Source: Clostridiales bacterium (GTDB lineage Bacteria; Bacillota; Clostridia; Oscillospirales; Acutalibacteraceae). From it: 51,316 bases of DNA. Made by a program: the position numbers and the translations under genes. Under the pieces are notes generated by a model. That model was not told the DNA's origin. It searched no databases and saw nothing but the letters and a program-made list of their open reading frames with translations. The stretch lies in assembly GCA_022791355.1 (NCBI GenBank), contig JAAVYX010000089.1, forward strand, positions 1 through 51,316, given 5' to 3'. Positions 1-51,316 of this stretch are shown here, in pieces. Position 1 is the stretch's first letter; each line of letters starts with the position of its first letter.

Positions 1-211
1 CTTATGTGTAGAATATGACGGCAATTCCGATTTTTCAAACTGCCCCTAATCAAAAAAGGAAAAAACACCAAGCACAAAACAGCCAAATCAAAAAAGAGAA
101 AAATAGGTGTGATTTAATATCACAAAAAAGCCCCGGTCATGCCGCCCCCCCTCCCCGCATATAAATAAAAAAACAAAAATCATCCTGCTTAAAGGGAAAG
201 AAGGCGGTAAA

Positions 212-1321
212 ATGACCATCTGTATTCGGGGCAAGCGTCTGGTCATGGCGGCTGTGGCGCTGGTGGTCTGCGCCGCAGTAGCGGCGGGGGGCTGTCTTCT
301 GCACGGGGCCCTGGCCGAGGAGAAGGAGCGGCAGGAGAAGTCCTTTATCAAATGGGTGGATTTCAACGTCCCCTACGATATGCTGGAAAAGGCTCTGAAG
401 CTGGATCTAGACTCCCACCAAAAGGACGAGGCGGTCAAGCTGAACTGGGTGGAGCTGTTGGCCTACACCGCCACCCGCAGCGGCGGCAACTGGTCGGGAG
501 TTAAGACGGCCAAGCTGGAGGAGCTGGCCGCCCTGCTCCGGCAGGGCAAGACCATGGAGGAGTTAACGGCCAACCTCAAGCACTACTCTTATTTTTTGGA
601 GGCCTACACCGCCGTGCTGGGCGGACTGGTGGGCAATTACGAGGTGCAGGTGAAGGCCGAGGGCAGCGAGGAAATGCGGTGGGAGAGCCGGTACGGCCTC
701 ATGGCCTTTTCCCCCATCGCCAAGAACTATCCCTACAACGACTACGACGACTTCGGCAACAGCCGGGACTACGGCTTCAAACGCAAGCATCTGGGCCACG
801 ACCTCATGGGCGCAACCGGCACCCCCATCATAGCGGTGGAGGGGGGCGTGGTGGAGGCCCTGGGCTGGAACCAGTACGGCGGCTGGCGTATCGGCGTCCG
901 CAGCTTCGACCAGAAGCGGTATTACTACTACGCCCATCTGCGTCAAAACTTCCCTTACAACAAGGCCCTGCGGGTGGGGTCGGTGGTGCTGCCAGGAGAC
1001 GTGATCGGATATCTGGGCCATACCGGCTACAGCGCCAACGAAAACGTCAACAACATCCGCCAGCCCCATCTCCATTTTGGAATACAGCTGATCTTCGACG
1101 AGTCCCAGAAGGAGGGCAACAACGAAATATGGATCGACTGTTATCAGCTGGTCAGGCTGCTGCGGCGGCATCAGTCCGAGGTGGTCAAGGACAGGGAAAC
1201 CAAGGAGTACAGCCGAGTATACGATATCCGGCCGGCGGGGCAGCCCCAGCGGTCCAACCCGGAAAACGTCCCCGACCCTCTGGCCGAGGACCCCGGAGAG
1301 TCGGCCTCCTCCGAAGAGTAA
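212..1321 (+). CDS. M23-family (LytM-type) peptidoglycan metalloendopeptidase with an N-terminal membrane anchor or signal sequence
   Basis: 369-aa ORF. Hydrophobic N-terminus MAAVALVVCAAVAAGG. M23 zinc motifs HLGHDL (HxxxD) and HLHFG (HxH). A hairpin follows directly downstream. Confidence 0.8.
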   Translation: MTICIRGKRLVMAAVALVVCAAVAAGGCLLHGALAEEKERQEKSFIKWVDFNVPYDMLEKALKLDLDSHQKDEAVKLNWVELLAYTATRSGGNWSGVKTAKLEELAALLRQGKTMEELTANLKHYSYFLEAYTAVLGGLVGNYEVQVKAEGSEEMRWESRYGLMAFSPIAKNYPYNDYDDFGNSRDYGFKRKHLGHDLMGATGTPIIAVEGGVVEALGWNQYGGWRIGVRSFDQKRYYYYAHLRQNFPYNKALRVGSVVLPGDVIGYLGHTGYSANENVNNIRQPHLHFGIQLIFDESQKEGNNEIWIDCYQLVRLLRRHQSEVVKDRETKEYSRVYDIRPAGQPQRSNPENVPDPLAEDPGESASSEE

Positions 1322-1330
1322 AGAAAAAAG

Positions 1331-1364
1331 AACGCCGCTGGCTGCAAACCGGCGGCGTTGGACT
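1331..1364 (+). terminator. GC-rich hairpin after the M23 gene; copy A of a duplicated 34-nt module
   Basis: ACGCCGCTGG / CCGGCGGCGT stem with one G-U pair, located 10 nt after the stop codon. There is no clear U-tract. Confidence 0.45.
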
Positions 1365-1523
1365 GTCGAAAAGGGATCGCGCAGGCTTTCCAATGCCACA
1401 ACTGACGACACATGCCTAGCGACCATGCGTCGGTTGTGGCAACGGCAAATCCCATAATCATGGGATTTGTCGGGGGGAGCTGGAAGGGGGAGCTGACCCC
1501 CTTCCAGAGCTTGTTGTCAAGCG

Positions 1524-1560
1524 CACGCCGCCGGCCGCAAACCGGCGGCGTTCGACTTTT
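1524..1560 (+). terminator. Rho-independent-terminator-like hairpin; copy B of the 34-nt module
   Basis: 10-bp stem ACGCCGCCGG / CCGGCGGCGT with loop CCGCAAA, followed by TCGACTTTT. About 30 of 34 nt are identical to 1331-1364. Confidence 0.5.
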
Positions 1561-1565
1561 CAGGC

Positions 1566-1594
1566 TTGCTTGCGCCGTTTTCAAGCAGTATAAT
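1566..1594 (+). promoter_or_regulatory. Sigma-A-type promoter candidate for the dockerin-protein gene
   Basis: TTGCTT-N17-TATAAT read directly, about 155 nt upstream of the ATG at 1751. Confidence 0.5.
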
Positions 1595-1711
1595 ATTCGC
1601 AGACGGCCGTAATACCGGCGAGCGGTCCCCGATGCCAAGCCCTATCCTGCGGTCTGCCCTTCCGGCGGCGCGGGCGAATAAGTCTTGGGGCCGGAAAGAG
1701 AAAAAAGAAGC

Positions 1712-1735
1712 AAAACGCGCGGCTGGGCGCGTTTT
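1712..1735 (+). promoter_or_regulatory. Leader hairpin abutting the ribosome-binding site; possible attenuator or RBS-sequestering element
   Basis: AAAACGCGC-GGCTGG-GCGCGTTTT, a 9-bp stem ending in TTTT, immediately followed by AAGGAGGA and the ATG at 1751. Confidence 0.35.
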
Positions 1736-1750
1736 AAGGAGGATGCAGGA

Positions 1751-4700
1751 ATGAAAAGATTTTTGATCGGCCTGTGGATTGGGGCTCTTTTGCTGTCCTT
1801 TGCGGCGGTTCCGCTCAATGCGGCGGCCCTGGAGGGCGGCGCGTTGGCTGCGGATCCGGCCGGCGAGGGCTTCACCGGCACGAAAAACACCGCCGCTTGG
1901 AAGCCCGAAGCGGGAGTCGATTACGAAAAGTATGACTTTTTAGGCAGAGGCGAGGAGCTTTTAAAAGAGGTGCAGGCGGCCTATCCGGACTATACGGTCG
2001 CCTATCGTCTGGACGGGCAGGCTGCCAACGCCGATACGCTGAACCGGATGGTAAATGTGATGGCCGTCTACAAGGACGCGGACCCTGCCGCCAAAATCCT
2101 GACGGTGGAGGCCGACTCTATTACGATACGGCTGCAATGCGAGTATACCGACCTGAGAGGAAGCGCGGGCAGCTTTATGTCGGTCAGCTTTACCACCAAT
2201 CTGCCTTCGATATTTCTTGCGAGTATCAGCGCGGACCCGAATGACCGTAACGGAGAGATCCGCCAGGATAATATTCGGCCGACGGGCGAAAAGGGGACCT
2301 ATACGGCCAAGGTCAAGCTGACCATCCCCTATGTGCAGGCCGGCCGGTACTACCTGAATTTCTTTAACGACAGCTGGAACGCGGGCTATCCCCACCTGCT
2401 CAGCGTCCCCCTCGACATAACCGAGGGCGCTCATTCCGACAGTCCCTATCATCTGCTCTACGCGGGGGACTGGGATATGATTACGGCCGAGGGGTATCAG
2501 GAAAGCCTGACCCAGCTCTTTTATAACAGCTATCCCAGACTGTACGCCCGCTTCGGCCTGGGCAGCGAACCGAAAACCATCACCTTTACAGCCGACAAGG
2601 CGTATGACGGCGTGGCCTACAATCTAGGGCAGAATATCGTCGTTTCGGTGGACTACGCCAACAGGAATCCGCGGGACATCGGTTTTTTCTCCCACGAGAT
2701 CACCCATGCGGTGCAGCAGTACAGCAAGATGAGCTATGACGGCGACCATCCCGACGAGGGGCTTTGGTGGATTGAGAATATGGCCAACTACGGCGGCTTC
2801 CGCTATTTCCATTGGTCGGACGCCGACTATGTGCAGATCTATCGGGCCGACGATCCCTCTCTCCAGGACTGGGGCTATCAGGCTTATGGCAATAACAAAT
2901 GGTTTTTCGCCTATATGGACGCCAAATATCCCACCGTAAAGAATGCGGACGGCACACTGAAATACGGGCTGATCGATTCCATCAACCGGCTGATTAAGAC
3001 CTATGCCGGAAGCGATCAGCTCAGCGCCAATCCCAAAAATCCCGATACGCCCTTCAGTAAAATCGTCAAGGATATCACCGGCTACGACTGCATAGAAAGC
3101 CTGCGGCTGCATTACGTCGAGGAGTTGAAAAGCGGCAGCTGGAGCTTTACGGGCTTTGGAGATTACGCCGACAATTTTATCACCGAGGACCTGCCCGGCG
3201 TGCCCAACCCCGATTATCCCGCGGTAACCGCCAAGCAGCCGGGCGGCAAAACGGCTCAAAAACTCGGCGAGGTGGTGACCGGCGAGGGCAACCTCTGTCT
3301 GGACGGGTCGATTCACAGGTTTTCCGGGCAGACGAACAGCGGCGAGGGGGCCGCGCTGCTCATCGACGGAAACGAGAATACCAAATGGTGTTCCACAACC
3401 GGCGCGGTAAACGATCAGACCTACTGTCTGGACGGAACCCGGCAATGGGTGATTATTGATCTGGGCGGATGGAAAAGCTTCGACACTTATACGATTTTCA
3501 ATACCCACTCAAAGGAAGGCTTCGGAAACATGACCGAGTGGGAACTGCTCACGTCGGACGACGGGAAGAGCTGGACGTCGGTGGATTATCAGCCCGCCTG
3601 TAACGAGGCCAAGGCCTCTTTTGACATAGGCAAGCAAAGCGGCCGTTACCTGTTGCTCAAAGCCTATAATCCCGACGACGGGGGCCCGGGTACGATTCGG
3701 CTGTATGAATTCCAGCTGTTTAATCGGAGCAATCAACCGGACCCGGTAGAGCCCGCGGTGAGCGAACAGGCCGAGCGAATCGAGCGGAAAATCGCCGCCA
3801 TCGGCAAGGCGGACTATTCCGTAGCCTGCGGCGAACGCATCCAGACGGCCCGCGCGGCTTACGACGCGGCTGCCGCCGAGGTGCAAGGTATGGTTTCCAA
3901 TCTGGCCGTCCTGGAGCAGGCCGAGGCCGCCTACGCCGCCTTCTTTGAGGGCGTCCGCAAGGTGGAAAACGGGAACGAGATCACGCCTATCGCCGGTCCC
4001 GGCGATGGAGACGAGAAGTTCGACAATATGTTCGACGGAAAGCTGGACACCAAGTTCGGCGCCTGGGACCCTGGCGATCCCATCCTCTTCTCGGCAGACA
4101 AACCCATTGCCGTCAAGTATTACGCCTTCACCACCGGCGCCGACAGCGGCCAGTGGCCGGGCCGCAATCCCAAAAACTGGACCCTGTACGGCTGCAACGA
4201 TTACACGCCCGAACGCGACGGCGACTGGAAGGTTATCGACGCTGTGGAGGGCAACGGCGACCTGCCCGATGCCAACTGCGTGGAGGTGCGCTTTGCCGTG
4301 GACGCTCCCGCCGCTTACCGCTTTTACAAGCTGGTGTTCCGCAATCACCCCACTTGGCTTCAGCTCTCTGAGGTCGGTTTGTACGCGCTGGACGCGGCGG
4401 TTGAGCTGGCCGATTACGCGGCGGTGGACGCGGCCCTCGCCAAGATTCCCAAGGACCTGTCGGTTTACACCGACGCTTCCGCAGCGGCCTTGCAAAGCGC
4501 CGTAAACGCAGTTGTTCGGGAGCTGCCCATCACCGAGCAGACGACGGTGGACGGTTACGCGGAGGCTATTCAGCGGGCTGTCGCCAAGCTAGCCTACAAG
4601 GACGCCGACTATCAGAAGGTCAACGACGCCATCAAAAGGGCCGAGGCGCTGGACCAGTCCCTATATAAGGACTTCTCGGCCGTAACCAAAGCGATTGCGG

Positions 4701-5203
4701 CCGTGGTTCGCGGAAAGAACATTACCGAGCAGGCCGCGGTAGACGCTATGGCCAAGGCCATTGAGGAAGCCGTGGGCAAGCTGGAGTTTAAACCGGCCGA
4801 TTACGCGGCGGTGGACGCGGCCATTGCCAAGGTCCCCGCCGACCTATCCGGTTACACCGACGCTTCCGCAGCGGCCTTGCAAAGCGCCGTAAACGCAGTT
4901 GTTCGGGAGCTGCCCATCACCGAGCAGGCCGATGTGGACGCTATGGCCAAAGCGATTGAGGAGGCTGTCGCCGGCCTTCAGAAAAAGTCTGACAGCCCCG
5001 GCGAAACCGTCCCAGGCGATATGAATAAGGACGGCAAGATTACGATTCAGGACGTGATGGAGGCCTGTAAGGCGCTGGCCCGTCAGTCGGCCGGCAAAGC
5101 CCCTACCGCGGATGAGATGAAGCGGGGCGATCTGGACGGCGACGATAAATTGACCATCGCCGACGTTATGGAAATCTGTAAGCTCCTGGCTCGCCAGGCA
5201 TAA
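1751..5203 (+). CDS. Secreted multidomain surface protein: signal peptide, BSP-like HExxH peptidase domain, two discoidin/F5-8 type C-like modules, helical FIVAR-like repeats, and a C-terminal type I dockerin
   Basis: Start chosen at MKRFLIGLWIGALLLSFAAVPLNAAA, preceded by AAGGAGGA. HEITHAVQQ lies in an FYNSYPRLY...WWIENMANYGGFRYFHW context. A LIDGNENTKWCS...YEFQLF discoidin-like block is present, followed by a second FDGKLDTKF...LSEVGLY block. Two dockerin calcium-loop repeats are present: GDMNKDGKITIQDVMEA and GDLDGDDKLTIADVMEI. Confidence 0.75.
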   Translation: MKRFLIGLWIGALLLSFAAVPLNAAALEGGALAADPAGEGFTGTKNTAAWKPEAGVDYEKYDFLGRGEELLKEVQAAYPDYTVAYRLDGQAANADTLNRMVNVMAVYKDADPAAKILTVEADSITIRLQCEYTDLRGSAGSFMSVSFTTNLPSIFLASISADPNDRNGEIRQDNIRPTGEKGTYTAKVKLTIPYVQAGRYYLNFFNDSWNAGYPHLLSVPLDITEGAHSDSPYHLLYAGDWDMITAEGYQESLTQLFYNSYPRLYARFGLGSEPKTITFTADKAYDGVAYNLGQNIVVSVDYANRNPRDIGFFSHEITHAVQQYSKMSYDGDHPDEGLWWIENMANYGGFRYFHWSDADYVQIYRADDPSLQDWGYQAYGNNKWFFAYMDAKYPTVKNADGTLKYGLIDSINRLIKTYAGSDQLSANPKNPDTPFSKIVKDITGYDCIESLRLHYVEELKSGSWSFTGFGDYADNFITEDLPGVPNPDYPAVTAKQPGGKTAQKLGEVVTGEGNLCLDGSIHRFSGQTNSGEGAALLIDGNENTKWCSTTGAVNDQTYCLDGTRQWVIIDLGGWKSFDTYTIFNTHSKEGFGNMTEWELLTSDDGKSWTSVDYQPACNEAKASFDIGKQSGRYLLLKAYNPDDGGPGTIRLYEFQLFNRSNQPDPVEPAVSEQAERIERKIAAIGKADYSVACGERIQTARAAYDAAAAEVQGMVSNLAVLEQAEAAYAAFFEGVRKVENGNEITPIAGPGDGDEKFDNMFDGKLDTKFGAWDPGDPILFSADKPIAVKYYAFTTGADSGQWPGRNPKNWTLYGCNDYTPERDGDWKVIDAVEGNGDLPDANCVEVRFAVDAPAAYRFYKLVFRNHPTWLQLSEVGLYALDAAVELADYAAVDAALAKIPKDLSVYTDASAAALQSAVNAVVRELPITEQTTVDGYAEAIQRAVAKLAYKDADYQKVNDAIKRAEALDQSLYKDFSAVTKAIAAVVRGKNITEQAAVDAMAKAIEEAVGKLEFKPADYAAVDAAIAKVPADLSGYTDASAAALQSAVNAVVRELPITEQADVDAMAKAIEEAVAGLQKKSDSPGETVPGDMNKDGKITIQDVMEACKALARQSAGKAPTADEMKRGDLDGDDKLTIADVMEICKLLARQA
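4409..4927 (+). repeat. In-gene direct repeat: two near-identical ~132-nt copies (4409-4540 and 4796-4927) with a 387-nt period
   Basis: Both copies encode ADYAAVDAA(L/I)AK(I/V)P.DLS.YTDASAAALQSAVNAVVRELPITEQ. The last ~85 nt are identical at the nucleotide level. Confidence 0.9.
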
Positions 5204-5236
5204 TTTCTTCCCTGCGCATCATAGCTTTTATAGAGA

Positions 5237-5280
5237 GGCTGGCAGCGGGCGATTGGAACGTTCCTCTGTCAGCCCCTTTT
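5237..5280 (+). terminator. Candidate terminator of the dockerin-protein gene
   Basis: GGCTGGCAG ... CTGTCAGCC stem (9 bp, one G-U) followed by CCTTTT. The loop is long, at 20 nt. Confidence 0.4.
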
Positions 5281-5492
5281 GCCAGCCCTATAACCCAAAG
5301 GCCTTTCCGCCCCCCCTCGCTTGCATAAGAATCTGCTTAGCGGCAAAATATCCAATATTCTGATTTTCAAACAAGGCATCATTCTTGCGGGCGGCTGTCG
5401 TGTGACAAGAAAATGGCGCCCAAATCGGCCCCAAAATCCCGCCTGGACGGCATGCTGCCGCCGCGCATACTGGTTCTAAGTAAAGGCAAGGC

Positions 5493-6764
5493 TTAAATCT
5501 CCGTAATTCCCCCTACCAGAATGCCTAAATTATCCCGATAAATCTGGTCGAACTGGGACAGGGGCAGGGGGCATACGCCGCGTCCGGCTTCAACGGTGTA
5601 GCCCGGGCGGTTGTAGGCCTGTATAAACCAGTCCTTGTATCCTGCGAAGCCGGAGGCGTAGGGAGTCTGCTCTACGGCGTAGCCGCTGACCCGTCCGAAA
5701 TATTCGGCGATGGAACGGGAGCCGGACGGCTCATAGTCGAGATACTTCCAGTAGATTACCTGGCCCTGGGTGTGGTAGGCCAGGATTAGGGAAAAGTTCC
5801 GATGGACGGTGAAACGCTGAAGGGCTTGGCTTTCGGGGGCGGACAGGGGAGCGGGGCCCACATAGTCTCTGGGGCCGGGGCGGGTGTACCCCTGGGCGAA
5901 CTTAATCTGCTTGGCCTGCTCCCAGCCCGCCGGGAATTGCAGGTTCAGATCCACCCCGCTGATGTTGGCCTTCCAGCCGCTGGGAAAGGGAATGTCGGGG
6001 TAATCCGCCGCCATGGTCTTGGCTTGGTCGTAGAAGCCGCCGCTGTCCAACACGCCGTTTACCAGGTCGACCCCGTCCGGGTTGGCCATGGGAACCATAA
6101 AGAGGGTAGCCTTATCGTACAGCGCGGCGGCAGGCGTACCGCCGATGCTGCCGCCGGCGGCGTAGGCTGCGGCGTATTCCTCCAGAAAACGGAGGAGCAG
6201 GGGCGTGGTGATCCACTCGTTGGCGTGGATGGCGGCATTGTAAAAGACCTGGACCGATCCCCGGCCCATTTGCAGATAGGGAATGGGCCGGCCCATGACG
6301 CTGCCGCCGATGCTCCCGCGGGCGATAAAGGGGTAACGGGCCGTCATGCCCTCGACAATGTACTGGATGAGCTGGGAAGAGTACCGCACCCCGGTAGGGA
6401 CCAACGGGAAGCCTAAGGGTATGGTCACGGCCGTTCCCGCGGGCAGGGGTTCCCCAGTGAGGGAAGGATTGGCGGTTTGGATGGCTGCGGCGGCGGTATT
6501 GTGCTGTTGGGCCAGGCTGGCGACAGTGTCGTCGGCGCCGGCTGTGCGGCGCAGGTAGCCCCGCAGGTAGCCGGCCAGCCGTCCCCAGGTCGCCGGGCCG
6601 GCCACGCCGTCGGGGTCCAGCCCCTGGGCCTGCTGGAACCGGCGCAGCGCGCCGTCGGCAGCCGGGCCCAAGACGCCGTCTATGGGGCCGGGATCATACC
6701 CCGCCCGCTGTAAAGCCAGCTGGATATACTCCACCCGCGCGCCTTTGGAATCGAGCTTTTCCAT
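5493..6764 (-). CDS. Peptidoglycan-binding domain plus M14 zinc carboxypeptidase (gamma-D-glutamyl-meso-diaminopimelate peptidase-like)
   Basis: 423-aa ORF. The N-terminus matches a PG_binding_1-like pattern: IQLALQRAGYDPGPIDGVLGPAADGALRRFQQAQGLDPDGVAGPATW. The M14 HxxE zinc motif HANEWITT is present. Confidence 0.75.
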   Translation of the reverse strand: MEKLDSKGARVEYIQLALQRAGYDPGPIDGVLGPAADGALRRFQQAQGLDPDGVAGPATWGRLAGYLRGYLRRTAGADDTVASLAQQHNTAAAAIQTANPSLTGEPLPAGTAVTIPLGFPLVPTGVRYSSQLIQYIVEGMTARYPFIARGSIGGSVMGRPIPYLQMGRGSVQVFYNAAIHANEWITTPLLLRFLEEYAAAYAAGGSIGGTPAAALYDKATLFMVPMANPDGVDLVNGVLDSGGFYDQAKTMAADYPDIPFPSGWKANISGVDLNLQFPAGWEQAKQIKFAQGYTRPGPRDYVGPAPLSAPESQALQRFTVHRNFSLILAYHTQGQVIYWKYLDYEPSGSRSIAEYFGRVSGYAVEQTPYASGFAGYKDWFIQAYNRPGYTVEAGRGVCPLPLSQFDQIYRDNLGILVGGITEI

Positions 6765-6973
6765 GAAATGCGTCCCCCTTACAGCCTCGGTGCTTTTCTT
6801 TTATTCTATGCCGTCCGGCGGTGCGCGGTGCGGCGGATGGCTGGCGGGACGGAGCTTTTTTCACGGAAATTCCGAAAAGAAAAATTGTGGGAAGTATAAA
6901 TTTTTTCAAAATTTTTTTTGCGCTTTTGCCACATTTTGGAGAAAAAATTTTTATATATTTTATAGATATGCGG

Positions 6974-7002
6974 TTGCAATTTATCGAAAGACAAAGTATA
7001 AT
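6974..7002 (+). promoter_or_regulatory. Sigma-A-type promoter of the fla/che operon
   Basis: TTGCAA-N17-TATAAT in an AT-rich region, about 155 nt upstream of flgB. Confidence 0.6.
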
Positions 7003-7108
7003 CACATTATACATGTATAGTCCGGTATTTGGCGGTTTTTTGGCCTGTAAGGTGGTTTATTTGAAATGTTTCGCCTTCTCGGACTAGGAAGAATCGTTTG
7101 GAAAAGGG

Positions 7109-7140
7109 GATTTTGTAGGACCCGATACAAAATCGCCGTT
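7109..7140 (+). promoter_or_regulatory. Terminator-like hairpin in the flgB leader
   Basis: GATTTTGTA-GGACCCGA-TACAAAATC (9-bp stem) followed by GCCGTTTT, about 20 nt before the flgB RBS. Confidence 0.35.
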
Positions 7141-7160
7141 TTGACATGCAAAGGAAAGGG

Positions 7161-7559
7161 ATGATTGCCATGATGGACTTTTTATCGAATAACTCTTTGC
7201 TTTTAATGGAAAAATCGATGGACTTTTTGTGGACCAAGCAGGCGGCTATCTCCGATAACATCGCCAATGTGGAAACGCCGAACTATAAGCCCAAGGTCGT
7301 GACCTTTGAGGAAACCGTTCGCGCCCGGTTGAAGGACGCTTTCAACTCCAAAACCTCGAGCAGCCAGCTGCGTAATATCTTGAACGGTTCGAGTTTTGCG
7401 GTGGTGGAGCCCCAGGAGGTCACCCGTATGGACGACAACGGCGTCAACGCCACCGAGCAGATGGTCGAGCTGGTCCGCAACGCTTACCAGATTCAATATG
7501 TGATGGAATCGATTTCCAGAGATTTATCCGTGATGCAGTCGGTTGTGCGCGGACAGTAA
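7161..7559 (+). CDS. flgB: Flagellar basal-body rod protein FlgB
   Basis: DFLWTKQAAISDNIANVETPNYKPK matches the rod N-terminal motif. Start chosen after RBS AAGGAAAGG; the ORF track starts at 7146. First gene of the operon. Confidence 0.9.
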   Translation: MIAMMDFLSNNSLLLMEKSMDFLWTKQAAISDNIANVETPNYKPKVVTFEETVRARLKDAFNSKTSSSQLRNILNGSSFAVVEPQEVTRMDDNGVNATEQMVELVRNAYQIQYVMESISRDLSVMQSVVRGQ

Positions 7560-7658
7560 AATCATGATTTGCCGTGCAAAGCAAAATTTTTGTGAGGCCC
7601 TCGATGGGCCGAACGAAAGTCATACATACGCGGAACATATAAATAAGGTGGGTGCAGA

Positions 7659-8123
7659 ATGGCTTTTTTGAATACGATGAGCATTGTGGGGTCCGGCCTG
7701 ACGGCGCAGCAGCTGCGCTTGGACGTCATTTCGGAAAACGTTACGAATTCAACCACGACCCGGACCGAAAACGGCGGGGAAACCTATCGCCGTAAGGTCG
7801 TATACTTTGAGTCCAACTCGGGGGCACATTCCTTCCGGGCGGCCATGGCCCGAGCGGCCAGAGGGCTGCCGGTGAGCAAGGAGGGCGAGCAGGTCGGCGG
7901 CGTTCGGGTCACCCAGATTTTGGAGGACCCATCCGACTTTAAGCTGATGTATGATCCCACCCATCCGGATGCGGACGAGGAGGGCTACGTTTCCCTGCCG
8001 AACGTGGATATGGTCAAGGAGATTACCGACGCTATGGCGGCCTCTCAAGCCTATTCTTCTAATGTAACAGTGTTTAATACGATTAAAACCGTCGCCTTAA
8101 GAGGCCTTGATCTGGGCAAATAA
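7659..8123 (+). CDS. flgC: Flagellar basal-body rod protein FlgC
   Basis: MAFLNTMSIVGSGLTAQQLRLDVISENVTNSTTTRT, and C-terminal AMAASQAYSSNVTVFNTIK. Confidence 0.93.
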   Translation: MAFLNTMSIVGSGLTAQQLRLDVISENVTNSTTTRTENGGETYRRKVVYFESNSGAHSFRAAMARAARGLPVSKEGEQVGGVRVTQILEDPSDFKLMYDPTHPDADEEGYVSLPNVDMVKEITDAMAASQAYSSNVTVFNTIKTVALRGLDLGK

Positions 8124-8343
8124 TTTTTGCGCCCGGCGGTCGGCCGCGTAGTTTTATATTTGTATCATATTTTCCCGCGAAATTTCATTTCTTTAATAGG
8201 GACGATTGGTTGCGGAAAAGCAGGCTCAAGTTCAATCGGTTAAGGGTGAAGCTGTTTCATCCTTTCTTCTTTGTTTTCAGGAAAACATGGGCGGACGGCT
8301 TGCGTCCGCAGCCGAATTTGCAGCTTTTAAGGAGGAGCACAGT

Positions 8344-8652
8344 ATGATTGTACCAATAGATAAGCTTGCGTCGATTTCTCCAGTCGAGGCGGCGGACGGC
8401 GCAGGGAAAACCGCGCGGGCGGATAACGCCATAGGATCCTTTGGGTCGATTTTTCAGTCCGCTATCGACAATGTGACGGCCACCAACGCCGAAAAGACCC
8501 AACTGCAATATCAATTGGCCGTGGGGGAGCTGGATAATCCCGCCCTGCTGACCATCGCTTCCACCAAATATCAGATTGCCGTAAATCTTTTGATACAGCT
8601 GCGTAATAAGGCGCTCGAGGCTTATTCGGAGATTACTCGTATCAGTCTCTAA
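8344..8652 (+). CDS. fliE: Flagellar hook-basal body complex protein FliE
   Basis: C-terminal FliE pattern SFGSIFQSAIDNVTATNAEK...LTIASTKYQIAVNLLIQLRNKALEAYSEI. The ATG at 8344 is preceded by AAGGAGGA. The ORF-track start at 8206 gives an implausible extension. Confidence 0.85.
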   Translation: MIVPIDKLASISPVEAADGAGKTARADNAIGSFGSIFQSAIDNVTATNAEKTQLQYQLAVGELDNPALLTIASTKYQIAVNLLIQLRNKALEAYSEITRISL

Positions 8653-8687
8653 TACGCTGAAAACACACAGGACACGGGGGATGGCAG

Positions 8688-10316
8688 TTGGAACAGATCA
8701 CGTCAAAATTAAAGGAATTCTGGGGCAAGGTAAAAAACGCCGTTAAAAAGGTGCCCAAAAAGGTCCTTGTATTGGTTAGCACGCTGGTCGTGCTTGGCGT
8801 TGTGGGCCTCATTATATTTTTCTCGGTCAGGCAGTCGCCCTATTCGGTCCTATTTACCGGACTGAACAGCGACGAGGCCACCGCGATTATGACCTACCTG
8901 GAGGGTCAGGGGGTTACCGATTATCATGTGGAAAACAACGATACGATTTTGGTGCCTACAAATCAGGAGACTGATTTAAAGGCCAAGCTGTTGCTGGAGG
9001 GGTATCCCAAGAGCGGCTTTTCTTATTCTACATATTACGACCATGTGGGCTCTCTCTCGACCGAGTCGGAGCGCAACACGGCCTATCTTTTATCCCTGCA
9101 GGATCGTATGGGAGCGGTTATCCGCTGCTTTGACGGGGTGAAGGACGCGGTAGTCACCGTTACGCCCGGAACGAGCGGCAACTATGTTCTGGACGCTTCC
9201 AATAAAGTGGGGACCTCCGCGGGGGTTTTTGTTACCATGCGCAGCGGGCAGATGCTGACCGACCAGCAGGCCGAAGCCATCCGCACCCTGGTTTCCCATT
9301 CGGTGCAGGAGCTTTCTATCGATTCGGTCTCGATTTCCGACAGCGCGGGCAACCAGTATACGGCGGCGGGCTCCACCGGCCAGATGAACGCGCTGGACGC
9401 TTCCGATTTGAAGCTGCGTCTGGAGGAACAGTATAACAACATTATTCGAACCAGCATCATGCAGGTTCTGTCTTCCATCTACGGCGAGGATAACGTAAAG
9501 GTAGGCGTGGCCTGCAATGTGGATGTAAACAAGACCACCCAGGATAAGACCGACGTTTTCCTCCCGGAGTGGAGCACAAACGGAGAGGGCATCATCGGCT
9601 CCAAGGTTTACGACAACTACGTCGTCCGCAACGGCGACGATACGGTGGGCGGCGTGCCGGGAACCTCCACCAACGCGGATTTTAACTCCTATATGGAAAA
9701 GGCGGACGACGCGGACCTGGACGGCGCGACCTACCGGGAGAGCGGCCAGGTCGACTATGATAATCCCAGAGAGGAAACCCATACCGAACGGGTGGCCGGC
9801 TATCTGTCTGACTGCATGGTGTCGGTAAGCATCAATTCCACCGTTTCGGGAGCCCTCAGCGCCGACGACGTGCAGCGCCTGCGGTCCCATGTGGCCCGGG
9901 CGGCCGGCATCAACGACGAAATGGCCGCAACCAAAATTTCCCTCTACGCCGCTCCCTTTTATAACGGAACGGTTCCGGCCGACACCAATCCGGTCGGCGA
10001 GGCCAACCGGATCAACATGCTGCTGCTTTGCGTTGCGGCGGGCCTTCTCGTCCTGCTGCTTTTGACGCCGCTCTTCATGCTAATCTTCGGCCGCAAAAAA
10101 CGGCGCAAGAGAAAAGAAATCAACATCTACCGGCAGCCCGAGGACGTGGTTTACGCGCCCCAGCCGGAGCAGCCTGTCGGCGCGGACGTGATGAGTCTGC
10201 AAAGCGAAAAGACGATGGAGCTGCGCAAGGATATCCGCAAATTTGCGGATGATAATCCCGAAATTGCCGCGCAGATGCTGCGCAACATGCTGAGAGGAGG
10301 AGAAAAGGATGGCTGA
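8688..10316 (+). CDS. fliF: Flagellar MS-ring protein FliF
   Basis: 542 aa with a TTG start after ACGGGGGA. N-terminal TM segment, a large periplasmic region, a C-terminal TM segment (LLLCVAAGLLVLLLL), and a FliG-binding tail. Stop overlaps the fliG start. Confidence 0.9.
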   Translation: MEQITSKLKEFWGKVKNAVKKVPKKVLVLVSTLVVLGVVGLIIFFSVRQSPYSVLFTGLNSDEATAIMTYLEGQGVTDYHVENNDTILVPTNQETDLKAKLLLEGYPKSGFSYSTYYDHVGSLSTESERNTAYLLSLQDRMGAVIRCFDGVKDAVVTVTPGTSGNYVLDASNKVGTSAGVFVTMRSGQMLTDQQAEAIRTLVSHSVQELSIDSVSISDSAGNQYTAAGSTGQMNALDASDLKLRLEEQYNNIIRTSIMQVLSSIYGEDNVKVGVACNVDVNKTTQDKTDVFLPEWSTNGEGIIGSKVYDNYVVRNGDDTVGGVPGTSTNADFNSYMEKADDADLDGATYRESGQVDYDNPREETHTERVAGYLSDCMVSVSINSTVSGALSADDVQRLRSHVARAAGINDEMAATKISLYAAPFYNGTVPADTNPVGEANRINMLLLCVAAGLLVLLLLTPLFMLIFGRKKRRKRKEINIYRQPEDVVYAPQPEQPVGADVMSLQSEKTMELRKDIRKFADDNPEIAAQMLRNMLRGGEKDG

Positions 10317-11376
10317 GGCTGCAGTGACGGCAAGTGAAGCTAAGCTCGCGGCAGCCGCGCCTGCTACATCTTCTCTGGCTGGTATGTCCAGCGCCCAGCG
10401 CGCAGCCGCCGTCGTTATCGCCCTCGGTTCCGACAAGGCTTCACAGATTTACAAATTCATGGAGCCGGAAGAGGTAGAGCAATTGACCCTTGAGGTCGCG
10501 CGGATGGGCTTTTTGAATTCCGATCAGACTGAGGAAGTGCTCACGGAATATCATAAGATGTGCATGACCAATAAGGCTGTTACGGAAGGCGGCCTGGAGT
10601 ACGCCCGGGTGGTTCTGGAGAAGGCCTATGGGTCGGAGGCGGCCGACGAGATGCTCAGCAAGCTGACCAAGTCGCTGAAAAACCGGGAGTTCTCCTTTAT
10701 GAACAAGGCGGACGACAAATCCCTGTTTTCGGCCCTGCAAAGGGAACGGGCCCAGACCATTGCGCTGGTGCTCTCCTATGTGGACGCCGACAAGGCCGCG
10801 GGCGTGATCGCCCAGCTGGACGAAAAGAAGCAGATACAAGTTGTGGAAGGCATGGCGATGATCGAAAGCGTGTCCCCTGCCACGGTGAAGATTGTGGAAG
10901 CCGAGATGAGCAAAAAGTTCTCGAACATCGTCACCAACAGCAACGTCAAGGTTGGCGGTATCGATTATGTGGCCAGCGTGATGAACAATTTGGACCGGAC
11001 CAGCGAGAAGAATATCTTCGACGGCCTATCCAATTACAATCAGGACCTGGCCGACGAAATCCGCAAGAGGATGTTTGTCTTCGAGGATATCGTCACCATG
11101 GACGACCGGTCGGTACAGCGCTTTGTGCGTGACTGCGATACCAGAGACCTGGTGCTGGCCCTTAAAACCGCCAACGAAGAGGTCGCTAACAAACTCTTCA
11201 GCAACATGTCCAGCCGGACGGCCGAAACCATTAAGGACGATCTGGAAATTACCACCAATGTCCGCATAAAGGATGTGGAAGAGGCCCAGCAGCGTATTGT
11301 GGATGTGATCCGCAGCTTGGAGGAACGCAACGAGATTATTATTATGAAGGCTGGAAAGGACGATATCATTGCCTAA
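10309..11376 (+). CDS. fliG: Flagellar motor switch protein FliG
   Basis: MSSAQRAAAVVIALGSDKASQIYKFMEPEEVEQLTLEVA and a C-terminal torque-helix region. Position is syntenic. Confidence 0.93.
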   Translation: MAEAAVTASEAKLAAAAPATSSLAGMSSAQRAAAVVIALGSDKASQIYKFMEPEEVEQLTLEVARMGFLNSDQTEEVLTEYHKMCMTNKAVTEGGLEYARVVLEKAYGSEAADEMLSKLTKSLKNREFSFMNKADDKSLFSALQRERAQTIALVLSYVDADKAAGVIAQLDEKKQIQVVEGMAMIESVSPATVKIVEAEMSKKFSNIVTNSNVKVGGIDYVASVMNNLDRTSEKNIFDGLSNYNQDLADEIRKRMFVFEDIVTMDDRSVQRFVRDCDTRDLVLALKTANEEVANKLFSNMSSRTAETIKDDLEITTNVRIKDVEEAQQRIVDVIRSLEERNEIIIMKAGKDDIIA

Positions 11377-12187
11377 CATATTCAAATTTTTCTCTTCCTC
11401 TGAAGCGAAAGATTATGTCTTTCAAGAGATGAATGTACCAAAATTTGAAGCGAACGAATCGGAGGCGGCGGAAGAAGAGGAAAACGACGCCGCCTCTGCG
11501 GAGGCCAACAATACACCTACCGCTATAGACTACGCCAATATACAGGCCGACGCCATTATGGCCGACGCCCGCCGGCAGGCGGACGAATTTTTGGAACAGG
11601 CCAGGGAAAGCGCCCAAGCCGAGGCCGAGCGTCTCTATCAGGAGGCCAGGGAATCCGGGTATCAAAAGGGCTATGCCGAGGGCATGGAACAGGCCCGGGA
11701 GGAAGGCGCCTGCAAGCAGGCGGAAGAAGCCGAGCGGCTGGCCGGCGAGGTACAGCGGTTTTTGAGGCAGGCCGGCATGGCGTTGGACCGGCAGTTGGAA
11801 GACAATCTCGATGACCTGCGGGACCTGGCCATTGCCATCGCCGAAAAGGTCATCAGCGTCAGCCTGAAAAGCAGTACCGACGTCATCGGAAGAATGGTAC
11901 AGACGGCGTTGGACAAGCGCAAACATAGGGAATGGGTGTACATTTATATCGCCGAGCGGGACGTCAAGCATATGGAGCAGATTCCCGCTTCCCTGATGTC
12001 GGCTGTGTCCGGCCTGTCCGACCGGGTCCGCATCATTCCCATGGCGGACGATGAATCCGGCGCCTGCGTCATAGAAATGCCGGAGGAAATTATAGACGCC
12101 AGCGTTTCCACCCAGCTTGGGAACATACGCAGCATGTTAACCGACGTCCGGCCGGACGCCGGGGAGAACCTTCAAATCCATTTCTAA
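11369..12187 (+). CDS. fliH: Flagellar assembly protein FliH
   Basis: Glu/Ala-rich coiled-coil (ADAIMADARRQADEFLEQARESAQAEAERLYQEARESGYQKGYAEG) located between fliG and fliI. TTG start at 11369; an alternative ATG lies at 11429. Confidence 0.8.
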   Translation: MPNIFKFFSSSEAKDYVFQEMNVPKFEANESEAAEEEENDAASAEANNTPTAIDYANIQADAIMADARRQADEFLEQARESAQAEAERLYQEARESGYQKGYAEGMEQAREEGACKQAEEAERLAGEVQRFLRQAGMALDRQLEDNLDDLRDLAIAIAEKVISVSLKSSTDVIGRMVQTALDKRKHREWVYIYIAERDVKHMEQIPASLMSAVSGLSDRVRIIPMADDESGACVIEMPEEIIDASVSTQLGNIRSMLTDVRPDAGENLQIHF

Positions 12188-12198
12188 GGAGAAACGGC

Positions 12199-13506
12199 AT
12201 GTCCACATTTCAACAGATGGCGCGTCAGGTATATAACGCCGAGACCTACAGCCTGACCGGTAAAATTGAAAACATCGTTGGAATGTCCATCGAGGCTTCC
12301 GGCGGACGGGCTGCAATCGGCGATATCTGTCGGATTTACAGCAGCGAATCCGGCCGGCAGGTGACCGCTGAGGTGGTTGGGTTTAAAAACGACCATATCC
12401 TGCTTATGCCCTATTCCAACATCAACGGTATTTCAGCCGGCAACTTTGTCCGGAACACAGGAAGCCAGTTAACCCTTCGCGTAGGCGAATATCTGCGCGG
12501 AAGAATCATCAACGCTTTAGGCCAGCCCATCGACGGCCGGGGAGAATTTGAAGAGGGTACGCCCTACCGTGTCGTCGGTTCACATATTAACCCTTTGCAG
12601 CGTCCCCCCATTCGCGAACGGATGGAATTTGGCGTGAAGGCCATAGACGGTCTGCTCACCATAGGGAAGGGACAGCGTATCGGCATTTTCGCAGGTTCCG
12701 GCGTGGGAAAAAGCACCTTGATGGGTATGATCGCCAAAAACGTCAAGGCCGATATCAACGTCATCGCCCTTGTGGGAGAGCGTGGCCGCGAGGTGCTGGA
12801 GTTTGTGCAGAAGGACCTGGGCGAGGAAGGAATGCGCCGTTCGATTTTGGTGGTCGCCACCTCGGACCAGCCCGCCATGCTCCGTATGAAATGTCCCAGC
12901 GTTGCCACGGGTATCGCAGAATATTTTAGAGATCAGGGCTATGACGTACTTCTCATGATGGATTCGTTGACGAGATTTGCAATGGCGCAGCGCGAAATTG
13001 GGCTTGCTATCGGCGAGCCGCCGGTGGCAAGGGGCTATACGCCCTCTATTTATGCCGAGCTGCCCAAGCTGCTGGAGCGCAGCGGAAATTTCGCCAAGGG
13101 CTCCATCACTGGCGTTTATACGGTCCTGGTGGAAGGCGACGATACCAACGAGCCCATTGCGGATACGGTGCGCGGTATTCTGGACGGGCATATTGTGCTT
13201 TCACGGTCTCTGGCCCACGCAAACCATTATCCTGCCATTGACATCGGCGCCAGTATTTCCCGCTTGATGAACGAGATCGTTTCCGACGGGCATCGGGAGC
13301 TCTCCTCCAGAATCCGAGACATTATGAGCGTTTACGAAAAAAATGCCGATTTGGTTTCCATCGGCGCGTATAAAGCGGGGACAAACCGGAAGCTGGATTA
13401 CGCGCTGCAGAAAATTGACGCGATTAACGCTTTTTTGATGCAGGGCGTCAACGAGGCCTTTTCTTATGAAGAGGTCGTGCAAAATATGGGGCAAATTCTG
13501 AAATAA
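12199..13506 (+). CDS. fliI: Flagellum-specific type III export ATPase FliI
   Basis: Walker A GSGVGKST, Walker B VLLMMDS, and an F1-ATPase beta-like core. Confidence 0.95.
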   Translation: MSTFQQMARQVYNAETYSLTGKIENIVGMSIEASGGRAAIGDICRIYSSESGRQVTAEVVGFKNDHILLMPYSNINGISAGNFVRNTGSQLTLRVGEYLRGRIINALGQPIDGRGEFEEGTPYRVVGSHINPLQRPPIRERMEFGVKAIDGLLTIGKGQRIGIFAGSGVGKSTLMGMIAKNVKADINVIALVGERGREVLEFVQKDLGEEGMRRSILVVATSDQPAMLRMKCPSVATGIAEYFRDQGYDVLLMMDSLTRFAMAQREIGLAIGEPPVARGYTPSIYAELPKLLERSGNFAKGSITGVYTVLVEGDDTNEPIADTVRGILDGHIVLSRSLAHANHYPAIDIGASISRLMNEIVSDGHRELSSRIRDIMSVYEKNADLVSIGAYKAGTNRKLDYALQKIDAINAFLMQGVNEAFSYEEVVQNMGQILK

Positions 13507-13530
13507 AGGTTGATAAAGGAAGCTGTTGGA

Positions 13531-13980
13531 ATGAAGAAGTTTTCGTTCTCTTTGGATAAGGTTTTGGACTATAAGCAGCAGCTGCTGGAAGCGGTTCAGG
13601 CCGAGCACGCCGCGGCGTTGAGCGCGGTGCACAGGCAGGAGGAGCGGATAGAAGAGCTGTGGCAAAGCTACCGGGCGTATAACAAGGAGTTTTGCGAAAG
13701 CAAGGAAGCCGGCTTGATGATAACCGAAGCCCTGATGTACGAAGGCGGACTGCGGGCAATGGAACGGCAGATCCAACAGGAAACCCTGCGGCTCGAGGAG
13801 CTGCGCAAGATAGAAGAACAAAAACGCAGCGCCATGATAGAGGCCCGAAAAGAAACCGCCTCTTTAGAAAAGCTGAAGGAAAAGAAGCTGGATATGTATC
13901 AGAAGGCCGTACAGAAAAGCGAGGAGGCCTTTATAGAGGAATTCGTCAGTAACTCCAGAGCCGTCAGCTGTACGGCGTAA
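13531..13980 (+). CDS. fliJ: Flagellar export chaperone / stalk protein FliJ
   Basis: About 149-aa coiled-coil beginning MKKFSFSLDKVLDYKQQLLE, positioned after fliI. Confidence 0.8.
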   Translation: MKKFSFSLDKVLDYKQQLLEAVQAEHAAALSAVHRQEERIEELWQSYRAYNKEFCESKEAGLMITEALMYEGGLRAMERQIQQETLRLEELRKIEEQKRSAMIEARKETASLEKLKEKKLDMYQKAVQKSEEAFIEEFVSNSRAVSCTA

Positions 13981-14036
13981 CAAAGCGTCCATTCCGGCGA
14001 AAGGATACGCGCCGCCGCTTCTTGCGGGATTAGGCT

Positions 14037-14064
14037 CTTGTCAAACTTATGAAAGTTTGACAAG
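14037..14064. promoter_or_regulatory. Perfect 12-bp-arm palindrome in the fliJ-fliK spacer
   Basis: CTTGTCAAACTT-ATGA-AAGTTTGACAAG, flanked by an outer imperfect inverted repeat CGGCGAAAGGATAC / GTATCCTTTGGCCG. Confidence 0.6.
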
Positions 14065-14121
14065 ACGGTATCCTTTGGCCGTTTGGAATATAGAATTTCA
14101 GTGAAAGGAGGTGAAAGTATC

Positions 14122-15297
14122 ATGGAACAGATATACAGCGTTATGCTGGACGTCTTGCAGCGGGCGACCGAGCTTCCCGCTGTGCCAAAGGGTTCGGAAG
14201 AGGGCGGTCAAAACGCCGGCCAATTCAAAGATCTTTTGCAGCATAAACGGGAGGACGCCGTTTCTGCGCAGGACGGTAAGGAAAACGATTCAAGCGCTCC
14301 GTCCAACATTATGGAGGATGGCGCGGAGGAAAACGTTGTCCTCGCGCAGGAGTTGCTGGCCTCTCAGTTTACGCCCGCAGGGTTTATCGGCGTTCTGCCC
14401 AATCAGATAATCGTATCGGAAGAAACCGATATGCCGCCGGCGGCTTTGCAGGAGGCTGCGCCTTTAGAGTCTGTGGTTATGCCCGCGGAGCAGTTTGCGG
14501 CGCAGACCGGCGAGGAGATCCTCCTTCCCGCGCAGGCGGCCGGTCAGACCGAGCAGGCGGATACAACCGTACAATTGGAAACAGCCGAGCCTTCGCAGCT
14601 GCTACAGGAAGCGGTTCCGGCCGGTCAGACCGAGCAGATCGAATCCCCGGTTGTGTCGGAATCGACCGTATCTTCTCGCGTTCCGGAGCAGACACAGGTA
14701 GAGAGTCAGGAGAAGGTTGCGCCTCTTGCGCAGGAAAAGACCGTTTGGGAAGAAGACCCCCGGAAGGAAGAAACCGCTTTGCCTGAACTTGTGGAGGCCC
14801 CCTTGTTCCAAGAGGTCGAGTCGGCGCCGATTAAGGTGGCCGAACCGGAGGCGGCTTACAGTATGCCCGAAACCGGAGACCTGGAGGCGCAGGTAGGCGA
14901 GAAGCTGCTGGACGCGGTGCAGACTGGAGACTCTAAGCTGGAAATTCAGCTGGAGCCCGAAGCGCTGGGTAAGGTGACCGTTGAAATCGCGCGGTTTGAA
15001 ACCGGCGCAGTACAGATTGTGCTCAAGGCCGAAAGCCTTCAAACCCAGAGTCTGCTTGAAAAGCATCTGCCGAGTTTGCAGCTTTTGCTGGCCGATCACG
15101 GACAGAAGTCGGCCCAGGTGGAGATTCAGCATTGGCAGGAAAACCAGCCGGCCGATTCTCATCAGAATCCCTATGAAGGCCAAAACGAAGGCCATAGCCA
15201 GCGGCAGCAGCAGGAGCGCAGACAGCCCGCCAAACAGAACGACAGCTTTTTACACCAGCTGCGGCTGGGCTTGATCCCGCTAGATGAAGTTTGTTAA
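14122..15297 (+). CDS. fliK: Flagellar hook-length control protein FliK
   Basis: Pro/Gln/Glu-rich central ruler region and a C-terminal Flg_hook-type block (LEIQLEPEALGKVTVEIARFETGAVQIVLKAESLQTQSLLEKHLPSLQ). ATG follows AAAGGAGGTGA. Confidence 0.8.
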   Translation: MEQIYSVMLDVLQRATELPAVPKGSEEGGQNAGQFKDLLQHKREDAVSAQDGKENDSSAPSNIMEDGAEENVVLAQELLASQFTPAGFIGVLPNQIIVSEETDMPPAALQEAAPLESVVMPAEQFAAQTGEEILLPAQAAGQTEQADTTVQLETAEPSQLLQEAVPAGQTEQIESPVVSESTVSSRVPEQTQVESQEKVAPLAQEKTVWEEDPRKEETALPELVEAPLFQEVESAPIKVAEPEAAYSMPETGDLEAQVGEKLLDAVQTGDSKLEIQLEPEALGKVTVEIARFETGAVQIVLKAESLQTQSLLEKHLPSLQLLLADHGQKSAQVEIQHWQENQPADSHQNPYEGQNEGHSQRQQQERRQPAKQNDSFLHQLRLGLIPLDEVC

Positions 15298-15314
15298 GGA
15301 AAGGAGAGTTGATT

Positions 15315-15845
15315 ATGAACGATATCAGCACCTATTGGAACCAAGCCGCAAAGGTCGGAGACGCCAAGGCTACGGCCAAGGCTGCGACCGTAAAGAAGGA
15401 CGACGGCATCAGCCTGGACATGACCGACTTTTTGAAGCTGATGATCGCCCAGTTCCAGAACCAGTCCATCGACGACACGGCGGACACCTCGGAGATGCTC
15501 AATCAGATGGTGCAGATGCAGATGGTGCAGGCCCTTGTAAACATGAACGACGCGTCGGTTATGTCTTACGCGGCTTCTCTCGTGGGCAAGGAAGTCACCA
15601 TTGGAACCTACGACGCCGAGGGAAAGCTGAAAGAGATTGTGGGAACGGTAACGGGTACCGGTACCCTCAACGGCGCCCAGGTCGTTTTTGTCAACGATGA
15701 GTATTACACCATGTCTGAGATTTTGGCGGTAGGAAGACTGCCCGAGCCGCCAACGCCCAGCAAGCCTGATACCGACGGAGAGGGAAACGGTGAGGGAGAC
15801 AGCTCTTCCAAGCCGGAACCGCCGAAGGAGGACGTAGAAGAGTAA
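15315..15845 (+). CDS. flgD: Flagellar hook capping/assembly protein FlgD
   Basis: LDMTDFLKLMIAQFQNQSIDDTADTSEMLNQMVQMQMVQAL motif, positioned between fliK and flgE. Confidence 0.88.
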   Translation: MNDISTYWNQAAKVGDAKATAKAATVKKDDGISLDMTDFLKLMIAQFQNQSIDDTADTSEMLNQMVQMQMVQALVNMNDASVMSYAASLVGKEVTIGTYDAEGKLKEIVGTVTGTGTLNGAQVVFVNDEYYTMSEILAVGRLPEPPTPSKPDTDGEGNGEGDSSSKPEPPKEDVEE

Positions 15846-15858
15846 AGGTGATGTAGCC

Positions 15859-16248
15859 ATGATTGAAAGATTATCGGGTCAAATACAATCCCAGAAAATT
15901 TCATCCGCTGTTCCCCGGCCGGCGAAGACGGTGTCTTTCGAGGCGGCCTTGCAGCGGGAAATGCAGCTGGCTCAGGAAGTCCGGCAGCCGGTGCGGGAGG
16001 TGGCCTTTTCCAAGCACGCGATTTCACGGGCCGAGGAGCGCGGCATTGATATTACTGCGGATCTGATTGATCAATTACGTGGCGGCATGATTCGCGCCCA
16101 GGCGAAAGGGGCTACCAACATTCTGGCGATGGATACGGATAAGGCCTTTATCATCAATGTGCCCAGCGCCAAGGTGATTACCGCGATTACCCAAGACGAA
16201 ATGAAGGAAAATATTTTCACAAACATTGACGGCGCCGTATTCCTGTAA
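15859..16248 (+). CDS. Small conserved flagellar operon protein (TIGR02530-like)
   Basis: 129 aa between flgD and flgE. VAFSKHAISRAEERGIDIT...AFIINVPSAKVITAI resembles the Firmicutes flagellar-operon protein family. Recognised by position and pattern only. Confidence 0.55.
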   Translation: MIERLSGQIQSQKISSAVPRPAKTVSFEAALQREMQLAQEVRQPVREVAFSKHAISRAEERGIDITADLIDQLRGGMIRAQAKGATNILAMDTDKAFIINVPSAKVITAITQDEMKENIFTNIDGAVFL

Positions 16249-16344
16249 ATTACAGACGGCAGGACCATTTATGGATGCCATTGCTTTTCGCCCGATTGAC
16301 GAAAAGCAGGCGGCGCCTCCATTGAAAGGAGTCAACAAACAAAT

Positions 16345-17487
16345 ATGACGGGAGCTATGTATGCCGCAATTTCCGGCCTGAAGGGCCACATGAATAAGCT
16401 GAACGTGGTGGGTAACAACATCGCCAACGTTAATACCCAGGGCTACAAGTCGCAGCGGGCGGTGTTCGCCGATTCGCTCTACACCACCGTCACGGCCGGT
16501 TCCAACGGTACGGTTAAAACGGGCGGCCGCAACCCTTCTCAGATGGGTTACGGCGTGCAGATGACCTCCATCGATATCGATATGAGCACCGGCAACTACT
16601 CTCCCACGGGCAGGGCTTTGGACTGTATGATATACGGCCAGGGATTCTTTATGATCGGGGATAAGGATACGGTCAACACCATCGATCCCACCGATCCCCA
16701 GTCCTTAAAGGCTCTCACCCTCAGCCGCGTGGGTAACTTTGAGTTCAAGTCGGACGGTTATCTCTCCAAGGAAAAGGGAGAGGTTCTCTACGGTTTTATG
16801 TGCATCGGCAATGTGGAAGGCGAACCTGTTTTCAGCGATCAGCTGGTTCCCATTCGCTTCCCCAGGCTGAAGACCACCATTCAGAAGGACGCGGATGGTA
16901 ATGACGTAGAGGTCAAGGAGCTGGTTTATCCCACGGTCAAGGCAGGGCAGGCCTTGGCGGACGACGACAGCCTTCCCTTCGCCACCTTTGACGACATCAC
17001 CATCGATCCGTCCACAGGTCGTGTCACCGCCACCTGCGAGGAGACCGAGGAGGTTATCACCATCGGCGTGATCGCCATCGGCAACGTGACCAACCCCAAC
17101 GGTGTCACCCACATGAACGGCCACTACTACAAGGCTGGCGACGGCGCCGGCGACCTCCAGGTTGCCTTGATGGGCGGCGTTGGAAAGGAAATGTACTTCA
17201 GCAACACAAACCCTGTAGCCGGCGATAAGATTACCGATGCGAAGTTTTCCAAGGGAACCGGTACGATCAACGGCAGCTTGCTGCCCGCGGGCGCTACCGC
17301 GCCTCCCGGCATGAACGTTTTTGAGAGCGGATCTTCCCTGCAGACCGGCGGTCTGGAATCCTCCAAAACCGACCTGGCCACCGAAATCTCCGAGATGATC
17401 ACCACCCAGCGCGGATATCAGGCCAACACCCGTATTATCACGGTGACCGATACCATGCTGGAAGAACTGGTCAACATGAAGCGTTAA
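16345..17487 (+). CDS. flgE: Flagellar hook protein FlgE
   Basis: MYAAISGLKGHMNKLNVVGNNIANVNTQGYK at the N-terminus and EISEMITTQRGYQANTRIITVTDTMLEELVNM at the C-terminus. Confidence 0.93.
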   Translation: MTGAMYAAISGLKGHMNKLNVVGNNIANVNTQGYKSQRAVFADSLYTTVTAGSNGTVKTGGRNPSQMGYGVQMTSIDIDMSTGNYSPTGRALDCMIYGQGFFMIGDKDTVNTIDPTDPQSLKALTLSRVGNFEFKSDGYLSKEKGEVLYGFMCIGNVEGEPVFSDQLVPIRFPRLKTTIQKDADGNDVEVKELVYPTVKAGQALADDDSLPFATFDDITIDPSTGRVTATCEETEEVITIGVIAIGNVTNPNGVTHMNGHYYKAGDGAGDLQVALMGGVGKEMYFSNTNPVAGDKITDAKFSKGTGTINGSLLPAGATAPPGMNVFESGSSLQTGGLESSKTDLATEISEMITTQRGYQANTRIITVTDTMLEELVNMKR

Positions 17488-17502
17488 GAAATTCATTTTG
17501 TC

Positions 17503-17538
17503 TTTTACATGGGGGAGCGGGTCCTCCCCCATGTAAAA
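17503..17538 (+). other. Perfect 15-bp stem-loop immediately after flgE
   Basis: TTTTACATGGGGGAG-CGGGTC-CTCCCCCATGTAAAA. There is no downstream U-tract. Confidence 0.8.
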
Positions 17539-17568
17539 ACGCTTGTAACGGTAAAGGAGCGATGTAGA

Positions 17569-17784
17569 ATGATCGTTTTAACAAAAAGAAACGGAGAGAA
17601 ATTTCTGATCAATCATGAGCAAATCGAGTGCATCGAAATGATTCCGGAATCTAAAATTGTTATGATGAATCACGATTTTTACCTTGTTCTCGAAACCGCG
17701 GAGGAAATCGTTGAAAAAATAGCCGACTATAATGCAAAAATTCGGGATATATATCGGGAGATCACGATTACAGACAAACGATGA
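17569..17784 (+). CDS. flbD: Flagellar protein FlbD (SwrD-like)
   Basis: MIVLTKRNGEKFLINHEQIECIEMIPESKIVMMNHDFYLVLETAEEIVEKI. RBS AAAGGAG. Positioned before motA. Confidence 0.85.
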   Translation: MIVLTKRNGEKFLINHEQIECIEMIPESKIVMMNHDFYLVLETAEEIVEKIADYNAKIRDIYREITITDKR

Positions 17785-17834
17785 GACTCCTTTTCAAGGG
17801 ATAGAAATACACAGGGGAAAGAAGAGGACGATCC

Positions 17835-18683
17835 ATGAATTTAACTTATATTATTGGTTTGCTGGTCGCAATCGGCGTTATGATATTTGGTATGATTACC
17901 AAGATGGACCCGACGGCCGGTATGCAAGTTTTGCCTAACCAAATCGGTAACTTTTTTGATATCTCCAGCGTTCTGATTGTTATCGGCTGTACCATCGGTA
18001 TTGTTATAGCAAGCTTTCCCGGCAAAATGCTGGCGTCTATTCCCAAGCACTTTGGGATTATTCTCAACACAAAAAGGTTTAAGCTGCAAAAGTATATTGA
18101 CGAGCTTGTCGATCTGGCGCAAATCGCCAGAAAGAACGGCCTGCTGGCCTTGGAGGAAAAGGCCAACGAGCAGAAGGATCCCTTTTTCAAGCAGGCGATT
18201 ATGCTGATTGTGGATGCGAACGATCCGGACAAGGTCCGCGAGATTTTAAATAACGACATTGATACGATGTCGTCCCGCCACGACAGCGTAGCGGGAATGT
18301 ACGAGAAGGCATCTTCGGTTGCGCCGGCCTTTGGTATGGTTGGTACCCTGGTCGGACTGATAAATATGTTGAAAAATATGAATCTTGACAGCGGCCAATC
18401 CTCGATTGGTTCCGATATGGGTACGGCGTTGATCACCACGCTGTACGGCTGTATTCTTGCACATATGATTTTTGGACCCATCGCAACCTGCTTGCGGACC
18501 CGCGACGAGCAGGAGGTTTTATGTAAAATGCTGATTGTAGAAGGTATTATATCGATACAGTCCGGCGAGAACCCCAAGTTCCTCAAAGAAAAGCTGATGA
18601 CCTTTATGGCCCAGAAACAGCGGGCCGGAGGTAAGAAGGGCAAGGGCGCAGACGATACCGACGGAGCGGACAGCGCCGAATAA
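17835..18683 (+). CDS. motA: Flagellar stator protein MotA (MotA/TolQ/ExbB channel family)
   Basis: Four-TM pattern with conserved APAFGMVGTLVGLINML and TALITTLYG segments. Confidence 0.9.
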   Translation: MNLTYIIGLLVAIGVMIFGMITKMDPTAGMQVLPNQIGNFFDISSVLIVIGCTIGIVIASFPGKMLASIPKHFGIILNTKRFKLQKYIDELVDLAQIARKNGLLALEEKANEQKDPFFKQAIMLIVDANDPDKVREILNNDIDTMSSRHDSVAGMYEKASSVAPAFGMVGTLVGLINMLKNMNLDSGQSSIGSDMGTALITTLYGCILAHMIFGPIATCLRTRDEQEVLCKMLIVEGIISIQSGENPKFLKEKLMTFMAQKQRAGGKKGKGADDTDGADSAE

Positions 18684-18720
18684 CGGAGAACATAAGCGCG
18701 GTTTTTAGGAGTGAACGACA

Positions 18721-19485
18721 TTGAAAAGGAAAAAAGGCGGCGGCGGTGGCGGCGCTAATTGGATGGACACTTATGGAGATATGGTTACGCTTCTGCTGTG
18801 CTTCTTTGTGCTTCTTTATTCCATGTCAACCATAAGCGAACAAAACTGGAAGGCCCTGGTCATGAGCTTTAACCCGGACGCGGTTCAAACCCCCACCATG
18901 ACCGATGGAAACGACGGTCCCAACGCCGACCCGAATGAGGAAGACGGCGCCGGCCAAATCACCCAGGAAATGGTCGATCAGGATATGGAATCCCTTTATC
19001 AGGCCATTGCCCAATACATAGAGGAGCAGGGAATGCAGGAAACGGTCTCTGTCTCCAAGGAAGACGGTAAGGTTTTCCTGACCTTTCAGGACGTTGTGTT
19101 CTTTAACCCGGATGATTCCACCCTGCGGGAGGACGGTAAGCCGGTTCTCAACACCATCGGAGCCAGCCTTTCGGCGGTCTCCACCTCTGTCGACGAGGTT
19201 CGGGTGATGGGACATACCGCCCAGGCCTCCGCCGACCGGCCCAACAATACCTTCAACGACCGGGCCTTGTCCGCCCTGCGGGCCTCCAATGCGCTGGCGC
19301 ATCTGCAGGACCACTGTACGGTGGACCCGGGCCGGCTGATCAGCGAAGGCTACGGCCAGTGGCGGCCGGTGGCCGACAACAGCGACCCTGTGGAAAAAGC
19401 GAAAAACCGCCGCGTTGAAATTATTATAAGCGGCAGAAATATTGAAGAAGAGCTGAAAAATAATCTTACCGATTATAGTACATAA
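18721..19485 (+). CDS. motB: Flagellar stator protein MotB (OmpA-like PG-binding C-terminus)
   Basis: TTG start after AGGAGTGA. WMDTYGDMVTLLLCFFVLLYSMS carries the conserved channel Asp. OmpA-like RALSALRASNA...NRRVEIII. Confidence 0.9.
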   Translation: MKRKKGGGGGGANWMDTYGDMVTLLLCFFVLLYSMSTISEQNWKALVMSFNPDAVQTPTMTDGNDGPNADPNEEDGAGQITQEMVDQDMESLYQAIAQYIEEQGMQETVSVSKEDGKVFLTFQDVVFFNPDDSTLREDGKPVLNTIGASLSAVSTSVDEVRVMGHTAQASADRPNNTFNDRALSALRASNALAHLQDHCTVDPGRLISEGYGQWRPVADNSDPVEKAKNRRVEIIISGRNIEEELKNNLTDYST

Positions 19486-19577
19486 AAGTAAATTTCCGAT
19501 CATCAAATGGGCGAAGCCGGCCGAAAGGGCGGCAGGGACTTCAAATCGGAGATTTACTAAAGGAGGTGATCCAGGTT

Positions 19578-20585
19578 ATGGCCGACGTATTGTCACAAAG
19601 TCAAATCGACGCTTTGCTCAACGCAGTGCAAAGCGGCGAGAAGGACTTAGAGCAACCTGCGGAAGAAAACGAAGAAAAAAAATATCACAAGTATGATTTT
19701 TACAGCCCCAAAAAGTTTACCAAGGATCGCATCAAAATGCTCAGCAGCATCTTTGAAAATTATACCAGGGTGATCAATTCCAGGCTGAACGCGACGCTGC
19801 GCACCAACTGCGAGGTGGAAGTGGAAAGCATTGAGGAACAGCGGTATTACGAGTTTTCCAATGCGCTGACAGACGGCGACGTGCTTTCCCTGGCCAGCGT
19901 CGTTTATGACGGAAAAGACGGGGAAGAGCCTGTGCTTTTCTATCTCAACACCAGCGCGGCTATGAGTATGATGGATCGGATGATGGGCGGAGAAGGCGTT
20001 ATGGACGACAATACGCCCAGCGATTATACCTATACGGATTTGGAGCTGCATCTTTACGAAAATATCATGATGGATTTGGTATCCGTATTGGGAAACAGCT
20101 GGGAAAGTTATATTCCGATGACCTTTAGCTATACGAGAACAGAGGTGAATCCCACGCTGGTTCAGTTGATCGGAATCGATGAAATTGTTGTGATTGTGGA
20201 TTTAAAGCTGCAGTTCAGCAATTTTTCCGGTCGTATGAGTATTTGTCTGCCGGCTATGATGCTGACCAATATTTTTGCGCAAATCAGTAACGAGGGCGTC
20301 AGTAAAAAGGACGTAGATCAGGAAACCGCAGATGAAATACTGGATCAGTTAAAGGAATCCAGCTTGGAAATTACGGCTGAATTGGGTAAGACCGATTTGT
20401 CTTTGAGCGATATTTATCATTTGAATGTAGGCGATGTAATCGATTTAGGAAGACAGAAGGAAATGCCGATTTACCTCAACATCGGCGGCTACTGCTGGTT
20501 TACCGGTTACATGGGTGTACATAAAAAAAATATGGCTGTTAAGATAGAAGATGTATGCTATCAGGCCGAGAGAAGGAGCGAGTAG
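19578..20585 (+). CDS. fliM: Flagellar motor switch protein FliM
   Basis: N-terminal CheY-P binding motif LSQSQIDALL, a CheC-like middle domain, and a C-terminal SpoA-like region. ATG follows AGGAGG. Confidence 0.93.
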   Translation: MADVLSQSQIDALLNAVQSGEKDLEQPAEENEEKKYHKYDFYSPKKFTKDRIKMLSSIFENYTRVINSRLNATLRTNCEVEVESIEEQRYYEFSNALTDGDVLSLASVVYDGKDGEEPVLFYLNTSAAMSMMDRMMGGEGVMDDNTPSDYTYTDLELHLYENIMMDLVSVLGNSWESYIPMTFSYTRTEVNPTLVQLIGIDEIVVIVDLKLQFSNFSGRMSICLPAMMLTNIFAQISNEGVSKKDVDQETADEILDQLKESSLEITAELGKTDLSLSDIYHLNVGDVIDLGRQKEMPIYLNIGGYCWFTGYMGVHKKNMAVKIEDVCYQAERRSE

Positions 20586-20590
20586 ACAGG

Positions 20591-21823
20591 ATGGAAAATG
20601 AAATCTTCAGTCCAATGGCGATAGATGCTCTCGGAGAGATGATGAATATCAGTCTTGGGTCTTCGGCTACGGCGGTATCAAACATGTTGGACCACAGGGT
20701 GGATATTACGACGCCCAAGGTTTCGGTCGTCAATGTGAATGAATTTACCCTGGGCAATCTGGAACCGGCCATGGGCATCGAGATCAAGTATGTATCCGGG
20801 CTGGAAGGCAGCAATATTATGCTGCTGAAAAAGAGCGATATTAAGGTTATTGTTGACATCCTGATGGGTTCGGAAACCCCGGAAGAGGAGTTTGAGCTCA
20901 ACGATTTGACTATCAGCGCCGTCTGCGAGGTTATGAACCAGATGATGGGCGCCGCCTCCACCGCTCTGTCTGACTTTTTGGGATATGCGGTCAATATATC
21001 GACGCCGAAGCCCTTTGAATTGGATGTTTTGGAGAATTTTAAAGAAGAGTATTTACCCCAGGGAGCGGAAACCATCGTAGTAGTTCGGTTTTCATTGAAG
21101 ATAGAGGACGCGTTGGAAAGCGAGTTCATGAACGTCATGTCCGTCGAGCTGGCTAAGGAGCTGATCGTTGGCTTAGGCTTGGGAGAAGGCGACGACACGG
21201 GCAGCGCCCAGCCGCAGGCGGCTGCTGCGCCGGCCGCAGAGCCGCCTGCAGCGGATGCTTCCGGCGGCAAGCAGCTGAGCCAGGCCGAGATCGAACAGTT
21301 GATGCAGGGGAACGCCGCGCCGGCCCCCAGCGCGCCGGCGCCTGCCGCCGCGCCCGCTGCTCCCGCCGCCGCAGTTGCGGCGCAGCAGCCGGCCATGCCT
21401 CCCATGCCCCAGCCGGCGGGAGAAGCGCCGGGGGCGAATATGCAGGCGGGGTATCCGCCTTATTATCCGCCGTATCCCTATCCGTATCCCTATCCGCCGC
21501 AGGATGCGCCCCGCGCCGAACCCAAGGTTATCAATGCGCATCCCCTTGAAATGCAGCAGATGGCTTTGGACCCCCGCTTGGCCGAGGAACAGGCGCAAAA
21601 CCTGGACCTGATCATGGAGGTACCCCTACAGATTGCGGTAGAGATCGGCCGGACCAAACGGAAGGTCGAGGATATCCTGACCTTGGCCAAGGGTTCGCTG
21701 GTGGTTCTGGATAAGCTGGCGGGAGACCAGGTAGATGTATTTGCCAACGGAAAATGCATCGCCAAGGGCGACGTGGTAGTGGTAGACGACAACTTCGGCG
21801 TTCGCATTACGGAGATTATGTAG
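20591..21823 (+). CDS. fliY: Flagellar switch protein FliY: CheC-type phosphatase domain fused to a FliN/SpoA domain
   Basis: Two complete D/S-x3-E-x2-N-x22-P sites: DALGEMMN-x22-P and SAVCEVMN-x22-P. C-terminal FliN block LDLIMEVPLQIAVEIGRTKRKVEDILTLAKGSLVVLDKLAGDQVDVFANGKCIAKGDVVVVDDNFGVRITEI. Confidence 0.92.
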   Translation: MENEIFSPMAIDALGEMMNISLGSSATAVSNMLDHRVDITTPKVSVVNVNEFTLGNLEPAMGIEIKYVSGLEGSNIMLLKKSDIKVIVDILMGSETPEEEFELNDLTISAVCEVMNQMMGAASTALSDFLGYAVNISTPKPFELDVLENFKEEYLPQGAETIVVVRFSLKIEDALESEFMNVMSVELAKELIVGLGLGEGDDTGSAQPQAAAAPAAEPPAADASGGKQLSQAEIEQLMQGNAAPAPSAPAPAAAPAAPAAAVAAQQPAMPPMPQPAGEAPGANMQAGYPPYYPPYPYPYPYPPQDAPRAEPKVINAHPLEMQQMALDPRLAEEQAQNLDLIMEVPLQIAVEIGRTKRKVEDILTLAKGSLVVLDKLAGDQVDVFANGKCIAKGDVVVVDDNFGVRITEIM

Positions 21824-21907
21824 TCTAAGGCTTTCATGGGAAATTTTATATTTACCCGTTGAAATACATGCAAAATATGATCAAAATAGTAAGAAGGGCG
21901 GATTACA

Positions 21908-22276
21908 ATGGCTAAAAAGATTTTGTTGGTTGACGACGCTGCTTTTATGAGAAAGATGCTGAGCGATACCCTGAGCAAGAACGGGTACACCGACATTTCA
22001 GAAGCGGTCGACGGGGCGGACGCCGTACAAAAGTATGGGGAAATCGGTCCCGACCTGGTGATTATGGATATCACCATGCCCAATATGGACGGTCTGGAGG
22101 CCCTCAAGGCTATTCGTGGCAAGGACGCCAACGCCAATGTGGTTATGTGCTCGGCTATGGGACAGGAAAGCATGGTTATGGACGCGGTGCGTTCTGGCGC
22201 AAAGGACTTTATTGTAAAGCCCTTTAAGGCCGACCGGGTACTGAAGACCGTATCCAATATCTTGGGTACGCCGTAA
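21908..22276 (+). CDS. cheY: Chemotaxis response regulator CheY
   Basis: 122-aa single receiver domain: LLVDDAAFMR, phospho-acceptor context LVIMDITMPNMDG, and conserved KPF. Confidence 0.93.
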   Translation: MAKKILLVDDAAFMRKMLSDTLSKNGYTDISEAVDGADAVQKYGEIGPDLVIMDITMPNMDGLEALKAIRGKDANANVVMCSAMGQESMVMDAVRSGAKDFIVKPFKADRVLKTVSNILGTP

Positions 22277-22277
22277 C

Positions 22278-22661
22278 ATGCTACTGGCAAAGGGGACTGG
22301 TTCGCTACTTTCCTTAGTATGGGTATTTATCTGCGTTTTACTCATTATCGGCTTGGCTTATGTTTTTACAAAGTATATTGTAGGACGGGGTAAGTTGGGC
22401 GGTCTGGCGGCGGGTAAGGACGATATCGTCAAGCTGCTCGCCCGGGTGACGGTGAGTAAGGATGGCCAGCTTTTGCTGGCGCAGGTGGGAGAACGGTATT
22501 TCCTGCTGGGAAACACCCCTGCCGGCATCACAAAACTGGCCGAATTTACGCCGGAAGAAGCGCAGGCCTGGAAAAGTAACGAGGACCCGTCCGGCGGCGG
22601 TCAGCCGCCCAGCTTCGGGGAAGCTCTGCGGAAGGTATGGAAACAAAAGGTAAAGAGGTGA
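22278..22661 (+). CDS. fliO: Flagellar biosynthesis protein FliO (FliZ)
   Basis: Single TM segment (LLSLVWVFICVLLIIGLAYVF) followed by LARVTVSKDGQLLLAQVGERYFLLG. Located between cheY and fliP. Confidence 0.75.
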   Translation: MLLAKGTGSLLSLVWVFICVLLIIGLAYVFTKYIVGRGKLGGLAAGKDDIVKLLARVTVSKDGQLLLAQVGERYFLLGNTPAGITKLAEFTPEEAQAWKSNEDPSGGGQPPSFGEALRKVWKQKVKR

Positions 22662-22667
22662 AAACGG

Positions 22668-23327
22668 GTGCCTGACAGCTTAATTAACATCAATGGCGAG
22701 GGCCTGCAGGCGCTGGAGCTGTTGTTTTTGACAACGCTAATCTCATTGCTGCCTTCTCTGTTGGTGATGACGACCTCTTTTACCCGTTATGTCGTTTCAT
22801 TTTCCTTTTTGAGAAGCGCAATGGGTACGCAGACGCCGCCCAATATCGTATTGGTCGGCCTCGCGCTTATTTTGACCTTGCTTACCATGGCGCCAACCCT
22901 CAGTCAAATTCAGACCGAGGCCTATGACCCGTATGTGGCGGAGGAGATCACGCAGGAGGAATTTATCGACCGCGCCTCCCAGCCGCTGAAGGAATTTATG
23001 CTTCGGAACACCGAGAGCTCGACCCTGGACATGTTCTGCGGGCTGGCTCAGGTCGATACCGCGCAGGGTGAGGAGGCGCTGAATCTCCCCTTAAAGGTCA
23101 TCATTCCATCCTTTGTCACCTGCGAGCTCAAGAAGGCCTTTTTGATTGGATTCCTGCTCTATCTCCCCTTTATGCTAATCGATATCGTGGTCTCTTCCAC
23201 GCTGATGTCAATGGGCATGATTATGTTGCCGCCATCCATGATATCCATGCCGTTTAAGCTGCTGCTTTTTGTTTTGCTCAACGGCTGGGAGCTGCTGTTC
23301 TCCAGTCTCATCAACAGCTTTTACTAG
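22668..23327 (+). CDS. fliP: Flagellar export apparatus protein FliP
   Basis: GTG start. LLPSLLVMTTSFTRYVVSFSFLRSAMGTQTPPN and FLLYLPFMLIDIVVSSTLMSMGM. Confidence 0.92.
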   Translation: MPDSLININGEGLQALELLFLTTLISLLPSLLVMTTSFTRYVVSFSFLRSAMGTQTPPNIVLVGLALILTLLTMAPTLSQIQTEAYDPYVAEEITQEEFIDRASQPLKEFMLRNTESSTLDMFCGLAQVDTAQGEEALNLPLKVIIPSFVTCELKKAFLIGFLLYLPFMLIDIVVSSTLMSMGMIMLPPSMISMPFKLLLFVLLNGWELLFSSLINSFY

Positions 23328-23478
23328 TGGATGGCTCGCCAGTCGAGCCCTGCGTTTTGCCGGTGGGCCCGCCGTCTGGCTGACAGGCGGCGATGCGGCC
23401 GGGAAGAAACGCGGCCAGGAGACGGACGGCGGAAACGACGTTCGGGATGCTTGAACAGCGCAGGGGAGGAAATTACGA

Positions 23479-23739
23479 ATGGATACGTCAATTGTGACGG
23501 ATGTTTTGCGGGACGGCGTGGGCGTAGCGATTAAGCTGGCCGCTCCCATGCTGCTTTTAAGTATGCTGATCGGCGTGGTGGTGGCGCTCTTTCAAGCTGT
23601 TACGCAGATACACGAACAGACCATCGGTTTTATACTCAAATTGATTGTCATCATCGGCGTCCTTTTAATCGGGGGCGGCTGGATGATGGAAACGCTGCTG
23701 GATTATGCGCGCTCCCTGTTTGAACTGATGACCGTCTAA
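23479..23739 (+). CDS. fliQ: Flagellar export apparatus protein FliQ
   Basis: 86 aa with two TM segments. AAPMLLLSMLIGVVVALFQAVTQIHEQTIGFILKL. Confidence 0.92.
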   Translation: MDTSIVTDVLRDGVGVAIKLAAPMLLLSMLIGVVVALFQAVTQIHEQTIGFILKLIVIIGVLLIGGGWMMETLLDYARSLFELMTV

Positions 23740-23750
23740 AGGAAACGCTT

Positions 23751-24518
23751 ATGGTTGACTGGAATCAATTGGCACTTTTCATTTATATAGCTGCACGCAT
23801 GAGCGGCTTCGTCCTGTTCAATCCTCTTTTGGGCAGGAGCAATCTGCCGGGGATCGTGCGTACCGGCCTTGTGCTTGTGTTCACGGTAAGCGTGGCCGCT
23901 ACGACCCAGCAGGCGGGCGCCGCGCCTCCAAATTTTCTGATCTTTGTCATCCGGATTCTTTTAGAGCTGGCGCTTGGCTTTCTGCTGGGGATGGTCATGA
24001 ATTTTTTCTTTTATATCCCCCGTCTGGCAGGAGAAGCCATAGACACGCAAATGGGCATGACCATGAGCCAAATTTATGACCCCAGTTCGCAAAGCAATAT
24101 GTCTGTGACCGGCGTGCTCTTAAACCTTTTGATGACCCTTTTGTTTTTTGCCGCTAACGGTCACCATACCCTGTTGCGTATTATGCTGACCTCGGGCGAC
24201 ATGATTCCGTTTGGCGCAGTTTCCTTTGGGCCGGACGTTTTAAACAGAATGCTGGAATTGTTTGTCGAGTGCACTGTTTTTGGCGTAAAGCTTTGTCTGC
24301 CGGTTTTAGCGGCCGAGCTCGTGGGGCAAATCGGAATGGGCGTTTTAATGAAGGTGATTCCCCAGATTAACGTGTTTGCCATCAATATAGAATTGAAGGT
24401 GATTATTGGCCTGGCCTTGCTTTTTCTTTTGATTGCCCCTTTCAGCGAATTTTTCTTAAAAATAGAGGCGGACATGCTTGACAGGCTGAGAGAAATTTTA
24501 GTCCTGTCGGCGGGGTAA
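23751..24518 (+). CDS. fliR: Flagellar export apparatus protein FliR
   Basis: 255-aa polytopic membrane protein in the syntenic position. GEAIDTQMGMTMSQIYDP motif. Confidence 0.9.
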   Translation: MVDWNQLALFIYIAARMSGFVLFNPLLGRSNLPGIVRTGLVLVFTVSVAATTQQAGAAPPNFLIFVIRILLELALGFLLGMVMNFFFYIPRLAGEAIDTQMGMTMSQIYDPSSQSNMSVTGVLLNLLMTLLFFAANGHHTLLRIMLTSGDMIPFGAVSFGPDVLNRMLELFVECTVFGVKLCLPVLAAELVGQIGMGVLMKVIPQINVFAINIELKVIIGLALLFLLIAPFSEFFLKIEADMLDRLREILVLSAG

Positions 24519-24540
24519 TTCCAAAATGCAGGCCCTGCGT

Positions 24541-24726
24541 ACGTTTGCGTGAGGAGCTCTAGAGCGTGCTTTCAAACGAAAAAAAGATGTAGATTTTCGC
24601 TCATCTGTCTAAACGAACGGCCTTTGGCCATTCTGCAGCCACGGCGGTTTGCCGCGCAGGGACCTGGGCAAAATATACATCGGTTCGACGTTTGTAGATA
24701 CGCTCTAGAGCCCCGCACGAAACGCT
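24541..24726. repeat. ~186-bp insert bounded by imperfect ~37-nt terminal inverted repeats (MITE-like, or a long-stem RNA element) between fliR and flhB
   Basis: The left arm CGTTTGCGTGAGGAGCTCTAGAGCGT... matches the reverse complement of the right arm ...ACGCTCTAGAGCCCCGCACGAAACG. The core GCTCTAGAGC is shared. Confidence 0.55.
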
Positions 24727-24752
24727 AGACCCGTTTTAGGGGGGAACAACCG

Positions 24753-25823
24753 TTGGCAGAGGGCTCTAAAACCGAAAAAGCAACACCCAAAAAACGACGA
24801 GACGAAAGAAAAAAAGGTAATGTTTTTCTGAGTCAGGACGCGGTGGCCATGGCGACGCTTTTAAGCAGCTACGCCGTGCTCCAGCTGCTCTCCGGTACAT
24901 GCGTCGATAAATTGGGAGAGTTTATGAGCCGCTGTCTCACGGCCAGCGGGAGTTCCGGGCGCAAGCTGGAGGAAATGCTGCCGGAGTTTGGGGGGCAGAT
25001 GGTTCTTACCGTACTGCAAACGGTAGGCATTTTGGCGGCCGTTGTGGCCGTAACCGCCATTGCAGTCACCTTTTTCCAAACCAAGCTGCTGGTAAGCGGC
25101 GAATCGCTGAAGCCTAAACTGAACCGTATCAGTCCCTTAAATGGAATAAAAAAGCTTTTTTCTCTAAGAAGCGTAATAGAGACCCTGAAGGGCATCATAA
25201 AAATTACTGTTTTGTTAGTCATCATCTATTTGGACCTAACCGGCATGTTCCAAGACAGCTCCAAATATTTTTATTCCGATATTTCCACCGCCGCCGCCCA
25301 TCTTTTCAAATGTATATCCAACCTGATCCTTCATATCGCCATTGCCTTCGGTATTATAGCGGCGATGGACTATCTGTATCAATGGTGGGATTACGAGCGG
25401 CAGCTGAAGATGACCAAGCAGGAGGTTAAGGAAGAATATAAGCAAATGGAAGGCGATCCGCAGATCAAATCTAAAATCCGCGAATTACAACGGCGTAGAG
25501 CCCAGTCGCGGATGATGCAGCAGGTCCCCTCTGCGGACGTGGTCATCCGAAATCCAACCCATTACGCCGTAGCCTTACGGTATAAGCCCGAGGAGGACAA
25601 CGCTCCTATTGTTTTGGCGATGGGACAGAACGAGCTGGCGCTGCGGATTGTCAAGGTTGCCGAGGAGAATAAGGTGGCCGTGATAGAAAACCCGCCGGTG
25701 GCCCGCAGTCTCTTCGCCCAATGCGAGCTGGGACAGGAAATCCCCCCGGAACTCTACGGCGTGGTAGCCGAGGTCTTGGTATATATTTTCCATCTGAATG
25801 AGAACAAACGAATTGAAAGATGA
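24753..25823 (+). CDS. flhB: Flagellar export switch protein FlhB
   Basis: TTG start after AGGGGGGAA. MAEGSKTEKATPKKRRDERKKGNV. Autocleavage motif NPTH (RNPTHYAVALRY). Confidence 0.93.
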   Translation: MAEGSKTEKATPKKRRDERKKGNVFLSQDAVAMATLLSSYAVLQLLSGTCVDKLGEFMSRCLTASGSSGRKLEEMLPEFGGQMVLTVLQTVGILAAVVAVTAIAVTFFQTKLLVSGESLKPKLNRISPLNGIKKLFSLRSVIETLKGIIKITVLLVIIYLDLTGMFQDSSKYFYSDISTAAAHLFKCISNLILHIAIAFGIIAAMDYLYQWWDYERQLKMTKQEVKEEYKQMEGDPQIKSKIRELQRRRAQSRMMQQVPSADVVIRNPTHYAVALRYKPEEDNAPIVLAMGQNELALRIVKVAEENKVAVIENPPVARSLFAQCELGQEIPPELYGVVAEVLVYIFHLNENKRIER

Positions 25824-25871
25824 TCGATATAGTTTTAGGAAAGCAAATACGAAAGGGAAGGAGGTGAAAGA

Positions 25872-27983
25872 ATGAAACGTGCTTTCGGCAATATTATTTC
25901 TCTGATGGTAGTCGTCATCGTTTTGTTTTTGATTATTCCCATTCCGCCCGCTTTATTGGACGTCTTATTGATCATCAACATTGGGCTCTCCGTTTTGATC
26001 CTCATGATCACCATGAACATCTCGGAGCCGCTGCAATTTTCTATATTTCCCTCTTTGCTGCTGATTACAACCCTGTTCCGTCTGGGAATGAACGTCTCCA
26101 GTACGCGGCTGATCCTTTCCAACGGCGGCAACGCGGGTTCGGTTATCAAGGCCTTCGGCAGCCTGATTACCAGCGGCAATATTGTAATCGGCGTCGTGAT
26201 TTTCCTGATTATCGTTTTGGTGCAGTTTATCGTTATTTCCAAAGGCGCCGAACGTGTGGCCGAGGTGGCCGCGCGGTTTACCCTGGACGCGATGCCTGGA
26301 AAACAAATGGCTATCGACGCGGACCTTTCTTCCGGCTTAATCAACGAAGAGGAAGCCAAGAATCGCCGCTATAAAATACAAAAGGAAGCCGACTTCTACG
26401 GCTCCATGGACGGCGCTACAAAGATTGTGAAGGGCGACGCCATCATGTCGCTGATCATCACCCTGATCAACTTTGTGGGCGGCGTTCTGATCGGCATGAT
26501 GAACGGTCAGGGCGATTTTACCCAGATTATGAATACCTATTCTATCGCCACGGTCGGCGACGGTCTGGTGTCCCAGATCCCCGCCCTGCTGATCTCTACC
26601 GCAACCGGTATGGTGGTAACCCGCGCCGTTTCGGACGACAGTTTGAACAAGGACGTCATCCGGCAGTTCAAAGCTCAGCCCAGAGCCATCCTTTCCACAG
26701 GTCTGGCGCTCTTTTTCTTGGCCGCCATACCCAATACGCCGCATCTGCCCCTGATTCTCTGCGGCTCCATGCTGGTGATTCTCGGTCTGGTGCTCAACCG
26801 CCGCTTGCAGCGGACCCGTCTGGCGGAGGAACTGGCGGCCGAGCAGGGAGCCAATGAAACCGCCGCCGCCGAGCTCCCCAGCGAGAGCGATTATTATAAG
26901 GACATCAACAACGTCTATTCGCTGCTGACGGTGGAACCCATCGAGATGGAGTTTGGCTACAGCCTGATTCCGCTGGTGGACGAAGCCCACGGCGGCCGGC
27001 TGATTAACCGTATTGTCATTTTCCGGCGGCAGTATGCGCAGGATATGGGCTTTGTAGTCCCCTCCATCCGGCTGCACGACTCCTCTTCCTTAGGAACCAA
27101 CCAGTACGTGGTGCGGATTAAGGGCGAAGAGGTGGCCCGAGGCGAAATCCTGGTGGACTATTATCTGGCCCTCGAGCCGGCCAGTCCTTTGGGAGAAATC
27201 GACGGTATCGAAACGGTCGAGCCGGCCTACGGCATTCCGTCCCGTTGGATCCTGCCTGAAAACAAAGAGGTGGCGGAAATTTACGGGTATACCGTCATCG
27301 ATCCCTTGTCGGTCATGCTGACCCACTTGTCTGAAACTATAAAAAGGCATACCTATGAGCTGCTCAATCGCGCCGAAACCATTTCGCTGGTAGAAAATCT
27401 GAAAAAGACTTCCCCGGAGCTGGTGGAGGAGGCCGTTCCCAATATCGTATCCTACTCCATGCTGGAAAAAATCCTGCGCAGCCTTTTGAAAGAGGGCGTG
27501 CCCATCAAGGACCTGGGAACCATCTTGGAGGTTTCGGCCGACTCGCTGAATCACGGACGGGACGTGGATATGACGGTGGAGCAGATCCGCGCCGCCTTGA
27601 GCAGAACCATCACACGCCGTTTCTGCGAGGACGGGCAGCTTAGGGTCATCACGTTGGATGCGGAAGTGGAAAAGAAAATCATCTCCTCCATTACCCGCAA
27701 CGAGCAGGGCGTGTATCTGGCTCTGGGCCCTGAGATTATGCAGCAGCTGATCGCCCAGATGACCCAGCACTTGAAAAAGTTTAACGATCTGTCCCAGATT
27801 CCGATTATCCTCGTCAGCCAGGTTATCAGAGGCTACTTCAGTAAGATGATTATGCAGTTTTTCCCCAACGTTTACGTACTGGCCTTCAATGAGATTACGA
27901 ATAATGTGCAGATACAGGCTTTGGGCAACATCACATTAGACGCCTCCGGGGCCTTTGACCAGCAGATGGGGGTGAGCGTATGA
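25872..27983 (+). CDS. flhA: Flagellar export gate protein FlhA
   Basis: 703 aa with an N-terminal polytopic domain, conserved VGDGLVSQIPALLISTATGMVVTR, and a large cytoplasmic C-terminal domain. Confidence 0.95.
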   Translation: MKRAFGNIISLMVVVIVLFLIIPIPPALLDVLLIINIGLSVLILMITMNISEPLQFSIFPSLLLITTLFRLGMNVSSTRLILSNGGNAGSVIKAFGSLITSGNIVIGVVIFLIIVLVQFIVISKGAERVAEVAARFTLDAMPGKQMAIDADLSSGLINEEEAKNRRYKIQKEADFYGSMDGATKIVKGDAIMSLIITLINFVGGVLIGMMNGQGDFTQIMNTYSIATVGDGLVSQIPALLISTATGMVVTRAVSDDSLNKDVIRQFKAQPRAILSTGLALFFLAAIPNTPHLPLILCGSMLVILGLVLNRRLQRTRLAEELAAEQGANETAAAELPSESDYYKDINNVYSLLTVEPIEMEFGYSLIPLVDEAHGGRLINRIVIFRRQYAQDMGFVVPSIRLHDSSSLGTNQYVVRIKGEEVARGEILVDYYLALEPASPLGEIDGIETVEPAYGIPSRWILPENKEVAEIYGYTVIDPLSVMLTHLSETIKRHTYELLNRAETISLVENLKKTSPELVEEAVPNIVSYSMLEKILRSLLKEGVPIKDLGTILEVSADSLNHGRDVDMTVEQIRAALSRTITRRFCEDGQLRVITLDAEVEKKIISSITRNEQGVYLALGPEIMQQLIAQMTQHLKKFNDLSQIPIILVSQVIRGYFSKMIMQFFPNVYVLAFNEITNNVQIQALGNITLDASGAFDQQMGVSV

Positions 27984-28846
27984 GTCAGGCGCAGACTGCG
28001 GCGAAGGACCCGGCGGCCAGAAGCTGGAACGCTTTTCAAACCGAGACCGACGCTATGGACACCCAAGAGCTGCTAGACGCTTACCGGACCACCGGCGATG
28101 AGAATTATAAATGGGCTCTTGTGCTCAGGTATAGAAATTCGATTGAAAAGGTCGCCCTGCAGGCCAAGGGAATTTACAGCCATTTCGTCCAGGTCGACGA
28201 TGTGATCAGCGAGGGCGTTTTGACCCTGTTGAGCGCCATCGACAAATACGACCCGGAAAAGGGCGCACGATTTGACACCTATGTTTCCAGGCGGATTCGC
28301 GGCATGATCATCGACATGGCGCGCAAACAGGATTGGCTGCCGCGAAGCCTGCGCAAACGGACAAAAGAGATCAATGTGGCGGTTACCGAGCTGTATAATG
28401 AGCTCAACCGTTATCCCAACGAGACCGAGATCGCGGAAAAATTAGGTATTACCCCGGAAAAGTATCAAAAGGAAGCCGCTGCGATTGCCTTAGGAAACGT
28501 TCTTTCCCTGGACGCTATGCTCGATATGTCCAGGGAAGACAGCGGCGCCCTGGAAATTCCGACCAAGGATGCGACTGGACAGCCTGAAGCGGCCTTGCAG
28601 GAGCTGGAGTTTCGCCAGATTCTGGCCGATGGAATACGAAGGCTGAAAAAAAACGAGCAAATTGTGCTTTCTCTTTATTATGAAAAAGATTTACATATGA
28701 AAGAGATCGCGCAGGTCATGGAAATCAGCGCACCGCGGGTTTCGCAGATCCATGCCGGCGCGATAGAAAAGCTGCAGGACTATATGAGAGCATACCTTCA
28801 TGAGACCGATTCCGCTCTGCGCGACAAAAAACGAAAGAAGGAATGA
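27980..28846 (+). CDS. sigD: Flagellar sigma-28 factor (FliA/SigD/WhiG family)
   Basis: Region 2 LLSAIDKYDPEKGARFDTYVSRRIRGMIIDMARKQDWLPR. Region 4 LSLYYEKDLHMKEIAQVMEISAPRVSQIHAGAIEKL. ATGA overlap with the flhA stop. Confidence 0.88.
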   Translation: MSQAQTAAKDPAARSWNAFQTETDAMDTQELLDAYRTTGDENYKWALVLRYRNSIEKVALQAKGIYSHFVQVDDVISEGVLTLLSAIDKYDPEKGARFDTYVSRRIRGMIIDMARKQDWLPRSLRKRTKEINVAVTELYNELNRYPNETEIAEKLGITPEKYQKEAAAIALGNVLSLDAMLDMSREDSGALEIPTKDATGQPEAALQELEFRQILADGIRRLKKNEQIVLSLYYEKDLHMKEIAQVMEISAPRVSQIHAGAIEKLQDYMRAYLHETDSALRDKKRKKE

Positions 28847-29601
28847 CGATGTACAAGGGCTTTTATAATTTGACCTCGGGCATGCTTACCCAACAGCGCA
28901 ATCTGAACGTGGTGGCCAACAACCTTACCAATGTTTCCACCGCCGGCTTTAAGTCCAATACATACACCTCCAGTACTTTTGACGACGTGATGTATTCCCG
29001 GGCAGGCAACAAATATAAAAACTATCAGGATATCGGCCGGCAGAGCTATATGCGCGGCACCAGCCAAACCTACACCGACTATACCCAGGGCGCGCCCGAG
29101 CCCACCGGCATCAACCTGGATTTCGCCATTGAGGGACAGGGCTTTTTCGCTGTGCAGCGCGCCGATGGCGGCGTGGCCTATACCCGGGCTGGCAGCTTTT
29201 CCCTGGACGACGAGGGTTATCTCTGGCTGGGAGGCTACGGTCAGGTTTTGGATCGGAACGGTAGTCCCATCTGGCTGGGGACCGATAAAATCGCGGGCGA
29301 CCAGTATGGCAATATCTACACCCAGGACGGCAATTTCTTGGCCCAGCTGGGCGTGTATGACTTTGATGATTATGAGCAGCAGCTAGAGTACAATCAGCAG
29401 GGGCTTTTTGACGGAACCGGCGCCCGGCCGGCCGAGAATTACATTATTCATTGGCAGTATTTGGAGCGATCCAACACGGATATGGTCAGCGAGATGACCG
29501 AGATGATCGGCGTGCAACGGGCTCTGCAAAGCGCGGCGGAGGTCGCCAGGATCTACGACGCGCTGATGACCAAGGCCACTACCGATATCGGACGTCTGTA
29601 A
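28843..29601 (+). CDS. flgF: Flagellar basal-body rod protein (FlgF/FlhO-like)
   Basis: GFYNLTSGMLTQQRNLNVVANNLTNVSTAGFK at the N-terminus and VSEMTEMIGVQRALQSAAEV at the C-terminus. Overlaps the sigD stop. Confidence 0.85.
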   Translation: MTMYKGFYNLTSGMLTQQRNLNVVANNLTNVSTAGFKSNTYTSSTFDDVMYSRAGNKYKNYQDIGRQSYMRGTSQTYTDYTQGAPEPTGINLDFAIEGQGFFAVQRADGGVAYTRAGSFSLDDEGYLWLGGYGQVLDRNGSPIWLGTDKIAGDQYGNIYTQDGNFLAQLGVYDFDDYEQQLEYNQQGLFDGTGARPAENYIIHWQYLERSNTDMVSEMTEMIGVQRALQSAAEVARIYDALMTKATTDIGRL

Positions 29602-29628
29602 AGCTGTAAAGAAACGGGGGAATAGGAA

Positions 29629-30375
29629 ATGGATCAGTCCTTTTATATTGGAGCCGTAGGAGCTTCGCAGCAAATGAAAAGGATGCAGGTGCAGGGAAAT
29701 AACATCGCGAATATCAACACCTATGGCTTTAAAGCGGAAAAAGCCCGGTTTACCTCCCTGTTTTATCAGAACATGGCGGCCATCGAGCAGCCTGAGGTTC
29801 CTTACGGCGTCGGCGCACGCCTGCTGATGACCTCTACCGATTCCGCCCAGGGCGGCGTGGTCACCACCGGGCGGTACCAGGATTATATGATCGACGGCGA
29901 CGGCTTTTTTGCCGTGCTGGACGGGGATACGAACACCGTATCCTTCACCCGCAACGGCGCCTTTTCGGTGAACGACCTTTTAAGGCCGACCGGCGAGACC
30001 GACGAAAACGGAAATCCCGTAATCGAAAAGGTCTGGGTTCTGACCGACCGGCAGGGACGGTTCGTGCTGGGCAACGACGGCAATATTATCGAGGTGGCCG
30101 ACCAAACCGCCATGCAGCCGGTGGGTATTTTCGACTTTGAAAACTATGACGGCATCGCCCATATCAACGGCACCCGCTTTTTGCCGGTGGATAAAAACGG
30201 CGACGCGGCCCTGGGAACGGGCCAGCTGATACAGGGCGTGCTGGAGTCCTCCAACGTGGATCTGGCGGAGGAAATCACGAAGGTGATCGAGTCCCAGCGG
30301 GCCTACGGCGCGGCTCTGAAAATGGTGCAGACTTCCGATGAAATCGAGAACACCATCAACAATCTGCGGGCATAA
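29629..30375 (+). CDS. flgG: Flagellar distal rod protein FlgG (FlhP-like)
   Basis: FYIGAVGASQQMKRMQVQGNNIANINTYGFK and LAEEITKVIESQRAYGAALKMVQTSDEI. Confidence 0.88.
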   Translation: MDQSFYIGAVGASQQMKRMQVQGNNIANINTYGFKAEKARFTSLFYQNMAAIEQPEVPYGVGARLLMTSTDSAQGGVVTTGRYQDYMIDGDGFFAVLDGDTNTVSFTRNGAFSVNDLLRPTGETDENGNPVIEKVWVLTDRQGRFVLGNDGNIIEVADQTAMQPVGIFDFENYDGIAHINGTRFLPVDKNGDAALGTGQLIQGVLESSNVDLAEEITKVIESQRAYGAALKMVQTSDEIENTINNLRA

Positions 30376-30391
30376 CGGGGAGGGATAAAGG

Positions 30392-31021
30392 TTGAACCTG
30401 AAGGGCTATGACGAGCTGAATTCCCTGGAAATTGATACGTTGCAGGAAATTGGCAGCATCGGCACGGGCAACGCGGCCACGGCGCTTTCACAGCTGCTCA
30501 ACTGCGAGGTCCGCATTACCACGCCCGAAGTACGGATTATGGGCTATAACGAGGCCATCGAATGGATCGGCGGCGCGGAGGAAATCACCGCGGGGGTCCT
30601 GGTCCGGCTGGGCGGAAAGATAAACGGCATCATGCTGGCGGTGCAAAAGCTGGATTTTGTCAATCAGGTGCTGCAAAGCATGATGGATATGCAGGTCGAG
30701 GACTATATAGGGCTGGGAGAAATGGAACGTTCGGCCCTCATCGAGGTAGGCAATATCATGATCTCGACCTTTATCAACGCGTTGAGCGGGCTGGCCGATC
30801 TGGAAATCGATTTGACGGTTCCGGCCTTTACGGTCGACATGCAAGGCGCGATTATGGCGGTTCCTATGGCGGAGTACGGCGGACAATCCGATTATATTAT
30901 GACAATCGGAGGCAACTTTTTATGTAACGGAAATCAAGTTCCTTGCCGGCTCTTACTTTCGCCGGATATCCGTTCACTGAATTTTTTGCTGGGGAAGCTG
31001 GGCGTTAGCGATGGGGAATAA
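30392..31021 (+). CDS. cheC: CheY-P phosphatase CheC
   Basis: TTG start after GGGGAGGGA. EIDTLQEIGSIGTGNAATALSQLL is a first site with Ser at the Asn position. An intact second site SALIEVGN-x22-P is present. Confidence 0.85.
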   Translation: MNLKGYDELNSLEIDTLQEIGSIGTGNAATALSQLLNCEVRITTPEVRIMGYNEAIEWIGGAEEITAGVLVRLGGKINGIMLAVQKLDFVNQVLQSMMDMQVEDYIGLGEMERSALIEVGNIMISTFINALSGLADLEIDLTVPAFTVDMQGAIMAVPMAEYGGQSDYIMTIGGNFLCNGNQVPCRLLLSPDIRSLNFLLGKLGVSDGE

Positions 31022-31487
31022 ATTGATTATTGGAATTGCCGATATGAAGTTGGCACAGAAGGAAGGTATGCTTATCACCTATGCGCTGGGTTCTTGTATC
31101 GGCATTTGTCTATATGATCCGCTGGTGAAATTGGGGGGGTTGCTTCATATTATGCTCCCTTTGAATATGGAGACCGGGCGGAAAAACACCTTGAAATATG
31201 CCGACACTGGTCTTAGCGAGATGGTCAGGCAGATGACGCTCAAAGGGGCGAATACGTCCAGACTGACTGCGAAAATCGCAGGCGGCGCCAAAATGTTTGA
31301 GAGCAACGGCAACTGGGGCAACATTGGCCAGCGCAATATCGAAAGCGTACATATGCAGCTGAAAAAGCACGGAATCAAGCTGTTGAAGGAAGACGTGGGG
31401 GGAACGGTGGCCAGGACGCTGCTCTTCGACGTATCCAACGGTATGGCCTGTATCCGGTCTTACGGAAAGCCGGAATTGATTATTTAG
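31011..31487 (+). CDS. cheD: Chemoreceptor glutamine deamidase CheD
   Basis: ITYALGSCIGICLYDPLVKLGGLLHIMLP carries the catalytic Cys/His context. Overlaps the cheC stop. Confidence 0.9.
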   Translation: MGNKLIIGIADMKLAQKEGMLITYALGSCIGICLYDPLVKLGGLLHIMLPLNMETGRKNTLKYADTGLSEMVRQMTLKGANTSRLTAKIAGGAKMFESNGNWGNIGQRNIESVHMQLKKHGIKLLKEDVGGTVARTLLFDVSNGMACIRSYGKPELII

Positions 31488-31542
31488 AGCTACAGACCCG
31501 CGGGTCACCTATACATTCCATTCACAGAGGGGGAAATCAAAC

Positions 31543-32466
31543 ATGTTGGAAGACGATAAAAAAGGCATCTTGTTGGAATCCGGGACCAACGAAATTGAAA
31601 TCATGGAGTTTACGATTGACAATAATCTCTATGGGATCAATGTGGCCAAGGTACGCGAAATTATGATGTCTGAGCCGGTCAAGGCTATGCCCCACGCGCA
31701 TCCGGCGGTGGAAGGTATTTTCAAGCCGCGGGACATTGTGCTCACTGTGGTGAATCTCCCGAAATATCTCAACGGGGTTGAGGGGGGAAAAGCGGAAAAA
31801 GATCTGTTCATCGTCACGAATTTCAATAAAATGTACGTGGCTTTCCGTGTGCATACGGTGGTGGGAATCAGCCGTATTTCCTGGAAGGATATCCAAAAAC
31901 CCGACGATACGGTATCGGGCGGCGAGGAAAGCGTCGCGACCGGTATCGCCCAGTGCGGCGACGATTTGGTAACGATTTTGGACTTTGAACGGATCGTGGC
32001 CGAAATCGCGCCGCAGACGACCATCCAGATTTCGGAAATCGAAAAGATGGGATATCGCGAATGCCGCGAAATGCCGGTATTTGTAGCGGAGGATTCTATC
32101 TTACTGACTAAGATGATCGAAGAAGCGCTGCATAAATCGGGCTATATCAACGTGCGGCTATTCTCCAACGGCCAGGACCTGTGGGACGCTTTGACAGCCG
32201 CTAAGCGCAATGGAAATATTAGGAACACCTGCTCCATTGTGATCACCGACCTGGAAATGCCCCAGATGGACGGGCATCGCCTGACCAAACTGATCAAAAG
32301 CGATGCCGAGCTCAAGGAACTCCCGGTGATTATATTCTCGTCCCTGATCACGGAGGAAATGCGGGTGAAGGGAAAAGAGCTGGGGGCGGACGAGCAGCTC
32401 AGCAAGCCCGAGATCGCGCATCTGGTCAACGTGATGGATCACCTTCTCACAGGCAAGCCGGCTTAA
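31543..32466 (+). CDS. cheV: Chemotaxis coupling protein CheV (CheW domain plus receiver domain)
   Basis: N-terminal CheW-like domain (EIEIMEFTIDNNLYGINVAKVREI). C-terminal REC domain (VFVAEDSILL...IVITDLEMPQMDG...SKP). Confidence 0.88.
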   Translation: MLEDDKKGILLESGTNEIEIMEFTIDNNLYGINVAKVREIMMSEPVKAMPHAHPAVEGIFKPRDIVLTVVNLPKYLNGVEGGKAEKDLFIVTNFNKMYVAFRVHTVVGISRISWKDIQKPDDTVSGGEESVATGIAQCGDDLVTILDFERIVAEIAPQTTIQISEIEKMGYRECREMPVFVAEDSILLTKMIEEALHKSGYINVRLFSNGQDLWDALTAAKRNGNIRNTCSIVITDLEMPQMDGHRLTKLIKSDAELKELPVIIFSSLITEEMRVKGKELGADEQLSKPEIAHLVNVMDHLLTGKPA

Positions 32467-32491
32467 AATCGACAGATAGGGGGAGACGCTC

Positions 32492-33778
32492 ATGGGCAGC
32501 AAGTATATTATGAAGCAGCCGATTAAGGACCCTAAGGGGGCGATTATTGGCCATGAGATATTGTACCATGGAGAGAATCAGGCTTTCAGCGGAGAGGACC
32601 CAAGCACCGCCAATGACTTTGCCGCGGCCGATACGATTTACAACTTTTTGACCCAAAACACCGCCAAAGCGCTGAAGGGCTCTCTGAACTTTATGACCTT
32701 TACCACCACGCTTCTGATGAAGAAAACGCCGCGGCTGTTTGCCAAATCGGAGCTGGTCATTCAGATTGACGACAGCGTGATTATTCATCCCCTGTCCATG
32801 CATTTTGTACAGCAATATGCAAAGGAAGGCTACAAAATCGCGGTGAACGAATTTCAGTTTTCGCCGCGGTATCTGGGCCTGATGGATAGTATCGACTATA
32901 TTAAGATCAACAGCAAAACCACCAATGATCTCACCATGCGCAATATCATTGAGATCGCGCACAGCATGAACAAAAAATGCATTGTGACGGATATTGACTC
33001 TGAAGAACGGTATCAAAGAGCTGTCTCTATGGATGCGGACGCGATGGAGGGAACCTATGTGGCCGAGATTATGACGGCCAAGGTCCATTCCAGCGCGTAC
33101 CTGCAAAGCAACTTCTTCCGTCTAATGGTAGCCGTTACGCGGGACGAACCCAATGTGGAAGAAATCGAGCAGCTCATCAGTACCGACGTCAGCCTGAGCT
33201 ACGGTCTGCTCAAGATGGCCAACTCGGTTTATTTCGCCCTCCGTCACCGCGCTACCACCATTCACCAGGCGGTTATGACCCTGGGTCTGGGCCAGCTCAA
33301 GCAGTGGATTTATCTGCTTAGCACCAGCGGCACCGACAATACCATCGACGCCGGAACAGAGGAATTTTTGAAGCTTTCCTTTATGCGGGCCAACTTTGCC
33401 AGCGAATTGATGGCTTACGCCAAAGATATGCCCATTTCCAAGTCGGAAGCATATCTGATGGGCATGTTCTCCACCCTCAATTATTTAATTGACGCGCCTA
33501 TGGAGGAGATCCTGGGAGAAGTGGTTGTGGCGGACGAGATCCGGGAAGCTCTGTTGCACAAAACCGGCCGCTGCGGCCAGCTGTACGACCTGATTCTTAG
33601 CTATGAGGCGGCGGACTGGGAGAAAATTACCAGTCTGGCTGCGGAGCTTGGCATTCCGGACCAGTATCTGACCAACGTGTATTTCGTGTGTATGGATAAT
33701 GTGAATACCCTTTGGGAACAGCTGACCAACGCTTACAGCACGGGAGAGGACGATACCGCTTCCGATGAACAGGTGTAA
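32492..33778 (+). CDS. EAL-like (apparently degenerate) plus HDOD domain signalling protein (COG3434/YuxH-like architecture)
   Basis: N-terminal QPIKD...GHEILYH EAL-fold start. C-terminal HDOD pattern LSYGLLKMANSVYFALRHRATTIHQAVMTLGLGQLKQWI. Last gene of the + strand operon. Confidence 0.7.
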   Translation: MGSKYIMKQPIKDPKGAIIGHEILYHGENQAFSGEDPSTANDFAAADTIYNFLTQNTAKALKGSLNFMTFTTTLLMKKTPRLFAKSELVIQIDDSVIIHPLSMHFVQQYAKEGYKIAVNEFQFSPRYLGLMDSIDYIKINSKTTNDLTMRNIIEIAHSMNKKCIVTDIDSEERYQRAVSMDADAMEGTYVAEIMTAKVHSSAYLQSNFFRLMVAVTRDEPNVEEIEQLISTDVSLSYGLLKMANSVYFALRHRATTIHQAVMTLGLGQLKQWIYLLSTSGTDNTIDAGTEEFLKLSFMRANFASELMAYAKDMPISKSEAYLMGMFSTLNYLIDAPMEEILGEVVVADEIREALLHKTGRCGQLYDLILSYEAADWEKITSLAAELGIPDQYLTNVYFVCMDNVNTLWEQLTNAYSTGEDDTASDEQV

Positions 33779-33822
33779 TTCAAGAATTATGCGGCTGGGT
33801 TCTGTTTTTAAACAGACGAAAT

Positions 33823-33853
33823 AAAGGCGCGGCGAAAGCCGCGCCTTTATTCG
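33823..33853 (+). terminator. Rho-independent terminator ending the fla/che operon
   Basis: AAAGGCGCGGC-GAAA-GCCGCGCCTTT, an 11-bp stem with a GNRA loop, followed by ATT. It is A-rich upstream, so it could act in both directions. Confidence 0.8.
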
Positions 33854-33888
33854 CAAAAAATGGCCGACAGCTCAACATATCGGCCATA
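33854..33888 (-). terminator. Rho-independent terminator of the minus-strand parA-comFB pair
   Basis: On the minus strand, ATGGCCGA-(12 nt)-TCGGCCAT is followed by TTTTTT. Confidence 0.65.
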
Positions 33889-33949
33889 AATAACATATAG
33901 TGATAAAAGAACACGGCCCCATCTGCGGCTGAAAAAGCCGGCATAAGGC

Positions 33950-34879
33950 TTATTGCTCATGCAGGGGATTGTCCATAACGATTTTACAGGCGCGTAGAAT
34001 CTGCGCGGTTACTTCGGCATGGTATCGTTCGTTATAAATGATAACCCGAGGATTGCGTTCGTTTTCCGGCGCTACGATATACTTGGGAACGAGATTATTC
34101 AAAGCGATGGCCTTCACATCCGCCACGCATTTGGGACAGTCGCACAGGCCGAACATTTTGATATATCGGCCGGCGCTGTCTTCCACCAGGGCCTGCATGA
34201 TGTTGATATAGCTTGTATCTGGCGCCGGGGGCTCTGCGGCGGGAACAGGCTGGGCGGCAGGCGCCGGCGGCTGTTCGGCCTGTACAGGCGGCGCGGGCTC
34301 TGATTGCGGCTGTCCTGCCGGCGCGGCCGGCGGGACGGCAGAATCTTCCGCTTCCAGGACAGCGGCTGGCGGTTGGGATGCGGGCATAGAAGCGGCGGCC
34401 GTTTGAGTTTCTTGCTGGACCTCTTGGACCGCGGGCTGCTGCGCGTCAGGAATGGCGGCGGCTTCCGTCTCGGGTTGCGGGGGAATTTCCTGCTCAGTGA
34501 AGAGAGCGGCCTCCTCGGGCTTGGCGGAGACGGGTTCCGGTGCGGAAAGCGTCTCCGGCGGCTCAGGTTCGGAGATGGGCGCAGAGGCGTTTTCCGCCTG
34601 TTCCATTTCCTCCTGGGACAGGGCCGGCTCGTCTTCCAGCAAATCCTCTAAAGCGTCTTTGATTTGCGAGGTAATTTCCAAGTCGGAGGGCAGGGAGGGG
34701 ACAATGGCTTGGGGCGCGGTAGGAACAGGGGCTGCGCCGCCCGTCGTTTGAGCCGCCGCTTCCTGCGATTCGGCCTGCGCGGCGGCTTGGTCCGCTCCGT
34801 CCGCCTCCTTATAGTTTTTACTGATCAGATTCATCACATGGGCCGTTTTGCTGGTGTTGATTACTTTCTTTTTCGCCAT
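33950..34879 (-). CDS. ComFB-domain protein with an N-terminal basic peptide and a ~190-aa Pro/Ala/Glu/Gln-rich disordered linker
   Basis: MAKKKVINTSKTAHVMNLISK at the N-terminus, then low-complexity sequence. The C-terminal ~85 aa (YINIMQALVEDSAGRYIKMFGLCDCPKCVADVKAIALNNLVPKYIV) match the ComFB CxCxxC...ALN.LPP.Y pattern. Confidence 0.7.
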   Translation of the reverse strand: MAKKKVINTSKTAHVMNLISKNYKEADGADQAAAQAESQEAAAQTTGGAAPVPTAPQAIVPSLPSDLEITSQIKDALEDLLEDEPALSQEEMEQAENASAPISEPEPPETLSAPEPVSAKPEEAALFTEQEIPPQPETEAAAIPDAQQPAVQEVQQETQTAAASMPASQPPAAVLEAEDSAVPPAAPAGQPQSEPAPPVQAEQPPAPAAQPVPAAEPPAPDTSYINIMQALVEDSAGRYIKMFGLCDCPKCVADVKAIALNNLVPKYIVAPENERNPRVIIYNERYHAEVTAQILRACKIVMDNPLHEQ

Positions 34880-34897
34880 GGTAACATTCCTTTTCTT

Positions 34898-35677
34898 TTA
34901 TTTCTTAGAAGGCAGGGGAAACCGGTCGCCGGCTATTACGGCCACGACCTCCTGCAAGTCCTCGGCCGGCTTGCAGCGGGGAGCGTAGGTAATCACGCTC
35001 TGCCCGTGCGCGGGCGCCTCCGCAACGTTGATGCTGCGGCGGATCTTGGTTTCAAATACCCGGCTGTCCAATTGGCGGGCCACCTCCTGCGCCAGCTCCA
35101 GCACCTCCTGGGACAGGATGAGACGCGGGTTGAATTTGTTGAGCAGAATGCCCAGCACCTTTAAATGGGGATTAAAGGTATCGCGGACGCTGATGATGGT
35201 CTCCTGCAGCTGGGTAATACCCACAAGGCTGAGAATTTCGGCCTCCATCGGCACAATCAGGGAATCGGTGGCCACGTAGGCGTTGATGGTCAAAACATTG
35301 AGGGAGGGCGGCGTATCGATAATGATAAAGTCGTATTCCTTGCGAATGGGGCGCAGGCATTGGTCCAGCATGAATTCCCGGCGCGCCGAATTGAATTCCA
35401 CCTCTGCGGCCGAGAGGGTGATGTCCGCAGGCAGAATGTCGCCATATTCGGAGGAGACAATGGCGTTCTCGATCGATTGATTGCCCTTGAGCACATCGCA
35501 GACCGTATAGCCTTCGCCAATATCGAGCCCTAAATTAAAGCCCAGATTGCCTTGAGGATCGAGATCAATGCCCAGAACACGCGCACCTCGCTGATGCAGC
35601 CCGCAAATAAGAGCGGAAGCGGTGGTCGTTTTGCCAACGCCGCCCTTTTGATTTGTGATGGTGATGATTTCTGACAA
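34898..35677 (-). CDS. Orphan ParA/Soj-type (deviant Walker A) P-loop ATPase
   Basis: ITITNQKGGVGKTTTASAL (KGGxGKT), GIDLDPQGNL, and Walker B DFIIIDTPPS. No ParB gene is adjacent. The stop is 18 nt upstream of the ComFB-domain gene. Confidence 0.85.
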   Translation of the reverse strand: MSEIITITNQKGGVGKTTTASALICGLHQRGARVLGIDLDPQGNLGFNLGLDIGEGYTVCDVLKGNQSIENAIVSSEYGDILPADITLSAAEVEFNSARREFMLDQCLRPIRKEYDFIIIDTPPSLNVLTINAYVATDSLIVPMEAEILSLVGITQLQETIISVRDTFNPHLKVLGILLNKFNPRLILSQEVLELAQEVARQLDSRVFETKIRRSINVAEAPAHGQSVITYAPRCKPAEDLQEVVAVIAGDRFPLPSKK

Positions 35678-35720
35678 GGAAATCTTCCTCCTTAAGCATA
35701 AAAAAATTAAAAAAAGTCTT

Positions 35721-35747
35721 TAAGTTATTCTATCATATTGTCGATAA
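35721..35747 (+). promoter_or_regulatory. Sigma-28 (SigD)-type promoter candidate for fliD-fliS-fliT
   Basis: TAAG-N15-GTCGATAA compared with the consensus TAAA-N15-GCCGATAA, about 200 nt upstream of fliD. Confidence 0.45.
35727..35735 (-). promoter_or_regulatory. Extended -10 (TGATAGAAT) candidate promoter for parA-comFB
   Basis: Minus-strand TGaTAGAAT lies about 50 nt upstream of the parA ATG. It overlaps the spacer of the + strand sigma-28 candidate. Confidence 0.3.
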
Positions 35748-35945
35748 AAATAAAAGAGGGGTAAAAAGTAATTTTTTACAACAGGCAGCAAGCTAAGACA
35801 GAAAACAGCCATGGGGAACAGAGCTGTTTTGGCTTTTGCCGCAAGGCTTTTATACCCTGGAAGAGCATTGCCGCCGTTGCGGGCGAAGGCATAGTATCAG
35901 AATGATTTTTATAAGTATAGTAAGAATAAAAAGAGGTGTGATACA

Positions 35946-38402
35946 ATGGCATCTATCAACAGTTTAGGCAGTTCCTCCAGTATTTATGGTTCCAGAAACG
36001 TCATGTCGGGTCTGGCCAGCGGTATGGATACCGAAACCTTGATCGAAAATGCGGTAGCCGGTATCCAGGCCAAGATTGCCGCTCTTCAAAAGAAAAGCAC
36101 GAAGGTTGAATGGCAGCAGGAGGCTTATAGAAAGATTATCGACCAGATTCTGAACTTCTCCAGCTCCTACAATTCCTATTCGTCTAGCAACAACCTCTCC
36201 TCCGCCAGCTTTTTTAACAGCGCCTATATGGTGACCACCGCCGGCAAATATGCCGACAAGATTTCGGCTACCGGCAAATCGTCCAGCGATATCCGGATCT
36301 TAGGCGTCAAGCAGCTGGCTACTTCGACCAAGTACTCGGTGTCCGGCGTGGGCGGAAGCACTGCCGATGTGCCTACCATTTCCGGAAGCGAGCTGGATCT
36401 TAACGAAGAGATGAAGGTGAGCAAGATTTCCGGCTCCCTCACCATAAACTATGGCGGCAGCCGTGCCTACACGGTAAAGTTTGGCGAGTTGGACGCCTAT
36501 GAAAATGCCGACGAGCTGGCCGACGCCATTACCGAACAGCTGAAGGATCAGAAGATGACCTTGTCGGACGGTTCCTCCGTCCTGGTCAGCAGCAGGATAG
36601 GCGTTTCGGTCAAGGACGGCAACATTGAATTTTATGACAAGGCGGGCGCGGGCAATAAAGTTTATGTCCATTCCGCCAGCGGCGACTTGGCGGAAACGCT
36701 GCATGTGGATCCTACCCAAAAGTCTTCCTCGCTGGAGGTGGGCAACACGCCGCTGTATGAGACCCCGACCAAGGGCGAATATTTGAAGGACAAGGAGATC
36801 AAGTTCACCCTTGACGGCGTGACCAAAACCATCTCTATCGATAAAGCCTACAGCGATCAGGACGAACTGATCGCAGACATAAACAAGAAGCTTTCCAGCG
36901 CCTTTGGCGCGGGTAAGATTTCGGTTTCCGCCAATTATGACAAGGGGCTTGTTTTCACCACCGCCAAGGGATCTACCATGAGTATTGAGGGCGGTAAGGC
37001 CTTGGGACTGTCCACCGATTCCGAGCTGTCCTATCTCGATATGAGCAAAAAGCTGGGCGATATCATCAAGGACGGCGATTGGGACAGCTTTGCCAAGGCC
37101 GAGGCCACGGGCAAAGTCACCAAGGTCGAGGCGACCGAAACCGACCCAGCTTATTATGTGGACGAAAAGGGAAACCGGGTAGAACAGGCCGACGACGACA
37201 ATTGGTATCGGATTGACGAAAAGGGCGATTTCCTTTATAAGTTTGAGCTCAACGGTCAGACTATTGGAAACTTCTCCAAAAACAGCCAGCTGGAAAATGT
37301 TACGGTAGCCATCAATAATAATACCACCGCCGGCGTAAACGTCAGCTATTCCAAGACTACCAATCAGTTCCATTTCGTTGCGGAAGAATCCGGCTCCGCC
37401 GGCAAGGTCGACTTTGGCGAGGGCCTGGCGCAGAAGCTGTTCGGTCAGGGCGGCAGCAATGTCGTCAAGGAGGAGCAGGGCGTAGACGCCATATTCTCCA
37501 TGTCGGTGGACGGGAATGTCTATGACGGCATCAGCCGCAGCAGCAATACCTTTAATGTGGACGGTATGGATATTTCGCTGAAGGGAACCTTCGGCGAGTT
37601 TAACGGCGAAAAGTTGCAGGATGTGGCGGAAGCGGAAAAGGACGCCGTTACCTTTACTTGTTCGGCGGACGCGGATAAAATCGTGGACGCCATCAAGACT
37701 ATGGTGGAGGATTACAACGCCATGGTCACCGAGATCAAAAACGCATATTCCACCATGCCCGCCCAGAAATCCAACGGCAGCCGGTACGAGCCCTTAAGCG
37801 ATAAGGATATTGAAGGTATGACTGAATCGGCCGTGAAGTCCTATGAGGAAAAGGCTAAAGAGGGCATCCTGTTTGCCGATCGGGACTTGTCCAATCTTTA
37901 CAGTAAGCTTACCTCCATCATCTCGCCGGCCGGGCAGGACGGGGCCGACCTCCGCGCTATGGGTCTGGAGGTGTCCTACAGCAACGGTCTGAGCGTCATC
38001 AAGCTGGACGAGGATAAGTTGCGCGCGACCCTGAATACCAATCCGGATAAAGTGAAGGACGCCTTTACCAAATCGGTGGCCAACGGCGCCGAGACCGACG
38101 GTTTGATGGCATCCTTGAAAAATACGCTGGAGGTTTACGCCAAGTCTACCGGCAGCGATAAGGGTATACTGGTGACCAAAGCCGGTTCCGCTAAGGTGCC
38201 CGCGTCGGTTTACCAAAATACCCTTCAGACGAGACTGGATGAGTACGACAAGCAAATCGAAAAGTGGCAGGATAAGCTGAGCGACCGGGTTGATTATTAC
38301 ACCAAGCAGTTTACCTTGCTGGAACAGCTTGTCGCTGAGATGAATTCCCAAAGCTCCGCCCTGATGGGGCTGATGGGAGGAATGGGAACGGCTTCCGTAT
38401 AG
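35946..38402 (+). CDS. fliD: Flagellar filament cap protein FliD (long form, 818 aa)
   Basis: GLASGMDTETLIENAVAGIQAKIAALQKK at the N-terminus. C-terminal coiled-coil YTKQFTLLEQLVAEMNSQSSALMGL. Confidence 0.9.
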   Translation: MASINSLGSSSSIYGSRNVMSGLASGMDTETLIENAVAGIQAKIAALQKKSTKVEWQQEAYRKIIDQILNFSSSYNSYSSSNNLSSASFFNSAYMVTTAGKYADKISATGKSSSDIRILGVKQLATSTKYSVSGVGGSTADVPTISGSELDLNEEMKVSKISGSLTINYGGSRAYTVKFGELDAYENADELADAITEQLKDQKMTLSDGSSVLVSSRIGVSVKDGNIEFYDKAGAGNKVYVHSASGDLAETLHVDPTQKSSSLEVGNTPLYETPTKGEYLKDKEIKFTLDGVTKTISIDKAYSDQDELIADINKKLSSAFGAGKISVSANYDKGLVFTTAKGSTMSIEGGKALGLSTDSELSYLDMSKKLGDIIKDGDWDSFAKAEATGKVTKVEATETDPAYYVDEKGNRVEQADDDNWYRIDEKGDFLYKFELNGQTIGNFSKNSQLENVTVAINNNTTAGVNVSYSKTTNQFHFVAEESGSAGKVDFGEGLAQKLFGQGGSNVVKEEQGVDAIFSMSVDGNVYDGISRSSNTFNVDGMDISLKGTFGEFNGEKLQDVAEAEKDAVTFTCSADADKIVDAIKTMVEDYNAMVTEIKNAYSTMPAQKSNGSRYEPLSDKDIEGMTESAVKSYEEKAKEGILFADRDLSNLYSKLTSIISPAGQDGADLRAMGLEVSYSNGLSVIKLDEDKLRATLNTNPDKVKDAFTKSVANGAETDGLMASLKNTLEVYAKSTGSDKGILVTKAGSAKVPASVYQNTLQTRLDEYDKQIEKWQDKLSDRVDYYTKQFTLLEQLVAEMNSQSSALMGLMGGMGTASV

Positions 38403-38421
38403 GCCGGAGGAGATAATCAGC

Positions 38422-38799
38422 ATGGATACAAAGGGATTGCAGCGTTATCAAAAGGACGCCGTTGATACTATGACGCAGGGCGAGCTGCTGCTTATGCTTT
38501 ATGACGAGCTGGTAAAACGGCTCACAAGAGCCGAACTGGCCTTGGATAAGGAGGACTACGCCCTCTTTGAGGCGTCGGTGGACCGCAGCGTTGAAATCAT
38601 CTGGTATCTGGACGATACGTTGGATAAGCAATATTCCATTGGCCGGGATTTAGCAAAGCTATATGACTTTTTTTGCTATGAGCTCAGCCGAGTGAAGGTA
38701 GGCCGCAACCGCACCGAGCTTGCAAGAATGCAGAAGATGGTCGGTGAACTGCGGGACTCTTTCCGAGGCGCACAGCAAAACAATGATTCGGGAAAGTGA
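38422..38799 (+). CDS. fliS: Flagellin-specific export chaperone FliS
   Basis: YQKDAVDTMTQGELLLMLYDELVKRL...YELSRV pattern, positioned after fliD. Confidence 0.88.
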   Translation: MDTKGLQRYQKDAVDTMTQGELLLMLYDELVKRLTRAELALDKEDYALFEASVDRSVEIIWYLDDTLDKQYSIGRDLAKLYDFFCYELSRVKVGRNRTELARMQKMVGELRDSFRGAQQNNDSGK

Positions 38800-39194
38800 G
38801 CGTTGCCATGCAGGCTGAAACCTTAATGAACGCGCTGGTTTTAACCAAGCGTATAGGAAATCTGCTCAATGAGATCATGGATATCTCTCAGCAGTTGGCC
38901 GAGGCGGTTGACCGCGGCGATGAAGTAACGGCTGGGATGCTCATTTCCATGCGCTCAGAACCCATCGATAAGCTGAAGGTTGCCCGCCGTGCGCTGCAGG
39001 AGCTGGTGGAAGAAGCCGGCCCGGCGGACCGGGAGAGGCTATCTGCATTGCTGGGGGGCGGCAAAGCGGCGGACAGCCGGGAAGAGCCCCTGGAAAAGCA
39101 GGCGGCCTCCAATGCACGACAATCGGAAAAGGTGGTTACCTTTGAGCGCGTCCTGAATCGAAAGGTCACAAGAGACAAATCGATTTTTCAATAA
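38796..39194 (+). CDS. Putative flagellar export chaperone (FliT/FlgN-like)
   Basis: 132-aa helical protein overlapping the fliS stop, in the position B. subtilis fliT occupies. No strong motif. An alternative ATG lies at 38808. Confidence 0.4.
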   Translation: MSVAMQAETLMNALVLTKRIGNLLNEIMDISQQLAEAVDRGDEVTAGMLISMRSEPIDKLKVARRALQELVEEAGPADRERLSALLGGGKAADSREEPLEKQAASNARQSEKVVTFERVLNRKVTRDKSIFQ

Positions 39195-39197
39195 CAA

Positions 39198-39239
39198 GCG
39201 TCAGCGTCATCCCTTTTTGATAGGGGATGACGCTGACGC
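39198..39239 (+). terminator. Strong 16-bp stem-loop after the fliD-fliS-fliT unit
   Basis: GCGTCAGCGTCATCCC-(10 nt)-GGGATGACGCTGACGC. There is no U-tract after the stem. Confidence 0.5.
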
Positions 39240-39400
39240 GCAGCTATCGGAACCGGCGGCGTTAAGCTGTTTGCCTGGAAAGGAATAGGGAGAACGGTTC
39301 CGGGGCTAGAAGGGCTTTTAGCCCGCCGTATAGCTGTTTCGCGTATCGTGGGCGTTTGCCGTTTTGACAGAGCTACTATGAAATGCAGAGGGATCCATTT

Positions 39401-40156
39401 ATGCCGGATATTATTCTGGAGGGCGTTAGTAAAATATATAAGGATCGTCACAGAGGTCGTTGGAGGGGGCGCTTAAAAGCAGGAGATCTTGATCTCACAG
39501 TTCGTGCGGCGGAGGACCTGGACCTTACTATTCGACAGGGGGAATTTGTTTTTGTCGTAGGCAGCAGCGGCGCTGGGAAAAGCACCCTGCTACGATTGAT
39601 CAGCGGCGGCGTAAAGCCGGATAAAGGGAAGGTTTACCTGGACGGATACAGTATGGACACCTTTCACTCCTGGAACAGGAGCTATCGGATCAATGTCTTC
39701 GGACAGGTTTGGCAGGAACCCACTCTGGTCAGAAAAAAAACGGTGGAGGAAAATCTGCGGCTTGTGGCGAATATTCACGACTGGATGCAGCGGGGACCTC
39801 ATAAGGCTGTGAAAGAACGCGTGAATAAGGTGTTGGGGCTTGTGGGAATGTCGGGATCCAACGATTTGTTCCCGGTGGAGCTGTCCGGCGGAGAAGTGCG
39901 GCGGGTGGAACTGGCCAGAGCCTTGATCAACAGTCCTTCCATTTTGGTGCTGGATGAGATCACCAATAACCTGGACGACGACAATATTTGGGATATTCTC
40001 CAATTGCTAATCGAGCTTAATGAAAAGGGAACCACAATTATTATGGCCACCCACGCCAGTCAATACGTGAATATCATGTGCCGCAGGGTGATCACCTTAG
40101 TAAACGGACGCATCCGTAGCGACGTGCAGAGGGGAAAATACGGCGATATGGTTTAA
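39401..40156 (+). CDS. Orphan FtsE-like ABC-transporter ATP-binding protein
   Basis: Walker A GSSGAGKST, signature LSGGEVRRV, Walker B ILVLDE, H-loop ATH. No permease or FtsX gene is adjacent. Alternative ATG at 39383. Confidence 0.75.
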   Translation: MPDIILEGVSKIYKDRHRGRWRGRLKAGDLDLTVRAAEDLDLTIRQGEFVFVVGSSGAGKSTLLRLISGGVKPDKGKVYLDGYSMDTFHSWNRSYRINVFGQVWQEPTLVRKKTVEENLRLVANIHDWMQRGPHKAVKERVNKVLGLVGMSGSNDLFPVELSGGEVRRVELARALINSPSILVLDEITNNLDDDNIWDILQLLIELNEKGTTIIMATHASQYVNIMCRRVITLVNGRIRSDVQRGKYGDMV

Positions 40157-40193
40157 AAACTGTATGCAGGACGGTTTTTAAACCATATGCCGA

Positions 40194-40222
40194 TTGATAT
40201 AGAAAGTCATCAAAAATATGAT
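40194..40222 (+). promoter_or_regulatory. Sigma-A-type promoter candidate for the MCP gene
   Basis: TTGATA-N17-TATGAT. This would give a very short leader before GAGGAG and the ATG at 40245. Confidence 0.35.
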
Positions 40223-40244
40223 GGAAAGAAGAGGAGAAAAGATC

Positions 40245-42026
40245 ATGCTTAAAAACATGAAAATCAAGAAGAGCTTAATTCTGACATTTGGGATTACGGT
40301 TCTGCTTTCTGTAGCGATCATTATTTGTACTTTGTTTATTATGATTTCGCAGAAGGGCCGCTATTCCAACCTAATCGATCAGGAAATTAAGGCGACTGAA
40401 CTGATTACGAAAAGCGAACTGTATACCAATATAGCGGCCCGCGACCTTCGCGATGTGGCGCTGATGCCCAATGCCTCGGGCGCAGCTGATAAAATACAGT
40501 CTATTTATAAGACTCTGGAAGACGCGGACGCCGTTATGCAGGAGCTGAAGGCGGCGTATCCGCTGGCTGACAAATCGCAGCTGGAATCCTACATCAGCGT
40601 TTTCCAAAGCTGGGGACAGGAGATTCCTGACATTGCCGCCGCCATCACTTCCGGCAATATGACCCAGGCTATTAACATGATTCAAACCAAGTGCAGCCCT
40701 CTGCTGAATCAAATGACTTCCATAGGCGCCTCCTTGAGCGATATTCTCTCCGACGCTAAGGACAAGGCCATCCGTCAGCAGGAAATGATGACGACCTATG
40801 CGATTATCATCATTATCGCAGTACTGGTTATCGCCGTTATTTTCGTGTTGAGCCTCATCACCAAGTTGATCAAAACCATCACCACGCCCACCGAAGAAAT
40901 CCGCGCGGCTCTGGTTGGCTTCAGTCAGGGTAATCTGCGGGTTCCCATCACCTTTACAAGCAAAAACGAGTTGGGCGAAATGTGCGACGCCATGCGGAAA
41001 AGCCAGCATATTCTCGGCGGCGTTATCGAGGACGAGTGCTATCTGCTGGAGGAAATGGCCCAAGGCAACTTCAATTTGACCAGCAAGGACAAGAATCTGT
41101 ACGTCGGCGCGCTGAGCTCTATTCTGAAGTCTATCAGGACCATCAACTATAACCTCAGCGATACCTTGACTCAGATTTCCCAGAGCGCTGAGCAGGTTTC
41201 CGCCGGTGCCGAGCAGGTCTCTACCAGCGCTCAGGCTCTGGCCCAGGGAGCGACCGAACAGGCCAGCGCCGTGGAGCAGCTTTCCGCCACCATTAACGAA
41301 ATTTCTAACAACGCCCAGGAAAACGCCAAGAGCAGCGAAGAGGTCATGGTCCATTCGCAGGCGGCCGGCGGCAAGATTGAGACCTGCTCCCAGTATATGG
41401 AGCAGATGGTAGAAGCGATGAAGAAGATTTCCGAGTCCTCTGAGGAAATCAGCAAAATCATTGCTACGATTGAAAACATCGCTTTCCAGACCAATATTCT
41501 GGCGCTTAACGCCGCTGTGGAAGCCGCGCGCGCCGGCGTTGCGGGCAAGGGCTTTGCCGTTGTGGCCGACGAGGTTCGGAACTTGGCCTCCAAGTCGGAT
41601 CAGGCCTCCAAGGCGACTAAGGATTTGATTGAACGCTCTATCGTCGCTGTAAAGGATGGAGAGGAAATTGTAAACCGGGTATCCGACGCCCTTAACAGCA
41701 CCCGTGAGGCTGCGGGTTCCGCTGTGCAGGGAATTGGCACGATCAGCACGGCTGTGGAAAGCGAAGCCGAGTCCATTTCGCAGGTCATGGAGGGCATCGA
41801 CCAGATTTCTTCCGTTGTGCAGACCAACTCTGCGACCAGCGAGCAGTCCGCGGCTGCGAGTGAAGAGCTGTCCAGCCAGGCCGCGTTGATGAAGGATCTC
41901 ATGACGCGCTTTAAGCTGCGCGGGGTCGACAACCATGAAAACAGCATGGAGGTATCCGCATATACTGCTCCTGAGGCTTATGAGGAGGAAGGCAGCGCGA
42001 CTGTTAACTCCTTTAGCAAGTATTAA
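40245..42026 (+). CDS. Methyl-accepting chemotaxis protein: two TM segments, helical ligand-binding domain, HAMP, signalling domain
   Basis: Highly conserved hairpin-tip region [44 protein letters not shown] segment [19 protein letters not shown]. Confidence 0.93.
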
Positions 42027-42114
42027 GGAACAGCTTGTTTCCTTGTACATATCGCGCCATCATTTTTGTAGCTTTTCCATAAATACGTTTCTTGTATAGT
42101 GGGGCTTGTAAATT

Positions 42115-42151
42115 GCCAGAGAGAGGTTGAATTCCCCTCTCTGGCATTTTT
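42115..42151 (+). terminator. Rho-independent terminator of the MCP gene
   Basis: GCCAGAGAGAGG-(loop)-CCCCTCTCTGGC followed by ATTTTT. Confidence 0.75.
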
Positions 42152-42257
42152 CAACAGATTGAAATAAATAGCAGCCTTCAAAATACCTGAGAGGGTACGC
42201 GAGACCAAGCGGAGCTAAATGCATAGGCTGGGTTGACGACCCAAGGGGACGAGAGCT

Positions 42258-42373
42258 AGCCGCTCGACAGAGCGGCAAAAAGGGTCAGCCGCTCGACAGA
42301 GCGGCAAAAAGGGTCAGCCGCTCGACAGAGCGGTAAAAAGAGTCGGCCGCTCGACAGAGCGGTAAAACGACGA
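42258..42373. repeat. Four head-to-tail copies of a 29-bp unit, each containing a 7-bp-stem hairpin and an A5 tract
   Basis: Unit AGCCGCTCGACAGAGCGGCAAAAAGGGTC. Copies start at 42258, 42287, 42316 and 42345. The first two are identical and the last two carry a few substitutions. Confidence 0.9.
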
Positions 42374-42475
42374 TACCGTGGCTTGAACTCGACGCCATTT
42401 GCTGAACCCCGCTTTTTCGCGTCTATTCTCTCGTCTATTCTGAAAATTGCTAAAAACATTTTGGAGTGATGTGTT

Positions 42476-44194
42476 ATGAGGAAAAAAAGAAGCTTTGCGG
42501 AAAGGTTTTTTCCATGGAAGAATGGCAAGAATTCTGAAAACGCCGCGGAGGAACAGCTGCAGTCTATTGAAATGGAGGAGATTCCTCCTCCCGAGAGGCC
42601 CAAGGATGAAATAAAGGTTCAAGCCGGCCGGCAGCTTACGCAGGCCTGGCAAAAATGGCGCGGGGACGCGGCCACGCTTTGGCTAACCGTATTCGGCGGC
42701 GAAAACGGCTGCAAATTGCATCTCGACCCCTCGACGCTGGAGCCTGAGGGGAGCAGACTATCCGACCAGCTGGAAAAGGTTGCGGAAAAATATTTGCAGG
42801 CATGGGAGAAAGCGGCCAAAGAAACTGCGGCGGAGCCGGGCGCGCTGTGTAAAGTCTATATGTCCGCCGACCGGATGGCGGCTTGGCTTTTCCTGTTTCC
42901 ACCTTTTTCCCCGCAGGATAAAATTTCATTGGAAGCGCTCAACGAAGCCGTGCGGAAGAGCGGCGTTACGACTGGAATCGATCAGGCCGCGATAGACTAT
43001 GTATTTCAAAATCAGCCCTATTTTGAGCTCGTGCCTCTGGCCTGCGGCACAATGCCCGTTGAGGGCGCGGACGGCACCATAAGGGAACTATATCCCCGGC
43101 AGACCGAGGACGAAATCAAGACGGATGAAAGCGGCGCGGTCGATTACCATATGAAAAATTATATCCAGGCGGTCCAAAAAGGGGACATTATTTGCGACAT
43201 CCTTCCGCCCACAGAGGGTACGCCCGGCATGCGGGTGGACGGTCAGGCCGTCAAACCCCATCCTGTGAAGCCGGCCAAGGTTCTTCTTGGCGCTAACACC
43301 GCCTTTACGGACGACAAACAGCATGTGATTGCCAAAATGGACGGACATCTGGAATACAGTCATTCCACCTTTTCGGTTCGCTCCATTTTAGATGTGGCGG
43401 GCGACGTGAATTACGAAACCGGCAATATTGAATATCATGGGGATGTTCATATTCACGGCAATGTCTGCGAGGGATTTTCGGTCCGTGCGGCGGGCTCGGT
43501 CATAATTGACGGCGCTGTGGAGTCGGCGCATGTGGAGGCGGGCGGAGACGTTATTGTGGCAGGCGGCATTCTAGGCGATAACCGCGCTCTGATAAAGAGC
43601 CGCAGTAGCGTCCGCGCAAAGTACTTGGAAAACTGCGTTGTATATGCCGGCGAAGGCGTATACGCAGACTGCGCCATAGCCTCGCAAATCGGCTGTGATA
43701 ACAGTATCGTAATCACCACCGGACGGGGAACGGTCATCGGCGGAACCTTGACGGCCGGTAAGCTGGTTAAGGCGCATATCGTAGGCTCTAAGTCAGGCAA
43801 AAAAACAAGGATCATTCTGGGGGTTCTACCCTATACCGAGCAGGAAGGCGCGGCCGGCGAGGCCGAGCTGGAAGAAATCCATCAAGAGCTTGAGAAGCTG
43901 GAGGAAGAAATTCGCCGGTTGGAACGGCAATCGGGAAGGGCAGACGCCAGCGCTCAGCTTGGAAAGGCGAATCTGCGCAAATCCGTCCTCACCATGAAGG
44001 AGGAGCGGGCCTTAAAAAGCAAGCAAAGGCTGGAATCGGCCAAGCCGGATTTAAAGCTGTGCCGGTTTGAATGCAGCGTTGTATACCCTATTACGAAGTT
44101 AACCATTCAGGAATACGTACATTACTTTGAAGATATGAAAAACAGCTGTATCGCGACGCTGGACCTGCAAAGCGGAGAAATTAAATTTCACTGA
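42476..44194 (+). CDS. DUF342 / FapA (flagellar assembly protein A)-family protein
   Basis: FapA-N-like VYMSADRMAAWLFLFPP...ISLEALNEAVRKSGVTTGID. Beta-helix repeats GDVHIHGNVCEGFSVRAAGSVIIDGAVESAHVEAGGDVIVAGGILG. C-terminal coiled-coil. Confidence 0.75.
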   Translation: MRKKRSFAERFFPWKNGKNSENAAEEQLQSIEMEEIPPPERPKDEIKVQAGRQLTQAWQKWRGDAATLWLTVFGGENGCKLHLDPSTLEPEGSRLSDQLEKVAEKYLQAWEKAAKETAAEPGALCKVYMSADRMAAWLFLFPPFSPQDKISLEALNEAVRKSGVTTGIDQAAIDYVFQNQPYFELVPLACGTMPVEGADGTIRELYPRQTEDEIKTDESGAVDYHMKNYIQAVQKGDIICDILPPTEGTPGMRVDGQAVKPHPVKPAKVLLGANTAFTDDKQHVIAKMDGHLEYSHSTFSVRSILDVAGDVNYETGNIEYHGDVHIHGNVCEGFSVRAAGSVIIDGAVESAHVEAGGDVIVAGGILGDNRALIKSRSSVRAKYLENCVVYAGEGVYADCAIASQIGCDNSIVITTGRGTVIGGTLTAGKLVKAHIVGSKSGKKTRIILGVLPYTEQEGAAGEAELEEIHQELEKLEEEIRRLERQSGRADASAQLGKANLRKSVLTMKEERALKSKQRLESAKPDLKLCRFECSVVYPITKLTIQEYVHYFEDMKNSCIATLDLQSGEIKFH

Positions 44195-44583
44195 TTGGAC
44201 GATACGGCGACGTATGCGTCCTTCTCAGAGACGGCTTGCAAGCCCCGCGGGGTAAACGGACGAAGCTGTGATTTTTTTCCGGCCGGGAACAAGGGCTGCG
44301 GTTGAGGGCCATTCTCTGCTCTGAAACAAGCCCGACCTTTGGCATATAGTATACGCTATGCGTCAATTTCTGCGAATCCCTGGATTGGCTCCGCATAGCG
44401 GAGCGTCCCTTGGGGGAAGCATGGAGCGCTTTTTGACGTTCACAGAGATGGGCTGCGCGAAAATCTATATGGAAAATCGCGGCCCGGGCATAAAGAGATC
44501 GATTTGCAATTTTCCAAACAAACGGCTTCCTCCAGACGCTAGCCAGGCGGTTGCGGGTTGACCGGAAAGGGGCATTTGCTTCT

Positions 44584-46581
44584 ATGGCGAAATATAAGGA
44601 ACAGGAAAAGGATTTGATTTTCGCGCTGGACATTGGCACGCGCAGCATCGTCGGCGTTGTGGGCAGGCTGGAAAACGAAAGATTTAAGGTCTTGGCCATG
44701 GAAAGCACCGAGCACAATAACCGAACCATGCTGGACGGGCAGATCGACGATATCAGCGGCGTCGCCTCTTTGGCCGGGCAGGTCACCCAAAGGCTGGCAA
44801 GCAAGCTGGGCGTCCGTCTGAAACGCGTTTGCGTGGCGGCCGCCGGCCGTGCGCTGCGCACACAGCGCGGCAGCTTCTCCTTGGAGCTGAATGAAAAGAA
44901 CCCGATTACGGCCAATGAGATCAGTCAGATTGAAGCAGGCGCAGTTAGTATGGCGGAAGAAGCTTTGCAGGACGACGAAACTGGCCGCCGCCAATTCTAT
45001 TTGGTAGGGTATACCGTTGTCCAATACCGCTTGGATAATTATCCGCTGACGACCTTGCTGAACCACAGCGGCCAAAGGGCGGAGGGGGATATAGTAGCGA
45101 CCTTTCTGCCCGGCGAAGTGGTGGAAAGCCTATACGCCGCTATGCGGGAAATCGGGCTACAGGTGAGCAGCATCACTCTGGAGCCTATCGCCGCCATGAA
45201 CGCGGCTATTCCGGCCGAGCTTCGTCTGCTCAATCTGGCCCTGGTGGATATTGGAGCGGGTACCTCTGATATTGCCATTTGCAGGGATGGAAGCATTATC
45301 GGCTACACTATGGTCACCCAGGCCGGCGACGAGATTACTGAAACTATTATGCGGGCTTATTTGGTGGATTTTCAAACCGCCGAGCAGATGAAACGCAGCC
45401 TGAAAACCGACGGTACAATCACCTTTGTCAATATTCTGGGACTGGAGGAAAGCGTTTCGGCCGAAGCGCTTTTCAAGGCGATTGAAAAACCGATGGAAAG
45501 TCTGGCCGAGGCCATTTCACAGCAGATTCTCGCAATCAACGGCAACGCGCCGTCCGCCCTTTTCATGGCTGGCGGCGGCAGCAAGCTGGACGGCCTGCAG
45601 GAAAAGATGGCGGCGTGTCTGTCTATGGACCGAAAGAGGGTAGCCTTGGCTGGCGGCAACTTTTCCAAGAGCGTATTTACAGACGACGAGACTTTGGAAC
45701 TGAACAATTCGGAATATGCGACGCCCCTGGGAATTGCGGTTTCCGCAGGTATGGGACTGCTGAACGACAGCTATATCGTATATTTGAATGGGGAAAGAGC
45801 CAAGCTGTTCCGCAACGACGCCCTAACCTTGGGAGATATTTTACTGATGAACGGATATACCTATACTGACTTGATGGGCAGGGTGGGAAAAAGCCTGAGC
45901 GTCACGGTCGACGGAAAGCATATGCGTTTCCGAGGGGAACCGACAGCGCCGGCCATTTTGCGGATTAACGGCGCGGACGCGGCCATAACCACAGTCGTAC
46001 ACGCCGGCGATCGCATCGATTTTACGCCAGCCAAATCGGGCGCGCCCGCCGTTAAAACTCTGGCGGATATCTTGGGAGCGGATTATGCGGGCAAGGTGCT
46101 GGTGAACAATAAGGAGGCAACCTCCTTGCAAACCTCGCTTCGATACGGCGACGTGGTTTTAACCTTGGGCAAATCGCAGTCTTCTTCCCGGCCGACCAAG
46201 GCGGCGCGAAAGGCGGAAGACCCGAAACCGGAGGAACCCCCAAAGCAGCCGGAACTTCGAAAGCAGTCCGAACCTCAAAAACAGCCGGAACCCCAACTGC
46301 AGCTTCCGGTTCAGCAGGCGCAGCCGTCCGCGTCCCCGGCAGAAAATACGAAAAAGAAGGAACTGCGTTTTTTTTTGAATGACAGCCCCCTTTCGCTGCC
46401 GGAAAAAGAAAACAAGGAGCCCTACTATTTGATGGATCTGCTGGAATATACGAAAATCGATTTTGGAAACTTAGACTGTCCGGTGCGGATGACGGTCAAC
46501 GGAGCGCCATGCGCCTTTCAAACGGTGTTGCATGACCGGGATTCGGTCGTCATCTGTCCGGAAGAGAGTACAGTAAAATAA
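44584..46581 (+). CDS. FtsA/PilM-like actin-fold ATPase with a long C-terminal extension
   Basis: Phosphate-1 ALDIGTRS, phosphate-2 LVDIGAGTSDIAI, adenosine motif MAGGGSKLDGL. The ~270-aa C-terminal extension includes a PEPK-rich linker. Start is uncertain: the ORF track gives 44551, and the ATG at 44584 is used here. Confidence 0.7.
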   Translation: MAKYKEQEKDLIFALDIGTRSIVGVVGRLENERFKVLAMESTEHNNRTMLDGQIDDISGVASLAGQVTQRLASKLGVRLKRVCVAAAGRALRTQRGSFSLELNEKNPITANEISQIEAGAVSMAEEALQDDETGRRQFYLVGYTVVQYRLDNYPLTTLLNHSGQRAEGDIVATFLPGEVVESLYAAMREIGLQVSSITLEPIAAMNAAIPAELRLLNLALVDIGAGTSDIAICRDGSIIGYTMVTQAGDEITETIMRAYLVDFQTAEQMKRSLKTDGTITFVNILGLEESVSAEALFKAIEKPMESLAEAISQQILAINGNAPSALFMAGGGSKLDGLQEKMAACLSMDRKRVALAGGNFSKSVFTDDETLELNNSEYATPLGIAVSAGMGLLNDSYIVYLNGERAKLFRNDALTLGDILLMNGYTYTDLMGRVGKSLSVTVDGKHMRFRGEPTAPAILRINGADAAITTVVHAGDRIDFTPAKSGAPAVKTLADILGADYAGKVLVNNKEATSLQTSLRYGDVVLTLGKSQSSSRPTKAARKAEDPKPEEPPKQPELRKQSEPQKQPEPQLQLPVQQAQPSASPAENTKKKELRFFLNDSPLSLPEKENKEPYYLMDLLEYTKIDFGNLDCPVRMTVNGAPCAFQTVLHDRDSVVICPEESTVK

Positions 46582-46597
46582 GGCGGGTTATGATACA

Positions 46598-47428
46598 ATG
46601 TGGATATTAAAGAAAAACAACCCTACAGATTCGTCCGCGGATGAGAGGGAAGCGGCGCAGCCGGCCTATAAGGCGGCTGCGGCATCCCAGTTTATAAACG
46701 TTCGGAAAAATATAGCCATCGTTCTGTGCGCCGCTGCACTTTTCTGCCTATTGACGGGCTGCCAGTCCAAGGGGGAAGAGGAAGGGCTTATCGTCGAAAC
46801 ATATGCGATCGAGTCGGAAAGCGTGCCCGCTATGCAGGTAGAGGACAACGTGGAGGTGTCGATGACCGACCCCGTCACTTATGCGTACATAGGTTGGGAA
46901 AACGCGGGAGAATCGGTGTCCCAATATGTCGAGTCCATGACGGCCGAAGAAAACGGTTTTTCAGTGGCGAAAGCCAAAGAAGCGCCAGATTATACCAAAG
47001 AAAAGGGCGACGTGAAGCTTACCAAGCAAGCGGTAAGCGACGAAAATAAGCGGATTGCCCTGGAGTTGAGCTGGTATCCCGGCATCTGTACGGTAGCCGT
47101 TAGTCTGGAAGATGCCGCGGGCGGCGCAAACGGGGAAGTCGCTGAGCAAGAGACCCTGACCCAGACCGAAGCGGTCGAAATGATCCAAGGCCTGCGCCCA
47201 GCGGTTCTGGAGCTCAGCGGAGACAGTATGGACGCTTATAACGTTTATGTCAGAAATGGGCTGGTTGACGTCAACCAGGAGGCGTGTATCTGGCTGGAAA
47301 TCTATACCGATGCAACCAGGGCAGGGACAAACGCTCATATGGGAACCTACTATCTCAGTCGGGACGGCAAGCGGCTGTATTCTCTAAACCATGCGGACGA
47401 TTCAATCAAGAAATTAGAGCTTAGCTGA
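46598..47428 (+). CDS. Membrane-anchored or lipoprotein-like protein of unknown function
   Basis: 276 aa. The hydrophobic segment IAIVLCAAALFCLLTGC ends in a lipobox-like LTGC, but it follows an unusually long ~40-aa N-terminal region. The gene starts 17 nt after the actin-like gene. Confidence 0.55.
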   Translation: MWILKKNNPTDSSADEREAAQPAYKAAAASQFINVRKNIAIVLCAAALFCLLTGCQSKGEEEGLIVETYAIESESVPAMQVEDNVEVSMTDPVTYAYIGWENAGESVSQYVESMTAEENGFSVAKAKEAPDYTKEKGDVKLTKQAVSDENKRIALELSWYPGICTVAVSLEDAAGGANGEVAEQETLTQTEAVEMIQGLRPAVLELSGDSMDAYNVYVRNGLVDVNQEACIWLEIYTDATRAGTNAHMGTYYLSRDGKRLYSLNHADDSIKKLELS

Positions 47429-47467
47429 AGCCCGGGGCGGCTGATAACAAATAGACCGAAACAAGCC

Positions 47468-47506
47468 TGCCGGCCGCAGTTCGTACCCTGCGGCCGGCAT
47501 TTTATC
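47468..47506 (+). terminator. Rho-independent terminator
   Basis: TGCCGGCCGCAG-TTCGTACC-CTGCGGCCGGCA (12-bp stem) followed by TTTTATC. Confidence 0.85.
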
Positions 47507-47999
47507 ATAAAAAAGAAGATCGTCTGCCTCCAAGGCGGAATAGAGCTTTGGGGGACAAACATTTATCGCTCGTTAGGCTGTTTTCGCTGCGGCCGGTGGG
47601 CAACCGAGTTGCGCCCGGCTATGCGGACCGTCCCCTAAAGGACGGCTTGCTGACGGCCGCCAAATCCAAGAACGCCGTTAGTACCCTTTATTAGTACCCG
47701 CTCCCCCCGTTTGGTCTGTCCGTGAAGGCCGCCTTTTGGGCTGCTGCGCTATTCCCCAAGGCAGAAGGCAGCGGCCCGCTCCAAGAAGCGGTTTGAAGCG
47801 GCCAAGCTTGGGTCGCCGCTGGACTCTTTGGCGTTTTACAGATGAACGGCGGCAGAGGAGAGCGTTTGGGCGCAGCTGGTCGAGCGAAGCTCGACAACTC
47901 GCCGGCCAGCCGCAGGACCAAACGGCGTAGATGTTTTTTTCGCGGTGAGGATCATTCAAAGATATTAGAGCGCATTTCAAATTCGGGAGGTATTTCCGC

Positions 48000-50900
48000 A
48001 TGAGTGAAACAAAGAAATTTTGGCAAAGCATTTTGTGGGTATTGCTCCTGTTGGCGGCTGTTGTCCTATTGTTTCGGTGGTATTCCACAGCAAACAGTCA
48101 GCGTATTGAAACTCAAAATCTGAATTATACCATAGACTCCGCCCGGCAGACGGCTAAACGGATAGAGGGCGAGTTCGCCAACGCTGTCCTGCGCATTCGC
48201 AACTACGCTTATTTGCTGGACACCAGCCTGAGCGAGCCGGACGTCGGCCTGGAGCTGCTGCGGGGAATTGAGGAAAATTCGATTTTTGACGCGATTCATT
48301 TCACCAACAAGGAAGGAATCGACCTGGCCTCCAGCGGCGTAACCTCCAACAACCGTGACAAGACATACTTTATCAAGGGCATGCAGGGGGCGAGCGGTCT
48401 GGAAGTGGTCTTCACGCCTGGAGCGGCCGATGAGGCCGTAATAACCTTTTACGCCCCCCTGCGCCACGACGGCGAAGTTTTCGGGATGCTTCTCGGCATG
48501 TATTATGCGGAAAACTATTTGCAGAATATGCTGGCCGCCACCTACTTTGGCGAAGCGGCGGGCGTCTATCTGTGTACGCAGGAGGGGCGGGTTATCGCCT
48601 GTTCGGGCGGTTCCGGCGCGGCCCATGACAGCCGGCCTTTGTTGGACAGGCTGCGGGAGGAAAACCTGATCGACCCGGACGCCGCCGCTGAAGCCTGGAA
48701 TATATTCCATCAGGGCGACGGCGAAGGCGGGGTTATCTGCGACAGTAAGAGCGCAACCGACAATTTATGCGTGCTGCATATCCCAAACAGCGATTACGTT
48801 TTGGTGCAAACCTTCCCCCGCAGCGTGACGCGGGCCATGATCGAAAACGCCAATCACACCGGAATCGTTTTGCAGTGCATCCTTATCGGGCTATTTGCGC
48901 TCTATATCCTGGTTTTGGTCATCCGTTCCCAGCGGAAGCGAAAGCTGCTGGAGCGGGAAAACCGGGAGATGGGCTACGTAATCGACGGAGTGACCTCTCT
49001 GTTCTCCTGCTTCGTTCTAGTGGATCTGTTGGAGGGGTCTTATTGCTATCTGGCCGGAACAAAACCGGAAGAGTCGGCGTTTGCGACCGCCGGCCGGTAT
49101 AAGGAGCTTTCCGCCTACTTCGGGTCCCTTCTGGCGGATGAAAACGACCGGTCGAAATTTTTGGAGCAAATGGAGCCGGAGGCCCTTGCTGCGGGGCTGG
49201 GCAGCGGCGGCGCAAACATTCAGTATGAATACCGCATCCGGCGGGCGAATGTCGTAGGCTGGGAACATATGAATATCCTTTGCTTAGAACAAAAGGAGGG
49301 CCGGGCGTCTAAGGCCCTGATGTTCTGGCAGGACGTCACCAAGCTAAAGGAGGAGCAGCTGCGCACCCAGGCGGAAATTTCGATTGCCAACCGTAAGGAG
49401 AGACAGTATCGGATCGCTATCACCTCCAACGCCTTTTGCACCTTTGAGTTCAACTTAACAAAGGACTTAATGGAAGAGGACATCGCGCGCACGATAAACG
49501 GCCGCCGGGTATCTCTGCTGGAGAAAGTGGGGCTGAAAGCGCCCTGTAAAGCGTCGGATTGCTTTGAAAGGTGGAAAGCCTTTGTATTAGAGGAGTCTAT
49601 GGACGACTACGCGGCCGTCGTAAACCTGGAGCGCCTGCGGGAAGGTTTTGAAGCGGGGGAGGCTGAGGCGACGGTTGATTATTGGGAATGGGCTTCCGAT
49701 ACGGAGCAGATGTGCGTCCGCCAGTCCTTCATTATGACCCGGGACAGCGGCACCGGCGATATTATGGTTATGGTCGTCTCCAAGGATATCACAGAGCAGG
49801 TGCAAAAGCAGAGAGAACAGACCCAGGCCCTTCACGAGGCGTTGATGCAGGCCCAGCACGCCAACAACGCCAAGACCACCTTCCTGTCCAACATGTCCCA
49901 CGACATCCGCACCCCGATGAACGCAATTATTGGCTTTACTACCATTGCGGTTACCCATATCGACAACCAGGAGCGGGTGCGGGACAGCCTGCAAAAGGTC
50001 CTGTCGTCCTCCAATCATCTGCTCAGCTTGATAAACGATATTCTGGACATGAGCCGAATCGAGAGCGGAAAGGTGCAGATTAAGGAGCAGGAATGCAATA
50101 TTTCCGAACTGACCCACAATTTGGTCAGCATTATCCAGCCCCAAGTGAAAGCCAAACAGATGGAGTTGTTTATCGATACCTTCGACGTGGCCAACGAGGA
50201 TGTGATCGCCGACTCCCTCAAGCTCAGCCAGGTCTTCGTAAACCTGCTTTCCAACGCCGTAAAGTATACGCCTGCGGGCGGGACGGTCAGCTTCCGCATC
50301 ACCCAGGAAACCACCTTTCACCGGGGCTATGGAGATTACACTTTCGTTGTCAAGGACAACGGCATAGGCATGTCGCCGGAGTTTGTGGAGCATATTTTTG
50401 AGCCCTTCGAGCGGGAGGCCAGCACGACCAAAACCGGCATACAGGGGACGGGGCTGGGTATGGCCATCACCAAAAATATCGTAGACATGATGGGCGGCGT
50501 CATCGAGGTGCAAAGCGAGAAGGGAAAGGGCAGCGAGTTCAGAGTCCGCTTGAGCTTGAAGCTCCAGGACAAGGAAAAAAACGCGGCCCAGATCAAGGAA
50601 TTGGAGGGTCTGCGGGCCATGGTGGTGGACGACGACCCGGATAGCTGCGACAGCGTCACCCGTATGCTCAAGCAGCTGGGGATGCGGGCCGAATGGACAA
50701 CCTCCGGCCGGGAAGCTGTCTACCGCGCTAAGAGCGCTCACAATGAAGGCGATTGCTACCATACGTACATCATCGATTGGCAGATGCCCGAAATGAGCGG
50801 GGTGGAGACCGCCAGAGGCATCCGCGCGGCAGTGGGGCCAGAGGCGCCGATCATTGTCCTCACCGCCTACGACTGGGCGGACATTGAGGAAGAGGCAAGG

Positions 50901-51316
50901 AAAGCGGGCGTAAACGCCTTCTGTGCCAAGCCCTTGTTCCTGTCCGATTTGAAAAACGCGCTGCGGGTTACTCATAATCTGGCACAAAAGGAGAGCGAAG
51001 CCGCCTCATGGTCCCAAGCCGATTTCAGCGGCAAGCGTATTCTGCTGGTGGAGGACAATGAGCTCAACCGGGAGATTGCCCAAGCCATCCTGGAGGAAAC
51101 AGGCTTTATGGTAGAGACCGCTCCCGACGGTACTGATGCGGTGTCCATGATGCAGCAGGCGGCGGAGAACTATTACGACGCCATTTTAATGGACGTGCAG
51201 ATGCCGGTGATGGACGGTTATGAAGCCACCCGAACCATTCGCGCTCTGCCCCGTAAGGAGGCTAAAAGCATCCCCATCATCGCCATGACGGCCAACGCCA
51301 TGGAGGAGGACAAGGA
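48000..51316 (+). CDS. Hybrid sensor histidine kinase, 3'-truncated by the window end: TM, Cache-like extracytoplasmic domain, TM, PAS-like region, HisKA, HATPase_c, REC, REC
   Basis: Hand translation from the ATG at 48000 (RBS GGGAGG, 9 nt upstream) stays open to the window end. H-box FLSNMSHDIRTPMNAIIGF, N-box NLLSNAVKYTP, G-boxes DNGIGM and GTGLGMAI. Receivers: MVVDDDPDSC...IIDWQMPEMSG and ILLVEDNELNREIA...ILMDVQMPVMDG. Absent from the supplied ORF track. Confidence 0.88.
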   Translation, partial: MSETKKFWQSILWVLLLLAAVVLLFRWYSTANSQRIETQNLNYTIDSARQTAKRIEGEFANAVLRIRNYAYLLDTSLSEPDVGLELLRGIEENSIFDAIHFTNKEGIDLASSGVTSNNRDKTYFIKGMQGASGLEVVFTPGAADEAVITFYAPLRHDGEVFGMLLGMYYAENYLQNMLAATYFGEAAGVYLCTQEGRVIACSGGSGAAHDSRPLLDRLREENLIDPDAAAEAWNIFHQGDGEGGVICDSKSATDNLCVLHIPNSDYVLVQTFPRSVTRAMIENANHTGIVLQCILIGLFALYILVLVIRSQRKRKLLERENREMGYVIDGVTSLFSCFVLVDLLEGSYCYLAGTKPEESAFATAGRYKELSAYFGSLLADENDRSKFLEQMEPEALAAGLGSGGANIQYEYRIRRANVVGWEHMNILCLEQKEGRASKALMFWQDVTKLKEEQLRTQAEISIANRKERQYRIAITSNAFCTFEFNLTKDLMEEDIARTINGRRVSLLEKVGLKAPCKASDCFERWKAFVLEESMDDYAAVVNLERLREGFEAGEAEATVDYWEWASDTEQMCVRQSFIMTRDSGTGDIMVMVVSKDITEQVQKQREQTQALHEALMQAQHANNAKTTFLSNMSHDIRTPMNAIIGFTTIAVTHIDNQERVRDSLQKVLSSSNHLLSLINDILDMSRIESGKVQIKEQECNISELTHNLVSIIQPQVKAKQMELFIDTFDVANEDVIADSLKLSQVFVNLLSNAVKYTPAGGTVSFRITQETTFHRGYGDYTFVVKDNGIGMSPEFVEHIFEPFEREASTTKTGIQGTGLGMAITKNIVDMMGGVIEVQSEKGKGSEFRVRLSLKLQDKEKNAAQIKELEGLRAMVVDDDPDSCDSVTRMLKQLGMRAEWTTSGREAVYRAKSAHNEGDCYHTYIIDWQMPEMSGVETARGIRAAVGPEAPIIVLTAYDWADIEEEARKAGVNAFCAKPLFLSDLKNALRVTHNLAQKESEAASWSQADFSGKRILLVEDNELNREIAQAILEETGFMVETAPDGTDAVSMMQQAAENYYDAILMDVQMPVMDGYEATRTIRALPRKEAKSIPIIAMTANAMEEDK

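Follow-up and report, generated by a model that had tools for sequence, protein, structure and literature searches.

The placement and regulation of flagella and chemoreceptors are largely unstudied in the Oscillospiraceae and Lachnospiraceae, two dominant groups of gut anaerobes that often carry flagella. The locus described here raises the question of what an actin-fold ATPase is doing beside the motility genes of a Clostridiales bacterium: whether it serves motility, whether it is a division protein of the FtsA type, and whether the genes on either side of it are its functional partners. The window, by which we mean the whole stretch of DNA analysed, comprises positions 1-51,316 of the forward strand of contig JAAVYX010000089.1 (assembly GCA_022791355.1). 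A sequence-only reading of this window had singled out three genes, encoding a DUF342/FapA protein, an actin-like protein and a membrane protein, as a possible dedicated module. We refer to the gene of the actin-fold protein (44584-46581) as ACT and to the lipoprotein-like gene that follows it (46598-47428) as MEMB. Gene neighbourhoods were compared over 80 related ACT loci from GTDB species-representative genomes, each with 8 kb on either side, and over a distant sample of 12 ACT family representatives. Literature searches on DUF342/FapA and on FtsA-like proteins combined with flagella, beta-grasp, PilZ or c-di-GMP, in Clostridia, Lachnospiraceae and Oscillospiraceae, returned nothing describing the ACT family.

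Gene content and boundaries of the block

All three co-directional open reading frames proposed by the sequence-only reading are present, FapA/DUF342 occupying 42476-44194 ahead of ACT and MEMB on the plus strand. The motility context that it had described is equally clear, the upstream genes encoding FlhB, FlhA, a sigma factor, rod proteins, CheC, CheD, CheV, FliD, FliS and a methyl-accepting chemotaxis protein (MCP). The sigma factor gene comes directly after flhA, with no flhF or flhG in between. Nearest to the block are two further plus-strand genes. The first (39383-40156) encodes an orphan FtsE-like ABC ATPase without an adjoining permease, whose best NCBIfam match, TIGR02673 FtsE, scores 174.4 bits, under the cut-off of 264.85; the second (40218-42026) encodes the MCP, a Tar-type protein with TarH/4HB sensor and HAMP domains (Pfam MCPsignal, TarH and HAMP).

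The block lies between two strong terminators, as had been claimed. An intrinsic terminator 3' of the MCP gene (42115-42151, plus strand) consists of a hairpin (-23.2 kcal/mol, z -4.8) and a UUUUU run; its homologue, 85% identical over 41 nt, stands after the MCP gene in the loci L001 and L002, which hold the closest relatives of ACT. The unit ends in a bidirectional terminator (47468-47499; -27.0 kcal/mol, z -6.7) with a 12-bp stem containing 10 G-C pairs and a U-rich tail. The MCP-FapA spacer carries a tandem array of 3.8 copies of a 29-bp hairpin unit (42258-42367; TRF score 192, 96% matches) that folds into four 7-bp hairpins in succession (z -7.5), and no second copy of it was found in the rest of the window or in the 80 related loci. 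A scan of the whole window against Rfam at gathering thresholds gave no RNA family and therefore no riboswitch or leader in the MCP-FapA or FapA-ACT spacer, and in a PADLOC scan none of FapA, ACT and MEMB carried a defence-system signature.

An FtsA/PilM-type ATPase with a predicted beta-grasp tail

The ACT reading frame is open from 44551, and its likely start is the ATG at 44584 because homologues begin 'MAxY..Q'. The sequence-only reading had described an actin-fold ATPase of the FtsA/PilM class about twice the usual length; the class stands, while the size is probably 665 rather than 676 aa, making the protein 1.5-1.9 times as long as FtsA or PilM.

Residues 1-394 (44584-45765, plus strand) form the actin-fold ATPase domain, as identified by Foldseek, a profile search of PDB sequences and motifs. 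ACT matches the Pfam domains FtsA, PilM_2 and MreB_Mbl, scoring 45.3 for PilM_2 against a gathering cut-off of 27. Searched against the PDB with Foldseek, the model retrieves FtsA in all of its top 18 matches (best E 2.9e-20, TM-score on target 0.56-0.67, about 400 aligned columns), with PilM next and MreB structures well behind both; FtsA and PilM also rank first in the profile search. DSSP on the model places an insert of strand-helix-strand-strand order at residues 92-176, corresponding to the 1C subdomain of FtsA and PilM, and the phosphate-1, phosphate-2 and adenosine motifs (DxGT, DxGxGT and GGG) are invariant in 56 of 56 homologues. Fold, 1C subdomain and intact ATP-binding motifs are features that ACT has in common with FtsA (TIGR01174; PDB 7q6d and 4a2a), its best structural match, and the actin-fold subclass and PilM_2 match are features that it has in common with PilM (TIGR01175; PDB 2ych and 5eou). 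The family-level models of NCBIfam all score below their cut-offs: the best match is the FtsA equivalog TIGR01174 at 93.7 bits against 175.85, followed by PilM (TIGR01175) at 64.9 against 133 and PRK09472 at 53.2 against 409, and the MreB/MamK/ParM families are more remote (TIGR00904, 22.4 against 365.75; MamK, 16.4 against 400).

ACT differs from FtsA in about 270 extra C-terminal residues that are predicted to form beta-grasp domains. The central region (residues 395-529; 45766-46170, plus strand) is ThiS/TGS-like with repeated 'xLNG...GDxI' modules, is modelled by AF2 at pLDDT 76-91 and persists in relatives that share only 24-30% identity. Next come a low-complexity linker with a high content of Pro, Glu, Gln and Lys (residues 530-589; 46171-46350, plus strand; pLDDT 31-40), variable among homologues in both length and sequence, and a C-terminal domain (residues 590-665, with the stop codon 46351-46581, plus strand; pLDDT 84-92) in which DSSP assigns a strand-strand-helix-strand-strand order consistent with a beta-grasp and kept in distant members. 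At E <= 0.01, Pfam Ub-Mut7C, ThiS and TGS match 42, 29 and 25 of the 56 homologues, respectively; the match of the window protein itself to ThiS spans residues 611-657 and is weak (18.9 bits, below the cut-off of 22.5), and here a PDB profile search gives only weak matches (E 0.13-0.9), all of them to beta-grasp proteins. FtsA ends in an amphipathic membrane helix, whereas the model of the ACT C-terminus closes with a strand and has no helix at its end.

This architecture defines the family. Clusters at 50% identity that match the C-terminal region number 580; every full-length member has this region starting at about residue 390-430, and consists of an actin fold of about 390 aa followed by predicted tandem beta-grasp domains. 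Sequence comparison thus places ACT in a sizeable uncharacterised family that extends across the Clostridia.

Genomic neighbourhoods of the ACT family

In Oscillospiraceae ACT and MEMB belong to the late flagellar/chemotaxis cluster, with the conserved gene order fliD-fliS-x-(FtsE-like ATPase)-MCP-ACT-MEMB. The most frequent upstream gene is an ortholog of the MCP, which stands directly 5' of ACT in 44 of the 80 loci, or in 47 counting inserted blocks; a homologue of the FtsE-like ATPase precedes ACT in 47, and a flagellar structural gene lies no more than 8 kb away in 54. PilZ orthologs occur within 8 kb on either side of ACT in 8 Oscillibacter loci, as the second gene past MEMB in the gene maps that resolve them, and tblastn detects no PilZ homologue in the window.

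Among the 12 distant representatives, ACT has chemotaxis or flagellar neighbours in five. L083 reads YlqH-like, ComFB, PilZ, ACT, CheV, EAL/HDOD. PilZ overlaps ACT in L095 and in L088, where an MCP follows and cheBRWA is nearby; L093 has the order PilZ, ACT, EAL-HDOD, MCP, CheW-CZB near fliE and fliF; and a CheW-CZB gene overlaps ACT in L098, divergent from flgB...flhA. Genes for c-di-GMP enzymes adjoin ACT in three more: in L087 and L091 a GGDEF gene overlaps its stop, and in L081 an HD-GYP gene is divergent from it. The start and stop overlaps involve four types of signalling gene (PilZ, CheW-CZB, CheY and GGDEF, the CheY case being described below) in independent lineages at 24-30% identity. 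Conversely, ACT sits among unrelated housekeeping or metabolic genes in 26 of the 80 loci, mostly from Lachnospiraceae and Sporobacter, and in 4 of the 12 distant representatives, so that its link to motility is frequent and not universal.

The neighbourhoods bear on the reading of ACT as the FtsA, or a second FtsA, of the organism, a long form acting at the vegetative or sporulation septum that lies near motility genes by chance. The top structural and sequence matches described above, the best NCBIfam match and the invariant ATP motifs all speak for it, some sources and annotation pipelines name family members accordingly, many Lachnospiraceae loci have no motility neighbours, and ACT lies 3.5 kb from ezrA in L082 and beside bactofilin and NlpC/P60 genes in L096. 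In Firmicutes, ftsA is normally found directly 5' of ftsZ. The FtsZ signature GGGTG[ST]G is absent in any frame within 8 kb on either side of ACT in all 80 loci, as is a second actin-fold gene, and no ftsZ is among the genes surveyed in the window or listed for the 12 distant loci. Together with the sub-threshold equivalog score, the modelled strand at the C-terminus and the repeated overlaps with signalling genes in chemotaxis, flagellar and c-di-GMP neighbourhoods, this makes an FtsA identity unlikely.

Somewhat less likely again is that ACT has another general cellular role and is functionally unrelated to its neighbours, its place in the motility cluster reflecting genome history only. About a third of the loci are without motility or signalling neighbours, the MCP gene has a terminator of its own, and no consistent sigma-D promoter precedes ACT: the sigma-D (sigma-28) pattern TAAA-N13-18-CGA[TA]A, sought in the 400 nt 5' of ACT, gave two isolated matches in 81 sequences. 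The same pattern has 4 matches in the window against 1.2 expected, one of them weak and overlapping the FapA stop (44182-44204), and we regard the outcome of this search as neutral on regulation. The overlaps in independent lineages and the ACT-MEMB order kept in 51 of the 80 loci argue against unrelated neighbours.

FapA is an occasional neighbour

The FapA identity of the first gene is firm. Its 572-aa product (42476-44194) combines FapA_N with a beta-solenoid, scoring 122.6 bits for PF20250 FapA_N against a cut-off of 27 and 184.5 for PF03961 FapA against 31. Vibrio FapA is localised to the pole in a glucose- and EIIA-Glc-dependent manner, which is not to be assumed for the window protein. 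The latter resembles the Vibrio protein in having both Pfam domains and in being encoded among flagellar genes; it differs in a 125-aa N-terminal extension and in coming from a Gram-positive anaerobe. Its position agrees with the reported association of FapA with flagellar sigma-28 gene neighbourhoods (PMC11607428).

Could FapA, ACT and MEMB then work together as a dedicated landmark module of three parts that places flagella or chemoreceptors? That FapA association, the co-directional arrangement between two terminators and the lack of any predicted terminator-like site on the plus strand of the FapA-ACT spacer would fit such a module. FapA also lies between MCP and ACT in L021, L035 and L036, and within 7 kb of ACT in L088. 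The gene order in L035 and L036 is MCP-FapA-CheX-CheY-ACT, with the CheY stop overlapping or abutting the ACT start in L035, and a CheY-like gene is directly 5' of ACT in L021. These three are, however, the only such cases among the 80 related loci. FapA is missing from the other 77, including L001 and L002 (ACT 74-75% identical), in which the same MCP terminator is followed by ACT, and the pairing of DUF342 with a dedicated actin-like protein thus fails as a conserved arrangement. Nor is the trio syntenic: it is seen only in the window, L021 and L035, the sequence of L036 stopping before the MEMB position, and MEMB has a restricted distribution of its own (see below). In the window, a spacer of 389 nt containing a weak sigma-70-like promoter candidate (44321-44350, plus strand; CTGAAA-18-TATAGT, 9 of 12 positions) parts FapA from ACT. 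No traces of CheX or CheY, as encoded in L035 and L036, were found in this spacer, nor does it resemble the MCP-ACT spacer of either L001 or L002; all that the window shares with these two loci here is the MCP terminator. A three-part module is accordingly improbable. On these comparisons FapA appears as a lineage-specific, occasional neighbour, and the block consists of a conserved ACT-MEMB two-gene unit and a FapA gene, with a hairpin-repeat array, that lies between the conserved MCP terminator and ACT in this lineage only.

MEMB, an extracytoplasmic protein found with ACT

As originally described, the membrane protein gene begins 17 nt beyond the final base of the ACT stop; it encodes a lipoprotein-like product of 276 aa (46598-47428, plus strand). 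A single hydrophobic helix (residues 39-51) is followed by L52-T53-G54-C55, in agreement with the signal peptidase II lipobox [LVI][ASTVI][GAS]C, and suggests that the protein is lipidated. It is atypical for a lipoprotein in having a 37-residue region before the helix, and no other in-frame start codon is available. Plain lipoproteins that lack a cytoplasmic tail make up half of the MEMB homologues, and the lipobox cysteine is conserved in the short-tailed ones. A word-based homology search reached only 5 proteins, and a profile built from locus-derived homologues was required to reach 215, all of them hypothetical and without Pfam matches; MEMB itself matches nothing in Pfam or NCBIfam. Its ectodomain is modelled as two alpha+beta domains (AF2 pLDDT above 90) for which Foldseek finds no PDB match at E <= 1e-3, PilN and PilO included, the best being protease propeptide, PsbP and Flpp3-like alpha+beta domains at E of about 0.01-0.1. 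By profile, MEMB is adjacent to ACT in 52 of the 80 loci, directly 3' in all but one, where it is directly 5', and is confined to Oscillospiraceae plus one Lachnospiraceae case.

A membrane-anchored protein gene 3' of ACT recalls pilN 3' of pilM, and a pairing of ACT with the MEMB N-terminus after the manner of PilM and PilN was considered and rejected, the tail being neither conserved nor present in the lipoprotein forms; direct contact of this kind is unlikely because half of the homologues have no cytoplasmic tail. It is very improbable that ACT serves a pilus or secretion machine as a PilM-like platform in the cytoplasm, partnered by MEMB in the manner of PilN/PilO, since, for all its PilM_2 match, the second rank of PilM structures, the position of MEMB and a T2SSF gene 2 kb from ACT in L090, ACT scores below the TIGR01175 cut-off, neither the window nor the gene maps of the 80 loci contain a pilB, pilC, pilN, pilO or pilin gene, and MEMB shows neither a conserved cytoplasmic peptide nor a PDB match to PilN or PilO.

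Discussion

The architecture of ACT, its conservation, and its recurrent tight linkage to MCP, CheY, CheW-CZB, CheV, PilZ, GGDEF and EAL-HDOD genes in separate lineages are the observations to be explained. We tentatively favour, at a little under an even chance, that ACT is distinct from the divisome FtsA and is an accessory or scaffold ATPase of motility and chemotaxis with a connection to c-di-GMP signalling. The flagellar or chemoreceptor role first guessed for the locus is upheld to the extent that ACT is linked to PilZ, CheW-CZB, CheY, CheV, MCP and GGDEF genes in distant lineages, and given up with respect to FapA as the partner.

Under the favoured reading, ACT would bind ATP and self-associate at the membrane as FtsA and PilM do, and its 1A/1C groove and beta-grasp domains might dock signalling partners. 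ACT could in this way make the assembly, placement or function of flagella responsive to chemosensory or c-di-GMP input. MEMB would be its partner outside the membrane in Oscillospiraceae, and FapA, where present, may bring a flagellar-assembly factor into the circuit. A more specific proposal, which we consider speculative and rather unlikely as a whole, is that ACT is a new cytoskeletal or scaffold ATPase of Clostridia whose polymerisation at the membrane is controlled by c-di-GMP through PilZ and by chemotaxis through CheY or CheW-CZB, which determines how many flagella or chemoreceptor arrays there are, where they lie or how active they are, and for which the beta-grasp tail is the docking module. 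Such a role may be most important in lineages that, like the present one, have no flhF/flhG in the fla operon.

Known systems offer analogies of function and context only. ParC/ParP and FlhF/FlhG are likewise cytoplasmic NTPases encoded in chemotaxis or flagellar clusters that place motility machines, and differ in being of the ParA/MinD or SRP type where ACT has an actin fold. PilZ overlapping or abutting ACT in four distant lineages recalls c-di-GMP motor control of the YcgR/MotI type, from which the window, lacking a detectable PilZ homologue, departs; we know of no actin-like partner of YcgR or MotI.

A family of several hundred sequence clusters, with a unique predicted beta-grasp extension and repeated operon-level linkage to PilZ, CheY, CheW-CZB and GGDEF, would, provided that the link is functional, bring an actin-like component into the control of motility by c-di-GMP and chemotaxis, where to our knowledge none has been described. 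If ACT were instead the sole FtsA, it would have lost the membrane helix and gained ubiquitin-like domains, in itself a notable divisome variant. A functional link to motility would also correct a widespread annotation, members of this one family being labelled 'cell division protein FtsA', 'PilM' or 'rod shape-determining protein'.

The FapA-ACT-MEMB block and its motility setting

The three co-directional genes that the sequence-only reading had placed between two strong terminators are all present as described, and the flanking terminators (42115-42151, -23.2 kcal/mol, z -4.8; 47468-47499, -27.0 kcal/mol, z -6.7) are both strong. The first gene (42476-44194, plus strand) encodes a 572-aa DUF342 protein, FapA, for which a Pfam scan of the window ORF gives FapA_N at 122.6 bits and the FapA beta-solenoid at 184.5 bits, both far over the Pfam cut-offs. 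Its proposed DUF342/FapA identity is thus bona fide, and the gene is unremarkable within that known family. The second gene (44584-46581, plus strand) encodes a 665-aa actin-fold protein, here called ACT, with Pfam FtsA, PilM_2 and MreB_Mbl matches. Its ORF is open from 44551; we set the start at the ATG at 44584, which has an RBS-like GGAAAGGGG 5' of it and fits the 'MAxY..Q' with which homologues begin. The third gene encodes a membrane protein, MEMB.

The motility setting proposed for the block is equally evident, with genes for FliP, FlhB, FlhA, a sigma factor, rod proteins, CheC, CheD, CheV, an EAL-HDOD protein, FliD, FliS, an FtsE-like ATPase and a Tar-type chemoreceptor (MCP) all lying 5' of it. 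The sigma factor gene (27980-28846) overlaps the end of flhA (FHIPEP, 25872-27983) by 4 nt, and flhF and flhG are absent between them (25872-28846). The Bacillus subtilis fla/che operon differs in carrying flhF and flhG at that position. The EAL-HDOD protein (32492-33778), encoded 3' of CheV, has a weak partial EAL match. Just 5' of fliD, on the minus strand, lie genes for a 309-aa protein with a C-terminal ComFB domain (33950-34879) and a ParA/MinD/BcsQ-like ATPase (34898-35677); the latter gene is found near fliD again in about 18 related loci.

ACT is an FtsA/PilM-class protein with a fixed architecture

The fold of ACT was modelled with AlphaFold2 on 56 homologues (mean pLDDT 71; C-terminal domains 76-92). 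In the model, the actin fold spans residues 1-394 and carries a strand-helix-strand-strand insert at 92-176, residues 395-529 form confident repeats of short strand/helix modules, residues 530-589 are a Pro-, Glu-, Gln- and Lys-rich disordered linker, and residues 590-665 form a last domain ordered strand-strand-helix-strand-strand. The best 18 Foldseek matches in the PDB are all FtsA (best E 2.9e-20, TM-score on target 0.56-0.67), followed by PilM and, much lower, by EutJ, DnaK and MreB; a sequence profile of ACT ranks the PDB identically, FtsA before PilM. Together with the Pfam matches, this bears out the earlier call of an FtsA/PilM-like actin fold. Invariant phosphate-1, phosphate-2 and adenosine motifs are present in 56/56 homologues, and ATP binding by ACT is therefore likely to be retained.

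The tail appears beta-grasp-like. At E <= 0.01 it is matched by the Ub-Mut7C model in 42 of the 56 homologues, by ThiS in 29 and by TGS in 25, and a profile search of the PDB with the tail gives weak matches only, all of them to beta-grasp proteins (e.g. the Rel TGS domain, SAMP1/2 and MoaD).

The FtsA-like fold invites the main rival reading, namely that ACT is the FtsA of these bacteria, or a second FtsA. Against this, ACT scores under the curated equivalog thresholds for FtsA (93.7 vs 175.85), as it does for PilM (64.9 vs 133) and for MreB. Its C-terminus has also been replaced: canonical FtsA ends in an amphipathic membrane-targeting helix, whereas the ACT model ends in a strand of a beta-grasp domain and shows no terminal helix.

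The extent of the family was assessed by searching the C-terminal 271 residues of ACT against 1.84 billion representative proteins, which returned 580 clusters at E <= 1e-3, of which 209 reach E <= 1e-10. Full-length members are 606-1054 aa long and the tail match starts at about residue 390-430 in all of them; the architecture is therefore a fixed trait of the family. Members occur in Oscillospiraceae, in Lachnospiraceae (Lacrimispora, Enterocloster, Hungatella, Eisenbergiella) and in Sporobacter, Angelakisella, Intestinimonas, Flavonifractor, Desulfovirgula and one Epulopiscium MAG. Source databases name them variously 'cell division protein FtsA', 'FtsA domain-containing protein', 'pilus assembly protein PilM' or 'rod shape-determining protein'; there is no curated family for them, and a literature search gave no paper describing ACT-type proteins. 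ACT appears to be an undescribed FtsA/PilM-class protein, new both in its fixed architecture and in its genomic context.

Chemotaxis and flagellar genes surround ACT in related loci

At least 527 stretches encode an ACT relative, and from these the synteny sample comprised 80 loci of GTDB species representatives. In 54 loci, ACT has one or more flagellar structural genes no further than 8 kb away. An MCP gene is immediately 5' of ACT in 44 (47 when cases with an insert are included), and an FtsE-like ATPase gene is 5' of it in 47, in several immediately beside it. The MEMB profile is matched in 52 loci, 51 times immediately 3' of ACT and once immediately 5' (L063, Eisenbergiella). The usual Oscillospiraceae order is fliD-fliS-x-ABC-MCP-ACT-MEMB, followed by a convergent AAA+ gene and then either by fliW, flgL and flgK or by a PilZ gene. 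PilZ orthologs share the +-8 kb locus with ACT in 8 Oscillibacter loci, as the second gene past MEMB where gene maps resolve them. ACT sits just 5' of flgB-fliE-fliF in L063 and L069, both from Lachnospiraceae.

This gene context argues against a role of ACT as FtsA, as neither an FtsZ signature nor a second actin-fold gene was found within 8 kb of ACT in any of the 80 loci. What favours the FtsA reading, besides the fold, is the existence of loci without motility neighbours: in the other 26 loci, mostly Lachnospiraceae together with Sporobacter, ACT stands amid unrelated genes such as nrdD, SDR, a GntR regulator, cotJ and alaS.

The FtsE-like ATPase of the window (39383-40156) belongs to the ABC ATPases, with FtsE as the nearest family (174 bits against a cut-off of 264.85), and is an orphan: no FtsX-like permease is encoded near it. 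E. coli FtsEX acts on FtsA, and the pairing of an FtsE-like ATPase with the FtsA-like ACT may be worth a look.

FapA is a facultative neighbour of ACT

The earlier proposal of a DUF342 protein paired with a dedicated actin-like protein did not survive comparison. The typical order in Oscillospiraceae includes MCP-ACT-MEMB, and FapA occupies the MCP-ACT junction in only 3 of the 80 loci (L021, L035 and L036), making the pairing a lineage-specific juxtaposition. L001 and L002, the nearest relatives (ACT 74-75% identical), have a homologous MCP terminator followed by ACT, and FapA is missing. L035 and L036 have the order MCP-FapA-CheX-CheY-ACT, the CheY stop overlapping or abutting the ACT start in L035, and a CheY-like gene is immediately 5' of ACT in L021. 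The L021 FapA homologue (5493-7524, in the MCP-ACT interval) is split into two overlapping frames, 5493-6767 and 6667-7524, through either pseudogenisation by frameshift or an error in the assembly.

In the window, the MCP-ACT junction is filled by the FapA gene and, between it and the MCP terminator, by a tandem array of 3.8 copies of a 29-bp unit (AGCCGCTCGACAGAGCGGCAAAAAGGGTC, 42258-42367) with a 7-bp hairpin per unit. The array has no other copy in the window and none in the 80 related loci, and may be a marker of the point at which the FapA gene was acquired or deleted. The spacer between FapA and ACT is 389 nt long and contains a weak sigma-70-like site.

MEMB is an extracytoplasmic neighbour

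MEMB (276 aa, 46598-47428, plus strand) begins 17 nt past the ACT stop, and its hydrophobic helix and lipobox (L52-T53-G54-C55) agree with the earlier description of a membrane-anchored, lipoprotein-like protein. No alternative in-frame start codon precedes the helix, and Pfam and NCBIfam scans of the window protein gave zero matches. The family is fast-evolving and essentially restricted to Oscillospiraceae; its 215 members are all named 'hypothetical' and lack a Pfam match. Some are anchored by a short lipoprotein signal peptide with a terminal Cys, others by a transmembrane helix that follows a Lys/Ala-rich cytoplasmic tail of about 100 residues. The ectodomain is modelled as two alpha+beta domains (pLDDT above 90), with no significant match in the PDB. 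The lack of conservation in the cytoplasmic part makes a contact of the PilM-PilN type between ACT and MEMB unlikely. Coupling between them, if any, would have to pass through a third membrane-spanning protein, for which the MCP is the obvious, if speculative, candidate.

Distant relatives often place ACT beside c-di-GMP and chemotaxis genes

Distant relatives were sampled as the contigs of 12 representatives, 26-38% identical in the ACT tail. Five lie within chemotaxis or flagellar clusters. L083 reads unknown gene, YlqH-like, ComFB, PilZ, ACT, CheV, EAL/HDOD, with cheBRWA alongside; L088 reads YlqH-like, PilZ (11-nt overlap with ACT), ACT, dCache MCP, with FapA and cheBRWA alongside; and L093 reads PilZ, ACT, EAL-HDOD, MCP, CheW-CZB, then ComFB and fliE-fliF. 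The PilZ end falls on the ACT start in L095, and in L098 CheW-CZB overlaps ACT by 4 nt, divergent to flgB...flhA. Three others have a c-di-GMP enzyme gene as nearest partner: GAF-GGDEF overlapping the ACT stop in L087 and L091 (Epulopiscium MAG), and HD-GYP divergent to ACT in L081 (Desulfovirgula). The remaining four show no chemotaxis, flagellar or c-di-GMP link. Overlaps and adjacency in separate lineages thus tie ACT, at the operon level, to PilZ, CheY, CheW-CZB and GGDEF, four classes of signalling gene.

Alongside the observed architecture, conservation and gene linkages of ACT, the best-supported reading is that of a scaffold ATPase in the FtsA/PilM structural class, associated with motility and chemotaxis, linked to c-di-GMP and flanked in the window lineage by a facultative FapA gene and an Oscillospiraceae-specific extracytoplasmic partner, MEMB. 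The broader earlier guess of a motility-linked cytoskeletal element thereby gains independent comparative backing from the signalling-gene linkage in separate lineages. By analogy with FtsA and PilM, such a scaffold would self-associate near the membrane in an ATP-dependent manner, its beta-grasp domains would dock partners, and it would affect flagellar or array assembly. Should ACT prove to be a positioning or regulatory filament under c-di-GMP or chemotaxis control, it would be of high interest.

Other observations

A conserved gene pair lies 5' of PilZ-ACT in four distant lineages (L083 4968-6804, L088 5661-7392, L093 735-2472, L095 5621-7166). It encodes a 414-494-aa protein without a Pfam match, starting 'MA(D/E)(V/L/M)L(K/R)I(T/S)(T/S)PL' in three of the four, and a small protein like the FlhB C-terminal domain (Bac_export_2, YlqH-like). 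L083 has a small ComFB gene beside PilZ-ACT and L093 one near ACT, and the CheV and EAL-HDOD pair of the window also flanks ACT directly in these two loci. L085 (11304-13136) carries a 1054-aa ACT variant followed by a 610-aa lipoprotein missed by the MEMB profile, and in L096 (6142-7801) bactofilin and NlpC/P60 hydrolase genes precede a 943-aa variant.

At the 3' end of the window, a hybrid sensor kinase ORF of at least 1104 aa (48003-51316, plus strand; dCache, HisKA, HATPase and two receiver domains) runs past the window end and replaces the convergent AAA+ (AAA_2) gene found 3' of MEMB in most Oscillospiraceae relatives. Cell-wall and surface genes (212-6764) open the window ahead of the flagellar operon: one for an M23 peptidase, one for a 1172-aa protein carrying F5/8 type C and dockerin-like domains and, on the minus strand, one for an M14 carboxypeptidase with a PG-binding domain.
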